In this document: one piece after another, positions 1 through 64,000 of the stretch | Position numbering within the stretch: position 1 is the stretch's first letter | How the letters are laid out: each line of letters opens with the position of its first letter | DNA from: Kiritimatiellia bacterium | GTDB lineage: Bacteria > Verrucomicrobiota > Kiritimatiellia > RFP12 > UBA1067 | Assembly: GCA_034003585.1 (NCBI GenBank) | Contig: JAVEYH010000002.1 | Coordinates: forward strand, 32,036-96,035 | Reading direction: 5' to 3' | Length of the DNA: 64,000 bases | Position numbers and translations under genes: made by a program | Notes under the pieces: generated by a model | The model's input: the letters and a program-made list of their open reading frames with translations, nothing else | What the model was told of the DNA's origin: nothing | The model's database searches: none

Positions 1-129
1 AACGGTTTTATCCCATTTCGAAAGATCGCTCCAGTTGCCGGAGACCGCGGATTTCCAGTTGTGCTGATCGGCGCGAACGAGCGTCATCGGCAAAAGACCG
101 GCCAACGTGCAGCACATCAGCTTACGCAT
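1..129 (-). CDS. 5' fragment of a secreted protein that runs off the left edge. It has a signal-peptide-like N-terminus followed by W-x-SGNWSD-x-SKW, resembling the N-terminal region of PATR-type repeat proteins.
   Basis: Own translation of the minus strand from the ATG at 129..127 gives MRKLMCCTLAGLLPMTLVRADQHNWKSAVSGNWSDLSKWDKTV. An AAAGGAG Shine-Dalgarno lies 8 nt upstream on the minus strand. It is absent from the ORF track because fewer than 60 aa fall inside the window. Confidence 0.35.
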   Translation of the reverse strand, partial: MRKLMCCTLAGLLPMTLVRADQHNWKSAVSGNWSDLSKWDKTV

Positions 130-402
130 ACGATCCGCTCCTTTTTCTGTTTCCCGCTTTGTGTTCAGAAACTCCCTGAAACCTGACCCGTCACACCTTC
201 TTCCCAAGTTCAGCCCCACTATACGAGGGGGTCATGAAACCGGTCAATCCCAAAACGGGGCCGAACGGCAATCGGCTGGTGACAGGGGCGGGGTGAAGGT
301 CATGCGTTTGGGGAGAAAAGGCGGACAGGCGAGTCGGGAACCCGATTCCGGGCCTCTTGGCGAAAGCCATTCCCCGAAAGTGCGATCTTTGGTACGGTAT
401 GG

Positions 403-1524
403 ATGTACGAATGTGACGAGGTTCCCCGTTGTCCCATGACCGTGACCCTTCCAGAAGAGTGCCTGCGCGATCCGGTGTCCGGCATCTGGCGGTCTTGTCT
501 GCCGGCTGTCGCGCGCCTCTCCCCAGCGGACACGCTGACGCTGGATGCGGATGGTGTGATACGGTGCGACGGGGCCGGCGAAGCGCTGATTCTGGAACTC
601 CACCGCCGCGCCGCGAGTCAGGGGTTCACGATCCGGTGCCGGGATGCGCGGGGCGTTGTGGCCCGTACGCTCGAACGGTTCCGCGTCGAGCGTTTCGGGC
701 CCGCCCTTGCGGCGGCCCATCCGGCGCGCCGCACGCGACTGTGCGAACAGCTCGGGCGCGCGTGCGCGCAACTCGTCACCGAAATCCGCGACCAGACCGC
801 GTTCTTGGGTGAGGCCACGGTCTCCACCCTCGCCCTGCCGCGGCACGCCGGCCGGTTCCGTTTGCGGGACGCCCTGCTTCATTTCGAGCGCGCGGGGATC
901 GATGCGCTGCCCATCGTGCTGCTGATCGGTTTTCTGCTGGGACTGATCCTGGCCTTCATGTCCGCCACCTCCTTCCGGCAATTCGGCGTGGAGGTTTATG
1001 TCGCCGATCTGATCGCGATCGGTCTTTTCCGGGAGTTGGGCCCGCTCCTCACCGCGATTCTTCTCGCCGGCCGCTCGGGGTCCGCGTTCGCCGCCGAAAT
1101 CGGCACCATGAAGGTCAACGAGGAGATCGACGCGCTGGTGACCTTGGGCCTGCGGCCGGTCACCTTTCTGGCGCTGCCGCGCATCACCGCCGCCACGCTG
1201 GTGATGCCGGTCCTCAGCACCTTTTCCGTTCTCGCAGGGCTTTTGGGCGGTGTTCTGGTGATGGTCCCGCTCGGCGTCCCGTCCCTCGTCTATTGGCAGC
1301 ATGTGATGCGGTCGGCGTCCCTGAACAACGTCCTGTTCGGCCTCGTCAAAGCGGCGGTCTTCGGGCTACTGGTCGGACTCGTGGGCTGTGCCCAAGGGTT
1401 GCAGACCCGGCGCGCCGCGGACGGGGTTGGCCGCGCGGCGACCGCGGCGGTGGTGGGCGGCCTGGTGCTGATCACGGTGGCGGACGGCCTGTTCGCCGTG
1501 CTCGCGCATCTGATCGGAGTGTAA
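403..1524 (+). CDS. mlaE: MlaE-family ABC permease (lipid asymmetry/MCE system) with an N-terminal STAS (MlaB-like) domain fused.
   Basis: The track ORF is 373 aa. The C-terminal ~260 aa have multi-TM MlaE/Ttg2B-like sequence (LLIGFLLGLILAFMSATSF...EIDALVTLGLRP). The N-terminal ~100 aa (TLTLDADGVIRCDGAGEALILELHRRAASQGFTIRC) look like an anti-sigma-antagonist/STAS fold. The ATG at 403 was verified in the sequence. Confidence 0.75.
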   Translation: MYECDEVPRCPMTVTLPEECLRDPVSGIWRSCLPAVARLSPADTLTLDADGVIRCDGAGEALILELHRRAASQGFTIRCRDARGVVARTLERFRVERFGPALAAAHPARRTRLCEQLGRACAQLVTEIRDQTAFLGEATVSTLALPRHAGRFRLRDALLHFERAGIDALPIVLLIGFLLGLILAFMSATSFRQFGVEVYVADLIAIGLFRELGPLLTAILLAGRSGSAFAAEIGTMKVNEEIDALVTLGLRPVTFLALPRITAATLVMPVLSTFSVLAGLLGGVLVMVPLGVPSLVYWQHVMRSASLNNVLFGLVKAAVFGLLVGLVGCAQGLQTRRAADGVGRAATAAVVGGLVLITVADGLFAVLAHLIGV

Positions 1525-1525
1525 T

Positions 1526-2311
1526 ATGACCGAATCCCCCGTCATCGAAATCGAACAGGTGTGTGCCGGATACGACACCACCCTGCTCGACGAGGTCTCG
1601 TTCCGGATTAACCGGGGCGAGGTGTTCACCATCCTCGGCGGATCGGGGTGCGGCAAAAGCACCCTGCTGAAACACATCATCGGCCTGATCCCGCCGCTGG
1701 GCGGCACCATCCGGCTGATGGGCGACCGGCTGTTCGGCGGCCCGGAGGCGGAACGCGAACGGGCCATGCGCCGATTCGGCGTGACGTATCAGAGCGGTGC
1801 CCTGTTCGGGTCGATGACGCTCTTGGAAAACGTCTGCCTGCCACTCGAATCCTTCACCGCGTTGCCGCGCGGGGCGCGGCATCTCCTGGCGGAAATGAAA
1901 CTCGACCTGGTCGGGCTCAAGGCGTTTGCGGATTTTTTTCCGGGGGATCTCAGCGGCGGCATGAAAAAACGCGCCGCGATCGCACGGGCCATGGCGCTGG
2001 ATCCGGAGATCCTGTTTTTGGACGAGCCGTCCGCCGGCTTGGATCCGGTCACCTCCGCCGAACTCGACCGGCTGATTCTGCAGTTGCGTGACACGCAAGG
2101 CGTAACCGTGGTGATGGTCACACATGAACTCGCCAGCATCCACGGGGTGGCGGACCGTTGCGTGATGCTGGACAAGGCCACCCGCGGCGTGATCGCCGAA
2201 GGCCCGCCCGCCGCGCTCCGCGACCGGCCGCCGAACGCCGCCGTGCGCGCGTTCTTCCACCGGGAGGGCAACCGGCCCGTGCCTCCCGTTTCACACGAGG
2301 TGTCCCCATGA
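1526..2311 (+). CDS. mlaF: ABC transporter ATP-binding protein, MlaF-like.
   Basis: Walker A GGSGCGKST, ABC signature LSGGMKKR and Walker B ILFLDEPSAGLD are present. It lies 2 nt after mlaE, and its stop TGA at 2309..2311 overlaps the next start. Confidence 0.9.
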   Translation: MTESPVIEIEQVCAGYDTTLLDEVSFRINRGEVFTILGGSGCGKSTLLKHIIGLIPPLGGTIRLMGDRLFGGPEAERERAMRRFGVTYQSGALFGSMTLLENVCLPLESFTALPRGARHLLAEMKLDLVGLKAFADFFPGDLSGGMKKRAAIARAMALDPEILFLDEPSAGLDPVTSAELDRLILQLRDTQGVTVVMVTHELASIHGVADRCVMLDKATRGVIAEGPPAALRDRPPNAAVRAFFHREGNRPVPPVSHEVSP

Positions 2312-3420
2312 ATGAGAACAAGGCCAATTACGCGAAGATCGGTTTTTTCGTGCTCGCCGGCGTGGCGCTGCTGGTCATTGTGATCGCGATCGCCGGGTCG
2401 CGCCGCCTGACGCAACAGGCCATTCTGGCGGAGACCTTCTTCTCCGAGTCCGTCACCGGTTTGGACATCGGTTCCGCGGTGAAATACCGCGGCGTGCCCG
2501 TCGGCGAAGTCAAACGGATCGGTTTCGTGTACAGCGCGTACCGGGAACAGGCGCGCGAAGAGCTGACGCCCGCCATGGCCAGACAGATCCGGGTAGTCAT
2601 GGCGTTGGATCCGGAGCGCTTCGGCCTGCTGGGAACCGAGCGGGCCGACACGGTCCTGAACCAACTGGTCGCACAGGGGCTGCGGGTGAAAATCGCCAGT
2701 TCCGGCATGACGGGCCTCGCCTTTCTGGAAATGGATTACTTCCGGGAGCAGCCGGGCGAACCGGTTCTGGCTGAACAACCGTGGAAAACCCACCACCCCT
2801 TCATCCCCGCAGTCGCCAGCACCATGACGGCCCTCAAAAAAGCGGTGGATGACGTATTCGTCAAACTGAGCGCGATTGACCTTCAGGCCCTGGGCGATGA
2901 GTTCCTCGCCACACTCTACCTGTTGCAGCATGCGCTCGCCCGCACAGATGTGGCCGCGCTGGCGGACGAAACCACGGCACTGGTGAAGGATCTGCGCGCG
3001 ACCACCCTTTCCCTGAAACGCCTGCTGGATTCGCCGGAACTCGACCGCCTCCCGCCCGCCCTCGCCGCGGCCGCCGACAGCGCGCGCCGTTCCGCCGAAC
3101 GGATCGAAGCGCGAATCGAGCCCGTGACCGTTTCGGTCACCAACCTGACCGGCCGCGCCGCCTGCCTGGCGGATCAGGCGAACAGCCTCCTCACGCGGCA
3201 CGGCGCACAGATCGGCATGACGGTAGAGGCCCTGGCCCGGACCGCCCAAACCCTGGACCAAACCGCCGCGACACAGCAGGGGGATCTCGTCGCCTTGCTG
3301 CACGATCTGCGGCGCGCGGCCAACGGGCTGGAACGGATCATCAGCAACCTGACCTCCGCCCCCTCCGCCCTGCTCTTCGGCCGCCCGCCCGCACCGCTGC
3401 CGGAAACCCGCGAACCCTGA
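2308..3420 (+). CDS. mlaD: MCE/MlaD-family periplasmic substrate-binding component with a long C-terminal helical extension.
   Basis: The internal ATG at 2308 (MNENKANYAKIGFFVLAGVALLVIVIAIAG, an N-terminal TM anchor) overlaps the mlaF stop in an ATGA arrangement. The MCE-domain-like segment is VKYRGVPVGEVKRIGF. The 5' part of track ORF 2158..3420 was rejected as an extension. Confidence 0.75.
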   Translation: MNENKANYAKIGFFVLAGVALLVIVIAIAGSRRLTQQAILAETFFSESVTGLDIGSAVKYRGVPVGEVKRIGFVYSAYREQAREELTPAMARQIRVVMALDPERFGLLGTERADTVLNQLVAQGLRVKIASSGMTGLAFLEMDYFREQPGEPVLAEQPWKTHHPFIPAVASTMTALKKAVDDVFVKLSAIDLQALGDEFLATLYLLQHALARTDVAALADETTALVKDLRATTLSLKRLLDSPELDRLPPALAAAADSARRSAERIEARIEPVTVSVTNLTGRAACLADQANSLLTRHGAQIGMTVEALARTAQTLDQTAATQQGDLVALLHDLRRAANGLERIISNLTSAPSALLFGRPPAPLPETREP

Positions 3421-3443
3421 ACACCCTCACACCGGAGAATTCC

Positions 3444-4076
3444 ATGAACTGGACAACCCTGCTCTGCATGCCGTTCCTCGTCCTGGCCGGGTCAGGCTGC
3501 CTCGGCGGCGCGCGCGCGCACCGGCTCGCCGATCGCCAGAAACGATCGTTTCTCCCGGAGGCGTCGGCCGCCCAACCTCTGGCGCCCGCCCCCCGTTTCG
3601 GCGCCGCCACGCTGCGTTCCCTGCGGATCCAGCCGCCGTTCGACGCGCGCACCTTCCTGATCCGGCGCGGCCAAAACGAGTTCGCCGCCGATTTTTATAA
3701 CGGCTGGATCGCCCCTCCCGCAGACCTGATCCGCGGTCAAACCGCCCGGTATCTGCGCGAAACCGGCCTGTTCGAGACCGTGTTCGATCTTCCCGGCGGC
3801 ACACGGGCCCCGTTGGGTCTGGAGTGTATCGTGAACGACCTGTACCTCGACCACTCCGGACCGGAACCCGCCGCGGTTGTGGCGATGCGGGTTCTGGTTC
3901 TTGATGAGCGCACCCCGAATGGTTCCGTGCTGTTCACCTGCGAGAAGCGGGCGCGCGTTCCGCTGACCTCTTCCGACGCGGGCACCGCAGCGGAGGCGCT
4001 CGGCCGTGCCCTGACGCAGACGTTGGAGGCTTTGACCCGGACACTGGCCGCCGCGCCGCTCGGCGGGGTCCGCTAG
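3444..4076 (+). CDS. Lipoprotein, probably the ABC-type transport auxiliary component (PqiC/YmbA-like) that commonly follows MCE genes.
   Basis: It is 210 aa with the lipobox LAGSGC after a signal peptide. Its size and position directly downstream of mlaD fit the family. The family assignment is from memory, not a search. Confidence 0.45.
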   Translation: MNWTTLLCMPFLVLAGSGCLGGARAHRLADRQKRSFLPEASAAQPLAPAPRFGAATLRSLRIQPPFDARTFLIRRGQNEFAADFYNGWIAPPADLIRGQTARYLRETGLFETVFDLPGGTRAPLGLECIVNDLYLDHSGPEPAAVVAMRVLVLDERTPNGSVLFTCEKRARVPLTSSDAGTAAEALGRALTQTLEALTRTLAAAPLGGVR

Positions 4077-4202
4077 GGCCTTACGAACCGGCACCCTCCA
4101 AATGCGGGTTGTTTCTCACACGAAGCCGCGAAGAGAGATGTGGCCTTTGTGCCCCTGTGGGAGGGGAAAGGGGATTGCGGGCTGTGCCGGCATGGGGACG
4201 GC

Positions 4203-5693
4203 TCAGTGGATCTCGTCCGTGACCGGCGGAATGTAATCGAGCCCCTCCCGGCGCTCGATCATGCGGATCGTTTTCCACACGCCCGTCCGCCACCGCCACC
4301 AGAACCCGGAGGCCAGGACCGAAACGTAGACGGCCAGCCATACCCACAACCCCAGGATGCCGGAGCCGAAGCGCAACAACACCAGCGAACCGGGAACCAG
4401 AAACAGCCAACTCCCGATAATCATGTAAACCATCACGAAATAGGTATCCCCCGCGCCTTTCAGCGCGCCGCTTAAGATGATCGACACGGTGTCGAGCAGA
4501 CCCCAGGCGGTCATGAGGCACAGCATGACACGCCCGGTTTTCAGCAGTTCCCCGGCGGAGAACGCCGCGTCGGGAGGACGGAAAAGCTCGAAATACCCGC
4601 GGGGAAAGAGCACAAAGGTCGCGCCGATCACGCACATGTAGGCGAGACCCATCTTGAGGCCGGTATACCCTGAGCGCTCCGCCGCGTCCGGCCGGCCGGC
4701 CCCCTGATGCTGGCCCACCAGCGTGGAGGCGGCCAACCCGAACCCCAGCAACGGGGCGAAAGCCAGATTATTGATGCTGAACGCGATGTTACTGGCCGCC
4801 AACGCCACCTCGCCCAGCCGTCCCGTCAGCATGATGAAGACGGCGAACGACCCGATATCCATCAGCAACTGCAGGCCCGAGGGTGTCCCGTACCGCACGA
4901 TGCGCCTCAACATCCGGTAATCCGGACGCCAGACGCCGGGGAACAGAGTCCCCGTGGAGGGGTCCGGGAACGGAAAAATCCGCCCGTCCCCCCTGCGGGA
5001 CTGACAGGCCCGGTAAAACGGGACGCCTTGCAGGAGGCAGGTGACCGCACCGGAGATCAGCGTCGCATACGCCGCGCCCGCGATGCCGAGTTCCGGGAAC
5101 CCCCATCTCCCGAAGATCATGGCGTAATTGAGCGCGATGTTCAGAGAACAGCCGCTGGCGTTCGCGATCATGTTCACGCGCGTTTTGCCGATACCCATGA
5201 AATACCCGCCCACAGCGGCGTTCAGCGGAACGGTCACCCCTCCCGCCATGAGAATCAGGAAGTACGTTTTCTCGGCCGCCAGCACCTCGGGCGCATGACC
5301 GCTGAGAGCCATGATGCCGTACCCGAGCGGAATCTGCAGCAGGATCAGGGGCCAGGAACCGAGCGCCAGCCAGATGCCCTGGATCGTGGCGCGCACACAT
5401 TGGACCGGGTCTTCCGCGCCATGGTAATGGGCGGTGAAGGTGCCGGCATATCCCGCGAGCGCCTGAAAGAAACAGATCAGCGTGTGCGCGAGAATGCCCG
5501 CCGGCAAGGCCGCCTGAATCGTCACGCTGCTGTAACGCGCCAAAAAAACACGGTCGCAAAACTGCATGACGGTGTACGACGCCATGCTGAGGATGAGCGG
5601 CATGGCGATCCGCCACATCTCCCGGTACCCGCCCGGCAACACCGCGCCACGCTCTCCCCCTCCGCCCACATGCCCCCCTCCCCGGGACCCCAT
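4203..5693 (-). CDS. MATE-family multidrug/oligosaccharide efflux transporter.
   Basis: The track ORF is 4203..5738. About 12 TM segments are present, and the N-terminal region MWRIAMPLILSMASYTVMQFCDRVFLARYS is typical of NorM/DinF MATE proteins. The start is uncertain: GTG at 5738, ATG at 5693 or ATG at 5618. Confidence 0.75.
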   Translation of the reverse strand: MGSRGGGHVGGGGERGAVLPGGYREMWRIAMPLILSMASYTVMQFCDRVFLARYSSVTIQAALPAGILAHTLICFFQALAGYAGTFTAHYHGAEDPVQCVRATIQGIWLALGSWPLILLQIPLGYGIMALSGHAPEVLAAEKTYFLILMAGGVTVPLNAAVGGYFMGIGKTRVNMIANASGCSLNIALNYAMIFGRWGFPELGIAGAAYATLISGAVTCLLQGVPFYRACQSRRGDGRIFPFPDPSTGTLFPGVWRPDYRMLRRIVRYGTPSGLQLLMDIGSFAVFIMLTGRLGEVALAASNIAFSINNLAFAPLLGFGLAASTLVGQHQGAGRPDAAERSGYTGLKMGLAYMCVIGATFVLFPRGYFELFRPPDAAFSAGELLKTGRVMLCLMTAWGLLDTVSIILSGALKGAGDTYFVMVYMIIGSWLFLVPGSLVLLRFGSGILGLWVWLAVYVSVLASGFWWRWRTGVWKTIRMIERREGLDYIPPVTDEIH

Positions 5694-5804
5694 CCGTTTG
5701 GCCCCGGACGTCTCCCCCTGACAGGGCCGGACCGACACCCCGGGGGGCGCGGGGCGCTCCCCGCACCTTCCGGTCCGCCGGCCCCGGCCTGCGGTCCGCG
5801 CGGT

Positions 5805-6830
5805 CTACAACAGCTCGTTGACCCGCGTCATCACTTCAAACGCATCCGCCACATAGACCACATCCGCCTTGCCTTGCGCCCATCCGCAGTTCGGATCGAG
5901 GTTGACAGCCCGGCGTTCGTTAATGAACCGCCAGCCCACCGCATGCGGCTCTTCGCCGTGACAGCAGGTCGCCAACCCTTTCGGATGCCGCGGCGTGGAC
6001 CCAGTCTGCCCGACCTGATTCATGTGCGACATGAAACGCAGCGTTTCCTGGCCCTCACTTTGGATGTCCACCAGCGATTTGCTGCTGCCGAGCGAAGCCT
6101 GCGTCTTCCGCAGAAACGTCTGAATCAACTCGCCGGCCTGCGCGATGTGCGGCTGGCCGTCCTTCTGCTTTTTCGTCCACCCGGCACCCGCCACAAACAG
6201 CAGCGGGGCGTCGGGCCGGATCGTCTGCGCGTCCGCCGCGGGGGAACGGACCCCCGTCACCGTCGTACGCTGCTCGTCATCCGCAAACGCGACCTCCACC
6301 GCCTGCGCCGACGCGCTCCCGGGAGCACCCTCCCACGGCGCATTGACCCCGCCATCCACCACCAGCAGCCACGGCCGCGCCGCCCGGCTGAACGAACCCA
6401 GAATCCGCTGACGGTAAAACCAGCGCTGCACGCGCACCGAGCCGTCCGGCTCCGCCTGCTGCGCGACGATGTGGGTGTCGATCGCGGCACCCAGACGGTA
6501 TGACGCGCCCGGCAGGCACCGCATCCACCGCGAACTCCCCGGCGCCACCACGATCTGCGCGCCCGAGGCCCGGACCAGCGCCGTGACCGCCGCGACATCC
6601 GTGGCATACCGCGGCTGGCGCACCGCCTCGCCGCCGACCACCCAGAACGAAGCGGCGCCGCACCCCGCCACCGCATCGGCCGCCGCCGACGCACCGTTCC
6701 CGATCACACCGACCGACAGCACCGCCCCGGACTGCGAGGCGAGCTGGCCCGCGGCCGTCAAGGCCTCCCGCGCCGCTTTGGGCAGGCTGCCGTCCTCTTG
6801 CGTGTGCATCAGCGCCAAAACCGTTGTCAT
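5805..6830 (-). CDS. etfA: Electron transfer flavoprotein alpha subunit.
   Basis: The track ORF 5805..7106 was trimmed to the ATG at 6830 (MTTVLALMHTQEDGS). GGGAGGA lies upstream on the minus strand. The C-terminal FAD-binding region (HMNQVGQTGSTPRHPKGLATCCHGEEPHAVGW...NLDPNCGWAQGKADVVYVADAFEVMTRVNELL) is EtfA-like. Confidence 0.8.
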   Translation of the reverse strand: MTTVLALMHTQEDGSLPKAAREALTAAGQLASQSGAVLSVGVIGNGASAAADAVAGCGAASFWVVGGEAVRQPRYATDVAAVTALVRASGAQIVVAPGSSRWMRCLPGASYRLGAAIDTHIVAQQAEPDGSVRVQRWFYRQRILGSFSRAARPWLLVVDGGVNAPWEGAPGSASAQAVEVAFADDEQRTTVTGVRSPAADAQTIRPDAPLLFVAGAGWTKKQKDGQPHIAQAGELIQTFLRKTQASLGSSKSLVDIQSEGQETLRFMSHMNQVGQTGSTPRHPKGLATCCHGEEPHAVGWRFINERRAVNLDPNCGWAQGKADVVYVADAFEVMTRVNELL

Positions 6831-6850
6831 TTCCGATCCTCCCTGTTCCG

Positions 6851-7660
6851 CTACGCTTTGATCCATTCCACAATCTCGCGGGCGATCTCCTCCGCCGTCG
6901 CATCCTTCACAATCCTCGTCTGCCGTTTTTGCGACGGGAGTTCGACACTCCCGTACGCCATCCCGCCCACGCTCGCCGCCGCAGGCTTGGCCTTCTGGAG
7001 CGCGGGCATCACCGCGCGCATGTTGGCCATGCCGATCTGAGGATTGTTCGGCGGTTCCGGCAGGTTGCCGGTCGCCCAAGCCAGAACCGCCGGCGCCCCC
7101 GCGCAAACCGAGGCCTGATATTGGCCGCCCTCAATCCGCTCCAACACCTCAAACCCGCCTTCGGGGCGCACGGTCAGCACATCGACGCCGACAAACTGAT
7201 CGCGGATGCCCAGCCGCTCGCCCACCACCTGCAGCGTCACACTCGCGTCACGGGAGGCCGACGCGCACCCGCCGAAAACCAGCAGACGGGATTTATCCAG
7301 ACCGGGAATCGCCTCAATGGCGCCGGCCAGCGCCTCCGCCACACCCAGCGCATCCGTGAACCCGCTGGCGCTGCCGTCCAACGCGATCAGCTCAAACGGC
7401 ACCTTCTGCGCCACGGTCATCATCAGTTGCTGTAATTTGGCCTTGGGCCCCAGGCTCACCAGCCAGACCTTGCTGCCGGGAACCCGCTTCGCCAGATCCG
7501 CCGCCTCATACAGCGCATGCGCCGCCCACGGGTCCAGAACCGAAGGCAACATCGTTTCGTTTTTCAACCCGGGACCCTGCGGGGTGGAAACCGGTTCGAG
7601 CGTCTGGAGCGGATCAGGCACCAGACTGCCGCATACGACAAGTTGAAATCCGTCTGTCAT
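6851..7660 (-). CDS. etfB: Electron transfer flavoprotein beta subunit.
   Basis: It is 269 aa and begins MTDGFQLVVCGSLVPDP, a typical EtfB N-terminus. It lies directly upstream of etfA in the same orientation. The ATG at 7660 was verified. Confidence 0.85.
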   Translation of the reverse strand: MTDGFQLVVCGSLVPDPLQTLEPVSTPQGPGLKNETMLPSVLDPWAAHALYEAADLAKRVPGSKVWLVSLGPKAKLQQLMMTVAQKVPFELIALDGSASGFTDALGVAEALAGAIEAIPGLDKSRLLVFGGCASASRDASVTLQVVGERLGIRDQFVGVDVLTVRPEGGFEVLERIEGGQYQASVCAGAPAVLAWATGNLPEPPNNPQIGMANMRAVMPALQKAKPAAASVGGMAYGSVELPSQKRQTRIVKDATAEEIAREIVEWIKA

Positions 7661-7718
7661 CGTTCTCTCCTTTGGCGCACACTATAGCAAAGGACCCTCG
7701 CCGGGTGGAATGCCCTTT

Positions 7719-7776
7719 TTCGCCCGTGCCGCACCGCCGGGCGGTAAATTCGGCTCTTGCCTCCGGTCCGCGGGAA
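7719..7776 (+). promoter_or_regulatory. Candidate sigma70-type promoter for tRNA-Val: TTGCCT, an 18-nt spacer, then CATAAT.
   Basis: The hexamers were read by eye in cttgcctccggtccgcgggaaacggcataatgcgc, about 25 nt upstream of the tRNA. Confidence 0.25.
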
Positions 7777-7799
7777 ACGGCATAATGCGCACGGTTTTC

Positions 7800-7876
7800 G
7801 GGCGGTTATCTCAGTCGGTTAGAGAACCTGGTTTACACCCAGGGTGTCGGGGGTTCGAGTCCCTCACCGCCCACCA
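7800..7876 (+). tRNA. tRNA-Val (anticodon TAC).
   Basis: The sequence GGGCGGTTATCTCAGTCGGTTAGAGAACCTGGTTTACACCCAGGGTGTCGGGGGTTCGAGTCCCTCACCGCCCACCA folds by hand into a cloverleaf. It has a 7-bp acceptor stem (GGGCGGT/ACCGCCC), the anticodon loop TTTACAC, a GGTTCGAGTCC T-arm and an encoded CCA. Confidence 0.85.
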
Positions 7877-7923
7877 TCCGCGCGCCGCGTTGCGGGTTGC
7901 GGACCTCACCCGTCGCGTTCCGG

Positions 7924-8337
7924 TCACGGCAGCCGCGCACCGGTGGTCCCTGCCGCAACGGACACGTGTTTCAGCCCCTTGACGGCTTTCAGTCGCGCGA
8001 CCAGACGATCAATCACGGCCGACCGGCCGCGGACCGCGATGATCTCCAAGCAGTTGTCGTGATCCAGATGCACGTGCTGCGTCGAGATGATCGCCGCATG
8101 GCAGTCATGCTGCGCCTCGGTGAGTTTTTCAACCACGTTGCGCGTGTGGTGATCATACACGAGCACCACGGCTCCGGCCACCTCCTCGCCGGCACGCCAC
8201 TCGGTCTCCACCAGATTGGCGCGGATCAGGTCCCCGACGGCCTTGGAACGCGTGGGGCAGCGGTCGTTCCGGATTTTCGCGTCGAATTGCCGCAACAACC
8301 CCTCTTCCAACGAAACGCTGAAACGCATGAGTCCCAT
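7924..8337 (-). CDS. nikR: Nickel-responsive transcriptional regulator NikR (ribbon-helix-helix plus a C-terminal metal-binding domain).
   Basis: The track ORF 7924..8598 was trimmed to the ATG at 8337 (MGLMRFSVSLEEGLLRQFD...), which has GAGAGGAAG upstream. The C-terminal AGAVVLVYDHHTRNVVEKLTEAQHDCHAAIISTQHVHLDHDNCLEIIAVRG aligns with the E. coli NikR high-affinity Ni site (STQHHHHD...HVHINHDDCLEI). Confidence 0.8.
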   Translation of the reverse strand: MGLMRFSVSLEEGLLRQFDAKIRNDRCPTRSKAVGDLIRANLVETEWRAGEEVAGAVVLVYDHHTRNVVEKLTEAQHDCHAAIISTQHVHLDHDNCLEIIAVRGRSAVIDRLVARLKAVKGLKHVSVAAGTTGARLP

Positions 8338-8603
8338 TCGCACTTCCTCTCTGCCGGAATACCGTACCATCTCCGCCAACCGGTGGCAATCCTTCCAGCC
8401 GTTTTCCTTGGGGTCGGGCGCCTCCCGTTCCGTTAGCTCCGCCCGGTTCCCCGTGTATGGGAACGTGTGCCGCTTCGCTGTGAACGGGTACGGTCTCGCG
8501 GCCATCCATGCCGGCACTTTCCATGATGACGGAACCATCGGCGTCGGGGTCGGTATCGGGAGCGCCGTCCCCGGATGGGCAGGCACCGTCCTTGGCATTG
8601 TTT

Positions 8604-8632
8604 TTGCAATCCCGCCGCGCGTTTATTATACT
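8604..8632 (+). promoter_or_regulatory. Candidate sigma70 promoter for the downstream operon: TTGCAA, a 17-nt spacer, then TATACT.
   Basis: It sits in a locally AT-rich stretch (ttgcaatcccgccgcgcgtttattatact) within the 352-nt nikR/CoADR intergenic region, about 55 nt upstream of the GTG start at 8690. Confidence 0.3.
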
Positions 8633-8689
8633 TTCATTAACCAAACCAACTATGGGCGTGATGCGCGAAGGACCGGAAAGGAAACGGCT

Positions 8690-10417
8690 GTGAGCACACC
8701 TGAGCAACACGGGCAACGGAAAGCAAAACCCAGAATCGTGGTGATCGGCGGAGTGGCCGCAGGGCCCAAAGCGGCCTCACGCCTGATCCGGCTGAACCCG
8801 GACGCCGAAGTGACGATCATCGAGAAAGGGTCCTTGCTCTCCTATGCGGGCTGCGGCCTGCCCTATTATGTTTCCGGCGTGGTCAAAGAACAGAAAGAGC
8901 TGATGAGCACACCGGCCGGCGTGGTGCGCGACCCGGTTTTCTTCAGCAAGGTCAAGAACGTGCATGTACGCAACGCGACCGTGGCGCTGCGCATCGACCG
9001 CGAGAAGAAACGCGTGGGCGTGGCGCCCGTCGGCGGCGCAGAGCCGACCGAATGGCTCGCCTATGACAAGCTGTTGCTCTGCACCGGCGCGCGGCCGGTC
9101 AAACCGCCCCTGCCCGGCGTAGACAAGACCGGCGTGTACACCCTGCACGAGGTGGAGGATGCCGAGGGGATCAAGACAGCCCTGTCTGAGACCCGGGCCA
9201 AGGATGTGGTGATTGTGGGCGGCGGACTGATCGGCGTGGAGATGACCGAGGCGCTGGCCGGGCACGGCTGCCGCGTGACGGTCGTAGAAAAACTGGATCA
9301 GATTCTCCCGATGCTCGACGCGCACATGGCGCGCCTCGTTGAAAAGCACATGGAGTCCAAAGGCGTGCGCGTAATGACCGGCGCCGGCGTGGAGGCGATC
9401 CTGGGCCGGGCCGATGACGATCTGCGCGTGGGCACGGTGCGGACCTCCGTGGGAACCCTGCCCGCCGACATGGTGATCCTTTCGATCGGCGTGCGGCCCA
9501 ACACCGATCTGGCGCAAGACGCGGGTCTGACGATCTGCGGGCGCACACGCGCCATCGCCGTCAACGGGCACATGCAGACCTCCGACCCCGACATCTACGC
9601 GGCCGGCGACTGTGTGGCGGTCAACCACCGGATGACCGGCCAACCCGCCTTCCTCCCGCTGGGCTCGACCGCCAACAAGCAGGGCCGCGTGGCCGCGAAC
9701 CACATCTGCGGCATCGCGGATGCATTCCCCGGCGTGCTGGGCAGCGCGGTCTGCAAGGTCTTCGACTTCTGCGTGGCGCGGACCGGCCTGACCGAGCGCG
9801 AGGCACGCGCGGCCGGCTATGACACGGAGGTCACGCTGACCCCCGCGCCGGACCAGGCGCATTTCATGCCGGGCGCGCGCCTGCTGGTCCTGAAGCTGGT
9901 CGCCGACCGCGCGACGCGCCGGCTGCTCGGCGCGCAGGCGGTCGGACCCGGCGCGGGCGACAAGCGGATCGACGTCGCCGCCATGGCCCTCACCGCCGGC
10001 ATGACGGTCGACCAGCTCGCGCACGCGGACCTCTGCTACGCGCCGCCGTTCTCGCCCGCGGTGGACAACATCCTGACCGCGGCCGACGTGATGCGCAACA
10101 AGCTGGACGGACTGTTCACCGGCGTCTCGGCCGGAACGCTACAGGCCGAACTCGATTCGGCCCCCCCCCCGGTCCTGCTTGACGTCCGCACGCCGGACGA
10201 GTTCAAATCCATGCGCCTGCCCGGCTCGCTCTCCATCCCGCTCGGCGCATTGCGCTCGCGGCTGCACGAGGTGCCGCGCGACCGCCCGGTGGTCGCGTTC
10301 TGCAAAATCTCCCTGCGCGGTTACGAAGCAGCCCGGATCCTCAAGGCGGCGGGTTACACCGACGTTCGCGTGCTCGACGGCGGGCTCGCCACCTGGCCTT
10401 ACGATTTGGAGAAATGA
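8690..10417 (+). CDS. CoA-disulfide reductase / NADH-dependent persulfide reductase type: a pyridine-nucleotide-disulfide oxidoreductase with a C-terminal rhodanese domain.
   Basis: The GTG start at 8690 is preceded by GGAAAGGAAACGG, and the 5' part of track ORF 8216..10417 overlaps nikR on the opposite strand. It has an FAD motif (RIVVIGGVAAGPKAA), a CoADR redox Cys motif (SYAGCGLPYY), an NAD(P) site (VVIVGGGLIGVEMTEAL) and a C-terminal rhodanese region (LLDVRTPDEF...VVAFCKISLRGYEAARIL) with an active-site Cys. Confidence 0.75.
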   Translation: MSTPEQHGQRKAKPRIVVIGGVAAGPKAASRLIRLNPDAEVTIIEKGSLLSYAGCGLPYYVSGVVKEQKELMSTPAGVVRDPVFFSKVKNVHVRNATVALRIDREKKRVGVAPVGGAEPTEWLAYDKLLLCTGARPVKPPLPGVDKTGVYTLHEVEDAEGIKTALSETRAKDVVIVGGGLIGVEMTEALAGHGCRVTVVEKLDQILPMLDAHMARLVEKHMESKGVRVMTGAGVEAILGRADDDLRVGTVRTSVGTLPADMVILSIGVRPNTDLAQDAGLTICGRTRAIAVNGHMQTSDPDIYAAGDCVAVNHRMTGQPAFLPLGSTANKQGRVAANHICGIADAFPGVLGSAVCKVFDFCVARTGLTEREARAAGYDTEVTLTPAPDQAHFMPGARLLVLKLVADRATRRLLGAQAVGPGAGDKRIDVAAMALTAGMTVDQLAHADLCYAPPFSPAVDNILTAADVMRNKLDGLFTGVSAGTLQAELDSAPPPVLLDVRTPDEFKSMRLPGSLSIPLGALRSRLHEVPRDRPVVAFCKISLRGYEAARILKAAGYTDVRVLDGGLATWPYDLEK

Positions 10418-10433
10418 TCCCCAAGGAGTCCCC

Positions 10434-13364
10434 ATGCGGAAAATCATGGATTGCTGTCTGCGGCGCCCCGCTTCCGTGACCTGGCTCATGGCCGGCACCA
10501 CGCTGGCCCTGCTGCTGCTGGCGGCGCTGCCCACGGCCGCGCCCTCACTCTTCCCCTTCCTGCACGGCGCGAAGATCGACACCGACCCGGAGAACATGCT
10601 CTCGCCGCAAGAGCCGGTGCGCGTCTTCCACAACGCGAAGAAAAAAGAGTTCGCGCTGGCCGACATGCTGGTTGTGGGCGTGGTCAACGACCGCGCGCCG
10701 GATCATGTCTTCAACCCCGCCACCCTGCGCGATGTGCACGATCTGACCGAATACGCCAAGACGCTGCGCGGCGCGGCGATCGGCAAGCCGGACGATCCAC
10801 AGGCCGGCGTGATCGAGATCGACATCCTCGCGCCCTCCACGGTGGACAACGTCGAGCAGGGCGGACTCGGCAGCGTCCGCTTCGAGTGGCTGATGCCGGA
10901 ACCGCCCGCCACCCCTGAGGCCGCGCGCGCGGTGCGCGACAAGGCTATGAACCTGCCTTTCATGAAAGGCACGCTGGTCTCAGAGGACGGCCAGGCGCTG
11001 GCGCTCTATATCCCGTTGACCGACAAACACCTTTCCTACGCTGTCGCGCGGCGGCTCAAAGAGAAAATCGCCTCCTTCACCTCCGGCGACGAGTACCACA
11101 TCACCGGCCTGCCCGTGGCCGAGGACACCTTTGGCGTGGAGATGTTCAAGCAGATGGCGATCTCCGCGCCGACCGCCATGCTGATCATATTTCTGCTGCT
11201 CCTGCTCTTCTTCCGCAAGCTGGCGCTGATCCTTTCGCCTCTGATCGTCGCGGTCGTGAGCTGCATCGTGACCATGGCGCTGCTGGTCGCCACCGGCCAC
11301 ACGATCCATATCATGAGCAGCATGATCCCGATCTTCATCATGCCGATCGCCGTATTGGACGCGATTCACATCCTCTCGGAGTTCTTCGACCGCTATCAGG
11401 AGAGCAAAGACCGTGCGACAGCCATCCGGCATGTCATGGACACCCTGTTCACGCCGATGCTTTACACCAGCCTGACCACGGCGGTCGGCTTCCTCTCGCT
11501 GGCCCTCACACCGATCCCGCCGGTGCAGGTCTTCGGCATCTTCATCGCCATCGGCGTGATGGTGGCGTGGGTCTGGACCATCGCCTTCATCCCTGCCTCA
11601 GTGATGTTCATCAGGCCGGAGACGCTGGCCAACTTCGGCCTTACGGAGCACAACGCGCAAGCCGAGTCGCACTCGCTGATGACGCGCGTGCTGCGCGGCG
11701 TGGGCCGGGGCACATACCGCTACGCCCAACTGATCCTGGCCGGCACGGCGCTGCTGACCGCGGTGGCGCTCTGGGGCATGAGCCGCATCGTGATCAACGA
11801 CAACCCGGTCAAATGGTTCAAGCCCGCCCACCCGATCCGCGTGGCGGACAAGGCGCTCAACAGGCACTTCGGCGGCACCTACATGGGCTATCTGGCGCTG
11901 CGCCCCTCCGGCGAGCTGCCCGCCCCGCCCCGCATGAGCGCGGCGCTGGCAGGTCCCATGCGCCAGCGCGCTGCGGCGCTGAAGGCCAACGGCACGGAAG
12001 GCGCGGAAACGGTCTTCGCCGCCCTCACGGCCAAGGCCGAGTCGCTGGACCGGAGCGCGGCGGACCGCGACGCGTTCTTTGACCAGCTTCAGGCGTTCGT
12101 CGCGCAGCAGACCGATGCCGCGCCGGACGCGCGGTTCGACGCCTGGGACGCCGCCGGGCTCTTTGTCAGCGCGCAGGCGCAGAGCGGGCAGACCTTCAAG
12201 GACCCCGCCGTGCTGCGCTGGGTCGCGGCCCTGCAGGAACACCTGCTGACAATCCGGAGCCCGGACGGGCGTCCGCTGGTGGGCAAGAGCAACTCGATCG
12301 CGGACCTCGTGCGCACGGTGTACCGCGAACTGATGGAAGGCAAGCCGGAGTACTACCGCATCCCCGACTCCCGCGAAGGCGTGGCGCAGACGGTCATGCA
12401 GTACGAAAGCTCGCACCGTCCGCATGACCTCGCGCATTTCGTGCGCACCGACACCTGGCGCGACACCAGCGTCTGGATCCAGCAGAAAAGCGGCGACAAC
12501 CGCGACATGAAGGTGGTCGTCGATGCGGTCGAAACCTACGTGGCCGCCAACCCGCCGCCGTCCGACCTGAAAGCCGAGTGGTTCGGCCTGACCTACATCA
12601 ACGTGGTGTGGCAGGCCAAGATGGTCAACGGTATGCTGGTCTCTTTCCTCGGCAGCTTCGCCGCGGTCTGGTTCATGATGATCCTTCTCTTCCGTTCGGC
12701 GCTCTGGGGGTTCCTCTCCATGCTGCCGCTGACCGTCACCATCGGCCTGATCTACGGGTTGATCGGCATCGTGGGCAAGGACTACGACATGCCGGTCGCG
12801 GTGCTCTCGTCGCTCAGCCTCGGCATGGCCGTGGATTACGCGATCCACTTCCTCTCGCGCGCCAAAGAGATGCAGGCCCGGCACGGCTCGTGGCAGGCGG
12901 CCTCGGGGCCGATGTTCGGCGAACCCGCGCGCGCCATCACCCGCAACGTGATCGTCATCGGCGTGGGCTTTTTGCCGCTGCTGGCCGCGCCGCTGGTGCC
13001 CTACAAGACCGTCGGCACCTTCATCGCCGCGATCCTGCTTTTCGCGGGCGTGACCACGCTCTTCCTGCTGCCCGCGCTGATCCGCCTGCTGGAGAACCGG
13101 CTTTTCCCGAAAGCGGGCGCGGTTTTCGTGTGCCGCTGCGGCACCTGCTTCTTCGCGGCGGTGTCCGGCTTGCTGACCGTGGCGCTCAACGTCCAGCTCT
13201 TCGCCGATGTCGCCTGGACTACGGTGTCATACGCGAGCCTGGCCTGCATCGCGCTGGTGGCGCTCTTCTGTTTCCTCAGCGGCCGCCGTAAAACCTGTCT
13301 TCGGAAACAGCCCGGCCCGTCCGGCCTGTCCGACCCGTCCGGCAAAACCAAGGAGACCCCATGA
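10434..13364 (+). CDS. RND-superfamily exporter of the MMPL / HpnN-like type (two repeated membrane domains).
   Basis: The ATG at 10434 follows AAGGAG, and the 5' extension of the track ORF is rejected. It is 976 aa with two 6-TM blocks, each followed by a soluble domain. Motifs such as AISAPTAMLIIFLLLLLFFR and LGMAVDYAIHFLSR are characteristic of MMPL/RND exporters. Confidence 0.75.
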   Translation: MRKIMDCCLRRPASVTWLMAGTTLALLLLAALPTAAPSLFPFLHGAKIDTDPENMLSPQEPVRVFHNAKKKEFALADMLVVGVVNDRAPDHVFNPATLRDVHDLTEYAKTLRGAAIGKPDDPQAGVIEIDILAPSTVDNVEQGGLGSVRFEWLMPEPPATPEAARAVRDKAMNLPFMKGTLVSEDGQALALYIPLTDKHLSYAVARRLKEKIASFTSGDEYHITGLPVAEDTFGVEMFKQMAISAPTAMLIIFLLLLLFFRKLALILSPLIVAVVSCIVTMALLVATGHTIHIMSSMIPIFIMPIAVLDAIHILSEFFDRYQESKDRATAIRHVMDTLFTPMLYTSLTTAVGFLSLALTPIPPVQVFGIFIAIGVMVAWVWTIAFIPASVMFIRPETLANFGLTEHNAQAESHSLMTRVLRGVGRGTYRYAQLILAGTALLTAVALWGMSRIVINDNPVKWFKPAHPIRVADKALNRHFGGTYMGYLALRPSGELPAPPRMSAALAGPMRQRAAALKANGTEGAETVFAALTAKAESLDRSAADRDAFFDQLQAFVAQQTDAAPDARFDAWDAAGLFVSAQAQSGQTFKDPAVLRWVAALQEHLLTIRSPDGRPLVGKSNSIADLVRTVYRELMEGKPEYYRIPDSREGVAQTVMQYESSHRPHDLAHFVRTDTWRDTSVWIQQKSGDNRDMKVVVDAVETYVAANPPPSDLKAEWFGLTYINVVWQAKMVNGMLVSFLGSFAAVWFMMILLFRSALWGFLSMLPLTVTIGLIYGLIGIVGKDYDMPVAVLSSLSLGMAVDYAIHFLSRAKEMQARHGSWQAASGPMFGEPARAITRNVIVIGVGFLPLLAAPLVPYKTVGTFIAAILLFAGVTTLFLLPALIRLLENRLFPKAGAVFVCRCGTCFFAAVSGLLTVALNVQLFADVAWTTVSYASLACIALVALFCFLSGRRKTCLRKQPGPSGLSDPSGKTKETP

Positions 13365-14170
13365 AACACACCCTGACCGCCCTGTTTGTTGCCCTGGCCG
13401 CCGGCCTCGCGCTGGCGCAGCCCGTCCCCTCTGTCAACGAGATCGTCGCCAAGGCCAACCGTGCCGCCCACTATCAGGGGCGCGACGGGAAGGCCAAGGT
13501 CTCGATGGCCATCCAGGACGCGCAGGGACGCCAGCGTACCCGCGAGTTCACGATCCTGCGGCTCGACCTCGAACCCGCGGGCGACACCTCCGACACCTTC
13601 ACCGGCGACCAGAAGATGTACGTCTTCTTCGATCGTCCGGCTGACGTGCACAAGACCGCCTACCTGGTCCACAAGCATGTGGGCCGGGATGACGACCGCT
13701 GGCTTTACCTGCCCGGCCTCAACCTGGTGAAGCGCATCGCGGCCTCGGACAAGCGCACCAGTTTCGTGGGCTCCGATTTTTTCTATGAGGATGTCTCCGG
13801 CCGCAATCCCGATGACGACAACCACGCGCTGGCGGAGACCACCGACACCTATTATGTTCTCCAGAGCACGCCCAAGGACCCCAAGAGCGTGGAGTTCGCC
13901 TCCTACAAGGTCTGGGTGCACAAGAGCAGCTTCATCCCGGTCAAGGCCGAGTATTACGACGCGGCCGGCCAGAAGATCCGCGAAGGCCAGGCGCTGGAGG
14001 TGCGGCCGATCCAGGGCTTCCCCACCGTCACCCGGTCCCGGATGAAAGATCTGCGCTCCGGCAGCGGCACAACGGTCTCCTACACCCAAGTCGAGTACAA
14101 CGTCGGCCTGGAGGAAGACCTCTTCACCGAACGCTACCTGCGCAACCCGCCCCGGGCGAAATTGCGGTGA
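13361..14170 (+). CDS. Outer-membrane lipoprotein-sorting (LolA-like) protein of the kind that accompanies MMPL exporters.
   Basis: It has a signal peptide (MKHTLTALFVALAAGLALAQ) and a 4-nt overlap with the upstream exporter. Its ~270-aa size and pairing with an MMPL gene are typical. The family assignment is from memory. Confidence 0.55.
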   Translation: MKHTLTALFVALAAGLALAQPVPSVNEIVAKANRAAHYQGRDGKAKVSMAIQDAQGRQRTREFTILRLDLEPAGDTSDTFTGDQKMYVFFDRPADVHKTAYLVHKHVGRDDDRWLYLPGLNLVKRIAASDKRTSFVGSDFFYEDVSGRNPDDDNHALAETTDTYYVLQSTPKDPKSVEFASYKVWVHKSSFIPVKAEYYDAAGQKIREGQALEVRPIQGFPTVTRSRMKDLRSGSGTTVSYTQVEYNVGLEEDLFTERYLRNPPRAKLR

Positions 14171-14325
14171 CGGGAAAACGCGTGCGGTGGAAAAGGAACC
14201 CGAATGGATGAGGCGCCCGGCATCGGATTGAAGCGAAAGCTGTTCTGTGGTACAGTTCCGGCCGGCTGGGATGTTCGCGCAGGGCCGGCCTCAGGAGGGA
14301 GGCGGGCACAAGGGAAGGCCAGGCG

Positions 14326-14622
14326 ATGAAACTGGTGATGGCGGTTTACAACATCGGGGTGGATGAGGAGGTCATGGCGGCGATGGAACGGGGGGGCGTC
14401 GCCTGCTTCACCAAGATGCCGCGGGTTGTGGGAAAAGGCAAGACCACCGGACCGCGTCTGGACAACAGCGTCTGGCCGGGCGCGAACACGCTGTCGCTGT
14501 TCGTGGTGCCGGATGAGCGCGCGCAGGACGTGATGCGGGTATTTGAAGACCTCCGCGCCACCATCGGACGTAAAGCGGGGGTCAAGGCGTTCCTCCTCAA
14601 CGTGGAGCAACAAACCGCGTAA
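14326..14622 (+). CDS. Small PII/GlnB-like signal-transduction-family protein (tentative).
   Basis: It is 98 aa. Its segment TKMPRVVGKGKTTGPRLD resembles the PII T-loop region (TEVKGFGRQKG), and GVKAFLLNVEQ resembles the PII C-terminal beta strand. No search was run. Confidence 0.35.
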   Translation: MKLVMAVYNIGVDEEVMAAMERGGVACFTKMPRVVGKGKTTGPRLDNSVWPGANTLSLFVVPDERAQDVMRVFEDLRATIGRKAGVKAFLLNVEQQTA

Positions 14623-14683
14623 CGATATGGGCGCGCGGCCGTGTGCGGCAGGCCGCGGGCATTGTGAAAGGATCGGAAACGAC

Positions 14684-15328
14684 ATGGGCAGAGCGCGCAA
14701 AGCCGAGATCGGCGACCGGATGGTGAAACGGTTTCCCCTGTATCTCCGTGTTTTGCGGGAGATGGCGGAGCAGGGTGAACCCTACGCTTCCGGAGCGGTG
14801 GTTGCCAAAGCGTTGTCGCTGGACCCGATCGTGGTGCGCAAGGATCTCTCCCGGACCGGCGTGCGCGGCACGCCGCGTCTGGGGTTTCCGCTTCGCGAGG
14901 TGATCGCCGCCATCGAACGTTTCCTCGGCTGGAACGCCCATACCGAAGCGGTACTGGCCGGCGCGGGGCGTCTGGGCTCCGCCCTGCTGGGGTACCCCGG
15001 TTTTCAGGACCAGGGATTCAAGATTGTGGCAGCCTTTGACGCGAATCCGCGGAAACGCGGCCGGATCGCGGGGGTGCCCGTCTATCCCGCGGATCAACTC
15101 GCCAACAAAGCCCGCACGCTGGGCGTGTCGCTCGGGATTCTCACGGTGCCGGCCGGCCAGGCGCAGGCCGCGGCGGACGCCATGATGGCCGGCGGGATCC
15201 GGGGAATCTGGAATTTCACGCCCGTACAGCTCGCGGTGCCCTCGGATGTGATCGTCAAACGCGAAGACCTGGCCGCCGGACTGGCGGTGCTCTCCCACCG
15301 GTTGCGTCAAGGGGGCGCCACCGCATGA
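14684..15328 (+). CDS. rex: Redox-sensing transcriptional repressor Rex.
   Basis: The internal ATG at 14684 (MGRARKAEIGDRMVKRFPLYLRVLREM...) gives a ~214-aa protein. It has a winged-helix N-terminus and a Rossmann NADH-binding domain (VLAGAGRLGSALLGY...KIVAAFD...GIRGIWNFTP). Confidence 0.85.
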   Translation: MGRARKAEIGDRMVKRFPLYLRVLREMAEQGEPYASGAVVAKALSLDPIVVRKDLSRTGVRGTPRLGFPLREVIAAIERFLGWNAHTEAVLAGAGRLGSALLGYPGFQDQGFKIVAAFDANPRKRGRIAGVPVYPADQLANKARTLGVSLGILTVPAGQAQAAADAMMAGGIRGIWNFTPVQLAVPSDVIVKREDLAAGLAVLSHRLRQGGATA

Positions 15329-16476
15329 CTGTGGGCATGGATGTGCTGGCCACGCGACGCTTTGACGCCCTGCGCGGCAAACGCGTGGGCCTGTTGAGTC
15401 ATCAGGCCGCGCGGACGCGCGGCGGCGCGACGTCGGCGCAACGGCTGCGCGCCGCACTGGGCGACCGGCTGGTGGCACTCTACGGCCCGGAGCACGGTTT
15501 TTTCGGCCAGGCGGGCGCGGGCGTGCGCACTGCCTCGCGTCGACATCCCGACTGGGGCATCCCGGTTCACTCCCTTTACGGGGACCGGCGCAAACCGGCG
15601 CCCGCCATGCTGTCGGGCGTGGACCTCATGGTCTGCGACCTGCAGGACCTCGGCGTGCGCTGTTACACCTATCTCGCCACCCTTCGCAACATGCTGGAGG
15701 CGTGCCGGGAAGCGGGAATCCCTGTGCTGGTCACTGACCGGCCCATCCCGCTGCCCCGCGCGGTCGACGGCCCCATGCCGGAAGCCGGCGCGCTCGGGTT
15801 TGTCGCGCCCTGCGCGGTTCCGCTGGTCTACGGCATGACCCCGGCGGAAAGCGCCCGCTGGATGCGGCACACCCTGTTTCCCGACCTGCGTCTTGACGTG
15901 CTTCCCATGGAGGGCTGGTCTCGTGAGGACGCGGCCTGGGATGGCGGGCGCCCCGCGTTTTTGCCGCCGTCCCCCGGAATCAAGACGTGGGAGAGCGCCA
16001 TGACCTATGCGGCCACGGTCTTCTGCGAAGCGCTGCCCGGAATCGATTGCGGCCGCGGCACCAATCTGGCGTTCCGCGTTCTGGGCGCGCCGTGGCTGCG
16101 CGCGGAACGTACCTGCGCGCGGCTGGCGGCCCTGCGCGCGGCTGGCGCCTCCTTCACCCCGCACCGGTACACCGCGGTCGGGGGCGCATATGACGGCCGC
16201 GAGCTCGACGGCCTGCTGCTGACCGTCACCGACCCCGCGCGTTTCGCCCCGGCCACCGTCTCCCTGGCGCTGCTGCAGACCCTGGCGGAACAGTACGGCC
16301 CGCACCGCGTCTGGCGCCACAAGGGCGTGCGGCCGGCCTGGTTCGACACGCTGTACGGGACCGCGGCGGCGCGGCGGGACCTGTGCAGGGGCCGGCCGTT
16401 CCGCGAGATCGCTGCGGGATGGCGCGCCGCGCACCGGGCGTTCCGGACCGCGCGCGCCGCGGCGCTGTTGTATTGA
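15325..16476 (+). CDS. DUF1343 family protein (NamZ-like exo-beta-N-acetylmuramidase family).
   Basis: It is 383 aa. The N-terminal region RVGLLSHQAA...LVALYGPEHGFFGQAG fits the DUF1343 signature as I recall it. Its ATG overlaps the rex stop in an ATGA arrangement. Confidence 0.5.
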   Translation: MTVGMDVLATRRFDALRGKRVGLLSHQAARTRGGATSAQRLRAALGDRLVALYGPEHGFFGQAGAGVRTASRRHPDWGIPVHSLYGDRRKPAPAMLSGVDLMVCDLQDLGVRCYTYLATLRNMLEACREAGIPVLVTDRPIPLPRAVDGPMPEAGALGFVAPCAVPLVYGMTPAESARWMRHTLFPDLRLDVLPMEGWSREDAAWDGGRPAFLPPSPGIKTWESAMTYAATVFCEALPGIDCGRGTNLAFRVLGAPWLRAERTCARLAALRAAGASFTPHRYTAVGGAYDGRELDGLLLTVTDPARFAPATVSLALLQTLAEQYGPHRVWRHKGVRPAWFDTLYGTAAARRDLCRGRPFREIAAGWRAAHRAFRTARAAALLY

Positions 16477-16477
16477 C

Positions 16478-17410
16478 TCAGAAGAAGCGGCGGCGGGCGA
16501 GCACAATCACCACGACCAGCGAGAGCAGCAGCGAAACGCCCATGAGGATGGGGAAGGCGTGCTCATACTGGCCCAGAGGCAGTTTCACATTCATGCCGTA
16601 AATGCTGGCCACCAGCGTGGGCAGCATGAGCACGATCGTGATGGAGGTCAGATACTTCATCACGTTATTGAGGTTGTTCGAAATGATCGAAGCGAAGGTG
16701 TCGAGCGTGCCGGTGAGGATGTTGCTGTGGATCGTGGCCATCTCCAGCGCCTGCCGGTACTCCACCGCCACGTCCTCCAGCACATCGAGATCCTTGTCGG
16801 GGATGTCCAACTGGCGCGTGTGCTCGACGCGTCCGATCAGGATGTCGTTCGCCTTCAGTGAGGTGGTGAAGTAAACCAGACTCTTCTCGATGTTCAGCAG
16901 GCGCATCAGCGCCTCGTTGGAGATCGATTCGTGCAGGTCCTGCTCAACCATGTCGGCGCGCTGGCGGATGTCGCGCAGATACCGCAGGTAAAGGATGGCC
17001 GAATGCCAGAGAAGCTGGAACGCGAACCGGAACTGGTCCTCGGGCGGGCAGACGCGCCGGATCTGGTCCAGGAAGGTGCTGGTGACCGGCGTCAGCCGGT
17101 TACAGATCGTGATCACATTGGACTGGGTGAGGACAATGCCGAGCGGCAACGTGTGGAACGGGATCAGATTCTCGTGCGGCTCATGATACGGGACATGCAC
17201 GATCAGGAGTGTGGCCCCATCCTCAATCTCCAAACGGGGCCGCTCGTCCTTGTCCAGCGGGTCCGTGAGAAACTCGCGCGGGACACGGGTCAGCTCCTGG
17301 ACCCGCGCGATCTCTTCTGTGGAGGGGTCGGCCAGATTGATCCAGCAGGCTCCGGTCGGAGCGGCGACCTCCCGGAGACCTCCGTTCTCCCAATGATAGA
17401 TTGTGACCAT
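16478..17410 (-). CDS. corA: Magnesium/cobalt transporter CorA.
   Basis: It is 310 aa with a YGMNV (GMN) motif and two C-terminal TM helices. The ATG at 17410 was verified. Confidence 0.9.
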   Translation of the reverse strand: MVTIYHWENGGLREVAAPTGACWINLADPSTEEIARVQELTRVPREFLTDPLDKDERPRLEIEDGATLLIVHVPYHEPHENLIPFHTLPLGIVLTQSNVITICNRLTPVTSTFLDQIRRVCPPEDQFRFAFQLLWHSAILYLRYLRDIRQRADMVEQDLHESISNEALMRLLNIEKSLVYFTTSLKANDILIGRVEHTRQLDIPDKDLDVLEDVAVEYRQALEMATIHSNILTGTLDTFASIISNNLNNVMKYLTSITIVLMLPTLVASIYGMNVKLPLGQYEHAFPILMGVSLLLSLVVVIVLARRRFF

Positions 17411-17484
17411 AACCGCCTCCTCTCCGCACCAGCGGGCTCGTTTGTACTCTTATCCCCCACCTGATGCAAGCGGTTTCTTGACGG

Positions 17485-20400
17485 CTACCGGAACAGGAGA
17501 ATCGTCCCCAAATCATGCACGAGCGTCACCTTGCCGGCGCCCGGCGTGGTGTCGTACTGAACCACCCACGTGCCGGGAAGATTGGGCGTCGCGGCGAAGG
17601 TGCCGGTGAGATTGCCCGAACAGGCGACGATCTCATACGAGTACCCCGCCATCCGCGAGACGTCGCCGATCACCAGCGTGAGCGTCGACAGATCCAAATC
17701 CCCCGCGACGGAAAGGGTATCCGTCAGGCCGTTCTCGCGCGTGTCAACCAGCAGAGTGCAACCGTCAAACACGGGTGACCCGTCGAGCGCCAGCGTGCCC
17801 ACTTCGCCCACACCGCCCGGAGCGACGGTTTCCGTCACGGTCAGGCTGTCACACCCGGAGATCGTCCCGCTGCCGCCGATGCCGGCCAGCGTCTGCGGCT
17901 GACCGTTCACGTCAAAGGTCGCGCCCGCGCCGACCGTAACCGTTCCGCCGGAAGCCAGGGAGCCGCCGTCCAGCTTCAGAATCCCGCCGCTCACACGCGT
18001 ATCGCCCAGATAGGTGTTCGCGCCGGACAACGCCAACGTGCCGCCACCGACCTTGACCAGCGTGTTGGAGCCGGAGATCACTCCGGAGAAGAGCGTGCTG
18101 CGGTTGTCGTTGCCGACAGTGAACGTCGCCCCGCGGCCACTGCCGTTGGCAATCCCGCCCGCACCCTCCAGCGAACCCACCTCCTGGTCAAGCCCGTTCA
18201 GGTCCAGCGTCCCGCCTTCCGAAACAAGCAGGGCCGTGGCGTCGGGCAACACATTGGTGGGAAAGGCGCATTCGAGCCCGAGCCACTTGTACCGCAGGCA
18301 CTCGGTGACCGAGTACGCGTCCGACAGGCTGAGCGCCGTACTGTAGACCGCCACCTCGTTGACATCGCCCTGGTATGAACGGAAAAGGGTTCCGCTGTAC
18401 GGCCGGCAGTCCCCGATCGCGGCGACCCAGGTCCGCGGCGTTTCGGCCAGGGCGGCCAACACGTGCGGCGCGCCTGCCGCAAACACCCTGTCCTCCGTAT
18501 CATTGACGAACATCCGTCCGCCGCATGAAAAGTCGTTTCCGTTGCCCGGATGGATCCACGAAGTCAGATTGGACTGCCGGATACTGATATCCTGTCCGTA
18601 CCCGCCCCAGAGGCCGCCGTTGTCCCTGTACCCGCGCACCTCGTTGACCACGAAAACCGAGCGCGACAGCGCGCTCTTGGACGCGATCAGGCAGTTGGTC
18701 CGGCCCCCGAAACGGACGGCCGGCAAACCGCTCGACGCATTGGTCACCAGTACCGGCTGCAGCACCGACACGTCCTGCGTGAAATGGACGCCGGCCCCGG
18801 ACGCGTCCGCCCACATGGTGACGTTCGACCCGTCCAGCGTCAGCAAATCGGCGCGTGCCGCATCGAGCCGGTACGCGAGCCCGTTGGTCGGAAGTTCCGT
18901 TTGCGTGCCCTGCAGCCGGAGGGTCCCCGCTTCGATGGTCGTGGCCCCGCTGTACGTGTTGAGTCCGCTCAGCGTCAGCGTGCCGTTCCCCGTCTTCACA
19001 AGCGAGACGGCGCCTTCGCCATCCCGGATCGCCCCCCAGAAGCGGCTGCCCGCACCGTCCGCACCGACCGTCAGCGTCGCGTCGCCGGCCGCGCTGTTGC
19101 TCACCACGCCCCCGCCCTCCAGCGCACCGGACGCCAAGCCCTCCCCGTTGAGGTCGAGCAGCCCGTTGACAGAGGCGGTCCGCATCGCCGAATCCGCACC
19201 CTCCACAACCAACGCGCCCGCCTGGACCTCGAAGGTTCCCCCAAACGGTTCCGCGTCGGTGAGGGTCAGGGTGCCCGCTCCATTCTGCACCACACGGCCG
19301 GTGCCGCGGATGGCGTTGGTGATCGTGGCATCGCCGTTGAGGGTGAACATCAGCACCCCGTCGTTGACCACCACCGGCCCGGGCGCCAGCGCCTGCGGCG
19401 CGGCGATCTCCAGCGTGCCGCGGCTGACGCGCGTTCCCCCCGTATACGTGTTGGAGCCGGTCAGCCGGATGATGCCGGCAAAAGCCGTGCCGGGGCAGCC
19501 GACCTCGAGACCGCCGGGGCCGGTGATCGGGCCGCTGAATGTCCCGATGGCGGCGGCCAATATTGACACGCTCACCCGCGCGTCCCGCATCAGCTCGACC
19601 GGTCCCGAGATCTCGCTGTCCCGCTCGAACACCACCGCGCCGAGCGGCTGGGACGCGCCGGCGCCCACACCCGCGAGATGCAGGGCATTGGTGACGTTCC
19701 CGGTGAACGTGACGCGGAACTGGCCGCCCCACGCCTCGTTGCCGTAGATGTACACGTCCCCGTCACTGAAACCGCGGCTGTTCGCGAGCGACACGCGGCC
19801 CGCCATGATGCGCGTCGGTCCGGTGTAGGTGTTGGCGGACGCGGTGAGCTGCAGATCCTCGTCCGGCCCGCCGCCCGCCAGCGTCAGCCCGTTCGAACCC
19901 GCGATCACACTCCCGAGCGTGGGGCCGAATTGATTCGACCGCCGCAAGTTATAGATGATGACGCCTTCCGAAGTCCCGAAATCGAGCGTGCCGCCGTTGA
20001 GGCCCGCCGTGACGCCGCTGGAGTTGTTGAGGATCACCCCGGCCGGATTCACGCCGTCGCCGACGGTCAGCGTCTGGCCGCTGTTGACGGTCAGCACCGC
20101 GCCGTTGTGCACGCGCAGCGCGTGGACATGGACGCTGTCCGTGGAGGCGTTGGCCGTCACATTGGCGATCGAGGTATCGCCGCCGCCGAGCCCGGACGTG
20201 TAGGCCGCCACGCTGAAGCCGTCCGTCGCGTCATAGGTGAGGAAATCGCAAGACCGGCGGTCATCATTGTGGATGCCGAAGACGGCCGGAACCATGCCGT
20301 TGACGGTCGCCACCCCACCGTTAACCAGGACTTTTTCCGTGCCGCCCAGCGTGGCGGTACCCGCGCCCGGCCAGATCGCCAGCACCCCGTACGTGTCGCG

Positions 20401-22767
20401 CTTCAGCACGCTGTTCTCCGCCGCGCCGGCCGCGCCGAGCGTCACGCTCAGACTGCTCTGGCTGCCGCGCGCGGGACGCAGCATCGAGACGCCGGGGCCG
20501 ACGGTTACGGTGTTCGCCGCGTCGCCATGGGCCACGGACATCGAAAGGTTGGCCCCGCTTCCGGACGGCGCGATCTCCAGCGTGCCGCCGTTGATCGTCA
20601 CCGGGCCGTATCCGAACGGCGTGCCGCCGGTTCCCTGCGCGGTCAGCGTTCCCGCGTTAAGGACCGAGGCGCCGGTATACCCGTTGTCCGCGAGGAACCG
20701 GAGCAGTCCGGGGCCGCTCTTGATCAGGCCACCGTCAACCGTGCCGCCGGTCGCGTTGGTGAAACCCTGATTGAAGGTCGTCGTGCTGCCGACGGTCGCC
20801 GCCTCGACGCGCGCGCCCCCTTCCCGGACGTTATAGCGGTGGTACGCGCCTGCCACGGAGGTCCGGGATCCGAGAAACCGCAGCAGACCGCCGTCGAAAT
20901 TCACGAACGTCGGGTGGGCCTCCTGCGACCCCACCGTTCCGAAGCCGCCCTGCATGATCAGCGTGCCGCCCGCCAGCGTGACCGTACCGGTGCTGGTGGT
21001 GCCGGCGGCTCCGTTTGACATCACGACCAGCCCGTCGGTGGTGACCTGCGCGTCATTCGTCACCACCAGCGAATGGGTCTTGCCGTCGCTGGCGATGCGC
21101 GTGTTGGCGTTCGCGATGTTCACGACCGCCGTGCCGCATGCCAGCAGGCCGAGCCCCTGACAGTGCTGGATATAGCCGATGTTCATGGTGCCGCCGCTGA
21201 CCGTGACGAAGATATCGTTGGTGTTGATGTTTCCCAGCGTGTTCTTGAAAAACGTGGCGCCGCCGGTCTGCAGATAGCGCCCCGTGCCTCCCAGCGCGCT
21301 GTCGAACAGGTGGGTCCCGCCGCGGATCTCGACCGGGTACCCCGGCGAGACCGTCAACGTCGCGCCCGTGCTGCTGCCGCCGTTGAACACCACCCGGGCA
21401 CCCGCGTTCTGCGTGAACCCGCCGCCGGAGAACGTCCCGCCCGCGATTTCGAGCGTGCCCGCCGAAACCGTGACCGCCGCGTTCGTGGTGCGGAGCGCGC
21501 CCAGCGCCAGCGTCGACTCCTGCGTTTTGGTGATCGCGCCCGAACCGTAAAGCGGCGTGTCGTTGGTCTCGCTCTCCGTGGTGTTGAGTTCAAGGGCCGA
21601 GCCGGATTCAAGGCGGATCTGCGCGGTGTTCGCCAAAAGGGTTCCGAGTGTGCCGCCCGTGACCGCCAGTTTGCCCCCGTCCACCACCGTCGGCCCGGCG
21701 TACGTTTGGGTGTTTGTGACCGTCATCGTGCCGGTCCCGGCTTTCGTCAGGCCGCCCGCCCCTGTAAAAACGTTGGCCAGCGAGAACGAGTCGTTTTTCC
21801 ACCCCAACTCCAGCGTGACGGGACCGTTCTCCGTATCCGCAAGGGTGAAGTCATTGGTGACCAGGAGGGTGCCGATGCGAAACGTGCCGATCCCCGGCGC
21901 GAAGGTCAGGTTCAGCCCCGGGAATCGCGCGTCGAACGTCACATTCTGCAGCGTGTTGGAATTCCCAGCCACAAAGGTCCCGGCCTCTTTGAAAGAGAAC
22001 GTTCCCCCGCCGTAGCACATGCCGGAGAACAGGCGTGTGGCCCCGTTCAGCCAGAATTGGATCGTGCTGGAGTGGTTGGTGAGCACGCCGCTGCCCGTCA
22101 AGGCCCCAATGTTGTCGGTCTTGTTCGCCTGATCAACCGTGCCGCCCGCCTGAATGTCGAGAACCGCGTAATTATTGATCTGGTTGTTCCCTCCGCACCG
22201 CAGCACGGCGCCATTTCCCACGGTGATCGTGCCGCTGCCGACATTCAATCCGTCGCTGTTGTCTTTGAACCGGAGGTCCAGCAGCCCGTTTTCCACCGTC
22301 AGGCCCGACGGCACGGTCAAATATTTCTCCAGCCGCAGCGTGCCCGTCCCCGCTTTTGAGATTGCCGTGCCGGCTGCGGGCGAGAGGGTCAGCGCCACCG
22401 TGGCGGTAACGGCGTTTCCCTCGACCGTGACCAACGCGGGGTTGCCGTTGTTGTTGAGCGTCACGGTGCTGTTCGTGAACAGGGTATCCGCGCCGGAGAC
22501 GTACAGTCCGCCAAGCGTCAGCCCGGCGACATTCTGGTCGACCCGCGCCGGCACCCCGTTGGTGAAGTAGGCCGTAAACCCCGCGCCGGCGGCGTACGCG
22601 CCGCCCTCCCAGTTGACCAGGTCACCCCATGCCCCGTCCCCGGAGGCCGTCCACACGCCGTCCGCAGCCGAAAGCGAACCGGCCGCCAGCGCGAGCGCCG
22701 CGATCTTTCGTCCGAATCCCGGCACCGCGATACGGATCCCGCGAGTGAAAAAACTTGTCTTGACCAT
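17485..22767 (-). CDS. Giant secreted protein of 1761 aa built from autotransporter-associated beta-strand (PATR) repeats, a Gly/Thr/Ser-rich beta-helix.
   Basis: The ATG at 22767 (MVKTSFF...AALALAAGSLSAADGVW, a signal peptide) has a GGAAAGG RBS, and the track TTG at 22788 is less likely. It contains dozens of units such as GTGTLTLSGLNTYSGATTIEAGTLRL, GGGTLALSGANTYLGDTRVSGGILKL and GSNTYTGGTRVSRGTLEI. No C-terminal beta-barrel or PEP-CTERM is recognisable. Confidence 0.8.
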   Translation of the reverse strand: MVKTSFFTRGIRIAVPGFGRKIAALALAAGSLSAADGVWTASGDGAWGDLVNWEGGAYAAGAGFTAYFTNGVPARVDQNVAGLTLGGLYVSGADTLFTNSTVTLNNNGNPALVTVEGNAVTATVALTLSPAAGTAISKAGTGTLRLEKYLTVPSGLTVENGLLDLRFKDNSDGLNVGSGTITVGNGAVLRCGGNNQINNYAVLDIQAGGTVDQANKTDNIGALTGSGVLTNHSSTIQFWLNGATRLFSGMCYGGGTFSFKEAGTFVAGNSNTLQNVTFDARFPGLNLTFAPGIGTFRIGTLLVTNDFTLADTENGPVTLELGWKNDSFSLANVFTGAGGLTKAGTGTMTVTNTQTYAGPTVVDGGKLAVTGGTLGTLLANTAQIRLESGSALELNTTESETNDTPLYGSGAITKTQESTLALGALRTTNAAVTVSAGTLEIAGGTFSGGGFTQNAGARVVFNGGSSTGATLTVSPGYPVEIRGGTHLFDSALGGTGRYLQTGGATFFKNTLGNINTNDIFVTVSGGTMNIGYIQHCQGLGLLACGTAVVNIANANTRIASDGKTHSLVVTNDAQVTTDGLVVMSNGAAGTTSTGTVTLAGGTLIMQGGFGTVGSQEAHPTFVNFDGGLLRFLGSRTSVAGAYHRYNVREGGARVEAATVGSTTTFNQGFTNATGGTVDGGLIKSGPGLLRFLADNGYTGASVLNAGTLTAQGTGGTPFGYGPVTINGGTLEIAPSGSGANLSMSVAHGDAANTVTVGPGVSMLRPARGSQSSLSVTLGAAGAAENSVLKRDTYGVLAIWPGAGTATLGGTEKVLVNGGVATVNGMVPAVFGIHNDDRRSCDFLTYDATDGFSVAAYTSGLGGGDTSIANVTANASTDSVHVHALRVHNGAVLTVNSGQTLTVGDGVNPAGVILNNSSGVTAGLNGGTLDFGTSEGVIIYNLRRSNQFGPTLGSVIAGSNGLTLAGGGPDEDLQLTASANTYTGPTRIMAGRVSLANSRGFSDGDVYIYGNEAWGGQFRVTFTGNVTNALHLAGVGAGASQPLGAVVFERDSEISGPVELMRDARVSVSILAAAIGTFSGPITGPGGLEVGCPGTAFAGIIRLTGSNTYTGGTRVSRGTLEIAAPQALAPGPVVVNDGVLMFTLNGDATITNAIRGTGRVVQNGAGTLTLTDAEPFGGTFEVQAGALVVEGADSAMRTASVNGLLDLNGEGLASGALEGGGVVSNSAAGDATLTVGADGAGSRFWGAIRDGEGAVSLVKTGNGTLTLSGLNTYSGATTIEAGTLRLQGTQTELPTNGLAYRLDAARADLLTLDGSNVTMWADASGAGVHFTQDVSVLQPVLVTNASSGLPAVRFGGRTNCLIASKSALSRSVFVVNEVRGYRDNGGLWGGYGQDISIRQSNLTSWIHPGNGNDFSCGGRMFVNDTEDRVFAAGAPHVLAALAETPRTWVAAIGDCRPYSGTLFRSYQGDVNEVAVYSTALSLSDAYSVTECLRYKWLGLECAFPTNVLPDATALLVSEGGTLDLNGLDQEVGSLEGAGGIANGSGRGATFTVGNDNRSTLFSGVISGSNTLVKVGGGTLALSGANTYLGDTRVSGGILKLDGGSLASGGTVTVGAGATFDVNGQPQTLAGIGGSGTISGCDSLTVTETVAPGGVGEVGTLALDGSPVFDGCTLLVDTRENGLTDTLSVAGDLDLSTLTLVIGDVSRMAGYSYEIVACSGNLTGTFAATPNLPGTWVVQYDTTPGAGKVTLVHDLGTILLFR

Positions 22768-22976
22768 ACTCAACCGCCTTTCCTGCAAGAATCACCACAT
22801 CCATTTTCGTTTGATTACGAAGGCAAAAGGATACCCCAAAAGGGGGCGTGTGCCAAGCCGGTTGCGGCGAAAAACAGCTTTATGCTTTTACTCCACACCC
22901 CCCTTCTGCTATAAGAAGCGTGTATTGCGACGGCTGAAAGGAACCTTGCCGTCAATCCGGCTCTCCGAGGTTTTCC

Positions 22977-25900
22977 GTGTATCTAAAACAGATTGAACTG
23001 ACCGGTTTCAAGAGCTTTGCGGACAAGACCCGCCTGCAGTTCGAGCCCGGCATGATTGCGATTGTCGGGCCCAACGGCTGCGGCAAAAGCAATGTCTCGG
23101 ACGCGATCCGCTGGGTATTGGGCGAACAGCGCCCCACCGCCTTGCGTTGCGCCAAGATGCCGGACGTGGTGTTCAACGGCACGGATTCGCGCAAGCCGCT
23201 CGGCATGGCTGAGGTTTCCATCACCTTCGCGGACTGCGACGGGATCCTGGAAACCGAGTTCAACGAGGTAACCGTCACCCGCCGTGTCTTCCGTTCCGGC
23301 GAAGGCCAGTACTTCATCAACAAGACCCCCTGTCGCCTTAAGGATGTCCACCGTCTTTTCATGGGGACGGGCATCGGCACGACCTCCTATTCGGTGATGG
23401 CCCAAGGCCAGATCGACGTCATCCTCTCCTCGCGGCCGGAAGACCGCCGCGCCGTTTTCGAGGAGGCGGCCGGCATCACGAAATTCAAGGCCGACCGCAA
23501 AGAGGCGCTGCGCAAGATCGAGCAGACCGAGGCCAACCTGCTGCGGCTCGCCGATGTCATCCGGGAGGTGAAGCGCCAGATCGGCACGCTGCAGCGGCAG
23601 GCCGGCAAAGCCCAGAAGTACAAGGAACTGCGCGATGAGCTGCGCGGCCTCGACCTCTTCCTGACGCGCCGGCGCCTCGCCGCGCTGGACATCCGCATCC
23701 GCGAGCTGGACACCTCGATCCACGCGCTGAACGAACAGTGGGTCTCCCATCAGGAGTTCGTGGCCGAGGCGGAGGCGGAGTCCTCCCGCATCCACGGGCT
23801 GATCCATGAGACTGAGGAGCGGATCGCGGACCTGACCGAACAGGCGGCGCAGGCCGACAACCGTTACATCCGCGCCCAGGAGGTCATCAAGGTCAACGAG
23901 CAGCGCATCGCCGAATACCGCGCCTGGGCGGAGCGCGACAACCGTGAGATTTCCGAGACCCGGACGCAGATCGAACAGCTCCGCCTGCAACAGGAATCGC
24001 TCGCGCAGAAGCGGTTGCTCCTGCGGCAGACCGAGGAAGTCGAACAGAACGCGCTGAAAGAGGCGCAGGCCCGGTTCGACGCGCACCGGCTGCAGATCGA
24101 ACAGACGCGCGGGCAGCTCCAGCAGGACCGGCAGAAATCGGTCGAGTGCGAACGCCGCACCGCTCAGATCCAGCAGGAACTGGCGGCCATGGAGGCGCGG
24201 CAGCGCGAGCTGCTCATGAAGCGGGACCGCCTTGCCGCCGAACACGGCCAGGTGCAAGAGACGTTGGCGGCCGCGGAACACGCCTGCGCCGAGGTCCGGG
24301 CCCGCCTTGACACGCATACGGCTGAAGTCGCCGCGGCGGACGAGCGTTACGAAACGCTCGACACCGAACGGGCGGCCGTGACGGAAGAGCTGCATGCCTT
24401 GCAGACCGAGTCCGCGCGTCTCCAGTCCGAGGCCGCGGCCAAACGGGCGCAACTCGAGTTGCTGAAAGACGCGGGCGAGATTCGCGACGCCTATGCGCCG
24501 GGCTCGCAACTCTTGCTGGACCCCGCCAACCCGTTGGGACTCGAACCGCAAACCGTGCTCGGCCCGTTGGCGGAGATGTTCAACGCGCCGCCGGACCTGC
24601 GCCTCGCGCTGGAAGCCGCCTTGCGCGCCTGGCTCGACGCCGTAATCGTGCGCGACGCCGGGGCCGCGCGACGCATCTTCGAGATGCTGCTCGCCCGCGG
24701 CACCCCCGCGGCCGCGCGCATCATCGCCGCCTCGGTTGACGGGCCGGGCGACCGCACCGACACGCCTCCGCCCCCCCCGGGTCCGGGCCTCACGCCGCTG
24801 TTGGACCGCGTCACGGTCGAAAAGCCGTTTGCCGGTGCGGCGCGCCGTCTGTTGGGGACCGTCTTTCTGGCGGAGTCGCGGGAGGCTGTGCCGGAAGCCG
24901 TACCCGCCGGGTGTAGCATCGTCACACGCGACGGCGTGATCGCGCATGCCGACGGGTGCGCGGAGCTGTGGATGCCGGACAGCCCGGTCTCCAGCCCGCT
25001 CGCCCGCAAGCTGCTCGCCACCGAAACCGCCGACCAGCTCACGGTGCTGGAAACAACGCTCAGGACCACCCGGACCCGCCAAGAGCAGTTGGCGGCGCGT
25101 TCGTCCGAACTCAGTCTCCACCTGACCCAGATGCGGAAAACGCTGGATGAGAACCGGCGCCGCGCCGCGCAGGCGGAAGGCGAGCACCAGAGCGTTTCCC
25201 GTGATGCGGAGCGGGCCCGCGCCCGTCTGGACCAGGTCTCCCGCGAGCTGAACGCGCTCACTGAACAGACTTCCGGGGATGAGGGGATCTGTGCCGCGCG
25301 CACAGACGAGCTGGACGGGCTCACGGCCACGCGCGCCCGCTTGCTGGAGCGCATCGCCGAGAACTCGACCCTGCTGCAGGAGCGGGAGGGCGTCTTCGGC
25401 GAACTCAGCCACGCCCTCACCGAATGCCGGATCCGGGTTTCCAGCGTGTCGCAGCAGATCGAACACGCCGCGTCCCAGGAAGAGGCCGTCCAGACGCGCA
25501 TGGACGAACTCGACCGCACGTTGCAGGGCCGGAACCGCGGCGTGATGTCGTACGACGAAAGCATCGGACGCCTCACGCAGGAGATCGCCTCCCTGGAGGC
25601 CAACCTCGACCCTATGCGGATCACGGCCGAAACGCTCCACCTGAAGATCGAGGAGACGCGCCGCGAACGCGCCACCCGCCAGCGCGAGCTGGAGAAGACC
25701 GACGCCACCCTGACCGAGCGCCGCCGCGCGCTCGAAGCCGCGCGCGAACAGCGCAGCCGCGCGGAGATCGATCTCGCCGAATCGCGGATGCGCCGACAGA
25801 ACCATCTGGACCACATCTACAACGAATACGGCCTCTCGCCCGAGGAACTGATCGCCCATGCGGACCCCGCCTGGCCGGAGGGCGGACCGCCGCCGGTTCC

Positions 25901-26684
25901 CGAGATCGAGGCGCGCGCGGCATCCCTCACCGCCGACATCCAGGCGCTTGGCCCCGTGAACCTGGTGGCGATCGAGGAGTACAAGGAGCTGGAGGAGCGG
26001 TACACCTTCCTCAAGGCCCAGGAGGAGGATCTGCTCAAGTCCAAAGAGCAGATCCTGGAACTGATCGCCATGATCAACAAGAAATCGGGCGAGATGTTCC
26101 AGTCCACCTTCGATCAGGCCAACGCCCATTTCGACACGATGTTCACCCGGCTCTTCAACGGCGGCCAGGCCAAGCTCGTGCTGCTGGAAAACGCCGAGGA
26201 TCCGCTCGAGTGCGGCATCGACATCATCGCCCGCCCGCCCGGCAAACGGCCGCAGTCAGTGACCCTGCTCTCCGGCGGCGAACGCACCATGACCGCGGTG
26301 AGCCTGCTCTTCGCGATCTTCCTGATCAAGCCGGCCCCGTTCTGCATGCTCGACGAACTGGATGCCGCACTGGACGACAGCAACATCGGGCGTTTCGTGC
26401 AAACCCTGAAAGACTTCCTGAAACACTCGCAGTTCCTGATCATCACGCACAACCAGCATACCATCGCCGGTTCGGATATCGTTTACGGCGTGACACAACA
26501 GGAGAAGGGCATCTCGAAGATCGTCTCGATGCGCCTCAAGGAGATCGGGGTCAAACCGTTGGCGCTGGGCGCGCCCGAGCCTGCGGCGGACGCGGTCTCG
26601 GCCGCGGAAGAGCCGCGGGCTCGGCGCGGCCGCAAAAAGAAGAGCGGGGACGCCGCCCCCGAGCTCAGCGCGCCAGCCGAATGA
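22977..26684 (+). CDS. smc: Chromosome segregation protein SMC.
   Basis: It is 1235 aa and begins MYLKQIELTGFKSFADKTRLQFEPGMIAIVGPNGCGKSNVSDAIRW (Walker A). It has long coiled coils, a hinge and a C-terminal LSGGERTMTAVSLLFAI...MLDELDAALDD. A basic tail sits at the C-terminus. Confidence 0.95.
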   Translation: MYLKQIELTGFKSFADKTRLQFEPGMIAIVGPNGCGKSNVSDAIRWVLGEQRPTALRCAKMPDVVFNGTDSRKPLGMAEVSITFADCDGILETEFNEVTVTRRVFRSGEGQYFINKTPCRLKDVHRLFMGTGIGTTSYSVMAQGQIDVILSSRPEDRRAVFEEAAGITKFKADRKEALRKIEQTEANLLRLADVIREVKRQIGTLQRQAGKAQKYKELRDELRGLDLFLTRRRLAALDIRIRELDTSIHALNEQWVSHQEFVAEAEAESSRIHGLIHETEERIADLTEQAAQADNRYIRAQEVIKVNEQRIAEYRAWAERDNREISETRTQIEQLRLQQESLAQKRLLLRQTEEVEQNALKEAQARFDAHRLQIEQTRGQLQQDRQKSVECERRTAQIQQELAAMEARQRELLMKRDRLAAEHGQVQETLAAAEHACAEVRARLDTHTAEVAAADERYETLDTERAAVTEELHALQTESARLQSEAAAKRAQLELLKDAGEIRDAYAPGSQLLLDPANPLGLEPQTVLGPLAEMFNAPPDLRLALEAALRAWLDAVIVRDAGAARRIFEMLLARGTPAAARIIAASVDGPGDRTDTPPPPPGPGLTPLLDRVTVEKPFAGAARRLLGTVFLAESREAVPEAVPAGCSIVTRDGVIAHADGCAELWMPDSPVSSPLARKLLATETADQLTVLETTLRTTRTRQEQLAARSSELSLHLTQMRKTLDENRRRAAQAEGEHQSVSRDAERARARLDQVSRELNALTEQTSGDEGICAARTDELDGLTATRARLLERIAENSTLLQEREGVFGELSHALTECRIRVSSVSQQIEHAASQEEAVQTRMDELDRTLQGRNRGVMSYDESIGRLTQEIASLEANLDPMRITAETLHLKIEETRRERATRQRELEKTDATLTERRRALEAAREQRSRAEIDLAESRMRRQNHLDHIYNEYGLSPEELIAHADPAWPEGGPPPVPEIEARAASLTADIQALGPVNLVAIEEYKELEERYTFLKAQEEDLLKSKEQILELIAMINKKSGEMFQSTFDQANAHFDTMFTRLFNGGQAKLVLLENAEDPLECGIDIIARPPGKRPQSVTLLSGGERTMTAVSLLFAIFLIKPAPFCMLDELDAALDDSNIGRFVQTLKDFLKHSQFLIITHNQHTIAGSDIVYGVTQQEKGISKIVSMRLKEIGVKPLALGAPEPAADAVSAAEEPRARRGRKKKSGDAAPELSAPAE

Positions 26685-27825
26685 TCTCCGCAACCTCGTG
26701 CGCGCCGAGATCGCCGTATTCGCCGATTTTCGCGCCGCGCGCGGCCAGCCGGTCCGCCACAACCACAGCGGCCTCTTCGGCGTCCACGCCATACTCGCCC
26801 AGGCGCGTCGGCACGCCAACCTCCCGGAAAAAAGCCTCCATGCGATCAATCGCCTGCGCGGCGCGCTCCGCCTCCGAACCCTCCGTGATGCCCCAGACAC
26901 GCGCCGCGCACTGGGCCAGGCGGGCCCGCTTGCGCCGGATCTGATGCCGGTGCACCGCCGGCATGATCACGGCCAGCGTGCGTCCGTGATCCATCCCGTA
27001 CCGTGCCGTCAGTTCGTGTCCGATCATGTGCGTCGCCCAATCCTGCGCCGCGACGCCGCAGCCCAGAGACCCGTTGAGCGCGACGGTGGCGCACCACATC
27101 AGGTTCGCGCGCACCGCGTACGCCTTCGGGTCCTGTTTCACCTTGGGCGCCTCTTCGATCAGGGTGAGCAGCACCGCCTCGGCCTGCCGCGCCACCAGCG
27201 GGGTGTCGTCCGCGCGGCACATGTACTGTTCCATCACATGCGCGAACGTGTCCGCGATCCCGTTCTCCACCTGCCGCATCGGCAGGGAAAAGGTCGTCTC
27301 CGGATCCAGAACCGAAAAGACCGGAAACACGAGCGGCGAACTGAACGCCAGTTTCTCGCGGCTCGAATCGCGCGTGATCACCGAAAAGCAATTCATCTCC
27401 GAACCCGTCGCGGGCAGCGTCATCACCGCGCCCAGCGGCAGTGCGCCCGTCACCGGGCTCCGCCCCTCCATGACTTCCCACGGGTCGCCTTCACCATACG
27501 CCGCCGCCACCGCGATGAACTTCACCGCATCCAGCACGGAACCGCCGCCCACCGCCAGCAGAAACCCCACGCCCGCCTGACGCGCCTGCGCGGCCGCCCG
27601 CATGCAGGTCTCGTAGCGCGGATTGGGCTCGATGCCGCCGAACTCGCACACGTCATGTCCGGCCAGCGCGGCCCGGACCTGATCATAGACGCCGTTCCGT
27701 TTGACGGACCCGCCGCCGTACACCAGCATGACCGGCACGTCTGCCGGAACCTCCTCGCGCACCCGCGCGATCATCCCCTTGCCGAACCGGATCCGCACCG
27801 GATTGAAATACGTGAAGTTTTCCAT
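26665..27825 (-). CDS. Iron-containing (group III) alcohol dehydrogenase.
   Basis: The ATG at 27825 (MENFTYFNPVRIRFGKGMIARV...) was verified and the track extension to 28044 rejected. Motifs GGGSVLDAVK and the His-rich metal site (HVMEQY...HMIGHELT) are present. It overlaps the smc 3' end tail-to-tail by 20 nt. Confidence 0.85.
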   Translation of the reverse strand: MENFTYFNPVRIRFGKGMIARVREEVPADVPVMLVYGGGSVKRNGVYDQVRAALAGHDVCEFGGIEPNPRYETCMRAAAQARQAGVGFLLAVGGGSVLDAVKFIAVAAAYGEGDPWEVMEGRSPVTGALPLGAVMTLPATGSEMNCFSVITRDSSREKLAFSSPLVFPVFSVLDPETTFSLPMRQVENGIADTFAHVMEQYMCRADDTPLVARQAEAVLLTLIEEAPKVKQDPKAYAVRANLMWCATVALNGSLGCGVAAQDWATHMIGHELTARYGMDHGRTLAVIMPAVHRHQIRRKRARLAQCAARVWGITEGSEAERAAQAIDRMEAFFREVGVPTRLGEYGVDAEEAAVVVADRLAARGAKIGEYGDLGAHEVAEIIRLAR

Positions 27826-27862
27826 GGTTTTTTCTTTCTTTTCCGCCGGACGCTTGTGTCGG

Positions 27863-29533
27863 CTATTCCGCGTTGCGCTGATCCCGTTCCCGGATCTGCA
27901 CGCGGCGGATCTTGCCGCTGATCGTTTTCGGCAGCTCCGGCACAAATTCCACGCGGCGCGGATATTTGTACGGTGCCGTGACGCGTTTGACATGCTCCTG
28001 CAGCGCGCCCGCCAGCGCATCGGAGGGCTCAACCCCCTTGGCAAGAACCACCGTGGCCTTGACCACCTGACCGCGGTCCGGGTCCGGCACGCCCGTCACC
28101 GCGCACTCCAGCACGGCGGGATGCTCCAGCAGCGCGCTTTCCACCTCGAAGGGTCCGATGCGGTACCCGGAGCTCTTGATCACGTCATCCGCCCGACCCA
28201 CAAACCAGAAGTACCCGTCCTCATCGCGCCAGGCCATGTCGCCGGTGTAATAGACCCCATCATGCCACACCCGGCGCGTCAGCTCGGGATCGCGATAGTA
28301 GCCGGTGAACATGCCGAGCGGCCTGGAGCGTTCCGTGCGGATCACCAGTTGCCCCTCCTCGCCCACTTCGCACGGCCGGCCGTCATGCCGGATGAGGTCC
28401 AAGTCATATCCCGGCGCGGCACAGCCCATGGACCCGGGCTTGGGCGTCATCCACGGGAAGGTGCCCGCCACCACCGTCAGCTCCGTCTGGCCGTACGCCT
28501 CATACAGCTTCAGCCCCGTGGCCTCGAGAAACCGCTGATAGACCTCGGGATTGAGCGGCTCGCCGGCCACCACACACCGGGTGAGCGCCGAAAAATCGTA
28601 GCGCGTCAGATCCTCTTTGATGAAATACCGGTACATGGTGGGCGGCGCGCAGAAGGTGGTGACGCGGTAGCGTTCGATGACCCGCAACACCGCCTCGGCG
28701 TGAAAACGGTCCATATCATACACCATGACCGCGCAACCGCACAGCCACTGGCCGTAGATCTTGCCCCACGCGGCTTTGGCCCACCCGGTTTCCGCCAGCG
28801 TCAGGTGCAAGCCGCCCGGCGCGCACCCCTGCCAGTAACGGGCCGTCACCACATGCCCGAAAGGATACAGGAAATCATGCTGCACCATTTTCGGCATGCC
28901 GGTCGTGCCGGAGGTGAAGTAGAGCAGCATCGGATCGCAGGCCCCGGTATCCCGCGCGCAGAGCGCCGCCTCCAGCGGCTCCGGCGAGGCCCGGCCGCAC
29001 GCGGCGTTGAAATCCGTCCAGCCGGAACCGTCGTCCCCGCCGTTCACCAGTGCCCGCGCCCTCACCGGCGCTTCCGCGACCGCCGCATCCACCGCCGCGC
29101 GGATCGCGGGTTCGTTGACGCACAGGATCATGCTGACTCCGGCCGCGCGGATGCGGTACGCGACATCCTTCCGGGTCAGTTGGTTGGTGGCCGGGATCGC
29201 CACGGCCCCCAGCCGGCACAACCCCATCAGCGCGAACCAATACTCGTAGCGCCGTTTCAGGATCAGCATCACGGCATCCCCGCGTCGGATGCCCGCCGCC
29301 GCGAACACGCGGGCCGCCCGGTTGCTGGCGCGCGCGATGTCGCGCAGGGTGAAAACCCGCTCGTTCCCCTGATCGTCGCACCAGACCATCGCGCGCCGAC
29401 CGGGATCCTCCGCCGCCACCGAATCCACCACATCAAAGGCGAAATTGAAGCGTTCGGGCACGTTCAGACGAAATTCCCGGTAGAACGCCTCATACGAATC
29501 GAACACCGTCTGACTCAGCCACGCCTCCCGCAT
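27863..29533 (-). CDS. AMP-forming acyl-CoA synthetase/ligase (medium/short-chain type).
   Basis: It is 556 aa with AMP-binding motif I (YFTSGTTGMPKMV), motif II (YGQTE) and a C-terminal PKTISGKIRR. Confidence 0.85.
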   Translation of the reverse strand: MREAWLSQTVFDSYEAFYREFRLNVPERFNFAFDVVDSVAAEDPGRRAMVWCDDQGNERVFTLRDIARASNRAARVFAAAGIRRGDAVMLILKRRYEYWFALMGLCRLGAVAIPATNQLTRKDVAYRIRAAGVSMILCVNEPAIRAAVDAAVAEAPVRARALVNGGDDGSGWTDFNAACGRASPEPLEAALCARDTGACDPMLLYFTSGTTGMPKMVQHDFLYPFGHVVTARYWQGCAPGGLHLTLAETGWAKAAWGKIYGQWLCGCAVMVYDMDRFHAEAVLRVIERYRVTTFCAPPTMYRYFIKEDLTRYDFSALTRCVVAGEPLNPEVYQRFLEATGLKLYEAYGQTELTVVAGTFPWMTPKPGSMGCAAPGYDLDLIRHDGRPCEVGEEGQLVIRTERSRPLGMFTGYYRDPELTRRVWHDGVYYTGDMAWRDEDGYFWFVGRADDVIKSSGYRIGPFEVESALLEHPAVLECAVTGVPDPDRGQVVKATVVLAKGVEPSDALAGALQEHVKRVTAPYKYPRRVEFVPELPKTISGKIRRVQIRERDQRNAE

Positions 29534-29548
29534 ACGCCTCCCCTCCGG

Positions 29549-30100
29549 TTATGCGGTGATCACCGCCAGAAACGTGGCCTCCGCGCCCTCCTCCGCCCGC
29601 ATGCCGTGCGGCACCGAGGCGTCGAAATAGATGCTGTCCCCCGGCGCCAGCACCGTTTCATGGCCGCCCACCGAAAGCCGCAGCCGGCCGCTCAGCACGT
29701 AATTGAACTCCTGGCCGGGATGGGTGTTGAGATGCGGGGTGTCCAGCGCGGGCCCCACCGTCACAATGAACGGCTCCATGGTTTTGCCCGCGAACCGCGC
29801 GCCCAGCGCCTCGTAGTGATAGGCGTGCCGCCGCTCGACCACCGGGCCGCCTCCTTTCCGCGTCACATGGAAGACCCGGGCGTGCGCGTCGCCGCCTGTG
29901 AGCAGGGCCGTGACCTCGACCTGATAAAAGGCGGCCAGCCGCGAGAGGTAGCTCATGGGCACGTCTTCCGCCCCGGTCTCATACCGCATGTAGGTTTCGG
30001 GCGGGACCCCGGTTCGGGAGGCGACCTCCCGACACGAACGCTCCGACGCTTCCCTCAACCCCCGGATCCGCACCGCGATCTCGCGCCTCTCGTTTGTCAC
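29549..30100 (-). CDS. XRE-family HTH transcriptional regulator with a C-terminal cupin domain.
   Basis: It is 183 aa with an N-terminal HTH (IRGLREASERSCREVASRTGVPPETYMRYETG) and a C-terminal cupin (HPGQEFNYVLSGRLRLSVGGHETVLAPGDSIYFDASVPHGM). Confidence 0.75.
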   Translation of the reverse strand: MTNERREIAVRIRGLREASERSCREVASRTGVPPETYMRYETGAEDVPMSYLSRLAAFYQVEVTALLTGGDAHARVFHVTRKGGGPVVERRHAYHYEALGARFAGKTMEPFIVTVGPALDTPHLNTHPGQEFNYVLSGRLRLSVGGHETVLAPGDSIYFDASVPHGMRAEEGAEATFLAVITA

Positions 30101-30127
30101 AGCCCCCTCCCCCGCACTGCGGCGCCG

Positions 30128-31543
30128 CTACAACGCCACGTTCTTGTCCAGCCAGGCCTCGGCCTCACGCATCAGCAGACGGTTCTTCTCGACCAGCGAC
30201 GGCTTGTTCTTGAAACTCGCGTCGAGCGCCGCCAGCAGATGCGCGTCTTGCAGGCCGGTCACGCCGAGCCGGGCCAGGGCCGCGAGCATCATGGTGTTCG
30301 CGGCTTTGGGAACCCCCATGTTGATCGCCAGATCGATCGCGGGCATGGTGACCACGCGCACCCGTTCCGGCACGGGTACTTGCTGCGGTACCGTCGCGTC
30401 CACGATCACCGTCCCGCCGGGTTTCACATCCTTCACAAACCGTTCGAAAGAGGGTTGGTTCATGCACACCAGCACATCCGGATGATCCACGGCGGGCGAT
30501 CCGATCGGCCGGCCGGAGAGGACCACCGAACAGGCGGCCGAACCGCCGCGCTGTTCCGGTCCGTACGTGGGAAACCAAGTCGTGAAACGCCGTTCGAGCC
30601 GCGCGGCCTCGGCCACGCAGATGCCGAGGCTCAGAATGCCCTGACCGCCGTAGCCCGTGAATTTGAGACGCAATTCGCCGAACGTCTCGTCCGTCACCGC
30701 CTCCGGCACCGGATGTTGCGCGGACGCGCCGAAGAAGGCTTCGACCGAAGGCGCGGGAGCCGCGGCCGGGCGGGGCTGCGCCGCGGCCTGCCGGTCACGC
30801 AGGCATCCCAACGGGTACTCTTGTTCCATCTGCTCCACACAGAAAAGCGCGGCCGCAACCGAATCGAGGCCCAGATTGGTGGGGCAAGGCGAGAGGAACT
30901 CGACAAACGCGTACCCTTTGCCGTCGCGCTGGATCTCCAGCGCCTTGCGCACGGCGCGTTTGGCCTGCATGATCCGCTTGGTGTCGGCCACCGATACGCG
31001 CTCAATGTAGACCGGGGCCTTCAACTGATCGAGCACTTCGCAAACGTGCAGCGGATATCCGGCGGTCAGCGGATCGCGCCCGAACGGCGAGGTGGTGGTC
31101 CTCATCCCTTCCAGCGAGGTCGGCGCCATCTGTCCGCCGGTCATGCCGTAAATCGCGTTGTTGACGAAAAAGACCGCCATGTGCTCACCGCGGCTCGCCG
31201 CCTGAAACGTGTGGTTGAACCCGATGGCGCCCAGATCGCCGTCCCCCTGGTACGAGAGAACCACCGCATCGCGCCGCACGCGGTTGATCGCCGTGCCGAC
31301 CGCGGGCGCGCGCCCGTGCGCCGCCCCGACGTTGGCGCAATCCCAGTAGTAATACCCGAACACCGCGCACCCGATCGGGTTGACGAGGATCGTGCGATCC
31401 TGGATCCCGAGTTCGGTCAGCGCCTCGGCGATCAGCTTGTGGATGATCCCGTGCCCGCAGCCGGCGCAGTAGTGGGTCGACCGCGTCTCCTTGCCGCTGC
31501 GGACAAAGGTCTCGTACATCCCGACTGTCTTCTTTTCTGTCAT
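30128..31543 (-). CDS. 2-oxoacid:ferredoxin oxidoreductase beta subunit (TPP-binding) fused to a gamma-subunit domain.
   Basis: The N-terminal half carries the Cys ligands and the TPP motif (HYCAGCGHG...GDGDLGAIGFNHTFQAA...NNAIYGMTGGQ). The C-terminal ~180 aa (FTGYGGQGILSLGICVAEAA...VLVCMNQPSFERF) look like the gamma (KorC/PorC) subunit. Confidence 0.8.
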   Translation of the reverse strand: MTEKKTVGMYETFVRSGKETRSTHYCAGCGHGIIHKLIAEALTELGIQDRTILVNPIGCAVFGYYYWDCANVGAAHGRAPAVGTAINRVRRDAVVLSYQGDGDLGAIGFNHTFQAASRGEHMAVFFVNNAIYGMTGGQMAPTSLEGMRTTTSPFGRDPLTAGYPLHVCEVLDQLKAPVYIERVSVADTKRIMQAKRAVRKALEIQRDGKGYAFVEFLSPCPTNLGLDSVAAALFCVEQMEQEYPLGCLRDRQAAAQPRPAAAPAPSVEAFFGASAQHPVPEAVTDETFGELRLKFTGYGGQGILSLGICVAEAARLERRFTTWFPTYGPEQRGGSAACSVVLSGRPIGSPAVDHPDVLVCMNQPSFERFVKDVKPGGTVIVDATVPQQVPVPERVRVVTMPAIDLAINMGVPKAANTMMLAALARLGVTGLQDAHLLAALDASFKNKPSLVEKNRLLMREAEAWLDKNVAL

Positions 31544-31552
31544 GCCCGAATC

Positions 31553-32608
31553 CTATCGTTTCCCGACCGCGCGAGCGGCTTGCACCACATCCTCCACCGT
31601 CATCACCATGCCGCCCAGCCGGTTGCAGAGCGCGATGGGCTGAACGCGGCCGCCCTCTTTGGCCAGGTGCAGCAGCACATCATCCCGGAACTGGCCCGCG
31701 CTCAGCTCGACGGCCAGACCCCGGCGCCCTTCGAGCGCGGCGCACATCGCCGCGGCCGGGAACGGGTTCAGCGTGACGGGGCGGAACACGCCCGCGCGGA
31801 TTCCCTCCGCGCGCAGCGCTTCGGCGGCGGTCCGGCAGATCCGGCTGGAAATCCCGTAGGCGAGAAGCACCAGCTCGGCATCGTCGCACAGGTAGGTTTC
31901 ATGCCGCGCCTCCGCGCGCATCGCCGCATATTTGGCCTGCAGACGCAGATTGTGCTCCTCCTGCGCGGCGGCGTCCAGGTAGATCGAGGTGACCAGATGC
32001 GTGCGCGTCGCGGCGGTGCCGTGCAGCGCCCAATCGGAGGTATCCGGCCGCGGCGACTCGCGTTCCGGCAGAACCAGCGTCTCCATCATCTGTCCCAACA
32101 GCCCGTCCGCCAGCACGATCGCCGGAGTGCGGTAGGCGAAGGCCAGCCCGAACGCGCGCACAGTCAGGTCGCACATCTCCTGCACGCTCGCCGGGGCCAC
32201 CACCGCGCAGGCGTAATTGCCGTGGCCGCCGCCTTTGACCGCCTGGTTGTAATCCCCCTGCTCGGGATAGACGTTGCCCAGCCCCGGACCGGCGCGCATC
32301 ACGTTGACGATCACGCCGGGAAGATTCGCGCCCGCCATGTAGGAGAGCCCCTCCTGCATCAGGCTCATGCCCGGACCCGATGTCGCGGTCATGGCGAGCG
32401 TGCCCGCCGCCGCCGCACCGTAGACCATGTTGATCGAGGCGGTCTCGCACTCCGCCTGCAGGAACTCCCGCCCCACCGACGGGAACCACTTCGCCGCGGC
32501 GTGCGCGATCTCGCTGGCCGGCGTGATCGGATAACCGAAATAGACATCGCACCCGGCATACAGGGCACCGATCACCACCGCCTCGTTGCCTTTCACAAAT
32601 CGGGTCAT
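31553..32608 (-). CDS. 2-oxoacid:ferredoxin oxidoreductase alpha subunit.
   Basis: It is 351 aa and begins MTRFVKGNEAVVIGALYAGCDVYFGYPITPASEI, typical of Por/Vor/KorA. Confidence 0.85.
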   Translation of the reverse strand: MTRFVKGNEAVVIGALYAGCDVYFGYPITPASEIAHAAAKWFPSVGREFLQAECETASINMVYGAAAAGTLAMTATSGPGMSLMQEGLSYMAGANLPGVIVNVMRAGPGLGNVYPEQGDYNQAVKGGGHGNYACAVVAPASVQEMCDLTVRAFGLAFAYRTPAIVLADGLLGQMMETLVLPERESPRPDTSDWALHGTAATRTHLVTSIYLDAAAQEEHNLRLQAKYAAMRAEARHETYLCDDAELVLLAYGISSRICRTAAEALRAEGIRAGVFRPVTLNPFPAAAMCAALEGRRGLAVELSAGQFRDDVLLHLAKEGGRVQPIALCNRLGGMVMTVEDVVQAARAVGKR

Positions 32609-32652
32609 GCTGCTTCACTCCCGGGACGGGCCCGCGGCCCCGTCCGCTCGCG

Positions 32653-32898
32653 TTATTCGGGTTTCTCGATCCGGATCGCATACGGCTCCGGACAGTTGTA
32701 AAAACAGATGGCGCACCCCGTGCACCCCTCGCCCGCGTACTCCGCGGGTTTCACGCCGCGGCGGTTGAGCCGATCCGCAAGCCGCAGGCATTTCTTGGGG
32801 CACGCGTTCACGCAGCGTCCGCAACTTTTGCACTCGTCCGCGTCGATCACGGGACGCGGCCTGCCTTGCGGATTGGCTTTCTGCTCCTCTTCAGACAT
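32653..32898 (-). CDS. 4Fe-4S ferredoxin-type delta subunit of the oxidoreductase.
   Basis: It is 81 aa with two CxxCxxCxxxCP clusters (CKSCGRCVNACP and CTGCAICFYNCP). Confidence 0.8.
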   Translation of the reverse strand: MSEEEQKANPQGRPRPVIDADECKSCGRCVNACPKKCLRLADRLNRRGVKPAEYAGEGCTGCAICFYNCPEPYAIRIEKPE

Positions 32899-32999
32899 GT
32901 CGTCTCCTCATCCTTCGCCCGTGTCGTTTCCCTGGGTTCTTCCGCCGCCCCGGTTCCGCACGAAATGATTCTGCATGCCGACCCGAATCGTCAACCGGC

Positions 33000-34520
33000 C
33001 TACTCCGCGATTTTGCCGGGGGCACGGTTGCCTTTGCCGCGTACGCCCCTGATTTTGTCGCCCAGTTCCATTCGGGCCGCGTCCCCGATTCGGGCCAGCT
33101 CTTTCACCACGTCAGGAAAGCTTGCGGCAACGTCGGTCGTCTCCGAGACGTCGTTCTTCAGATTGTACAGTTCCCTTTGGGTGAGGGTGCCGGTACGGCA
33201 GGGACCGGGAAAGCCGTCCCTTCCGGGTTCAACGCCACGGTAGGAGCGGTACTTGTGCGGGAAATACAATTTCCAGTCGCCTTTGCGGACGGCGATCAGT
33301 TCGCCGCCGTAATAGCACCAGAATTCGTCGCGGGGAGTGACGTCCTCCCCCCTCAAAAGCGGAAGGAGACTCACGCCGTCGATTTTGTTTTCCGGCAGTT
33401 TCGCGCCGGTCAGATCCGCAAGCGTCGGCAGAATATCGAGGGTGGAGGCCAATTTTTCCACTGTTTTTCCGGCCCCGATCTTTCCCGGCCACCAGAAAAT
33501 ACAGGGTTCGCGGTGGCCGCCTTCCCACATGGCGCCCTTGCCCTCGCGCAGGGGGAAGGCGGAGCCGGCGTGGTTTCCGAAATTCAGCCACGGGCCGTTA
33601 TCGGACGTGAAGATCACGAGCGTGTTCTGATCCAGTCCGTTTTCTTTCAAGGCCTTCACCACTTCGCCCACCGACCAGTCCACTTCCATCATCACGTCGC
33701 CGAACAGGCCCTGTTTGCTTTTCCCTTTGAATTGATCGGAGACGGCGATGGGCACGTGTACCATCGAATGCGGCAGATAGAGAAAGAACGGATTTTTTCT
33801 GTTTTCCCGTATGAATTGCACGGCCCGTTCGGTGTAGAGCGTGGTTAACTCGCCCTGTTCCCTAAGGGTCCAGATTTCGCGCAGGGTTTCGTTTCCTTCC
33901 ATCAGCGGAAGGGGCGGGTACGGGGCTTTCCGCCGGACGGGTTGGTTCGCTTTGTTTTGATAAGGGACCCCGTCGTAATCGACCGGCCACATATCGTTGG
34001 AATAGGGAACCCCGAAATATTCGTCGAACCCCTGCTGCAACGGCAGAAATTTGCGGTGGTGCCCCAGGTGCCATTTCCCGACAATGGCCGTGCGGTACCC
34101 CAGCGGTTTCAACATTTCGGCCAGGGTCACTTCATTGGGGTTCAGCCCTTCTTTCGCCGAAGGGGAATACGCACCCCGGACGCTCACCCGGTCGGGGTAA
34201 CAACCGGTCATCAGCGCGGCCCGCGAAGCGCTGCACACGGCCGTGCCGGCATAAAAACTGGTGAACCGCATGCCTTCGGCGGCCAGTTGATCGAGGTGGG
34301 GCGTTTGATACCCGGTGGCGCCAAAACTGCCGATGTCGGCGTATCCCATGTCATCCATGAAAATCAGGACGATATTGGGAAGCTGTTTCCGCGGGACGTT
34401 CTGGCACGAAGAACCACCCATCACAACCAGAAGCAGGAGCAGGATCGGGTTGATCAAAAACCCCTTTTCAGGGAGCGCGGACACACGCGCACGGGTTCTG
34501 GTCTGATCTCGACTTTTCAT
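33000..34520 (-). CDS. Sulfatase (arylsulfatase family, Cys-type formylglycine site).
   Basis: The ATG at 34520 (MKSRDQ...) follows a signal/TM region. It carries PNIVLIFMDDMGYADIG...CSASRAALMTG (the C-x-A-S-R FGly motif). Confidence 0.85.
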   Translation of the reverse strand: MKSRDQTRTRARVSALPEKGFLINPILLLLLVVMGGSSCQNVPRKQLPNIVLIFMDDMGYADIGSFGATGYQTPHLDQLAAEGMRFTSFYAGTAVCSASRAALMTGCYPDRVSVRGAYSPSAKEGLNPNEVTLAEMLKPLGYRTAIVGKWHLGHHRKFLPLQQGFDEYFGVPYSNDMWPVDYDGVPYQNKANQPVRRKAPYPPLPLMEGNETLREIWTLREQGELTTLYTERAVQFIRENRKNPFFLYLPHSMVHVPIAVSDQFKGKSKQGLFGDVMMEVDWSVGEVVKALKENGLDQNTLVIFTSDNGPWLNFGNHAGSAFPLREGKGAMWEGGHREPCIFWWPGKIGAGKTVEKLASTLDILPTLADLTGAKLPENKIDGVSLLPLLRGEDVTPRDEFWCYYGGELIAVRKGDWKLYFPHKYRSYRGVEPGRDGFPGPCRTGTLTQRELYNLKNDVSETTDVAASFPDVVKELARIGDAARMELGDKIRGVRGKGNRAPGKIAE

Positions 34521-34552
34521 GGGGTGAACGTAACAGAGTGCGGGGGAAAGAG

Positions 34553-35401
34553 TCAAGACCCGGAACCGGGGATGCGGCCATCGGTTGGCGGCGGGCTCCC
34601 CGCCTGCGCTTCGCCCTTTTCCCCCGCCTTGACGGCCTCCCACACGGCATCGAGTTCCTCCAGCGTGCTGCCCTGGAACATCCGGCCTTGCGCGCGGAGA
34701 CGACGCTCGACTTCGCGGAAACGCCGGTCGAATTTGCGGTTCGCGGCCTCCAGCGCCTGTTCGGCGTCCACATCCAGAAAACGGCAGGTGTTGACCAGGG
34801 AGAACAGCAGATCGCCCATCTCCTCCGTGACGCGCTGCGGATCACCGGCGGCGGCGGCCTCCTGCAGTTCGGCCAGCTCTTCCCCGACCTTGGCGGTGGC
34901 GCCCGCGGCGTTCTGCCAGTCGAACCCCACACGCGAGGCCTTGGCCTGCATGCGTTGCGCCTTGAGCAGGGCCGGCAGACTCCGGGGCACCCCGTCCAGC
35001 GCGGAACGGTTTACCGGCTTGCCCGGCTCGGTCTGCTTGATCGCCTCCCAATTCCTCAGGACCTGGCCGGACGAGCCGACCCGCACCTCGCCGAACACAT
35101 GCGGGTGCCGCCGGATCAGTTTGTCGGCCAGGGTCCGCGCCACCTCGTCGAACGTGAAGCGTCCCTCCTCCTCCCGGATCGCGCACTGGAACACCACCTG
35201 CAGCAGCACATCGCCCAGCTCTTCGCAATGGTGGGCGGGATCCCCGCTGTCCATCGCCTCCAGCAGTTCATAGGCCTCTTCCAGCAGGCAGGGTTTCAGC
35301 GTCTGCAGCGTCTGTTCCCGATCCCACGGGCACCCGCCCGGCGCGCGCAAACGGCGCATCACCTCATCCAACCAGGCGATCCCGCTGAATGTCCGTTCCA
35401 T
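34553..35401 (-). CDS. mazG: Nucleoside triphosphate pyrophosphohydrolase MazG.
   Basis: The ATG at 35401 (MERTFSGIAWLDEVMRRLRAPGGCPWDREQT) has a GGGAGGGAG RBS. It has two tandem MazG domains (EELGDVLLQV... and EEMGDLLFSL...). Confidence 0.85.
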   Translation of the reverse strand: MERTFSGIAWLDEVMRRLRAPGGCPWDREQTLQTLKPCLLEEAYELLEAMDSGDPAHHCEELGDVLLQVVFQCAIREEEGRFTFDEVARTLADKLIRRHPHVFGEVRVGSSGQVLRNWEAIKQTEPGKPVNRSALDGVPRSLPALLKAQRMQAKASRVGFDWQNAAGATAKVGEELAELQEAAAAGDPQRVTEEMGDLLFSLVNTCRFLDVDAEQALEAANRKFDRRFREVERRLRAQGRMFQGSTLEELDAVWEAVKAGEKGEAQAGSPPPTDGRIPGSGS

Positions 35402-35488
35402 ACTCCCTCCCGGCAAAAAAGACGCGGCCCCGTTCGGCATCCAAACGGGGCCTTCCCGGCCTGACGGCGCTCCGTACCCCCGCGCGCC

Positions 35489-36169
35489 TCAGATGCGCAG
35501 AATCCGGCAGACCTCGGTGAGCAGTCCGGACGAATATTCGGTGATGCGCGCATCGCTGCCGCTGATGTCCTGATACTCGACCAGCGGATGGGGCTTGACC
35601 AGCACGCCGAACCCGGAGGTCAGCGCACCCTTGACGGAGAGCCCGCTCCCCGCAACAGCCACGCACAGCCGCTCATGCAGATCGTACTTGCGCGCCACGC
35701 GGCGCCAGCCTTCCCATCCGCAGCAACAGAACCCCGGCATCGCCTCGTGTGAAATGATCAGCTTCTCCGGATCACTGTCGCCGAACCGCGCCCGCACCGC
35801 CTCGACGTCGGCGCGCGTCATCAGGATGACCTTCACCCCTTTCGTCAGCGCCGCCTTGACGAACGCCACGAATCCGGCCGGGATTTCGTCCAGGGCGGCG
35901 GTCAGCGCCTCTCCGAACCGCGCGTTGCAGTCCGCCGCCAGCGCCGCCGCGTCCGCCGTTTTCTGCGCCTTGGCGCACAGCGCGTTCAACCCGGAGGTGA
36001 ACGACCTGCCGCAGAACGCTTTCGCCGCGCACTTGGCGTCAAACGCGATACCCTCCGCGGCCAACCGTTCGCGGCAGATCTCCTGCATCAGCGCATGGCC
36101 GGGAAGCACCGCGAAATCCATTTCGACAATCAGACCGCGCGGCAATTGAGCGGCTTGGGAATGACTCAT
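35489..36169 (-). CDS. Hypothetical protein, possibly a HAD-like hydrolase fold (weak).
   Basis: It is 226 aa. The segment GLIVEMDFAVLPG loosely resembles HAD motif I, with Glu where the nucleophile Asp is expected. No confident family assignment is possible. Confidence 0.3.
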   Translation of the reverse strand: MSHSQAAQLPRGLIVEMDFAVLPGHALMQEICRERLAAEGIAFDAKCAAKAFCGRSFTSGLNALCAKAQKTADAAALAADCNARFGEALTAALDEIPAGFVAFVKAALTKGVKVILMTRADVEAVRARFGDSDPEKLIISHEAMPGFCCCGWEGWRRVARKYDLHERLCVAVAGSGLSVKGALTSGFGVLVKPHPLVEYQDISGSDARITEYSSGLLTEVCRILRI

Positions 36170-36316
36170 CTTCTCGACTCCTCACTTGTTGCTTCTTGCT
36201 GTATCAAAATGCCCACCTACTTTACCCGTTCCCCTCACCTGCGGTCAAGCGCCGGTTCTGCGCCGACTTCCGGAACGGTTGAATCCCGGCACGGAATGCG
36301 CCATACTGGGAACGTC

Positions 36317-36799
36317 ATGGATATTCCCGTCACCCCCGCCATCCGCGCCCTGCGCGCCGCGGAGGCCGCATTCGAACCGCGGGTCTACGACTACGCGGAA
36401 CACGGCGGCACCGCGCATGCCGCCCGCTGCCTCAACGTGCCGGAGCACGCCACCGTCAAGACCATCGTGATGGAGACGGACGCGCGCAAACCGCTCCTCG
36501 TGCTGATGCACGGCGACTGCGAGATCTCCACCAAACAACTGGCCCGCGCCCTCGGCGTCAGATCCGTCGCGCCGTGCGCCCCCGACACCGCCACCCGGCA
36601 CACCGGCTATCCGGTCGGCGGCACCAGCCCCTTCGGGACCCGCAAACCCCTGCCCATCTATGCCGAGGCCACGATCTTCAGCCTGCCGCACCTCTACATC
36701 AACGGCGGCCGCAGGGGCTTGCTGGTGAAACTCGCGCCCGAGGTGATCGAGCGGATGCTCCGGCCGGCGCGCGTCACCGTGGCGATCCCCGCGCCGTGA
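36317..36799 (+). CDS. ybaK: Cys-tRNA(Pro)/Cys-tRNA(Cys) deacylase YbaK/EbsC.
   Basis: The ATG at 36317 (MDIPVTPAIRALRAAEAAFEPRVYDY) gives a 160-aa protein. It has HTGYPVGGTSPFGTRKPLPIY, the YbaK signature. Confidence 0.8.
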   Translation: MDIPVTPAIRALRAAEAAFEPRVYDYAEHGGTAHAARCLNVPEHATVKTIVMETDARKPLLVLMHGDCEISTKQLARALGVRSVAPCAPDTATRHTGYPVGGTSPFGTRKPLPIYAEATIFSLPHLYINGGRRGLLVKLAPEVIERMLRPARVTVAIPAP

Positions 36800-36832
36800 C
36801 GGCCGCGCGCCGCGGCGTCTCTGGCCCATAAG

Positions 36833-36885
36833 TTGACAGGATTACATGATTGAACCACATCATGGCAATCATGTAATCCTGTCAA
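36833..36885. repeat. Perfect 20-bp inverted repeat (TTGACAGGATTACATGATTG / CAATCATGTAATCCTGTCAA) with a 13-nt loop, AT-rich, between the convergent ybaK and accA genes.
   Basis: Read directly from the sequence. It could be a bidirectional terminator hairpin or a protein-binding palindrome. Confidence 0.6.
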
Positions 36886-36928
36886 AACGTATCCCGAAGT
36901 TTTCTCGCCGCCCCGCCGCGCGGCGGAC

Positions 36929-37741
36929 TCAGTACTGTCCCATGGCGCTGAACTTGGCGTACCGTTGCTCCAGCAGCCGTTCCGTGGGAATCGCGCGCAG
37001 TTCGGCGAGATGCGTCAGCACCGCGCGTTTCACGGCCGCCGCGGTCGCGGCCGGATCCGTGTGCGCCCCGCCCTCCGGCTCGGGGATGATCTCGTCGATG
37101 ATCTCCAACTCCTTGAGCGCGTCGGCCGTGATCCGCAGGGTGTCGGCGGCCTTGGCCGCCAGCGAGCCGTCGCGCCATAAAATCGAGGCGCAGCCCTCCG
37201 GGGAGATCACCGAATACACCGCGTTCTGCAGCATCAGGATGCGGTCGCCGACCGCGATGCCCAGCGCGCCGCCGCTGCCGCCCTCGCCGGTCACCACCAC
37301 CACGATCGGCGTCTTCAGCAGGGACATGAATTCGAGGTTGTGCGCGATCGCCTCCGCCTGGCCGCGCGCCTCCGCGTCGCTGCCCGGATACGCGCCGGGC
37401 GTGTCCACGAGGGTGACGACCGGCAGGCCGTATTTCTCGGCGAGGCGCATCAGCCGCATGGCTTTGCGGTACCCTTCGGGATTGGCCATGCCGAAGTTTG
37501 CCTCGATGTTCTCCTCGACCCCGCGGCCCTTGCGGTGCCCGAGGAGCATGAGCTTCGTGCCGCCGATCGTGGCAAACCCGCCGATCAGGCCGCGGTCGTC
37601 GCCGTACAGCCGGTCGCCGTGAAGCTCGACGAAATCGTCACAGATCAGGCGGATCGTGTCCGTGATATTCGGCCGCTCGGCGTGGCGCGCGATCTGCACG
37701 ATGTCCCAGGATGAACGTTTCTGCTGCGTTTTCTTAGCCAT
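36929..37741 (-). CDS. accA: Acetyl-CoA carboxylase carboxyltransferase alpha subunit.
   Basis: It is 270 aa with GGFATIGGTKLMLLGHRKGRG...LVDTPGAYPG...VVVVTGEGGSGGALG. My hand check of the start-codon position is off by 1 nt against the listing, so the coordinates are taken from the ORF track. Confidence 0.85.
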   Translation of the reverse strand: MAKKTQQKRSSWDIVQIARHAERPNITDTIRLICDDFVELHGDRLYGDDRGLIGGFATIGGTKLMLLGHRKGRGVEENIEANFGMANPEGYRKAMRLMRLAEKYGLPVVTLVDTPGAYPGSDAEARGQAEAIAHNLEFMSLLKTPIVVVVTGEGGSGGALGIAVGDRILMLQNAVYSVISPEGCASILWRDGSLAAKAADTLRITADALKELEIIDEIIPEPEGGAHTDPAATAAAVKRAVLTHLAELRAIPTERLLEQRYAKFSAMGQY

Positions 37742-37816
37742 ATGCCCTACCGGTTAACAGGTTAGCTGGTCTCGGGCCGCGGCGCGCCGTCCGCCAGGAC
37801 GCGCGCCCGCGGCGCG

Positions 37817-38647
37817 TTAAAAGCCCGCGTAACGGAGCGCGTTCGCCAGAAAGGCCTTCAGCTCCTTGCGCGGCACGATGCAATCCACAAAGCCGTGCGC
37901 GAGAGTGTACTCCGCGGTCTGGAAATCGTCGGGCAGCTTCTGCTTGATCGTCTGCTCGATCACGCGGCGCCCCGCGAACCCGATCAGAGCCTTGGGCTCC
38001 GCGAGGTTCAAGTCACCGACCATCGCGTAACTGGCCGAGACCCCGCCGGTCGTCGGATCCGTCAGCACCGACAAATACGGCAAGCCCGCCTCTTTCACCC
38101 GCGCGATCGCCGCGCACGTTTTGGCCATCTGCATCAGCGAGACAATCCCCTCGTGCATGCGAGCGCCGCCCGATGCGGAAACGAGGATCAGCGGACGGCG
38201 GGTCGCGACCGCATGCTCCGCGGCGAGCCGGATGCGCTCTCCGGTGCCGCTGCCCAGGCTGCCGCCCAGAAACCGGAAATCCATGATCCCCAGCACCACC
38301 GGGATCGATTCGATCGCAGCCGTGCCGGTGAGGATCGACTCGCCCTCGCCGGTCTTGGCGATCGTGGCCCGGGCCTTGTCCGCATAGGCACCGCTCGCGT
38401 CGGTGAACCGCAACGGGTCGTTGAAACTGACGCCGGCGCTGATCTCCGCAAAACTGCCCGCATCGGTCAGCAGGGCCACCCGTTCGCGGCACGACAACCG
38501 CGCGTGATGATTGCACCGCGGGCAGACCTTTTCCGCCGCGCGCCACGCAGCCTTTCCGACGTACGCCTTGCAGGCGGGGCAGACCACCCACACCTCTTCG
38601 CTCGGCACACGGAACGGCGTCTCTACCGGTCGCTCATACCATGACAT
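37817..38647 (-). CDS. accD: Acetyl-CoA carboxylase carboxyltransferase beta subunit.
   Basis: It is 276 aa with an N-terminal zinc ribbon (CPACKAYV...CPRCNHH) and a carboxyltransferase domain. Confidence 0.9.
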   Translation of the reverse strand: MSWYERPVETPFRVPSEEVWVVCPACKAYVGKAAWRAAEKVCPRCNHHARLSCRERVALLTDAGSFAEISAGVSFNDPLRFTDASGAYADKARATIAKTGEGESILTGTAAIESIPVVLGIMDFRFLGGSLGSGTGERIRLAAEHAVATRRPLILVSASGGARMHEGIVSLMQMAKTCAAIARVKEAGLPYLSVLTDPTTGGVSASYAMVGDLNLAEPKALIGFAGRRVIEQTIKQKLPDDFQTAEYTLAHGFVDCIVPRKELKAFLANALRYAGF

Positions 38648-38868
38648 ATTCGCTTACTCCTTCACTCACGCGGACGGTCACCCGTCAGGCCAAAAGCCGA
38701 CGGAACGTTCCCTGCGGCCTGTTCCCGCCCAGATCAAGGTGACAATATCATGGTTTTTGTCATTCTGACAAGGCCGCCCCTCTTTTTTTTTCATTATACA
38801 GTCCGCGCGAAACCGTGTAACGTAACGCCGTATTAAATGGGGAAGCGAACCGTTCGGGACGGGGAGAC

Positions 38869-40230
38869 ATGGGACGAAGAGGAATCAGGGGAACGGCGGC
38901 CGGATGTTGTCTGGTCCTGCTGGCGGCATCGGGGTGCCTCACCCGCGATGCGGTGTACCGCGATCTGCTGGAGACGCGCGAAGAGGCCTATGACTCGTGG
39001 ATGCGGATGCGCGAAAGCGGCGACATCCCGATCCCGGACGAAAATCTGACGCTGGACGAGGCGGTGCGCATCGCGCTGCTGTACAACAAAACGCTCCAGG
39101 CCAAGATCCAGGAACGCGAGGTCGCGCGCGGCCAGCAGCTCGCCGCCTACCGGCTCGCCCTGCCGCGGGTGGACGCCGCGGCCGCCACCGACTCCGGTAC
39201 TCAAGACGCCGAGAGCGCCCGGCTCACCCTGCGCCAGCCGCTCTTCCGGGCCGGCGGCACGACCGCGGGACTGCGCGCCGCGCGCCTCTACGCCTTTTGG
39301 TCGGATGAAAGCGTGCGCAACACCGCCCACTCCGTCATCCGCCTCGCCACCGCCGATTATTATGCGATCCTGCTCGCCGAAAGCCTCTGCCAGGTCAACC
39401 GCGACGCCGTGGTCTCGGCCGAAGCCCACCTGAATGACGTGCGTGTCAAACGCGTCAATGGCGTGGCCTCGAAATACGATGAGCTGCGGGCCCAGGTGGA
39501 TGTGGCGAACTTCCGCGCCGAGCTCATCCGCCAGGAAAACGCCCTCGTCCTGGCCCGGAACAGCCTCCTGCGCACGCTGGGCACCGCGACCGACGCGCAG
39601 CTCCGGCTCGCCGACCCCCTGACGCACAAACCGGTGTCGATGACGCTGGAGCAGGCCCTGCTGACGGCGTACCGCAACCGGCCGGACCTGCTCATGGCGG
39701 AACTCCACATCCGTCTGCAGCGCGAGAACGTGCGGGCCTTGCGCAGCACCTATTTCCCGGAGATCGACCTCGCCCTGAGCGCGGGCACCGACCGCGACCG
39801 CGACGGCGATGACCGCTGGCGCGACACCCACCGCGCCGCTCTGGAGCTGAACTGGCCGCTCTTCGACGGCTTCGCGCGGGAAGGCGACCTCATCGCGGCC
39901 CGGGCCCGGCTGAAACAGCGGGAGATCGAACTCCAAAGCGTGGAGGAGGATGTGTTTCTGGATGTCCGGCAGGCGCTGCTCAATCTGAAAAACGCCGAGG
40001 AGTATGTCGAATCGCAGCGGCTCAACCTGCAGCATGCCGAAGAGGGGCTGCGCCTGGCCATGACCGGTTACCGCGAGGGGGTCAACACCGAGGTGGAGGT
40101 TGTGGACGCGCGCTCCGCCCTGACTGAGGCGCGGGGTAACTATTACAAGGCGCTGTATGACCACTGCACGGCGCGGCTCGCGCTCGACCACGCCACCGGC
40201 CTGCTGGGCCGCGATCTGGAGACGCCATGA
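38869..40230 (+). CDS. Outer-membrane efflux protein (TolC/OprM family) lipoprotein.
   Basis: It is 453 aa with the lipobox LAASGC and two repeated alpha-helical/beta-barrel halves typical of OEP. Confidence 0.8.
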   Translation: MGRRGIRGTAAGCCLVLLAASGCLTRDAVYRDLLETREEAYDSWMRMRESGDIPIPDENLTLDEAVRIALLYNKTLQAKIQEREVARGQQLAAYRLALPRVDAAAATDSGTQDAESARLTLRQPLFRAGGTTAGLRAARLYAFWSDESVRNTAHSVIRLATADYYAILLAESLCQVNRDAVVSAEAHLNDVRVKRVNGVASKYDELRAQVDVANFRAELIRQENALVLARNSLLRTLGTATDAQLRLADPLTHKPVSMTLEQALLTAYRNRPDLLMAELHIRLQRENVRALRSTYFPEIDLALSAGTDRDRDGDDRWRDTHRAALELNWPLFDGFAREGDLIAARARLKQREIELQSVEEDVFLDVRQALLNLKNAEEYVESQRLNLQHAEEGLRLAMTGYREGVNTEVEVVDARSALTEARGNYYKALYDHCTARLALDHATGLLGRDLETP

Positions 40231-41408
40231 AAACGCTTGCGAAACTCCTCCTCTCTCTCGTTGTCGCCGCCGCCATCGCCGCGGGCGCGCGCCTGGCCTA
40301 CCGGGCCGCGGAACGCAAGGCCCACCCGCCCGCCCGCGAAAAAGGGCGGCAGGCGCTGCCCGTGCGGGTCGCGGAGGTCCGCACCGGAAATGTGACCAAC
40401 GCCATCCGCCTGACCGGCTCGCTGGAGGCCACGCGGATCGTGGATGTGATGCCGAAGATCGCGGGCCGCCTGGAGCGCCTCGCGCTGGAGGACGGCACGC
40501 CGGTGCTCGAAGGGCTCGCCGTCTCCAACCGCCAGATCCTCGCCGTCATCGATCACCGTGACATCCTCGCCCAGATGACGCAGGCCCAAGCCGCGGTCGC
40601 AAGCGCGCGCGCCGCCGTGGCCACCGCCAAAGTGGTGCTCAAAGACCGCGAACGCGAACGCAAGCGCATGGAGAAACTGTTCGCCGAAGGCTCAACCACG
40701 GAACAGCAGCGCGATCTCGCCATGACGGCTTCCGAACAGGCGGTCACCGGGCTCGCCCAGGCCGAGGCCCATCTCACGCACGCGCAGACGGCGGTCGGCG
40801 TGCTGGACGTGACGCTCAGCGAAGCTTTCATCCGCGCGCCGATGGACGGCGTGATCAGCGCCAAATTCGTCGATGCCGGCGCGATGGTCAACGCCTCGAC
40901 CCGTATCGTCCAGGTCATCCCCCTGTACGAACTGAAGTTCCTGATCGCGATTCCGGGCCCCTACCTGCACCTCCTCACCACCGGCCAAACCGTGGTCAGC
41001 GTGCGCTCCGATGCGGTTCCCGGCCGCGTGTTTCTGGGACGGATCGCCCGCATCCACCCGGCCGTGGATCCGATTACCCGCACCGCCACGGTGGAAGTGC
41101 GCCTCGCCAACGAACGCGGCGCCTCCGGCGAATGGCTGCTGCGGCCCGGCCTCTATGCCGAGGGCCAGATCATTTTGGAGGTCCGGCGCGATGTCGTCAC
41201 GCTGCCGGCCGACGTGGCCCTGCGGCGCGGCACGCGGTTTCTCGCTTTCGTGGTCCAAAACGGCCAGGCCGCGACACGCGACCTGACGGTCGGCGCGCGC
41301 GACGGCAATGTGCTGGAGATTCTTCAAGGCCTCGCGGCCGGCGAACAGGTGGTCATCATGGGCCAGCACCGCCTGACCGACAAAATCGCCGTGCGCGTAA
41401 CGGAGTGA
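40227..41408 (+). CDS. RND efflux periplasmic adaptor (membrane fusion protein, HlyD family).
   Basis: It is 393 aa with an N-terminal TM anchor and coiled-coil and lipoyl/beta-barrel segments. Its start overlaps the upstream gene in an ATGA arrangement. Confidence 0.85.
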   Translation: MKTLAKLLLSLVVAAAIAAGARLAYRAAERKAHPPAREKGRQALPVRVAEVRTGNVTNAIRLTGSLEATRIVDVMPKIAGRLERLALEDGTPVLEGLAVSNRQILAVIDHRDILAQMTQAQAAVASARAAVATAKVVLKDRERERKRMEKLFAEGSTTEQQRDLAMTASEQAVTGLAQAEAHLTHAQTAVGVLDVTLSEAFIRAPMDGVISAKFVDAGAMVNASTRIVQVIPLYELKFLIAIPGPYLHLLTTGQTVVSVRSDAVPGRVFLGRIARIHPAVDPITRTATVEVRLANERGASGEWLLRPGLYAEGQIILEVRRDVVTLPADVALRRGTRFLAFVVQNGQAATRDLTVGARDGNVLEILQGLAAGEQVVIMGQHRLTDKIAVRVTE

Positions 41409-41504
41409 GCCGAATGACCCCCACCACGAATACGGAAACAGGACACGGCCCGTATCCGCCGGCACGGCACGGGTCCAAGATCCCACGGGAGGAGCGTCAG
41501 CGGC

Positions 41505-44500
41505 ATGCGGTTGCCTGAACTCGGAGTCAAACGGCCGGTCTTCACGCTGATGGTGTTCATCGCCATCCTCGTGCTGGGGTTGGTTTCGCTGTCGCGCCTG
41601 CCCATCGACCTCTTTCCCGAAATTGAAACCCCGTCGGTGACGGTCATCACGCAGTGGCCGGGCGCGAGCGTTGAGGATGTCGAAGGCCGCGTCACGCGGG
41701 TCATCGAGAATCAGCTCAGCATCGTCAACAACCTCGATGAGGTGACCAGCCGCACCCGCGAGGGCGTCTCCGCCATCACCTGCATGTTCGAGTGGGGCAC
41801 GGATCTGGAAGAGGCCGCGAATGACATCCGCGACCGAGTCAGTATCGCGCGGCGGTTCCTGCCGGACGATATCGAGGAGCCGATCATTTACAAGTTCAAC
41901 AGCTCCGCGATGCCGGTGCTGGTGTTCGCCGCCACGGCCAAGGAGTCGTGGGAGCGGCTGTTCGACATTGTCGAGGATGATTTGGGCGACGCGCTCAAGC
42001 GCCTGCCCGGCGTGGGCGCGGTCAACGTGTATGGCGGCCTCCATAGGCAGATCAACATCGACATCGACCCCATGAAGCTCGCGGGTTATAACCTGACGCT
42101 GGCCGAGATCGAGCAGACCATCGCCCGCGAGAATCTGACGCTGCCGGCGGGCAGCATCAAAAACGGCGTAATCGAATATACGGTCCGCGTTCCGGGCGAG
42201 TTCGAGGATCCGGAGGAGGCGCGGGACATCGTGGTCAAGCGCAACGCGTCGGGCGGCGCGATCTATCTGCGGGATGTCGCCGAGGTCTACGACGGCTTCG
42301 AGGAACCCACACGCCTCTCGGGCGCGAACGGCGAGCCGAGCGTCATTTTCGTGGTGCAGAAACGCTCCGGCGCCAACACCCTCAAGGTCTGCGAATCCGT
42401 GCTCCGGGCCGTCGACGGGTACGCGCGCTTCCTGCCGCAGGACATCCGCATCGTCAATGTGATGAACGCCAGCGATTTCATCCGCCAGTCCCTGCGCAAT
42501 GTGACCGGGACGCTGCTGTGGGGCGGTCTGTTCGTCACCCTCACGACCTTTGTGTTTCTGCGCACGCTCCGCGCGTCGCTGGTGATCGTCCTGACCATCC
42601 CGTTCTCGCTGATCATCGCGTTCTTTTTCATGTTCGTCCGGGGCTGGACCCTCAACATCATCTCGCTCTCCTCGCTCTCGGTGGCGATCGGCATGGTGGT
42701 GGACAACGCCGTGGTCGTGCTCGAAAACATCGACAGCTACACCCGGCGCGGCGTCAAACTCCGCGAAGCCGCGATGTACGCCACCGGCGAGGTCGGCCTC
42801 GCGCTCTCCGCCAGCACGCTGACGACCGTCGCGGTTTTCGTCCCGCTGATTTTCGTCACGGGCATGTCCGGCATCTTTTTCGGCCAGTTGGGCGGCATCA
42901 TCACCACCACGCTGATGGCCAGCCTGTTCTGCTCCCTGATGCTCACGCCGATGCTCGCCTCCTTTTTGCTCAAGGCGGATCGCGACGCGATCGGCGGCGG
43001 CCGGCCGGGCCGCGCGCTGTACCGTCTCAGCGAGACGGCGTTCCGGACGGTCGAGGAGGCCTACGCCCGCCTGCTCGGCTGGGCGCTGCGCTGGCGCGGC
43101 CCGGTCTGTGCGGTGGCCTTCGCGGTGTTCTGCTTCTCCCTCGCGCTCTACCCGCTGATCGGCTCGGAGTTCTCCCCGGACACCGACTCCGGTGACCTGA
43201 CCGTCAATTTCGAGCTCGGGCTGGGGACGCGCGTCGAGGAGACCGCGCGCCTCTGCGAGGAGGCGCGCCAACTCGGCGTCAGCCTGATCGGGGCCGGCCA
43301 TGTGGTCAATTCCCGCTGGCGCTGCGGCGACTCCAAGTTCGGCTCGAACCGGCAGGGATCGCACATCGGGCGGGTGGAGTTCAAGCTGACCCCCATGGAC
43401 CGCCGCCCCTTCAGCGCGCGCGACGCGGGACGCCGTCTGCTCGACGCCCTGCGCGCCCGGCCGGAGTTCGTCAAAACCAGTATGAGCACGGTCAACCGCC
43501 AGATGGGGCGTTTCAGCGGCAGCGGCCAGCCCATCGTGATCGAGATCCTCGGTTATGACCTCACCCAGACGCGACGCGTGGCGGAGGAGATCAAGGCACT
43601 CTGCGACCGCACCCCCGGCGCGCGCGACGCGAGCGTCAGCATGGACGACGGCAAACCCGAGCTGCTGGTCAAGGTAAACCGTTTGAAGGTCTCCACCCTC
43701 GGCCTGAACGTCTCGGATGTGGTGGAGACGATCCGCACGCTCTTCTACGGCAAGGAGGCGTCCGACTTCCGCGAGGGGGAGAACGAGTATTGGCTTTTCC
43801 TGCGCCTGAAGGAGTCGCGCCGCCGCGAGTTGGCGGACATCCTCGATTCCGAAATCGTGCTCCCCAACGGCCGCCGCGTGCGCGTGGATGCCATCGCCGA
43901 TGTGGTCCAGGATCTCGGCCCTCTCGACATCGAACGCAAGGATCAGGAACGGATGGTGAAGGTGGAGGTCGACTATTACGGCCGCTCGATCGGCGAGGTG
44001 GTCGCCAGCATCCAGGAGGGGATCGCCAAAGAGATCGTGCTGCCGGAGGCGACGCAGATCACATACGGCGGCATGGTTAAGGAACAATCCGAGGCGTTTG
44101 CCGACCTGATCGGCCTGACGGTCCTGGGCCTCGTGCTGGTCTACATGGTGATGGCCGCGCAGTTCGAGTCGCTGCTCCACCCCTTCGTGATTTTCCTCGC
44201 GCTGCCCTTCGCCTTCTCCGGGGTCCTCTTCAGCCTGTACGGCTTCGGCATGACGTTCAACATGTTCAGTTTCATCGGCATCATCCTGCTGGTGGGCACG
44301 GGGGTCAACAACGGCATTGTGCTCGTGGACCGCATCAACACGCTGCGCGCGCGCGGCGAAACGCTGGCGGACGCGATCCGCCACAGCGGCCGCCAGCGGC
44401 TGCGGCCCGTTCTGATTACCACCCTCACCACCATTTTTGGTATGCTTCCTCTCGCCCTGGCGGGAGGGGAGGGCTCGGAAACCTGGAAACCCATGGGCGT

Positions 44501-44672
44501 GACGGTGATCGGAGGCCTCTCCTTCTCCACAATCGTCACCCTGCTGCTCGTCCCGGTTCTCTACAGTCTCTTTAACCGCGACACGCGAAACCCGCAACCC
44601 CAAGAAAGGACCACAGATGAAAAACCTCATCCAGACGGCTCTGGCCGCCCTGCTTCTCACTCCAACCGTTGA
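41505..44672 (+). CDS. RND efflux inner-membrane transporter (AcrB/CzcA-like).
   Basis: It is 1055 aa with a typical 12-TM, two-large-loop architecture and begins MRLPELGVKRPVFTLMVFIAILVLGLVSLSRLPIDLFPE. Confidence 0.9.
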   Translation: MRLPELGVKRPVFTLMVFIAILVLGLVSLSRLPIDLFPEIETPSVTVITQWPGASVEDVEGRVTRVIENQLSIVNNLDEVTSRTREGVSAITCMFEWGTDLEEAANDIRDRVSIARRFLPDDIEEPIIYKFNSSAMPVLVFAATAKESWERLFDIVEDDLGDALKRLPGVGAVNVYGGLHRQINIDIDPMKLAGYNLTLAEIEQTIARENLTLPAGSIKNGVIEYTVRVPGEFEDPEEARDIVVKRNASGGAIYLRDVAEVYDGFEEPTRLSGANGEPSVIFVVQKRSGANTLKVCESVLRAVDGYARFLPQDIRIVNVMNASDFIRQSLRNVTGTLLWGGLFVTLTTFVFLRTLRASLVIVLTIPFSLIIAFFFMFVRGWTLNIISLSSLSVAIGMVVDNAVVVLENIDSYTRRGVKLREAAMYATGEVGLALSASTLTTVAVFVPLIFVTGMSGIFFGQLGGIITTTLMASLFCSLMLTPMLASFLLKADRDAIGGGRPGRALYRLSETAFRTVEEAYARLLGWALRWRGPVCAVAFAVFCFSLALYPLIGSEFSPDTDSGDLTVNFELGLGTRVEETARLCEEARQLGVSLIGAGHVVNSRWRCGDSKFGSNRQGSHIGRVEFKLTPMDRRPFSARDAGRRLLDALRARPEFVKTSMSTVNRQMGRFSGSGQPIVIEILGYDLTQTRRVAEEIKALCDRTPGARDASVSMDDGKPELLVKVNRLKVSTLGLNVSDVVETIRTLFYGKEASDFREGENEYWLFLRLKESRRRELADILDSEIVLPNGRRVRVDAIADVVQDLGPLDIERKDQERMVKVEVDYYGRSIGEVVASIQEGIAKEIVLPEATQITYGGMVKEQSEAFADLIGLTVLGLVLVYMVMAAQFESLLHPFVIFLALPFAFSGVLFSLYGFGMTFNMFSFIGIILLVGTGVNNGIVLVDRINTLRARGETLADAIRHSGRQRLRPVLITTLTTIFGMLPLALAGGEGSETWKPMGVTVIGGLSFSTIVTLLLVPVLYSLFNRDTRNPQPQERTTDEKPHPDGSGRPASHSNR

Positions 44673-45498
44673 GGCCCAGATCCTCAAACCGGTCCCGCCG
44701 GCTGACGTGCAAATCCTCCGTGAGGCGATCGGCACCCGCATGACGGCGCAACCGTCCAAACCGCGCACGGTGCTCGTGTTCTGGCGGTGCGAGGGCTACA
44801 CCCACACCGAAGCCATCGAGTACGGCAACCAGGCGTTCGAGATCGCCGCGCAGCAGACGCAGGCCTTCCGCGTCGAGTTCAGCAGCGACTACCGCGCGCT
44901 GACCGACACCAACAAACTGCTGCGCTATGACGCGGTCGTGCTGAACAACACCACGCACCTGAAAGCCAAGGACCATCCCGCGCTCGTGCCGAATCTGACC
45001 GCGTTCGTCAAGAGCGGACGCGGCCTGTGCGTGATCCATGCCGGCGCCGACAACTTCTACGACAGCCCGGAGGCCGCCGAAATGGTGGGCGGGCTCTTCG
45101 ACGGGCACCCCTGGGGCGGTGGCGGCACCTGGGCGTTCAAACTGGACGAGCCCGGCCACCCGCTCAACCGCGCCTTCGGCGGTCAGGGGTTCAAAGCCGG
45201 CGACGAGATCTACCAGCAGAAATCCCCGCCTTACGACCGTTCCAAACTGCGCGTCCTGGTGTCACTCGACCTGGCGGACGCGAAAACCGCCGCGGCCAAG
45301 AACCAGAAGCGCGCGGACAAAGACTTCGCGGTGAGCTGGGTACGGCCGTACGGCGCGGGCCGCGTCTTTTACACCTCGTTCGCGCATGACCGCCGCGCGT
45401 ACCTCAACAAGGCCACCCTTGGGCATATCCTGGACGGCCTGCAGTACACCCTGGGCGACCTCAAGGCGGATGACGCGGCAAACACAAAAACGAGGTGA
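44617..45498 (+). CDS. ThuA-family (trehalose-utilisation-like, class I glutamine amidotransferase-like fold) secreted protein.
   Basis: It is 293 aa with a signal peptide (MKNLIQTALAALLLTPTVEAQ). Segments AVVLNNTTH...GRGLCVIHAGADNFYDSPEAAEMVGGLFDGHPW are ThuA-like. It overlaps the RND 3' end by 56 nt. Confidence 0.7.
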   Translation: MKNLIQTALAALLLTPTVEAQILKPVPPADVQILREAIGTRMTAQPSKPRTVLVFWRCEGYTHTEAIEYGNQAFEIAAQQTQAFRVEFSSDYRALTDTNKLLRYDAVVLNNTTHLKAKDHPALVPNLTAFVKSGRGLCVIHAGADNFYDSPEAAEMVGGLFDGHPWGGGGTWAFKLDEPGHPLNRAFGGQGFKAGDEIYQQKSPPYDRSKLRVLVSLDLADAKTAAAKNQKRADKDFAVSWVRPYGAGRVFYTSFAHDRRAYLNKATLGHILDGLQYTLGDLKADDAANTKTR

Positions 45499-45499
45499 T

Positions 45500-46525
45500 A
45501 TGAAAAACGGGGTCGTTCGCTCCAGACAATCCTGCGGACACCGCGCGGGCCGGATGGCGGCAGCCGCCTGTTGTCTGCTCCTGGCAATCGGACGCACGTC
45601 ATCCGCCCGCGCGCAGACCGGTTTCGCGTTCCGGGAAGAGCCCGGACGGCATGTGGACGTGCTGCTGGACGGCAGGCCGGTTGTGCGGTACAGCATCGCG
45701 CACGTTCCGCCGTCCGACCCGAAGAGTCTGACCGCGACCAACAAGCCGTTCCTGCATCTGTTCGACCCCCAGGGCAAGGCGCTGATCACGAACAGCGGCA
45801 ACGGCGGCGAGCACCCGCACCACCGCGGCATCATGATCGGCTGGACGAAAACCGGCTGGAACGGCAAACTCTATAACTTCTGGGGCATGTACAACAACGC
45901 GCAGATCCACCGGAGCTTTTCTGTCCGGGAAGCGGACCGCGGGCATGCGGTGCTCACATCGCAGATCGACTGGATCACCCACGGGGGCGAAACGATCCTC
46001 CGCGAGGCGCGCACGTTCACCTTGCGCCGCGCGGAGGCGCCGGCCTACGCGCAGGTCGATGTCGACTCGACCCTCACCGCCTGCATCAGCGACGTGAGCC
46101 TGGACGGCGATCCCGAACACGCGGGCGTGCAGTTCCGTGCGGCCGACGCGACCGGGCGCGCCGAAACCCGGTTCGCCTATCCCGGCGCGGACACGGATCC
46201 GCGGAAGGCCCTGGACCCGCCGTGGGTCGCGGCCCAATTCACACTGGGCGGACGCGTGTACGGCGTGATGCAGAGGAACCATCCCGGAAACCCCCGGGGG
46301 GCGCGGATCTCGGCCTACCGCAACTACTGCCGTTTCGGCTATTTCCCCGCACCTGTCACCCTGAAGCCCGCGCACCCGTTCACGCTCCGCTACCGGTTTC
46401 TGGCTTTCGCGGACGGGTTGCCGCAGGCAGAGTCCCTCTGGCAGACAGGCACGACCTACACCGGACTCGATGCCGCCGCCCCGCCGATCACCGTGCGCCC
46501 CGCCGAACAGCCCGCGCGAAAATAG
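45500..46525 (+). CDS. PmoA-like (DUF6807) family protein, often partnered with ThuA and Gfo/Idh/MocA in PVC genomes.
   Basis: The ATG at 45500 follows a GAGGTGA RBS and sits 2 nt after the thuA stop. It has a signal peptide. The family call is from recalled architecture, not a search. Confidence 0.45.
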   Translation: MKNGVVRSRQSCGHRAGRMAAAACCLLLAIGRTSSARAQTGFAFREEPGRHVDVLLDGRPVVRYSIAHVPPSDPKSLTATNKPFLHLFDPQGKALITNSGNGGEHPHHRGIMIGWTKTGWNGKLYNFWGMYNNAQIHRSFSVREADRGHAVLTSQIDWITHGGETILREARTFTLRRAEAPAYAQVDVDSTLTACISDVSLDGDPEHAGVQFRAADATGRAETRFAYPGADTDPRKALDPPWVAAQFTLGGRVYGVMQRNHPGNPRGARISAYRNYCRFGYFPAPVTLKPAHPFTLRYRFLAFADGLPQAESLWQTGTTYTGLDAAAPPITVRPAEQPARK

Positions 46526-46559
46526 GACGTTTTTTCCGGAAACCGCCACAAGGCACAAA

Positions 46560-47890
46560 ATACAGATAAAACGCTGAGGGCGATCTTTGGGACAGCGGCC
46601 GGGTCGTGTCGGATCAGTCGCTGAATGTGGTCTATCGGGGCGCGGCGCTGAAAACGTCGCAACACTGCCACTGGAAGGTCAGGGCATGGGACAATCAGAG
46701 CGGGCAGCCTTCGGCGTGGAGTCTGCCGGCCTGTTGGGTGATGGGGGTGGCGCGGCCTGAGGACTGGCAGGCGCGCTGGAGTTCAAAAGCGGTCTGACGG
46801 TCGTGACCGATGCCGGATGGCAGGCGGCGGCAACGGTGACGGACGGATGGAACGGCCGGCAGGACGGCGCGGCGAGAACACGCTCAAGGTGCTGCTGGGC
46901 CACGGTTGGTACGACGTGCGCAGTGTGGCGGTGTGGAATTTCGACAACGCGCCGTGGCGCGATTTCCCGCGCATGATCGCGCAACTGGAGTTGGTTTATA
47001 CGGACGGCACGCGTGAGACGGTGGTGTCGGACGGCTGGTTCCAAACCGACCGTTTCGTCTGCGACGGCAGCCGGGACCCGGGTTACGAGCCGCGTTTCAC
47101 CTACAACGGGTTCCAGTGCGTGGAAATCCACGGCCTCGCGAAGGCACCCACGGCGGAGACCATTGCAGCCTGTGTGATCCACACCGACTTCCGCGAAGCC
47201 GGCTCGTTCACCTGCGGACAGCCCCTGCTGAACAAGCTGCAGGACGCCGCACTCTGGGCGTACCGCGGCAATTTCGTCAACGGGTATCCGACAGACTGCC
47301 CGCACCGGGAAAAGAACGGTTGGACCGGCGACGCGATGCTGGCCTCGGAGTTGGCGATGTACAACTTCCACAATACGGCCGCATATAACAAATGGGTTGG
47401 CGACATCCTGGACGAGCAGGGTGCGGACGGGAATTTCGCGGCGATCATTCCGACCAGCGGATGGGGATACGCCTGGGGCAACGGGCCGGCGTGGGACAGT
47501 GCGCTGGTGGTGATCCCCTGGATGCTTTATGTTGACCAGGGAGACCTGCGCGTGTTGGAGACCGCCTATCCGGCAATGGCCCGATATGTGGATTACATGA
47601 CCTCGCGCAAGACCGCCGAAGGGCTGCTCACGCACGGGTTGGGTGACTGGATCCCGGTCAAAAGCAAGACTCCGGTGGAGGTGACATCGACCGGTTATTA
47701 CTACCTGGACGCGCAAATTGTAAGGAAGTGGCGTTCAAGCGGTTCCTCATAAAGCCCGATCCGGTTGCGGGGGTGGTGGCGGACGTTGCGCCGCTGGCGC
47801 CGGCAGGGACGCGCATGGCGTTCCAGGTCGGATCGGGCCGGTACTTTTTCGCGGCGCCGGTGAAAGAGGAAGCGCGGATGCGGCATCCGT
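46560..47890 (+). pseudogene. Decayed alpha-L-rhamnosidase (GH78) remnant, truncated at both ends with at least two frameshifts and internal deletions.
   Basis: There are three out-of-frame fragments. The first, around 46606..46797, is ...HCHWKVRAWDNQSGQPSAWSLPACWVMGVARPEDWQARW (GH78 N-terminal domain). The second, 46817..47752, is ...DCPHREKNGWTGDAMLASELAMYNFHNTAAYNKWVGDI (six-hairpin catalytic core motif). The third, around 47735..47890, is KEVAFKRFLIKPDPVAGVVADVAPLAPAGTRMAFQVGSGRYFF (GH78 C-terminal beta-sandwich). Total length is about 1.3 kb versus about 2.7 kb expected. Confidence 0.6.
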
Positions 47891-47988
47891 AAAAGCCGTA
47901 CCGAAGCGTTCCCCTCCCTTTCGTCTCCAATACGGATCTCGGCTTTTTGCGCTCGAAAGGTGTCCGGCTCCTGCGCTACACTACGGGC

Positions 47989-49122
47989 ATGAATCCGATG
48001 CGTTCACCCTTTCTCACCCTTGTGCTGCTCGCCATGCTCGCGTTTCTGGCGCTGCAGTTCCGGGAGGCGCGCCGGCGCGACGCGCCCACGGCACCCCCCG
48101 CGGCGGTTCCGGTGCCCGCGTCCAAAAGACCGCAGGCGCCGGAGGCGGAGCGGCCCTGCCCCGGATCCGACGCCATCGCGGTTTACAAACGCGTCTCACC
48201 CTCGGTGGTCGCCGTGGCCAACCACGCGCTGATCCGGCGCGGCTTTTTCGGGTTTCAACTCTACGAGGTGCCGCAGGGCGCGGGCTCCGGTTTCGTGTGG
48301 GACAGGAAGGGCCATATCGTCAGCAACTACCATGTGGTGCATCAGGCCAGCACGCTGACCGTCACTTTCCCCGACGGATCGCGGTACGACGCCGTCCTGG
48401 TCGGCATCGCGCCGGATTATGATCTGGCAGTGCTGAAGATCAGCGCACCCCCCGAAAAACTCGTGCCCGTCACGGTTGCCGCCTCGCGCGCGCTGCAGGT
48501 CGGGCAGCAGGTCTACGCGATCGGCAATCCGTTCGGCCTCGACACCACCCTCTCGGCCGGTTTGGTCAGCGCGCTCGGCCGCACCATCACCTCCATGACC
48601 GACCGCAAGATCTACGATGTCATCCAGACTGACACCGCGATCAACCCCGGCAATTCCGGCGGACCCCTGCTCTCCTCGTCCGGCAGGCTGGTGGGGGTCA
48701 ACACCGCGATCCTCAGCCCGAGCGGCGCCTACGCCGGCATCGGCTTCGCAGTCCCCTCGGACACCGTTTCCCGCGTGGTGCCGCAGCTCATTGAGAAGGG
48801 CCGGGTCACGCGCGCCGGGCTCGGCGTGGACCTGCTGCCCGATCATGTGACCGCCCGCGCGGGCATCGCGGGCGTGGCCCTGTACGCAGTGGCGGAACGG
48901 ACACCCGCCGCGCGCGCGGGTCTCGAAGGGATCGGCGTCAGCCGGCTCGGGGATCTGATTTTCGGCGATGTGATTCAGGCCGTGGACGGCATCCCGGTGG
49001 ACACGATCGAAGCGCTGCAAGCCGTGCTCGACCCCCGACGGCCGGGCGAACAGGTCCGGCTGACCGTAACCCGCAACGGCAAACGGCGGGATGTGACCCT
49101 GGCGCTGATCGAAGAGGAGTGA
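47989..49122 (+). CDS. HtrA/DegP-family periplasmic serine protease (S1C) with one PDZ domain.
   Basis: Start taken at Met-15 of track ORF 47947..49122 (MNPMRSPFLTLVLLAMLAFLALQF), read as a TM/signal segment. It has the catalytic triad H (NYHVVHQ), D (DLAVLKI) and S (GNSGGPLL) plus a C-terminal PDZ. Confidence 0.8.
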   Translation: MNPMRSPFLTLVLLAMLAFLALQFREARRRDAPTAPPAAVPVPASKRPQAPEAERPCPGSDAIAVYKRVSPSVVAVANHALIRRGFFGFQLYEVPQGAGSGFVWDRKGHIVSNYHVVHQASTLTVTFPDGSRYDAVLVGIAPDYDLAVLKISAPPEKLVPVTVAASRALQVGQQVYAIGNPFGLDTTLSAGLVSALGRTITSMTDRKIYDVIQTDTAINPGNSGGPLLSSSGRLVGVNTAILSPSGAYAGIGFAVPSDTVSRVVPQLIEKGRVTRAGLGVDLLPDHVTARAGIAGVALYAVAERTPAARAGLEGIGVSRLGDLIFGDVIQAVDGIPVDTIEALQAVLDPRRPGEQVRLTVTRNGKRRDVTLALIEEE

Positions 49123-49124
49123 CC

Positions 49125-49940
49125 TCAGTAGGCGGCCAGCCGGCGCACCGCGATGGCGATATCGCGGACTCGCTGCTCGCCCGCCTCGCGCTCGATGGCC
49201 ACGGCGCCCTCGTATCCGACCTCCGCCAGCACGTTCAGGAACGCAAAGGCGTTGACCTGCCCCTCGCCCCACACGACCTCGCTCCCCCATGTGCCGGGCA
49301 CGGCGGTGCGGACCGCATCTTTGATGTGAATATGCCGGATCCAGGGCGCGAGGCGCCGCAGCGCCGAAAGCGGCTCGTCCTTATTGTACAGGATGAGGTT
49401 GGCCGGGTCGAAATTCAAGAGCACGTTCGGATGGTTCAGTTTCTCCACGAAACGCTGGAGTTCCTCCGCCGTCTCCTGCCCGGTCTCCATCAGCAGCGTC
49501 ACGCCCGCCTCGCCCGCCGCATCCCCGAGCGCGCGCACGCGGTCATAGAACTTTTTCGCGTAGGCCGCATCGCTGTGGTCCAGAAAGCCCACGTGCATCA
49601 TGATGTAGCGCGAACCGAGCGCGGCCGTGATCTTGGCCGCGCGCGCGAACGCCTCCCCGCTCGCGGGCCAGTGCGCGTCCGGCGCGATCCCGCCGGTCAC
49701 CTTGATCGTGTCCAGCGTGGAGTAATCCTCATAGTCGAAATTCATCATTCCGGCCGTCACGGTCCAGCCCTGCGCGCGCACGGCATCAAGATAGGCCTCG
49801 CCGTCCGGCGCCAGCGCCGGGGCGATCGCCAGGTTGATGTGCTCCAACCCCAGCGCGGTCATCACGGACCCGACCTCCTCCACGCTTTTTCTGAACGACC
49901 AACTGCAAACGGCCACCGGCCATGTTCCGCACTTCAGCAT
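49125..49940 (-). CDS. Sugar phosphate isomerase/epimerase (xylose-isomerase-like TIM barrel).
   Basis: It is 271 aa with metal-binding positions (MMHVGF...LLMETGQET...HIHIKD...AIERE). Confidence 0.75.
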   Translation of the reverse strand: MLKCGTWPVAVCSWSFRKSVEEVGSVMTALGLEHINLAIAPALAPDGEAYLDAVRAQGWTVTAGMMNFDYEDYSTLDTIKVTGGIAPDAHWPASGEAFARAAKITAALGSRYIMMHVGFLDHSDAAYAKKFYDRVRALGDAAGEAGVTLLMETGQETAEELQRFVEKLNHPNVLLNFDPANLILYNKDEPLSALRRLAPWIRHIHIKDAVRTAVPGTWGSEVVWGEGQVNAFAFLNVLAEVGYEGAVAIEREAGEQRVRDIAIAVRRLAAY

Positions 49941-49998
49941 GATCTTCCCTCCGCGGGTCCGGCGAACGGGCCCGGTGTTTTCGCTTCCCTTTTTCCGC

Positions 49999-51045
49999 TT
50001 ACCGCGCGAGGCGCACGGTCTTGCCCGTCCGGGCCGAACGTTTTTCCGCGTCCACGATCCGCACGGAATCGCGCGACTGCTCCGGCGTGGTCACGCAGGC
50101 GACCTTGCGGCCGCACAGCAGGTCCATGAACCAGCGGATCTCGTACTCGTAGCCGTCGCCCTCCGGCAGTTTCGGCACGAACGCCTCCCCTTTGGCGGGG
50201 TAGACGCAGAACGGTTTCTCGCGTTTGCCGTCCAGCACGACCACGGCCTTCTCGAACGTCACCACATACCCGGCCTCGAATCCCAGGGTCGGCGTCATGG
50301 CCCAGCTTCCCTCCGCCGTCACCGCCGCGCCGCCCACATCGTACAGGGTGGAGATATAGCGCATCGACCCATTCGCCGCATAGCTGGCGCGGCTCGTCAC
50401 CGCGCGCGGCATGCCGAAGAGAAACTGGACGATATCCGTATCATGGATGTGCAGGTCCAGCGCCACACCGCCGCTTTTCGACTCATCCATGAACCAGTTG
50501 GACCCTTTTTGCCAGCCCGGAGGCGCGCTGAAACGGTAGAAGGAGGCCGCGATGATCTTGCCGTACTTCCCGCTGTCGACCAGCTTTTTGAGATACACGT
50601 AGCACGGCCAGAAGCGCAGGCATTGGGCGATCATCAGCCGCGCGCCCTTCGGCGCCTGTTTCGCGGCGCGCACCATCACCCCGCAGTCAGCCGCATTCAG
50701 CGCCATGGGCTTTTCGCACAGCACGCTCACCCCGGCTTTCAGCGCCTTGACCGTGAGCGGGACGTGCAGCGGCGTCGGCAGGGTCAGCGAGATCACCTCC
50801 GGCCGGGCCTCCGCCAGCATGCGGTCGAAGTCGTCATAGATCACCGCCTCCCCGTAATCCACGGAGGCATCCGCGCCCGCAAGGTTCCCTCCCTGGACCG
50901 GAGCGGTGAACTGTGCCCGGTTCTGATCGCACAAGGCCACCACTTTCGCGTTCCGGATCTTCTTCCACTGCCCGTAATGCATGCGCCCCATGAACCCGAA
51001 CCCCACGATGGCAACGCGTTTCTGAACCGGTTTCCGTTTGCCCAT
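49999..51045 (-). CDS. Gfo/Idh/MocA family NAD(P)-dependent oxidoreductase.
   Basis: It is 348 aa and begins VAIVGFGFMGRMHYGQW (Rossmann fold). Confidence 0.85.
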   Translation of the reverse strand: MGKRKPVQKRVAIVGFGFMGRMHYGQWKKIRNAKVVALCDQNRAQFTAPVQGGNLAGADASVDYGEAVIYDDFDRMLAEARPEVISLTLPTPLHVPLTVKALKAGVSVLCEKPMALNAADCGVMVRAAKQAPKGARLMIAQCLRFWPCYVYLKKLVDSGKYGKIIAASFYRFSAPPGWQKGSNWFMDESKSGGVALDLHIHDTDIVQFLFGMPRAVTSRASYAANGSMRYISTLYDVGGAAVTAEGSWAMTPTLGFEAGYVVTFEKAVVVLDGKREKPFCVYPAKGEAFVPKLPEGDGYEYEIRWFMDLLCGRKVACVTTPEQSRDSVRIVDAEKRSARTGKTVRLAR

Positions 51046-51112
51046 AATCCCCTCCCTGCGGTTATCCCTGACAACTACTGTGCGGACAGCATCCTAAATC
51101 GGCGCGGGCTTG

Positions 51113-52135
51113 TCAATGACCGTTGTGCGCGGGCAGGAATTCGGCGCGCACCGCGCCGCCGGCGGCATTCGCGGCGGTGACGACCTGCGGCACGCCGTTC
51201 ACCGCATCCAGCGACTGCACATGGGTATGGCCGGCGAACACACCCAGCAGACCGGGCGTCTCGAACCCCTCGCGGCGGAAAGCGCGCGTGACGGCCGTGT
51301 GTCCTGAAGTGGGCCATTGCGGACGGCGCTCGATCTCCCAGTGCCGGTCTTCTGCGGCGCCCCAATCGGGATGGCCGCAACCGAATCCGACCGGCCGGCC
51401 GGGCGCGTAGAGCGGAATGTGCATGAGCAGAACCAGCGGCCTGCCGCCCGCCGCCTGTTCACGGAAAAACGTCAGTTGTTCGGGCAGGATCTCGTAGGTC
51501 GAATTGTCGATCGCCACAAACCGGACTCCCCGGACCTCGCGGACGGCCATCAGCGGATTGTGGCCCTGATACAGGGGCTTGAGCCGTTTTTCCGTCCATT
51601 CGGCCCGCAGGGCCGCACTCGATCCGGCCATGCCCTCGTAATGCCAGTCATGGTTGCCCGCGACATAGAGGTAGGGCACGCCCGACGCTTCCAGCTTCGT
51701 CAGGGCCCATTCGATCGCGGCCTCGGAGGGAAAGCTGAAGAGGTCGCCCACCAGCGCGAGCAGATCGACACGCGCCTCCTTCGCGCGCTGAAGCATCTCT
51801 TCGAAACAGGCCTCCGGCGTGGTCGGCGCGCCGCTTTCGACATGCCGCGTGCGGTTGTAACCTCCCGCCATGCGGCGGCTGTATCCGCGGAACGGTTCGC
51901 CGCGCGCGTCATCGCGGTGCAGATGCGTGTCGCCCGCGACCCATACCGTGACCGGTTCCCGGACCGCCGGGGAAAACACCCGGATCCGGTTGCCGTCCAA
52001 CGCGAACGATTTGCGCGCGAACGACTCGTTTGCCGACGCCCCTTCCGCCTGCCGCGCACTCCCGGAGAGCGCCCACGCCGCAACGCCGCACGCCCCCGTC
52101 CGGAGAAACCCCCGCCTCGTCCCGTTCTCGTCCAT
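51113..52135 (-). CDS. Tat-secreted calcineurin-like metallophosphoesterase.
   Basis: The ATG at 52135 has an AAAGGAGG RBS. A twin-arginine motif (RRGFLRTGACGVAAWA) and the motifs GDTH, GDLF and GNHDW are present. Confidence 0.75.
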   Translation of the reverse strand: MDENGTRRGFLRTGACGVAAWALSGSARQAEGASANESFARKSFALDGNRIRVFSPAVREPVTVWVAGDTHLHRDDARGEPFRGYSRRMAGGYNRTRHVESGAPTTPEACFEEMLQRAKEARVDLLALVGDLFSFPSEAAIEWALTKLEASGVPYLYVAGNHDWHYEGMAGSSAALRAEWTEKRLKPLYQGHNPLMAVREVRGVRFVAIDNSTYEILPEQLTFFREQAAGGRPLVLLMHIPLYAPGRPVGFGCGHPDWGAAEDRHWEIERRPQWPTSGHTAVTRAFRREGFETPGLLGVFAGHTHVQSLDAVNGVPQVVTAANAAGGAVRAEFLPAHNGH

Positions 52136-52348
52136 AACCTCGCCTCCTTTCCGGCAGGGGATTGTGCAGGAAACCCGGCGACGTGTCGAACGGAAAGTCC
52201 GTGTTGACGGCGGCCGGCACGAATTGCGAAAATACACGGCAGACCGGATACGTGGGCATGCCGGCCCGCCTTACGGCTTTCCGGGCGTGGGTCCGGCCCG
52301 CCCCGTTGCCCCGGATGCGAAGGGGCTCAGGAGGAGAAAGGAAAGCGG

Positions 52349-54826
52349 ATGAGAACGAGACAACCGTGGGTCGGAATCGCTGTCGCGCACCTGCTTGCCG
52401 CAGGCTGGGGAGAGGCGAAAACCGTGAATGTCTTTTTCGCGGGAGGCCAGTCGAATGCCAAGGCCGTCTGGGCCACCGCGATCGCCGACGGATTGAAAGC
52501 CGGCTATGGCACGTCCCTGGTGATGGCGCACACCAACCATTCCGGGGAGGGACTCGCCAACTGGTTTACCGAGACGGGCAAGCCCAATTACAGCAATGAC
52601 CTGTTCCAGCTCAACGGCACCAGTGTCCTGCAGACCCGCATGACCGAGATCGCCGCCGCCGGGGACGAACCGGTTTTCCGGGGGTTCTTCTGGTTCCAGG
52701 GTGAAACCGATACGGGCAGTTACGCCTCAATCGACGCGTACACCAACCGGTTCCGCGCCATGATGGCGCAATTGAAACAGGATCTGGCGCTCACGCAGGA
52801 GGTCGCCTACTGTTTGGCGATCATCGACGCCAACCCCGACCCCTATTATGATGACCCCGCCAACACCGGCGGACGGACGCGCGCGATGATCGGCGCGCTG
52901 CGCACCAATCAGGTTGACCTGTGCTCCGGTTTTCCCGGCTCGTACGCCGACACCCGCGGCTACACGCGAACCGACATGTGGCACCTTACCACAACCGAGC
53001 TGACCCGCCTGGGGGCAGCCATGAGCGAAGCCTTCACCAACGCCTTCGGCATCAGCCTGCCGCCGGATGAGGCGGTTATCCTCGCCAGCCACGACAGCGA
53101 CGGCAGCGTGTTCCCGACCGGGGTGTTCCCGGCCCAGGATCTCATCTGCGGCAATGCGGCGGACGTGCAGTACAACGGCATCCTGTTCTTCCCCCTGCCG
53201 GCCCACACCGTCACGGTTGCCGATCTGGCCCTCACCGTGGTCCAGAACAACGGCGCGCCGCCGTCCGCGAACCTGGATCTCTGGGGGCTGGGATATCAAT
53301 CCGTTCCGCTCATGGACAAAACCTGGATGTGCCTGACGGATTCGGATGAGCGCGACCTGATCAACCCCCAGGCCGTTTCCTTCACGAAGATCGCCGACAA
53401 TGTGATCACGGCCGGCCAGTCCTTCGCCTCCGGTTCGGTCTGGACGTTAACGGCCGCGCAACAGACGAATCTGGCCGCTTTTCTGAACGGGCTGTACCGC
53501 AAGGGAGCGCTGCCCGGCGATTACGCGGTGCTGCGCGTCAATCCGGATGCGGTCACGGAGGTCAACGGCAAGAATGTGCGTTTCGGCGGTTCGCACCAGC
53601 TCTCTCCCGACCGCCGCGCCAAGCTGACCCTCACGCTCACGGAAGGTCCGCAGCCGCCCGTCGATCCGCAAGAGGGCGCCTTTGTTTTTCACAGTCACGC
53701 GAGTGACGGCGGGGTCTATTCGAACGGCGTCAGCACCGCCACCGACCTGATCAGCGGAACCGGCGGGGGACCGCGGCAGAACTGGAGCGGCATCGCGTTC
53801 TTCCCCCTGCCGGAGCAACCGGTCACAGAGGCGAACCTGTCCCTGACCGTCGCGACCTTCTCGGGCATCATGCCGCAGGCCAACATCGATGTCTGGGGGT
53901 TGGGCTACCAGGCGGTCCCCACATTGAGCAGCGCATGGCTCGCCACGAACGATTTCGCGACCGGCAAACTTCTGAACGACCGATGGCCCGTGAAGATAGC
54001 CGACAACATCGTGACCGCCGGACAAAGTCTGGCCACCGGCGCCGTCTGGACGCCGAACGCCGCCGAGCGCGACAACCTGAAACGGTTTCTGAACGGCCTC
54101 TACAACCTCGGTGCCCGGCCGGGCGAATATGCCGTGATCCGCATGAACCTGGACGCGCCGCAGGACCAGTACACCTGCGGCGTGCGCTGGGGCGGCTCAC
54201 ATCAGATAAATCCCGACCGCCGCGCCAGACTGGAAGGCGCGTTCACGGTCGCGACAAACCGGCTCGTCAACCCCGGCTTCGAGTCCGGCACCGACGGCAC
54301 CCCCGCCGAATGGTCGGTCCAGGCGAACCAGTTTCTCGGCGAACGGAGCCAGGCGTTCCGCCGGAACGGCTATTACTCCTTCCGGATGGCGGTGAACGGA
54401 GACCAATCGGAAAACTCCGCCAACAACCTGAATCTGTTCCAGAACATCAACGACCCCGGACTGGCCGGAAAACGGGTGACCTTCAGCGCAATCGCGCGCC
54501 ATCCCGCGACCGACCCGCTGGTCACCAATTCGGAACAGCGCGTGGAACTCCGTTTGTGGTGGCTGTTCAACGGCGCGCAGAACGGATTCGTGACCAGCGC
54601 GAATGACTTCAGTCTCCTGCCGACGGACCCCGCGGATGCGAACAAGCTGCTCCTGATCTCCAGCGACGTGCCGGCCGGGGCCAGCGGGGTTCAGGCCATG
54701 GTGATCTTCCGCACCGGCACGGTCGCCCAACCCTCCATCACCAACGGCTCGGCGTTTGTGGACGACCTGCGCGTCACGGTTTTCGAGCCGGTCTGGCCCT
54801 CAGGCACCCTCCTGAATCTGCGCTGA
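52349..54826 (+). CDS. Secreted carbohydrate esterase (SGNH / sialate-O-acetylesterase-like N-terminal domain), then two tandem ~240-aa repeat domains and a C-terminal CBM-like domain.
   Basis: It has a signal peptide and FFAGGQSNA (GQSN esterase motif). The two internal repeats are residues ~250-470 and ~480-700 (ASHDSDGSVFPTGV...DLWGLGYQSVP versus HSHASDGGVYSNGV...DVWGLGYQAVP). The C-terminal region contains NPGFESG..., typical of CBM4/9. Confidence 0.55.
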   Translation: MRTRQPWVGIAVAHLLAAGWGEAKTVNVFFAGGQSNAKAVWATAIADGLKAGYGTSLVMAHTNHSGEGLANWFTETGKPNYSNDLFQLNGTSVLQTRMTEIAAAGDEPVFRGFFWFQGETDTGSYASIDAYTNRFRAMMAQLKQDLALTQEVAYCLAIIDANPDPYYDDPANTGGRTRAMIGALRTNQVDLCSGFPGSYADTRGYTRTDMWHLTTTELTRLGAAMSEAFTNAFGISLPPDEAVILASHDSDGSVFPTGVFPAQDLICGNAADVQYNGILFFPLPAHTVTVADLALTVVQNNGAPPSANLDLWGLGYQSVPLMDKTWMCLTDSDERDLINPQAVSFTKIADNVITAGQSFASGSVWTLTAAQQTNLAAFLNGLYRKGALPGDYAVLRVNPDAVTEVNGKNVRFGGSHQLSPDRRAKLTLTLTEGPQPPVDPQEGAFVFHSHASDGGVYSNGVSTATDLISGTGGGPRQNWSGIAFFPLPEQPVTEANLSLTVATFSGIMPQANIDVWGLGYQAVPTLSSAWLATNDFATGKLLNDRWPVKIADNIVTAGQSLATGAVWTPNAAERDNLKRFLNGLYNLGARPGEYAVIRMNLDAPQDQYTCGVRWGGSHQINPDRRARLEGAFTVATNRLVNPGFESGTDGTPAEWSVQANQFLGERSQAFRRNGYYSFRMAVNGDQSENSANNLNLFQNINDPGLAGKRVTFSAIARHPATDPLVTNSEQRVELRLWWLFNGAQNGFVTSANDFSLLPTDPADANKLLLISSDVPAGASGVQAMVIFRTGTVAQPSITNGSAFVDDLRVTVFEPVWPSGTLLNLR

Positions 54827-54877
54827 ACCGCGCATGTTTCCCCGTTTCGGCCCACGCCCCCCGTGCGGCCGGAAAAC

Positions 54878-57553
54878 TCACACCGCCTTGCCGCGTTTCC
54901 GCCCCTTTTTCGGTTTCGGTTCGGCCTGGGGCGCGGCGTCCGCCTTTGCGGCGCCTCCCTTTTTTCCCTTGCGGGCCGGCGCGGCCGTTTCCTCACCCGG
55001 CGTGCGCAGCGGCAGCTCGTCCTGCATCCGGAAATGCAATCCCGTCCCATCCTCTTTCAGCGTCGTCTCGACCGTGCCCGCAGTCAGCACGCCGCGCAAC
55101 AGCTCTTCCGCGAGCGGGTCCTCCAGGTGCCGCTCCACCGTGCGCCGCAACGGGCGCGCGCCGAGCGCCGGATCGAATCCCTTGCCGACCAGAAAGGCGG
55201 CCGCCGCCTCCGTCACCTCCAGGCAAATCCCCTTTGTTGCGAGACGCTTGCGGACCCCGGCCAGCTCGATGTCCAAAATCCGGACCACATCCTGCCGGTC
55301 CAGTTTCCGGAAGACGATGATCTCGTCAAACCGGTTCAGCAATTCCGGTTTGAACACGAGTTTCGCGGACTGGATCATCCGTTCACGCAGGCGGTCATAA
55401 TCATCCGCCGCGCTCTCGCGGCCGAAGCCCAATCCCTGTCCCTGCTTCGCGTAGTCGAATCCGAGGTTCGAGGTCAGGATCACCACTGTGTTGCGGAAAT
55501 CCACCTGACGTCCCAGACTGTCCGTGAGGCGGCCCTCCTCCAGGATTTGGAGCAGCATGTGCATCACATCCGGATGCGCCTTCTCCACCTCGTCGAACAG
55601 CACGACACTGTAAGGCCGCCGGCGTACGCGTTCGGTAAGCTGCCCCCCCTCTTCGTGCCCCACATAACCAGGAGGCGAGCCGATGAGCCGCGAGACCGTG
55701 AATTTCTCCATGTACTCCGACATGTCGATCTGGATCAGGGCTTTGCCGTCGCCGAACATCTTCTCGGCCAGGGTCTTGGCCAGCAGGGTTTTGCCCACAC
55801 CGGTCGGCCCCAGAAAAATGAAGGAGCCGATCGGCCGCCGCGGATCTTTCAAATCGGCCCGCGAACGGCGCAGCGCCCGGGCGATCGCCCGCACCGCGGG
55901 GGTCTGCCCCACGACCGTCTCTTCCAGATCGTTTTCGATATGCAGCAGGCGCGAGAGTTCAGACTGGCTCATGCGTTTGATCGGTACCCCCGCGATCCGC
56001 GCCACCGTTTCCGTGACATCGTCCGCCGTCACCGTCAGTGTCTTTTCCGCGTGCTCGGTCTTCCACGCCGCCACGATGGCATCGAGTTCCTGACGGGCCT
56101 TGCGCTCCTCATCGCGCAGCGCCGCGGCTTCCTCGAAATGCTGCTCGCGGATCGCGACGTCCTTTTTCTGGCCCATCTCGCGAATCCGTTGCTCCTGCTC
56201 GCGCAAATCCGGCGGACGCGCCGAAACCCGCATCCGCACCCGCGCGCCGCTCTCATCGATCGCGTCGATCGCCTTGTCCGGCAGTTGCCGCCCGGGCTGG
56301 TAACGCGCCGTCAGCTTCGCGGCCGCGGTCAGGGACTCCTCTTCGTAGGCGACGTTGTGGTGCGCGGCGTAGCGCGGCGCCAGGCCCTTCAGGATCTCGA
56401 CCGTCTCCTCCACGGTCGGCTCGTCCACACGCACGGTCTGGAAGCGGCGCTCCAGTGCGGCGTCCTTTTCAATGTGACGCCGATACTCATTGAGCGTGGT
56501 GGCGCCGATACACTGCAGCTCGCCGCGCGCCAGCGCCGGCTTGATGATGTTCGCCGCGTCCATCGCGCCCTCGGCACCGCCGGCGCCGACAATGGTGTGC
56601 AGTTCGTCGAGAAACAGCACGATGTTCGTTTCGCGGCGGACCTCATCGACCACCGCCTTGAGCCGTTCCTCAAACTGGCCGCGGTACTTGGTGCCCGCCA
56701 CCAGCAGCGCCATGTCCAGCGCGATCACACGCTTGTCGCGCATGCGCTCCGGCACATCGCCCGACGCGATCGCCTGCGCCAACCCCTCCACCACGGCCGT
56801 CTTGCCGACCCCGGCCTCGCCCAGCAGCGCCGCATTGTTTTTGGAACGGCGGCAGAGGATCTGGATCAGGCGTTCCAACTCATTCGCGCGCCCCACCATC
56901 GGATCGAGTCCGCCTTTCTTGGCCAGTTCGGTCAGATCGCGTCCGAACGCATTCAGCGCGGGTGTCCGGCTTCGCTCTTTCCTGCCGCCCGCGGCCTCCT
57001 CCGGTTTCCCGGTCGGCGCGGCCCCGGCCTCACGCTCCTCCCCGCCGGAACCCTCACCGGACCCGAACACGCCCTCCTCCTCGTCCTCTTCCCCCTCCTC
57101 CATGCCGAGACGGATCTGTTCGATCACCGCCTCCAGCCGGACATGGAGCGATTGGAGCACCTGCGCGGCCACGCCCTCGCCTTCACGCAGCAGCGCCAGC
57201 AGCAGATGTTCCGTGCCCGCCTGCGGCTGATGCATGGCATGCGCCTCGGCTACCGCCAAATGCAGCACTTTCTTGGTGCGCGGCGTATGCGGCAGCTCGC
57301 CCTTGGTCTTGGTCTCGCCGCCGAACCCGACCATCCGCTCCACCGCGATGCGCACATCCTCCAGCGACACATCCAGCTCTTCCAGCACCTCGACCGCCAC
57401 GCCCTCGCCCAAAGCGATGAGTCCCAGCAGGAGGTGCTCGGTCCCGATGTACGGATGATTGAAACGGTCCGCCTCGCGGGCCGCCAAATGAAGCGCGCGC
57501 TGCGCGCGTGCCGTGAAATTCCCGAATCCGTCCATACCCCTCACCCTTTCCAT
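54878..57553 (-). CDS. clpC: ATP-dependent Clp protease ATP-binding subunit ClpC (two Clp_N repeats, UVR motif, two AAA+ modules).
   Basis: It is 891 aa with Clp_N repeats ([10 protein letters not shown] and [10 protein letters not shown]), Walker A motifs [10 protein letters not shown] and [10 protein letters not shown], and [14 protein letters not shown]. An acidic Gly-rich insert lies between the N-domain and D1, and a Lys-rich tail sits at the C-terminus. Confidence 0.9.
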
Positions 57554-58599
57554 TTCACGTTGGCCAGCTTCTGATTCAGGAAGGCGGCCCGCATCTCATC
57601 GCGCTGATCCGGATTCAGATCCGCCTGCAGCCCGCTCTGCATATGTCCCGGCTGCATCAGCAGAATCAACTGATTCACCATGCCCGGCTTGAGCCGGGAA
57701 AACCGTCCCAGCACCGCACCCAGCCGCACGGCCGACAACAACTCCAGCGCCTCCGCGGCGGACATCAGCCGCGCGTTCTGCAGCACGCTGAGCGCGCGCG
57801 CCAGACAATCGGTCAACAGCAGCGGCGATTCCCGCAGCAGGCGCTCGCGCGCGTTCAACTCCTGGCGGATCACCTCCGCGACAATCCGCGTGACGCGCCC
57901 GACAATCGCTTCCTCCTCCACACCAAGCGTATCCATGTTGGAAATCTGATAGATCTGGCCGACGGCTTCGGAGCCCTCTCCGCCGATTCCGCGCACCAGA
58001 AGCCGCATCCGTTCGAGACCGCGCGCCACCGCCTCGACCTCACCCAGCAGCCGCAGCCCGAGCAGATGGACCATCACGCCCGCGCGCAATCCGGTGCCCA
58101 CGTTGCTGGGGCAGGCCGTCAGATATCCCAACCGCGGCGACCACGCGTACGCCAGATGGGGTTCGAGCAGCGCATCCATGCGGGCCGCCCGCTGCCACGC
58201 GCGGTTCAGGTCGAAGCCGTCGGCGAAACCCTGTATCCGCAGGTGGTCCTCCTCGTTCACCATGACGCAGACCGCGCTTTGGGGCTGAAGGGCGATCCCG
58301 CCTCCCGAAGTCCGGCCGAGCAGATCGCGGCTGATCAGGTTCTGCTCGCACAACATGTCCAGATACCGCGCGTTGAAATCCGAGAGCGGCCGGAGCGCCA
58401 GATCCGGCGCCGCCGCCTCAAACGCCGTGCGCACGCGGTCAAACACGCGCGCGTGATCATGCTCCGTCGCCCAATCCGGAAAGCGTTCGCCCTCCAGATT
58501 CCGCGCCAGCCGCGCGCGGCACACCAGCGCGACCTCCTCGGCGCGGGCTCCGCCTGCCGGGGTCGCGGAAGGTTTCCGTTCCGGTGTCAGCTTTTTCAT
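57541..58599 (-). CDS. mcsB: Protein arginine kinase McsB (ATP:guanido phosphotransferase family).
   Basis: It is 352 aa with [11 protein letters not shown] (phosphagen-kinase active-site Cys motif) and EEDHLRIQ. It overlaps clpC and mcsA by 13 and 4 nt. Confidence 0.85.
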
Positions 58600-59144
58600 G
58601 ACACGCCTCCCGGCGCCGCGTCCCGTCCCCCGTCCAGCGTGCGCAGCCGGTCGCGCAGGGCGATCGCCTCCTCATACCGCTGCTCCCGCACCGCCTCGTC
58701 CAACGCGCGTTCCAGTTCCTGCCGGCAACAGGCCGCCCCGGCGTTCCGCGGGGCCTTCCCCGTATGCCGCGTCGCGCGGTGAAGCTCCTGCAGCGCGGCA
58801 TCCAACTCACCGGCAAAGGCCTCATAACAGGCCGGACAGCCCAGACGCGACCGCTTGCGGTACTCGCTCCGGCGTATGCCGCACACCGGACAGCTCGGTT
58901 CCGCGAGCACCGCCTGTTTGTCCGCGATTTCAAACGCGGCATCCACAATCATCCCGAGCAACGGCAGAACCGGGCCCTCCGGCGCACGCCCTTCCGCAGC
59001 CTGCCGGTTACCCCGGTCCGGCGCGGGCGGTTTCGCAGCCGCCTGCGCGCACGCCTGGCAGACAAACCATTCCCGGACCTCATCCCCCTCCGGCCTCCGG
59101 AGGACGGTTTCCGCATCAGCCTTATGGCACAATTCGCATTTCAT
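58596..59144 (-). CDS. mcsA: McsA-like activator of McsB (CxxC zinc fingers plus UVR domain).
   Basis: The ATG at 59144 (MKCELCHKADAE...VCQACAQ...CPVCGIRRSEY...CPACYEAF) gives four CxxC pairs. The C-terminal UVR is RQELERALDEAVREQRYEEAIALRDRLRTL. Confidence 0.65.
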   Translation of the reverse strand: MKCELCHKADAETVLRRPEGDEVREWFVCQACAQAAAKPPAPDRGNRQAAEGRAPEGPVLPLLGMIVDAAFEIADKQAVLAEPSCPVCGIRRSEYRKRSRLGCPACYEAFAGELDAALQELHRATRHTGKAPRNAGAACCRQELERALDEAVREQRYEEAIALRDRLRTLDGGRDAAPGGVS

Positions 59145-59360
59145 CCGTTTTCCTGAAAAGGAAAAGAGTATAGCAGAAAGCGGAACGTACCGCAAACCGG
59201 CGCAAGCCACCTCGCGCGGTGTTTTGAGGGAGGGGGACGCGTCACCTCCGGACGCGCCCGGCGCAGCACAACGCCCCCCGTCACGAAAACCGGGCTGTGC
59301 CGCTGCCGGAAGCTGCCCGACTTCCCGGACCCCGACTTCCCGGTTGCCACACCGCGCGGA

Positions 59361-60005
59361 TTGTACTACGCTACCGGCATGCTTACCCCTACCTCCCCGT
59401 TACGGATCGGCGTCCTGGGTTCCGGTTCCGGATCCAACATGCAGTCCGTGCTCGACGCGATCGAAGCCGGCACCCTGAACGCCGAGTTGCGGCTGGTCCT
59501 GTCGGATGTGCCGGAGGCCAGAATCCTGAACCGCGCCGCGCGGCACAAGATCCCGAACGCCTGGCTCGATTGCGCCCCCTTCAAGACCAAACTGGACGGC
59601 GCGGCGGAACAGCGCTGCATCGCGCTGCTTCACGAGCATGGCGTCGACACCGTGATCCTCGCGGGCTTCATGCGCATCGTGAAACCGGGTTTGCTGAACG
59701 CCTTCCCCCAACGCGTGCTGAACATCCATCCCGCGCTGCTTCCGGCGTTCCCGGGGCTGGCGGGGTGGAAACAGGCCTTGGAGTACGGCGTCAAGCTGGC
59801 GGGGTGCACCGTCCACTTTGTGGACGCGGGAACGGACACCGGCCCGATCATCCTCCAGCGCGCCGTGCCGGTCCTCACGGACGACACGCCCGAAACCCTG
59901 CACGCCCGGATTCAGGCGCAAGAGCATCTCGCGTATCCGGAAGCGCTGCGACTGCTCGCCGCCGGACGGCTCCGCATCAACGGCCGGCGCGTGGACATCC
60001 TTTGA
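59361..60005 (+). CDS. purN: Phosphoribosylglycinamide formyltransferase PurN.
   Basis: It has RIGVLGSGSGSNMQSVLDA and the active-site region NIHPALLPAFPG...HFVDAGTDTGPII. The true start may be Met-7 at 59379. Confidence 0.85.
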   Translation: MYYATGMLTPTSPLRIGVLGSGSGSNMQSVLDAIEAGTLNAELRLVLSDVPEARILNRAARHKIPNAWLDCAPFKTKLDGAAEQRCIALLHEHGVDTVILAGFMRIVKPGLLNAFPQRVLNIHPALLPAFPGLAGWKQALEYGVKLAGCTVHFVDAGTDTGPIILQRAVPVLTDDTPETLHARIQAQEHLAYPEALRLLAAGRLRINGRRVDIL

Positions 60006-60044
60006 AGGCGTCCTCGCCCCAGACCGGCCCCAAGCAAAGCACAT

Positions 60045-61874
60045 CTACGCTTCCGGAGCCGCGCGCGGCTCTTCCGCCGCAGGCAAACCCTCCGCTACGG
60101 GCGCGGCGCCTTCCGCGGGAGCCTCGACAACAGGAGCGGGCACGACGACCTCTTCCGTGCTGTCCGGCACCGTCGCCGCAACAGGCGCGGGGGCCTCGAC
60201 GGCAGGAACGGCTGCCGCCGTTTCCGTGCTGTCCGGCACCGTCGCCGCAACGCGGGCCGGCTCCTCTTTGGCGGATTTGCCGGGTGCGGGTGCGGCCGGC
60301 GGCGGACGCCGCGGGCCGCCCTGCTGCCCGCCGGCCGCCTTTTCGCCCGGCAGGAACCGGAATGCGGGATATTCGAGCGGACCGCTCAGCACATCGTTGT
60401 AGAACTGAACCACATGCCCCTTCTCCACCAGCCACGCGAGCTGCACCAGCGTCTCTTTGAGTTTCGCCTCATCGCCGGCCGCCAGTGCGGTGGCAAGTTC
60501 GGCCTTGGTGCAGGCGGGGTGCTCGTTGACGAAGGTCAACACATCGCGCAACGCCTGGACCGCGTGCGCGGGATCCAACGGCACGGCCGGTTTGAGCATC
60601 ACAAAGTCCTGCCCCTTGGCGTCATTGACGCGGAACAGGTGCAGACTGCGATGACGGAAGGCGCCTCGCAGCGCGAAAAAGAGTGAGGCCGGAAAGCGGC
60701 GCTCGCGCGTCAGGGTGTCCTTCAGGGCGTAATAGAGCGGTTTGCTCAAGGTCTGCATCGCGACCGACGCGGTGCAGAGCAGATGACGGACCGACGCGAT
60801 CTGCGCGGGTAAAATCTCGCGCAGGAAAACCAACTCGGCGGTTTCACGCTCCATGGCCGGAGCCTTGGGCTCGGGCTCGGCCGGGATCTCCGCGCCCCCG
60901 TCTTCCGTCGCGGAGGCAACAGGCTCGACAACGGTCGGGGCCGCACCTTTCCGGCGATAGATTTTTTTGAGGGTGCACTGCTGCCGCCACTTTTCGATAC
61001 TCTCGGCATCGCGCACCATCTCGATGCGCGCACGGTAGGCTTCCTCCGACAGATCCGCATACCGCGTCCGCAGCATCTCATGCACCTTGGCGTTGAAACT
61101 GTGATGGTTCGGGGGACCGAGCAGCACACCGCTCATGCCGCAACGCGCCACGCACACGAACACGCCGGCCGGCGGCTCGCACGGCACCTCCTCCACATCG
61201 AAGAAATCCTCCATGTGGCGGTTCACCAGATGCGCCCGGATGTCCTCTTCCGCCAGCGCGGGCATGCCGCACACTTTACACTGGAACAGCGGCACCGGCT
61301 GATCCTTGAGCGGTTCGATGCGGACCAGACAGGAGTTGGGGTTGTCGAGAAACAGCCAGGCGATGTCACGCAGCGGGAACGCGCGGTGCGAGGTCTGGAT
61401 GCGCCGGATCACGGCGCCCAGCGCCTTCTGCTCCGGCAGCACGCGGATATCGACCGGCAGCGCGGGCTGCTCGGGCCGGAACGGGCGCGGACCGCGCCGC
61501 TCGGGCCGCGGCCCCGCGTGCTCGAAGGGGGCCGAGGCGGGCGCCGCGCCGCGCAGATCCGCCACCGCGCCGCGCGACGCGGGCCGCGGCATGCCGCCCC
61601 GGAAGTCCCCGCGCGCCTCCTCACGGCGCGGGGGCGGACGCCGGTCGGGACGGCGCCGATCCCGGTCGCCGCCGTCAAAGCGCGCCGGCCGGCGGTCGCG
61701 GCCGCCGAAACGATCGTGGCTCTCCCCGCCATCGTCGTACCGGTCGTGCCGATAGCGCTGGAGTTGATCCTCCGGAGAGGTGCGCGCCCAGTTCGGCGCA
61801 AAATTCAGATCCAGCACAATCCCGTCGTTTTCCTGTCCGTCCGCGGCAGGCTTCGCCTCTTCGTTCTCGCTCAT
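60045..61874 (-). CDS. Hypothetical protein of 609 aa with an N-terminal Arg/Asp-rich low-complexity region, a central globular domain carrying a CxxC pair, and a C-terminal Ala/Pro/Val/Glu-rich tail with a tandem repeat.
   Basis: It has a long uninterrupted ORF with coding-like composition, but I recognise no family. A 30-bp perfect direct DNA repeat at 60152..60181 and 60221..60250 encodes the duplicated AATVPDSTE peptide. Confidence 0.5.
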   Translation of the reverse strand: MSENEEAKPAADGQENDGIVLDLNFAPNWARTSPEDQLQRYRHDRYDDGGESHDRFGGRDRRPARFDGGDRDRRRPDRRPPPRREEARGDFRGGMPRPASRGAVADLRGAAPASAPFEHAGPRPERRGPRPFRPEQPALPVDIRVLPEQKALGAVIRRIQTSHRAFPLRDIAWLFLDNPNSCLVRIEPLKDQPVPLFQCKVCGMPALAEEDIRAHLVNRHMEDFFDVEEVPCEPPAGVFVCVARCGMSGVLLGPPNHHSFNAKVHEMLRTRYADLSEEAYRARIEMVRDAESIEKWRQQCTLKKIYRRKGAAPTVVEPVASATEDGGAEIPAEPEPKAPAMERETAELVFLREILPAQIASVRHLLCTASVAMQTLSKPLYYALKDTLTRERRFPASLFFALRGAFRHRSLHLFRVNDAKGQDFVMLKPAVPLDPAHAVQALRDVLTFVNEHPACTKAELATALAAGDEAKLKETLVQLAWLVEKGHVVQFYNDVLSGPLEYPAFRFLPGEKAAGGQQGGPRRPPPAAPAPGKSAKEEPARVAATVPDSTETAAAVPAVEAPAPVAATVPDSTEEVVVPAPVVEAPAEGAAPVAEGLPAAEEPRAAPEA

Positions 61875-61919
61875 GATGCGTGGATGTTACCTTTTGTCTG
61901 ACCGCGCGGTCAATCGGTT

Positions 61920-63872
61920 TTATCGTGCGGCGCCCGCCGCCGCGGAGGCCAGCAGGCCCCCGTTCAACAGCAGATTCTTCTGGCGCGCGCTCAACACCGC
62001 TGTGGCGGTGAACGCGTTCCCCCGCGTTTGATTGCGCACCGTCACCCGTCCGTCGGAGGCGATGGCCGCGCGCAGATTGTCGATCACCAAGCGATCACCC
62101 TGGGAAACCCCGTCATAGGCCGCCGGATCATCAAAGACAAACGGCGCGATGCCGAAATTGATCAGATTCGCGAAGTGGATACGCTCGATGCTCTTGGCCA
62201 GCAGGGCCCGCACCCCGAGATACATCGGGCACATGGCCGCATGCTCGCGGCTCGATCCCTGCCCGTAACTCTCCCCCGCCACGATGATGTTGTGAAGCCC
62301 CGCGTCGCGATGGGCGCTGGCCTCGGCGTAAAATGACGGGCTGACGTGCTCAAAGACGTAGCGGGCGTACTGCGGCACGTTGGAACGGTATTTCAGACGC
62401 GCGCCCGCGGGCATGATGTGATCGGTCGTGATCTTGTCGCCCACCTTGACGGTCGCCACCCCGTCCAGACGGTCGGGCAACGGCTGACCGGCCGGCACCT
62501 TGCCGATGTTGGGGCCGCGCGCGATTCCGGTCCCCGGCACCCCGCGTCCCGCGGTCCCGCGGAAGAGGAACATGCTGTCGTCGATCCAAAACACCGATGG
62601 CTCCTCCACCTCTTGCGGCAGGGTCTCAATGGTTCGCGGGTCCGTGAACGCTCCGGCCAGCGCGGCGGCGGCGGCAGTCTCGGGGCTCACCAGATACACC
62701 TGCGCCGACTGCGTCCCGCTGCGTCCCTCAAAGTTGCGGTTGCTGGTGCGGAGGCTGACGGCATTCGTGCCCGGTGACATGTGGTTCCCGATACAGAAGC
62801 CGCAGGCGTTCTCCAGAATGCGCACCCCCGCGGCGACCAGATCGGCCAGCAACCCCTCCCGCGCCAGCATCGCCACCACCTGGCGCGATCCCGCGGCCAG
62901 CCCGACCTCCACATCGGGATGCGTTTTGCGCCCCCGCAGCATCAGGGCCACGGTCTTCAAATCCCGGTAGGAGGAATTGGTGCACGAACCGATCAGAACC
63001 TGATTGACCCGCCGGCCGGCGAGCGACGCGACGGTGGCGATGCTCCCCGGCGAGTGCGGACACGCGGCCAGGGGTTCCAGCGCGTCCAGATCGATCTCCA
63101 GCGTGCTCTCGTAGCGCGCGTCCGGGTCCGCTTCCAGCGCGGTCCAGTCCGCCTCGCGCGCCTGCGCTTTCAGGAAGGCCCGCGTCACCGCGTCACTCGG
63201 GAAAACGGAGGTGGTCACGCCCAGCTCCGCGCCCATGTTAGTGATCGTCGCGCGCGCCGGCACGCCGAGCGCGGCCACGCCCGGCCCGCCATACTCCAAC
63301 ACGCGTCCCACGTTGCCGTGGGTACCGTACACCGACAGCACCTTCAGAATCACGTCCTTGGCCGAGACCCCCGGCCTGAGCGCGCCGGTCAGCCACACCC
63401 GCGTCACCTTCGGGCAGGTCAGATAAAACGGCCCGCCGCCCATCGCCACCGCAACATCGATGCCGCCCGCGCCGATCGCGATCATCCCGATGCCGCCGCC
63501 CGTGGGCGTGTGCGAATCGCTGCCCAGCAGCGTCGCGCCCGGCTTGCCGAAGCGTTCGAGATGCAACTGGTGGCAGATCCCGTTGCCGGGCCGCGAGAAA
63601 ACCGCGCCGTACCGCTGCGCCACGCTCTTGAGGTAGGCGTGGTCGTCCGCGTTCTCAAAACCCACCTGGATCGTGTTGTGGTCCACATAGCTGACGGCCA
63701 GATCGGCTTTCACCCGGTCGAGCCCCATACTTTCGAACTGCAGGAACGCCATGGTGCCGGTCGCGTCCTGCGTCAGGGTCTGATCGACCCGGATCGCCAG
63801 TTCCCCGCCCGGCGTCAGTTCTCCGGACACCCGATGCGCGGACAAAATCTTCTCCACCACGTTTTGCGCCAT
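61920..63872 (-). CDS. Aconitase-family hydratase (fused large catalytic and swivel domains; aconitate hydratase or homoaconitase-like).
   Basis: It is 650 aa and begins MAQNVVEKILSAHRV...VDQTLTQDATGTMAFLQFE. Fe-S ligand regions (GSDSHT, GSCTNSSY, CGFCIGN) and a C-terminal swivel domain (GESYGQGSSREHAA) are present. Confidence 0.8.
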   Translation of the reverse strand: MAQNVVEKILSAHRVSGELTPGGELAIRVDQTLTQDATGTMAFLQFESMGLDRVKADLAVSYVDHNTIQVGFENADDHAYLKSVAQRYGAVFSRPGNGICHQLHLERFGKPGATLLGSDSHTPTGGGIGMIAIGAGGIDVAVAMGGGPFYLTCPKVTRVWLTGALRPGVSAKDVILKVLSVYGTHGNVGRVLEYGGPGVAALGVPARATITNMGAELGVTTSVFPSDAVTRAFLKAQAREADWTALEADPDARYESTLEIDLDALEPLAACPHSPGSIATVASLAGRRVNQVLIGSCTNSSYRDLKTVALMLRGRKTHPDVEVGLAAGSRQVVAMLAREGLLADLVAAGVRILENACGFCIGNHMSPGTNAVSLRTSNRNFEGRSGTQSAQVYLVSPETAAAAALAGAFTDPRTIETLPQEVEEPSVFWIDDSMFLFRGTAGRGVPGTGIARGPNIGKVPAGQPLPDRLDGVATVKVGDKITTDHIMPAGARLKYRSNVPQYARYVFEHVSPSFYAEASAHRDAGLHNIIVAGESYGQGSSREHAAMCPMYLGVRALLAKSIERIHFANLINFGIAPFVFDDPAAYDGVSQGDRLVIDNLRAAIASDGRVTVRNQTRGNAFTATAVLSARQKNLLLNGGLLASAAAGAAR

Positions 63873-64000
63873 GAAAAAACCCTTTCTCCCGTTAACGTTT
63901 CGGTCCGGCCGCCTGCCGGGCCCATGAGTCTTTGAGCGTCACCGTCCGGTTGAAAACCGGCGCACCGGGGCGCGAATCGCGGGTGTCCGCGCAGAAATAC

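Follow-up and report, generated by a model that had tools for sequence, protein, structure and literature searches.

Fusions of a CoA-disulfide reductase with a rhodanese domain (CoADR-RHD) are known from cst-like operons of the CstR type. The group comprises Npsr, CoADR-RHD and CoA-persulfide reductases, represented by A. fulgidus Npsr (PDB 6PFZ) and by proteins of Shewanella loihica (3NTA), B. anthracis (3ICR) and E. faecalis (CoAPR, 8A56; PMC9405070). The nickel regulator NikR has been described in a different setting. In the regulon of Rodionov et al. (2004), the signal GTGTTAC-N13/14-GTAACAC stands before nik(MN)QO (PMC545781).

Several MMPL-type transporters have also been characterised. 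HpnN (5KHN/6WU0) transports hopanoids. AmeABCD of Castellaniella defragrans combines an HAE3 RND protein with a DUF1329 LolA-like protein and a DUF1302 outer-membrane protein; it confers monoterpene tolerance (PMC6394551). Long-chain alkanes induce an MMPL/LolA-like fusion (PMC6304351). In Azospira suillum PS, an SQR gene lies within an RND efflux operon, Dsui_3440-3443, which is induced during sulfide oxidation; deletion of the operon left the rate of H2S oxidation unchanged (PMC5358917).

The 64 kb stretch of Kiritimatiellia DNA analysed here (the window) brings members of these systems together. The nikR gene (137 aa; 7924..8337, minus strand) is divergent from a three-gene operon on the plus strand, with a spacer of 352 bp between them. 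The operon encodes a CoADR-RHD of the Npsr fusion type (575 aa; 8690..10417), an MMPL/HAE3-type RND inner-membrane transporter (976 aa; 10434..13364) and a LolA-like (PF17131/TP_0789-like) periplasmic protein (269 aa; 13361..14170). A tRNA-Val gene (anticodon TAC; 7800..7876, plus strand) is separated from the nikR stop codon by 47 bp; it is recovered by ARAGORN and by Rfam (tRNA, 66.9 bits). The first-pass annotation had called the same genes: a NikR with an intact high-affinity Ni site, a CoADR-rhodanese fusion with both catalytic cysteines, an MMPL gene with AAGGAG directly after CoADR, an overlapping LolA-like gene and the tRNA-Val. Pfam, NCBIfam, PDB, Rfam and ARAGORN bear out all of these identities. 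The arrangement is best explained as two functionally unrelated units, nikR and the three-gene operon, which adjoin through an insertion and in which NikR and nickel play no part in the operon; we put the probability of this reading at about 75%.

On its domains and conserved residues, the window protein is considered a genuine NikR belonging to the Kiritimatiellia/Lentisphaerota clade. The HMM search proposed with the first-pass annotation finds the NikR_C domain (PF08753, E=4.3e-28) at residues 54-127, and the protein passes the NikR equivalog model NF003381 with 148.7 bits against a cut-off of 105. The N-terminal RHH region is covered by NCBIfam NikR models, which align from residue 3; RHH_1 is recorded for close homologues. 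Residues H77, H88, H90 and C96 are invariant in a 10-sequence orthologue alignment. Their spacing is that of the E. coli high-affinity site H76/H87/H89/C95 (QHVHLDHDNC plus a His 11 residues earlier). The DNA-reading residues R5, S7 and S9 are also invariant, and are those of operator-bearing orthologues such as P0012/L008, whose locus has its box at L008 10462-10488. With a dN/dS of 0.12 against its orthologue in the related locus L006, nikR appears to be under purifying selection.

A 27-bp operator, GTGTTAC-N13-GTAAYAC, was first noticed at three annotated orthologous nikR loci; it agrees with the published delta-proteobacterial NikR signal (PMC545781). A position weight matrix (PWM) was applied to loci with NikR at least 64% identical, and sites were counted if they scored at least 15 bits and lay no more than 400 bp from nikR. 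The operator is present at 33 of the 48 orthologous loci, with scores of 15-34 bits (uniform background), and is downstream of nikR in all 33. In sampled loci, it precedes CbiM+PDGLE and CbiQ genes or Plug-domain receptor genes. The usual order in the clade is nikR, then the operator, then nik(MN)QO or TonB-dependent receptor genes.

This operator is absent from the 64 kb window. The PWM maximum is -2.0 with uniform background and 3.5 with window composition; in shuffled sequences the maximum averages 1.2 and reaches 7.6 at most. The half-site heptamers GTGTTAC and GTAACAC do not occur in the 64 kb, and searches for E. coli-type (GTATGAT-N-ATCATAC) and reversed-orientation NikR operators yield nothing meaningful in the spacer or the 64 kb. 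One match to the clade motif with 3 mismatches (13268-13294) was rejected; it is GC-rich and lies within the MMPL coding sequence, and 0.57 such matches are expected by chance. Queries with CbiM, CbiQ, TonB-receptor and MetA-like proteins find no matches in the window. In agreement with the first-pass annotation, the ORFs surveyed over the 64 kb include no Ni transporter, hydrogenase or urease. NikR proteins can also recognise degenerate sites or sites of low affinity, as reported for H. pylori; absence of a consensus box is therefore not a strict exclusion of binding. The window nikR is an orphan, with neither operator nor Ni-uptake operon adjacent. Since the usual nikR-operator-uptake architecture has been lost from the neighbourhood, the targets of this NikR probably lie elsewhere in the genome.

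The adjacency of nikR and the operon can be explained by comparison with two related loci. Window positions 7924-8392 match L006 (10414-9946) and L168 (2170-1702) with ~85% identity by blastn, and positions 14226-15918 match L168 (1662-2); the junction sequences were read directly. These two segments are neighbours in L168, with ~40 bp between them. In this locus, nikR is directly divergent from the PII-like/rex/namZ genes across a spacer of ~170 bp. In L006, the same slot holds genes for a PATR-repeat protein and a GDSL lipase and one uncharacterised gene. The window carries instead a lineage-specific insert of 5.83 kb (8393..14225, defined by blastn synteny), which contains the operon. The left edge of conserved synteny is formed by the 55 bp 5' of nikR (8338..8392); this stretch is kept in relatives and is presumed to be the nikR promoter or leader. 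The right edge is the conserved 5' region of the PII-like/rex operon (14226..14325, plus strand), with TTGAAG-17-TACAGT at 14228-14256. It is followed by a PII-like gene of the PG0541 family (14326-14622, plus strand; Pfam P-II; NCBIfam PG0541_fam, 68.5 bits, cut-off 45) and by rex (14702-15328, plus strand; Pfam Put_DNA-bind_N and CoA_binding). Both proteins share 92-93% amino-acid identity with those of L006 and belong to the conserved flank outside the cassette.

Thus nikR and the operon would adjoin because a 5.8 kb cassette was inserted, and the locus would not be a Ni-controlled sulfur system. The direction of change, insertion in the window as opposed to deletion in L168, is inferred from three related genomes. 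A further locus with a 100% identical NikR, L171, was considered as a fourth state of the slot and set aside; it is a probable chimera, since divergence starts inside a low-complexity run, coverage is 2.4x and there is a terminal Illumina adapter.

The first-pass annotation had pointed to the tRNA-Val as a possible island insertion site. The tRNA gene is close to the nikR stop codon, and the region does vary between relatives. However, the variable segment is on the other side of nikR; its two boundaries are nikR and the PII-like gene, and the tRNA is at neither. Synteny with L006 and L168 ends at the nikR stop codon (7924). Neither an integrase nor a repeated copy of the tRNA 3' end was found, as had already been observed in the first pass. 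Searches for direct or inverted repeats flanking the insert return chance-level matches only, and neither a target-site duplication nor a recombinase was found as a mechanism for the indel. The GC content of the insert is typical of the window and its composition is without anomaly. Between the cassette and its nearest copy, dS is 0.40-0.49; the core genes of the flanks have similar values against L006 (0.32-0.57), as would be expected for vertical descent and a relocation inside the clade. Integration of a horizontally acquired island at tRNA-Val is therefore extremely unlikely.

An alternative is that NikR, or a paralogue that senses Ni or a different signal, regulates the divergent operon from the 352-bp spacer and so couples nickel homeostasis to persulfide chemistry and export, as proposed in the first pass. 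The divergent arrangement, the intact and conserved NikR and the lack of any other regulator gene inside the cassette would suit such control, and an insertion beside a regulator could create new regulation. Several observations make it highly improbable. Besides the missing clade-type, reversed and E. coli-type boxes, a survey of gene neighbourhoods shows no conserved linkage: none of 85 NikR loci has homologues of the cassette CoADR-RHD, MMPL or LolA-like genes, and none of 82 MMPL loci has NikR. The empty site of L168 and the different cargo of L006 indicate that the juxtaposition is recent and lineage-specific. In addition, conservation 5' of nikR extends over 55 bp only, and the putative promoter of the operon is ~270 bp from nikR, within the inserted DNA. 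This candidate sigma-70-like promoter (TTGCAA-17-TATACT; 8604..8632, plus strand; a consensus match) is found in an AT-rich patch 58 bp 5' of the CoADR start codon; a sigma-70-like consensus scan of the region gives 4 sites against 0.8 expected. The spacer contains no riboswitch or sRNA (Rfam, 7000-15500, E<=1; the tRNA is the sole match) and no inverted repeats other than trivial 6-mers. No shared operator can be derived 5' of the cassette because the upstream 340 bp of the window have no homology to L089, the closest copy.

Proximity to rex, 530 bp downstream of the operon, raises a second possibility, namely that the operon is part of the Rex (NADH/NAD+) regulon and that NADH-dependent reduction of polysulfide or S0 serves as a fermentative electron sink. 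Rex regulons typically include NADH-recycling enzymes. The closest solved homologue of the CoADR-RHD, 6PFZ, was deposited as an NADH oxidase; we take it to be an NADH-dependent persulfide reductase. Membership of this regulon is nevertheless very unlikely. Sites resembling TTGTGAA-N4-TTCACAA with up to 3 mismatches do not occur in the window, rex is present without the cassette in both L168 and L006, and the L089 cassette adjoins prfC and not rex. The reading of two unrelated neighbours is retained; the operon would have a promoter of its own near 8604-8632.

The first gene of the operon encodes a putative NAD(P)H persulfide/polysulfide reductase of the Npsr type. Pyr_redox_2 (219 bits), Pyr_redox_dim (72.6) and Rhodanese (58.6) domains are present in one chain, which aligns full-length to 6PFZ (E=6.8e-152), 3NTA and 3ICR; E-values for 3NTA, 3ICR and 8A56 are about 1e-106 to 1e-109. 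Residues C55 and C538 align to the catalytic cysteines of the PDB homologues and are invariant across 7 MMPL-linked homologues. The dN/dS against L089 is 0.15. The start codon is slightly uncertain, as public gene calls differ by 16 aa.

The MMPL gene follows the CoADR stop codon after a gap of 16 nt, with AAGGAG at 10423-10428. PF03176 is matched in two stretches (E=4.4e-32), and HpnN and MmpL4 structures are matched in both halves; a 12-TM RND core with two MMPL halves is predicted. The best NCBIfam match is HAE3 (TIGR00921), at 154.5 bits, below the cut-off of 351.9; the score against HpnN (TIGR03480), 73.1 bits, is far below the cut-off of 751.85. These scores place the protein in a putative subfamily distinct from the curated HAE3 and HpnN families. 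Orthologues with 51-88% identity occur across phyla. The start of the LolA-like gene overlaps the MMPL stop codon (ATGA). Its product matches PF17131 at 201.5 bits over profile positions 1-183 of 184, and the PDB entries 9TP6 (E=2.1e-30), 4Z48 and 3BK5; the signal peptide ends ALA|Q and the lipobox Cys is absent. The three genes of the cassette are all intact; their dN/dS values are 0.13-0.18.

Comparison of related loci suggests that the window operon is a truncated copy of a multi-phylum module consisting of MMPL, LolA-like and a ~470-aa outer-membrane-barrel candidate. The LolA-like gene follows MMPL in nearly all related loci. The ~470-aa gene is present in 43 of the 49 loci with enough downstream DNA; it matches DUF1302 at E=5e-4, below cut-off. 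In the closest cassette copy, L089 (88% identical), the order is prfC, CoADR, MMPL, LolA, OMP, and homology covers window positions 8734-14171 only. The outer-membrane gene is not found elsewhere in the window by tblastn; nor are ArsR, DUF302-like, OsmC, Trx or SQR genes. In other loci, an ArsR/SmtB repressor gene and thiol or sulfur genes often stand upstream of the module. Without the outer-membrane partner, the window copy may work differently or only to the periplasm. The cultured Kiritimatiella glycovorans carries the module (CP010904, 318.8-337.7 kb), there with a 484-aa gene beside MMPL and the LolA-like gene.

From the predicted functions of its products, a working scheme for the operon can be proposed. 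The cytoplasmic Npsr-type flavoenzyme would use NAD(P)H to reduce CoA-persulfide or polysulfide, yielding H2S. The RND pump, powered by proton-motive force, would take a hydrophobic or amphiphilic compound out of the inner membrane and pass it to the LolA-like carrier. Gene neighbourhood suggests that this compound is plausibly sulfur-related; NikR and nickel would play no part. The first-pass reading of a sulfane-sulfur reductase joined to a hydrophobe exporter is strengthened in so far as CoADR-RHD recurs directly 5' of the module in distant lineages and in two subfamilies; its nickel control is not supported.

The MMPL and LolA-like proteins may instead form a general exporter of envelope lipids or hydrophobic xenobiotics with no specific tie to sulfur, next to which CoADR-RHD occurs as part of a stress regulon or by chance. 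The closest characterised relatives move hopanoids (HpnN) or give monoterpene tolerance (AmeABCD; PMC6394551); the MMPL/LolA-like fusion responds to long-chain alkanes (PMC6304351). About half of the related loci have no sulfur or thiol neighbour, and some copies are found among glycoside-hydrolase or ceramidase genes. Such a general role is doubtful given the recurrence of certain genes directly beside the module in different lineages. A true CoADR-RHD adjoins the module in ~14 loci, several of which share a single lineage and so do not count as independent; its two subfamilies are ~40% identical to each other. Genes for type I SQR, rhodanese, thioredoxin, OsmC and DUF302-like proteins also recur, and an ArsR-family gene is present at 13 of 50 module loci. 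Of the 50 loci that extend 3 kb or more upstream, 26 have at least one ArsR or thiol/sulfur neighbour. Hopanoid and terpene genes were not found nearby.

The ArsR protein of related loci is most similar to BigR (3PQJ, E=3.9e-13). It has a Glu where the aligned BigR stretch has its single Cys, presumably the sensing Cys42, and carries other conserved Cys/His residues instead. The window itself has no ArsR gene, and so no adjacent repressor with the sensing Cys pair of the BigR/SqrR type. A more specific proposal is that the MMPL/LolA-like/DUF1302-like-barrel module is a dedicated envelope system for zero-valent sulfur (hydrophobic S8, or inorganic or organic polysulfanes), working with cytoplasmic or membrane sulfur enzymes (Npsr-type CoADR-RHD, SQR, rhodanese) and an ArsR-family sensor. 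This is unlikely on the present evidence; if true, the module would offer a candidate explanation for the passage of S0 through the Gram-negative envelope.

The adjacency of NikR and the cassette is best regarded as a chance product of a variable slot in the genome; a Ni-persulfide regulon should not be annotated from it. The residual interest lies not in nickel, and comes from the recurrent association of sulfur enzymes with an RND pump (guilt by association), which makes the module a candidate, open to test, for exporting or handling hydrophobic sulfur species or thiol-reactive hydrophobes. In the literature searched, no description was found of CoADR-RHD or a persulfide reductase combined with RND/LolA genes, nor of a Kiritimatiellia NikR beside persulfide reductase/RND/LolA genes. 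The operator model is transferable to PVC bacteria and could locate the real Ni regulon in uncultured genomes.

Compared with the NikR regulon of Rodionov et al., the window NikR likewise has full RHH and NikR_C domains. PVC orthologues of NikR carry the operator type of that study (PMC545781) before CbiM/NikM-type or TonB-dependent uptake genes; where they are at least 64% identical, the box is downstream of nikR and not 5' of a divergent gene. In contrast, both operator and uptake operon are absent from the 64 kb of the window. The window CoADR-RHD has the same three domains as the Npsr group (PMC9405070) and shares with it both the redox Cys of CGLPYY and the Cys of the rhodanese loop. Unlike the known enzymes, it is not in a CstR-type cst-like operon; its predicted operon also encodes an RND pump and a LolA-like protein.

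HpnN is the best solved-structure match of the window MMPL, although the match is weak (5KHN, E=2.2e-9); an MMPL/sterol-sensing-like transmembrane core is common to both. HpnN operates with no dedicated partner in the periplasm (PMC6394551), whereas the window MMPL is paired with a LolA-like gene and hopanoid genes are absent. Both AmeABCD (PMC6394551) and the window operon pair an HAE3-like RND protein with a periplasmic protein of the LolA superfamily, and the outer-membrane candidate in related loci is faintly DUF1302-like. The LolA-like proteins differ in type: that of the window is a short PF17131 protein (269 aa), while that of AmeABCD is a 451-aa DUF1329 protein. Unlike AmeABCD, the window has no visible AmeC-like gene and lacks the outer-membrane gene; there is no terpene-metabolism context, and the neighbours of the module are thiol/sulfur genes. 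The Azospira suillum PS operon (PMC5358917) is a precedent for a sulfide or sulfane-sulfur enzyme and an RND pump being co-transcribed. Its pump is of the cation/multidrug efflux kind with an MFP subunit, read as HAE1-type, in contrast to the MMPL and LolA-like pair of the window.

The features listed in the first-pass annotation were all found, with unchanged coordinates. Next to tRNA-Val(TAC) (7800-7876) lies nikR (7924-8337, minus strand); its 137-aa product matches NikR_C (E=4.3e-28) and passes the NCBIfam NikR equivalog model, and the nickel-site residues H77, H88, H90 and C96 are invariant in orthologues. Public gene calls (8153-8716 and 7924-8598, both minus strand) annotate nikR as 193 aa by adding upstream sequence that is not conserved. 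The added part crosses a low-complexity stretch rich in Pro and Asp and has no counterpart in the closest relative genome (L006) or in a related metagenomic contig (L168); the 137-aa form is therefore the real gene.

The adjoining operon, referred to here as the cassette, comprises three genes. The first (8690-10417) encodes CoADR-RHD, a 575-aa CoA-disulfide reductase/rhodanese fusion with Pyr_redox_2, Pyr_redox_dim and Rhodanese domains; both catalytic cysteines are conserved. Its best solved relative is 6PFZ (E=6.8e-152), deposited as A. fulgidus NADH oxidase NoxA-3, which is the NADH-dependent persulfide reductase (Npsr) of that organism; enzymes from Shewanella, B. anthracis and E. faecalis follow. 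The second gene (10434-13364), preceded by AAGGAG and separated from the upstream stop codon by 16 nt, encodes a 976-aa MMPL-family RND protein. The third (13361-14170) encodes a 269-aa LolA-like protein (PF17131), and its ATG overlaps the MMPL stop codon. All three are under purifying selection (dN/dS 0.13-0.18). The locus is made up of an orphan NikR, an Npsr-type enzyme and an HAE3-like RND protein with a LolA-like partner, all of known kinds.

Genes for a PII-like PG0541-family protein, Rex, NamZ and CorA lie 3' of the cassette. The PII-like protein (14326-14622) matches the NCBIfam model 'PG0541 family transporter-associated protein'; the companions of its gene in the window are rex and namZ, not an RND pump. 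A conserved promoter-like element, TTGAAG-17-TACAGT, lies upstream of this gene (14228-14256).

The NikR operator was initially compared on three long contigs with NikR proteins 74-84% identical. The nikR neighbours on these contigs are FeoAB and a TonB-dependent receptor; CbiM; and a TonB receptor with a FecCD ABC transporter. All three contigs carry a GTGTTAC-N13-GTAACAC-type palindrome directly 3' of nikR. This type is the NikR signal predicted upstream of nikMQO in delta-proteobacteria (Rodionov et al., PMC545781). The comparison also covered 80 further NikR loci from species-representative genomes, using a position weight matrix (PWM) built from 20 sites. NikR is 64% or more identical to the window's in 48 loci; 33 of them carry a site scoring 15 bits or higher no farther than 400 bp from nikR, in every case on the downstream side, 31-320 bp beyond the stop codon. 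In the sampled loci, the genes after the site encode CbiM+PDGLE (NikMN) with CbiQ, an outer-membrane MetA-like channel, or Plug-domain receptors. Judged from the site positions and the following genes, the clade architecture is clear and conventional, with nikR followed by the operator and a nickel-uptake operon.

The window contains no such operator. Over the whole 64 kb, the best PWM score is 3.5 with window-composition background and -2.0 with uniform background; real NikR sites score 30-47 and 15-34 bits on the respective scales, and in shuffled windows the maximum averages 1.2 and never exceeds 7.6. Neither heptamer, GTGTTAC or GTAACAC, is present in the 64-kb window; reversed-orientation and E. 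coli-type NikR operators are likewise missing. Altered DNA specificity is unlikely, since the DNA-reading N-terminal beta-strand residues are identical to those of box-bearing orthologues such as P0012, whose locus (L008) has a 28-38-bit site. Compared with L006, nikR is under purifying selection (dN/dS = 0.12), and its product presumably works on targets located elsewhere in the genome.

In a Pfam survey of the remaining ORFs of the 64 kb, neither a nickel transporter nor a hydrogenase or urease turned up; the genes found are ordinary chromosomal ones (SMC, AccA/AccD, sulfatase, TolC-HlyD-AcrB pump, ClpC/McsB, aconitase). Homologues assign the organism to the PVC group, in its Kiritimatiellia/Lentisphaerota branch. 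The pump is a complete, classic tripartite RND system (OEP/HlyD/AcrB; 38869-44672, plus strand). Also present are an MlaE permease with an N-terminal STAS domain (403-1524, plus strand) and a repeat-rich 1767-aa protein with a predicted N-terminal signal sequence (17485-22788, minus strand). A short rhamnosidase ORF (46817-47752, plus strand; 311 aa) covers the usual domains in part only and may be a fragment.

The proximity of nikR to the cassette had led to the proposal that nickel, through NikR, controls the operon. Homologues of the window's CoADR-RHD, MMPL and LolA-like proteins occur in none of 85 NikR loci (tblastn), and NikR occurs in none of 82 MMPL loci. The linkage is thus not conserved across orthologous loci, a result set beforehand as refuting this proposal.

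The adjacency itself differs between close relatives. L006, whose NikR is 88% identical to the window's, shares nikR plus 55 bp upstream (window 7924-8392) and the PII-like/rex/namZ/corA block (window 14323-17797; 85-88% DNA identity); between the two blocks it has genes for a PATR-repeat protein, a GDSL lipase and an unknown product. In L168 (NikR 87% identical), nikR is directly divergent from the PII-like/rex/namZ genes, and window positions 8392 and 14226 map approximately 40 bp apart. From these two comparisons, the operon lies on a 5.83 kb segment (8393-14225) in a variable slot of the short divergent spacer. With no linkage, no operator and this indel, NikR control of the cassette is not supported and has a low probability. 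Control by Rex, whose gene flanks the cassette here and belongs to the block also found in both relatives, is improbable as well. The segment has no target-site duplication, terminal repeats, integrase or compositional anomaly. The tRNA-Val gene, proposed as an island site, is on the opposite side of nikR and is therefore not the insertion site; a tRNA-targeted island is accordingly very improbable. Homology to L006 and L168 ends exactly at the nikR stop codon. Synteny therefore breaks on both sides of nikR, and this small lineage has lost the box and transporter that usually lie downstream of it.

The nikR/PII-like spacer has three states in three related genomes: empty in L168 (1587-1756, about 170 bp), a 6.5 kb segment in L006 (3468-9945) and the cassette in the window. 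The break points agree within about 20 bp across the three, where no repeats or recombinase were found. A palindrome in the spacer of L168 and L006, CCAAAGA-tgt-TCTTTGG, is a possible operator. L006 also has a degenerate NikR-box-like 27-mer (10469-10495; PWM 4.3) 55 bp downstream of nikR, exactly where other genomes have functional boxes; this could be a vestige of the lost operator in decayed form. L171, an ENA contig of 2.2 kb whose NikR is 100% identical, probably does not represent a fourth state. It (1-546) diverges from the window (8560 onward) inside a GGGTCGG/CCGACCC low-complexity run, followed by a cupin gene; given this divergence, 2.4x coverage and Illumina adapter sequence at its end, it is probably an assembly chimera.

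MMPL orthologues (51-88% identical) occur in many phyla; hosts include Kiritimatiella glycovorans, Dissulfurirhabdus thermomarina, Brocadiia, Nitrospinota, Hydrogenedentota and Planctomycetes. In the 82 loci, a LolA-like gene after MMPL is almost universal, and a third gene of about 470 aa is next in 43 of the 49 with enough downstream sequence. Its product ends in Phe and matches DUF1302 faintly, below threshold; these features suggest a barrel in the outer membrane. This third gene of the module is absent from the whole window. In the nearest cassette copy (L089, 88% identical), the gene order is prfC, CoADR-RHD, MMPL, LolA-like, OMP, and DNA homology to the window is confined to 8734-14171. 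Given the missing gene and these limits, the window's copy is relocated and truncated, with a unique 5' region; a sigma-70-like promoter candidate (8604-8632) lies within this region.

Sulfur and thiol genes recur beside the module. A true CoADR-RHD is directly upstream of MMPL in approximately 14 loci, and one locus has it on the downstream side of the module. At least two subfamilies are involved: the Kiritimatiellia type is like A. fulgidus Npsr, with SYAGCGLPYY and a 6-aa insert, while the second is like the Shewanella/Bacillus enzymes, with SFANCGLPYY, and is only about 40% identical to the window's. Two subfamilies beside the same module in different lineages suggest independent recruitment. 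The subfamilies were compared using L089 6254-7954 against L142 6262-7959, L125 6278-7957 and L139 6248-7957, with L150 510-2141 and L103 13675-15354 also on the second side.

An ArsR/SmtB-family gene is ahead of the module in 13 of 50 loci, a membrane-anchored DUF302-like protein is encoded immediately upstream of MMPL in 11 loci (L119 7507-7983 among them), and thioredoxin and OsmC are recurrent neighbours. In a low-GC lineage (L140, L148, L162, L166), the module has a divergent neighbour about 170-430 bp upstream of MMPL, a bona fide type I sulfide:quinone reductase (SQR; E=1.5e-152 to A. ferrooxidans SQR). In a single locus, L103, a stand-alone rhodanese (13079-13651) sits between the outer-membrane gene and CoADR-RHD. 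The order in K. glycovorans is ArsR, MMPL, LolA-like, a 484-aa gene, DUF302, thioredoxin, SufCD. At least one ArsR or thiol/sulfur neighbour is present in 26 of the 50 loci with at least 3 kb upstream, several of which are orthologous and not independent events. The module-linked ArsR proteins are most like BigR and SqrR; a Glu aligns to the single Cys of the aligned BigR stretch, presumably the sensing Cys42, and other conserved Cys/His residues are present.

In the proposed working, the cassette would be transcribed from its own promoter and NikR would act elsewhere. The flavoenzyme would use NAD(P)H to reduce CoA-persulfide or polysulfide. A compound of hydrophobic or amphiphilic character, possibly related to sulfur, would be moved out of the inner membrane by the RND pump together with the LolA-like carrier. 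The sulfane-sulfur reductase and exporter first proposed for this locus survives as a neighbourhood-based hypothesis, independent of NikR. That zero-valent or polysulfane sulfur is what this widespread module handles across the envelope is given roughly one chance in seven.

No description of the CoADR-RHD/MMPL/LolA-like combination was found in the literature searched. Among systems with functional data, AmeABCD of Castellaniella defragrans comes closest to the module: it combines an HAE3 RND protein with LolA-like (DUF1329) and outer-membrane (DUF1302) proteins and confers monoterpene tolerance (PMC6394551). In Thalassolituus, an MMPL/LolA-like fusion with an adjoining porin-like gene is induced on long-chain alkanes (PMC6304351). 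Both would fit an exporter of lipids or xenobiotics alone, unconnected with sulfur; set beside the recurrent sulfur and thiol neighbours, this alternative is held to have little probability. For the association with sulfur enzymes there is a partial precedent, an SQR inside a different kind of RND operon that is induced during sulfide oxidation (PMC5358917).

Follow-up and report, generated by a model that had tools for sequence, protein, structure and literature searches.

The closest described counterparts of the locus analyzed here are the ctsR-mcsA-mcsB-clpC operons of the Firmicutes Bacillus subtilis and Staphylococcus aureus. These class III heat-shock operons are transcribed from a promoter controlled by the CtsR repressor, which McsB inactivates in a feedback loop. 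Another phospho-arginine (pArg) system is that of Chlamydia trachomatis, a member of the PVC superphylum with a Gram-negative envelope; its McsA and McsB (CT676/CT675) are encoded in an mcsAB operon separate from clpC, and no CtsR has been reported (PMC10128030, PMC11708050). C. trachomatis ClpC degrades only arginine-phosphorylated casein, in a ClpP-dependent manner (PMC10128030). McsA/McsB homologues in Gram-negative bacteria are also mentioned elsewhere (PMC11046695). Phosphagen kinases (arginine, creatine and taurocyamine kinases) share the PF00217 ATP:guanido phosphotransferase fold with McsB and have, in addition, an N-terminal specificity domain. Finally, ClpC1 of Mycobacterium tuberculosis has the domain plan and pArg-pocket residues of the ClpC described below and is the best-scoring solved relative of its N-domain (E about 3e-36). 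The ClpC1 gene does not lie in an mcsAB operon, and to our knowledge Mycobacterium has no McsA/McsB partner.

The window (the whole stretch of DNA analyzed, 64,000 nucleotides) contains three co-oriented genes, with purN divergent upstream of them:

54878..57553, minus strand: clpC, AAA+ unfoldase, longest ORF 891 aa (Pfam, NCBIfam and alignment with B. subtilis ClpC)
57541..58599, minus strand: mcsB, protein arginine kinase by homology, 352 aa (PF00217, NCBIfam and solved McsB)
58596..59144, minus strand: mcsA, McsB activator, 182 aa from a conserved ATG (MKCELCH) (profile and structure-sequence matches)
59361..60005, divergent from mcsA-mcsB-clpC: purN (Pfam and NCBIfam profile searches)

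An earlier note on this DNA had proposed this arrangement of the three ORFs and of purN, as well as a PVC-type Gram-negative host. The ORF listing and family matches bear out the former, and the taxonomy of related loci together with outer-membrane genes in the window (Mla, LolA-like, TolC-like and RND) bears out the latter: the host is a Kiritimatiellia bacterium of the PVC group and no Firmicute. A syntenic locus from a metagenome-assembled genome (JAPXSY01) is 93% identical.

The three proteins, their order and their tight coupling are as in the Firmicute operon, and each protein aligns full length with its solved B. subtilis counterpart. The McsA zinc fingers, the McsB NEEDH motif, cysteine and pArg receptor site, and the ClpC pArg pockets, M-domain and ClpP loop, all present in the Firmicute proteins, are found here too. 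In contrast to the CtsR-controlled Firmicute promoter, the predicted promoter here is of a conserved sigma-70-like extended −10 type and CtsR-less, and the host is diderm. As the earlier note held, mcsA and mcsB overlap by 4 nt (ATGA). The 13-nt mcsB/clpC overlap it described, however, applies only to the longest clpC ORF. Because the relatives all begin at the residue matching Met7 (MNGFGNF/MDGFGNF), and because locus L001, which is 93% identical, lacks the upstream ATG, clpC likely starts at Met7, at position 57535, which gives a protein of 885 aa and therefore a 5-nt gap between the two genes.

We consider it highly probable that this Kiritimatiellia-typical three-gene operon encodes a complete pArg mark-and-degrade module. 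By homology with the B. subtilis and Chlamydia proteins, the two-zinc-finger McsA would bind McsB and activate its kinase, and McsB would phosphorylate exposed arginines, chiefly those of unfolded or aberrant proteins. Proteins tagged in this way would be captured in the ClpC N-domain by its two pArg pockets, whose occupancy would switch ClpC from a resting state to an active hexamer. The hexamer would then thread the substrate, via its LGF docking loop, into a ClpP encoded elsewhere. Transcription would proceed from the sigma-70-type extended −10 promoter immediately 5′ of mcsA. The activity of the kinase, the recognition of pArg, the coupling to ClpP and the function of the promoter are predictions for this module. 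A Pfam scan of approximately 40 ORFs of the 64-kb window revealed no low-molecular-weight phosphatase, ClpP, HrcA or CtsR, and neither a YwlE-type pArg phosphatase nor clpP was seen within it.

The order mcsA-mcsB-clpC is found in 13 of 13 related loci, with McsB identities of 60–93%, while the genes flanking the triad differ from locus to locus; the triad is, therefore, a conserved unit. No neighbor (such as a regulator or a YwlE-type phosphatase) is common to the 13 loci beyond close pairs, and in none of them is a regulator gene linked to the triad. Unlike in Chlamydia, all three genes make up one conserved block; the likeness to the Chlamydia system is taken from the published papers.

The putative operon promoter was defined by conservation in alignments of upstream regions:

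59167..59195, minus strand: predicted operon promoter, −35 element TTGCGG, 17-nt spacer, extended −10 TG, −10 element TATACT (conservation)

The −35 element occupies positions 59195..59190, the TG 59175..59174 and the −10 element 59172..59167, the last ending 22 nt ahead of the ATG of mcsA. TTGCGG-N14-TGNTANNNT is found a single time in the window, against 0.02 occurrences expected by chance, and once per locus in eight related loci, each time immediately 5′ of mcsA. The mcsA start itself, ATGAAATG(C/T)GA(A/G), is kept in 13 of 13 related loci in the upstream alignment. A scan with the strict sigma-70 consensus calls no promoter, since the −35 element matches the consensus at only three of six positions. 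We infer that this conserved sigma-70-like extended −10 promoter drives the operon. A candidate RNA thermometer, a UUUUCCU/AGGAAAA hairpin that covers the ribosome-binding site of mcsA, was rejected: its fold is no better than that of shuffled sequences (z −1.09), transcription probably starts downstream of its 5′ arm, and it is conserved no further than the closest locus.

The earlier note had also reported neither CtsR nor a CtsR box upstream of mcsA, and this was confirmed in the 64-kb window and the 13 related loci. With a CtsR query validated against 3H0D, tblastn searches of the window and the 13 loci found no ctsR with E < 0.3, and Pfam scans of the window ORFs were likewise negative; the only matches of CtsR, to the C-terminal helix of McsB, were non-significant. 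A search of the 64-kb window for the CtsR operator (A/GGTCAAA-NAN-A/GGTCAAA) with up to three mismatches returned only chance-level matches (three versus 1.4 expected, all with three mismatches), none of them less than 6 kb from the promoter. Since neither the repressor nor its operator was found in the window or the related loci, the feedback loop of Firmicutes, with McsB inactivating CtsR, is, judging from these searches, absent here.

The module could still be mainly regulatory and serve less for general quality control than as a stress switch, with McsAB phosphorylating and removing a transcription factor other than CtsR, such as HrcA or a lineage-specific repressor. In Firmicutes, McsB acts mainly on two repressors, CtsR and HrcA (PMC11046695), a developmental-switch role has been proposed in Chlamydia (PMC11708050), and the GC-rich spacer of the predicted promoter, which is strongly conserved, could hold an operator. 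This spacer, however, has no clear repeat or palindrome common to all aligned loci, no match to CIRCE, the HrcA operator, was found in the window or the related loci, and the triad stands without a linked regulator gene in all 13 loci. Such a role would be compatible with the mark-and-degrade reading, but as the main function of the module we consider it unlikely.

ClpC has the plan of a class I Hsp100 protein, with the Pfam domains Clp_N (twice), AAA, AAA_lid_9, UVR, AAA_2 and ClpB_D2-small, and its two Walker A and two Walker B motifs are in place. Among solved relatives B. subtilis ClpC scores best, with 888 bits compared to about 700 bits for ClpB. The UVR M-domain retains its conserved Phe (QHFEEAA), and the ClpP-docking loop GLGFG at residues 707–711 corresponds to YVGFN of B. 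subtilis. Three regions of the protein were delineated by alignment:

57110..57526, minus strand: N-terminal domain, residues 10–148, with two predicted pArg pockets (alignments with solved relatives)
56999..57109, minus strand: acidic, Gly-rich linker between the N-terminal domain and D1, residues 149–185 (alignment gap versus B. subtilis)
54881..55066, minus strand: C-terminal extension, residues 830–891, with a Lys/Arg-rich end (alignment versus B. subtilis)

The alignment of N-domain pArg-binding residues called for in the earlier note matches T14, E39, T90 and E115 to T7, E32, T81 and E106 of B. subtilis ClpC. These four residues are invariant in nine related ClpC sequences; R5 of B. subtilis is not conserved and corresponds to N12. 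The pockets alone do not prove the use of pArg, since they are also present in Mycobacterium ClpC1, which as far as we know operates without McsB. The pocket definition used is that of PMC12583610.

The linker is 37 aa long versus 9 aa in B. subtilis (about 28 aa longer). In related ClpCs the equivalent linker varies in sequence and is acidic in eight of nine (net charge −6 to −10, 12–15 Asp+Glu), the exception being that of locus L010, which is almost neutral (net charge −1, 8 Asp+Glu). After the last aligned position there are 62 residues versus 18 in B. subtilis (about 44 aa longer), and the last 20 residues carry a net charge of +4 to +10 in nine of nine complete orthologues. The suggestion that ClpC has an acidic insert and a basic tail lacking in Bacillus ClpC is thus upheld, and by these comparisons both elements are genuine features that typify the lineage.

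One broader proposal is that the CtsR-less single-operon arrangement is old and has been inherited vertically, in Kiritimatiellota as well as in the PVC group at large and in other diderm phyla, and that in this lineage the conserved linker and tail of ClpC could stand in for control through adaptors or CtsR, for instance by gating the resting state or the N-domain. We advance this proposal as a conjecture, with the odds clearly against it as a whole; if it were true, the pArg degron would not be a Gram-positive invention, and coupling to CtsR would be a later Firmicute addition. Another reading has ClpC act mainly as a ClpP-independent chaperone or disaggregase that pArg does no more than activate allosterically, with the linker and tail, conserved in character, providing lineage-specific control. 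Such chaperone activity of ClpC is described in Chlamydia and cyanobacteria (PMC10128030), and pArg alone activates ClpC allosterically (PMC12583610). We regard this as decidedly improbable given that the LGF of the ClpP-docking loop is kept in all orthologues.

The gene order, that of the Firmicute operon minus ctsR, would also fit a recent horizontal gain from a Firmicute, with ctsR lost in transfer and the cassette not integrated in host physiology; a horizontal acquisition of mcsAB has been suggested for Chlamydia (PMC10128030). However, the operon does not differ from neighboring genes in G+C content or GC3, nor in composition from the rest of the window, and the triad with its own conserved promoter is kept across 13 divergent Kiritimatiellia loci. 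Moreover, the nearest taxon-named McsB representatives are from Lentisphaerota, Kiritimatiellia and Verrucomicrobiota (287–251 bits), while the Firmicute cluster that bears a name scores 232 bits. A recent transfer is therefore very improbable; an ancient one into a PVC ancestor may have taken place.

A complete pArg module outside Gram-positive bacteria, which the earlier note singled out as noteworthy, is present here by homology but is less novel than was thought, because Chlamydia, also a PVC bacterium, is already known to have mcsAB and a ClpC that degrades pArg-casein (PMC10128030, PMC11708050) and because such kinases are already annotated in several other diderm phyla. Public records carry the name "protein arginine kinase" in Kiritimatiellia, Lentisphaerota, Verrucomicrobiota, Latescibacterota and Dependentiae, and our literature search found no paper pairing McsB with non-chlamydial PVC taxa. 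The operon reveals no new mechanism. It adds, by homology, a free-living diderm PVC lineage to the carriers of a complete pArg tagging and degradation module, and supports the view, raised before for Chlamydia, that bacteria other than Gram-positives also use arginine phosphorylation as a degradation tag. The three genes lie in one block behind a conserved promoter with no CtsR found, and cultured Kiritimatiellales offer themselves as tractable organisms in which to study CtsR-free control.

The two components that would place the mark were identified as follows. McsA can be aligned over residues 1–172 with its B. subtilis counterpart (8wtb_B, E 1.6e-14), and the four CxxC pairs, all in register, form zinc fingers Z1 (C3/C6 and C29/C32) and Z2 (C85/C88 and C104/C107). 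These are followed by a coiled-coil/UVR region at residues 143–170 (UVR, PF02151, E 4.5e-7). The match to the NCBIfam McsA model spans the whole model and scores 67 bits, under its 210-bit cut-off. The McsA assignment of the earlier note, with its four CxxC pairs and UVR motif, accordingly holds. Roles of the McsA domains are as described in PMC11046695, where Z2 is reported to substitute structurally for the missing N-terminal domain of phosphagen kinases.

The kinase assignment, too, stands. The sole Pfam match of McsB is PF00217 (E 1e-55, residues 66–248), so both profile checks, PF00217 and McsA/UVR, are positive, and the full-length match to solved McsB has an E-value of 6e-64. Only protein-arginine-kinase models of NCBIfam match, at scores under their equivalog cut-offs (NF002194, 320 versus 385 bits; NF053707, 301 versus 500), which, these being the best and only families, indicates a divergent McsB subfamily. 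Catalytic residues, the possible lack of which had been raised against the assignment, are present: the NEEDH motif (as defined in PMC11046695) at residues 115–119 and Cys163 align with B. subtilis McsB (catalytic C167). In the C-terminal dimerization domain R333, D334 and R337 correspond by alignment to the pArg receptor site R337, D338 and R341 of B. subtilis, residue roles being those of PMC11046695 and PMC8370763. That "McsB" is a small-molecule phosphagen (arginine) kinase for energy buffering, as PF00217 and the NCBI name of the relatives, only "ATP--guanido phosphotransferase", might suggest, is scarcely credible, since the phosphagen-kinase-like catalytic domain comes without the N-terminal phosphagen-kinase domain, residues 21–345 align with B. 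subtilis McsB (8wtb/6tv6) over a stretch that takes in the McsB-specific dimerization domain with its pArg receptor site, matches to true arginine and creatine kinases are much weaker by E-value and limited to the catalytic core, and mcsB is translationally coupled to mcsA, with the two proteins fused in relatives.

Single-chain McsA-McsB fusions exist in the same class, Kiritimatiellia, which supports a functional coupling of the two proteins. Not every B. subtilis feature is retained: S285 aligns to A281, with a Ser at position 280. Geobacillus McsB presumably works as a dimer, and we therefore treat the octamer latch as a feature of B. subtilis and not as one that defines the family. The latch residues R190/R194 are G186/A190 here, R194 being the latch of the substrate-filtering octamer of B. 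subtilis McsB (PMC8370763). Close McsB homologues carry the precomputed family PF27454.

Three co-oriented minus-strand open reading frames (ORFs) were confirmed at 54878..59144, and their interpretation in an earlier note as a mcsA-mcsB-clpC phospho-arginine (pArg) degron operon was supported.

58596..59144, minus strand: mcsA, 182 aa, counted from the ATG of MKCELCH
57541..58599, minus strand: mcsB, 352 aa
54878..57553, minus strand: clpC, longest ORF, with the complete ClpC domain plan (Pfam)
59195..59167, minus strand: predicted promoter conserved 5′ of mcsA, TTGCGG - 17 nt - TATACT with a TG extended -10

The NCBIfam McsA model covers the predicted McsA end to end, and residues 1-172 align with B. 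subtilis McsA (8wtb_B, E 1.6e-14). The UVR motif (Pfam) and the four CxxC pairs noticed earlier agree with this alignment: all four pairs (C3/C6, C29/C32, C85/C88 and C104/C107) are in register with those of B. subtilis McsA, where they form two zinc domains, Z1 and Z2 (PMC11046695).

The predicted McsB matches PF00217 (Pfam, E 1e-55) and, in NCBIfam, protein-arginine-kinase models only. Its residues 21-345 align with McsB structures solved for B. subtilis and Geobacillus (E ~6e-64); the match to true arginine and creatine kinases is confined to the catalytic core. Read against published work (PMC11046695, PMC8370763), the protein contains the NEEDH motif (115-119), the catalytic Cys C163 and, in the dimerisation domain, the pArg receptor site (R333/D334/R337, aligned with B. 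subtilis R337/D338/R341), as expected of the putative arginine kinase. Equivalents of B. subtilis R194, R190 and S285 were not found in the alignment; R194 and R190 latch the B. subtilis McsB octamer (PMC11046695, PMC8370763).

In some of the representatives nearest to this McsB (P0128, P0130, P0144, P0230 and P0266), McsA and McsB are fused in a single chain of 515-550 aa, which supports the view that the two are functionally coupled in the lineage. Cluster P0128 carries the label ‘hypothetical protein [Kiritimatiellia bacterium]’; over its N-terminal ~190 residues, MKCELCH included, it can be aligned with McsA of the window (E 7e-14).

The best solved relative of the window ClpC is B. subtilis ClpC (888 bits, compared to ~700 for ClpB). 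In the alignment T14, E39, T90 and E115 match all four pArg-pocket residues of the B. subtilis N-domain, T7, E32, T81 and E106 (PMC12583610). The two Walker A motifs, the two Walker B motifs and the M-domain Phe were found, and the ClpP-docking loop reads GLGFG (YVGFN in B. subtilis). The 4-nt mcsA/mcsB overlap (ATGA) described earlier was reproduced; a 13-nt mcsB/clpC overlap holds only for the longest clpC ORF. The clpC start is likely at 57535, 5 nt past the mcsB stop codon, since nine related ClpC sequences begin at the Met7 equivalent (MNGFGNF or MDGFGNF) and the upstream ATG is lost in the closest related locus, L001, through a synonymous AAA>AAG change in mcsB.

The acidic insert and basic tail reported as additions to Bacillus ClpC were borne out: the linker between the N-terminal domain and D1 is 37 aa long vs 9 aa in B. 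subtilis, and the segment beyond the last aligned residue 62 aa vs 18 aa. Among nine orthologues the linker varies in sequence and is acidic in eight (net charge -6 to -10, 12-15 Asp+Glu), that of L010 being near neutral (-1); the final 20 residues are basic in every case (+4 to +10). Acidic linker and basic tail are lineage traits; both are probably disordered. In locus L006 (MAG labelled Verrucomicrobia) codon 217 of clpC (11236..11886) is an in-frame stop (AKKG*LDPVVGR) with homology resuming downstream; an assembly error, a pseudogene or recoding could account for it.

Clusters nearest to the window McsB are named Kiritimatiellia/Kiritimatiellae, a few carrying Lentisphaerae or Verrucomicrobiota labels, and a scan of GTDB species yielded 13 loci, all in MAGs with these labels. 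In L001 (JAPXSY010000001, Kiritimatiellia MAG) McsB is 93% identical and synteny extends over aconitase, a 609-aa ORF, purN, mcsA, mcsB and clpC. Kiritimatiellia belong to the PVC group, and the window encodes MlaE/MlaD, a LolA-like protein, a TolC-like OEP, AcrB-type RND pumps and HlyD-type fusion proteins. Since this outer-membrane gene content is diderm, the organism is not a Firmicute, and the PVC host proposed earlier stands. In G+C content and GC3 the operon matches the rest of the window. The gene order is kept in all 13 loci and flanking genes are common only to close pairs; therefore, the triad is the conserved unit.

No CtsR homologue was detected in the window or the 13 loci by tblastn (query validated against PDB 3H0D), and within the window CtsR boxes did not exceed chance level and no CIRCE element was found, in agreement with the proposed absence of ctsR and its operator. 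CtsR, ClpP, HrcA and low-molecular-weight phosphatases were likewise missing from the ~40 window ORFs scanned with Pfam, a set distinct from two very large ORFs (17485..22788, minus, 1767 aa, and 22977..26684, plus, 1235 aa). The only tblastn matches, weak and non-significant (E 0.3-4), lie at the mcsB C-terminal end in L002, L005, L007, L008 and L009 and pair the last 20-28 CtsR residues (PERDELRARMLKAML) with the C-terminal pArg-receptor helix of McsB.

The TTGCGG/extended -10 pattern occurs once in the window (0.02 expected) and once per locus in eight loci, each time immediately 5′ of mcsA; in three more loci the -35 element is TTGAAT. A strict consensus promoter scan does not call the element because its -35 fits only three of six positions. 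We infer from sequence that it acts as a promoter. With no CtsR in the sequences searched, the operon is probably driven by this housekeeping-type promoter and controlled after transcription, possibly via McsA, autophosphorylation or a phosphatase, if one exists. A hairpin (UUUUCCU/AGGAAAA, 59145..59166, minus) spanning the Shine-Dalgarno-like AGGA of mcsA is present in the window and L001 only, is not significant (-6.9 kcal/mol, z -1.09) and probably begins 5′ of the mcsA transcript.

By homology, McsB would be activated by McsA and would phosphorylate arginines of aberrant proteins; binding of pArg by the ClpC N-domain would recruit the substrate and free ClpC from its resting state (PMC12583610), and ClpC would hand the substrate to ClpP via the LGF loop. 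Among known systems, the Firmicute ctsR-mcsA-mcsB-clpC operon comes closest. For a version that lacks CtsR in a Gram-negative PVC bacterium, the nearest precedent is found in Chlamydia trachomatis, whose ClpC with ClpP1P2 degrades only arginine-phosphorylated casein (PMC10128030, PMC11708050). There, however, clpC lies apart from mcsAB (CT676/CT675; same sources), while in the window all three genes are together. McsA/McsB homologues are known from some Gram-negative bacteria (PMC11046695), and public annotation lists ‘protein arginine kinase’ in Opitutales and other Verrucomicrobiota, Lentisphaerota, Kiritimatiellia, Latescibacterota, Handelsmanbacteria and Dependentiae. Our literature search returned no paper pairing McsB with a non-chlamydial PVC taxon. 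Thus, the noteworthiness claimed for a pArg system outside Gram-positives was overestimated: the Kiritimatiellia case is undescribed in the literature searched, but this kind of system is not new.

Four further window genes identified by Pfam, for regulators and proteases, are not linked to the operon:

7924..8598, minus strand: NikR-like protein
14543..15328, plus strand: Rex-like protein (Put_DNA-bind_N + CoA_binding)
29549..30100, minus strand: HTH_31-cupin protein
47947..49122, plus strand: DegP/HtrA-type PDZ protease

A 415-aa ORF (8777..10024, minus) without Pfam match shows an unusual G+C of 0.88 at first codon positions. The 609-aa ORF between purN and aconitase (60045..61874, minus; syntenic L001 copy 83% identical) has no Pfam or NCBIfam match; its N-terminus is rich in Arg and Asp, its C-terminal part carries ‘AATVPDSTE’ repeats, and it contains a C2H2-like motif, CKVCG...HLVNRH.
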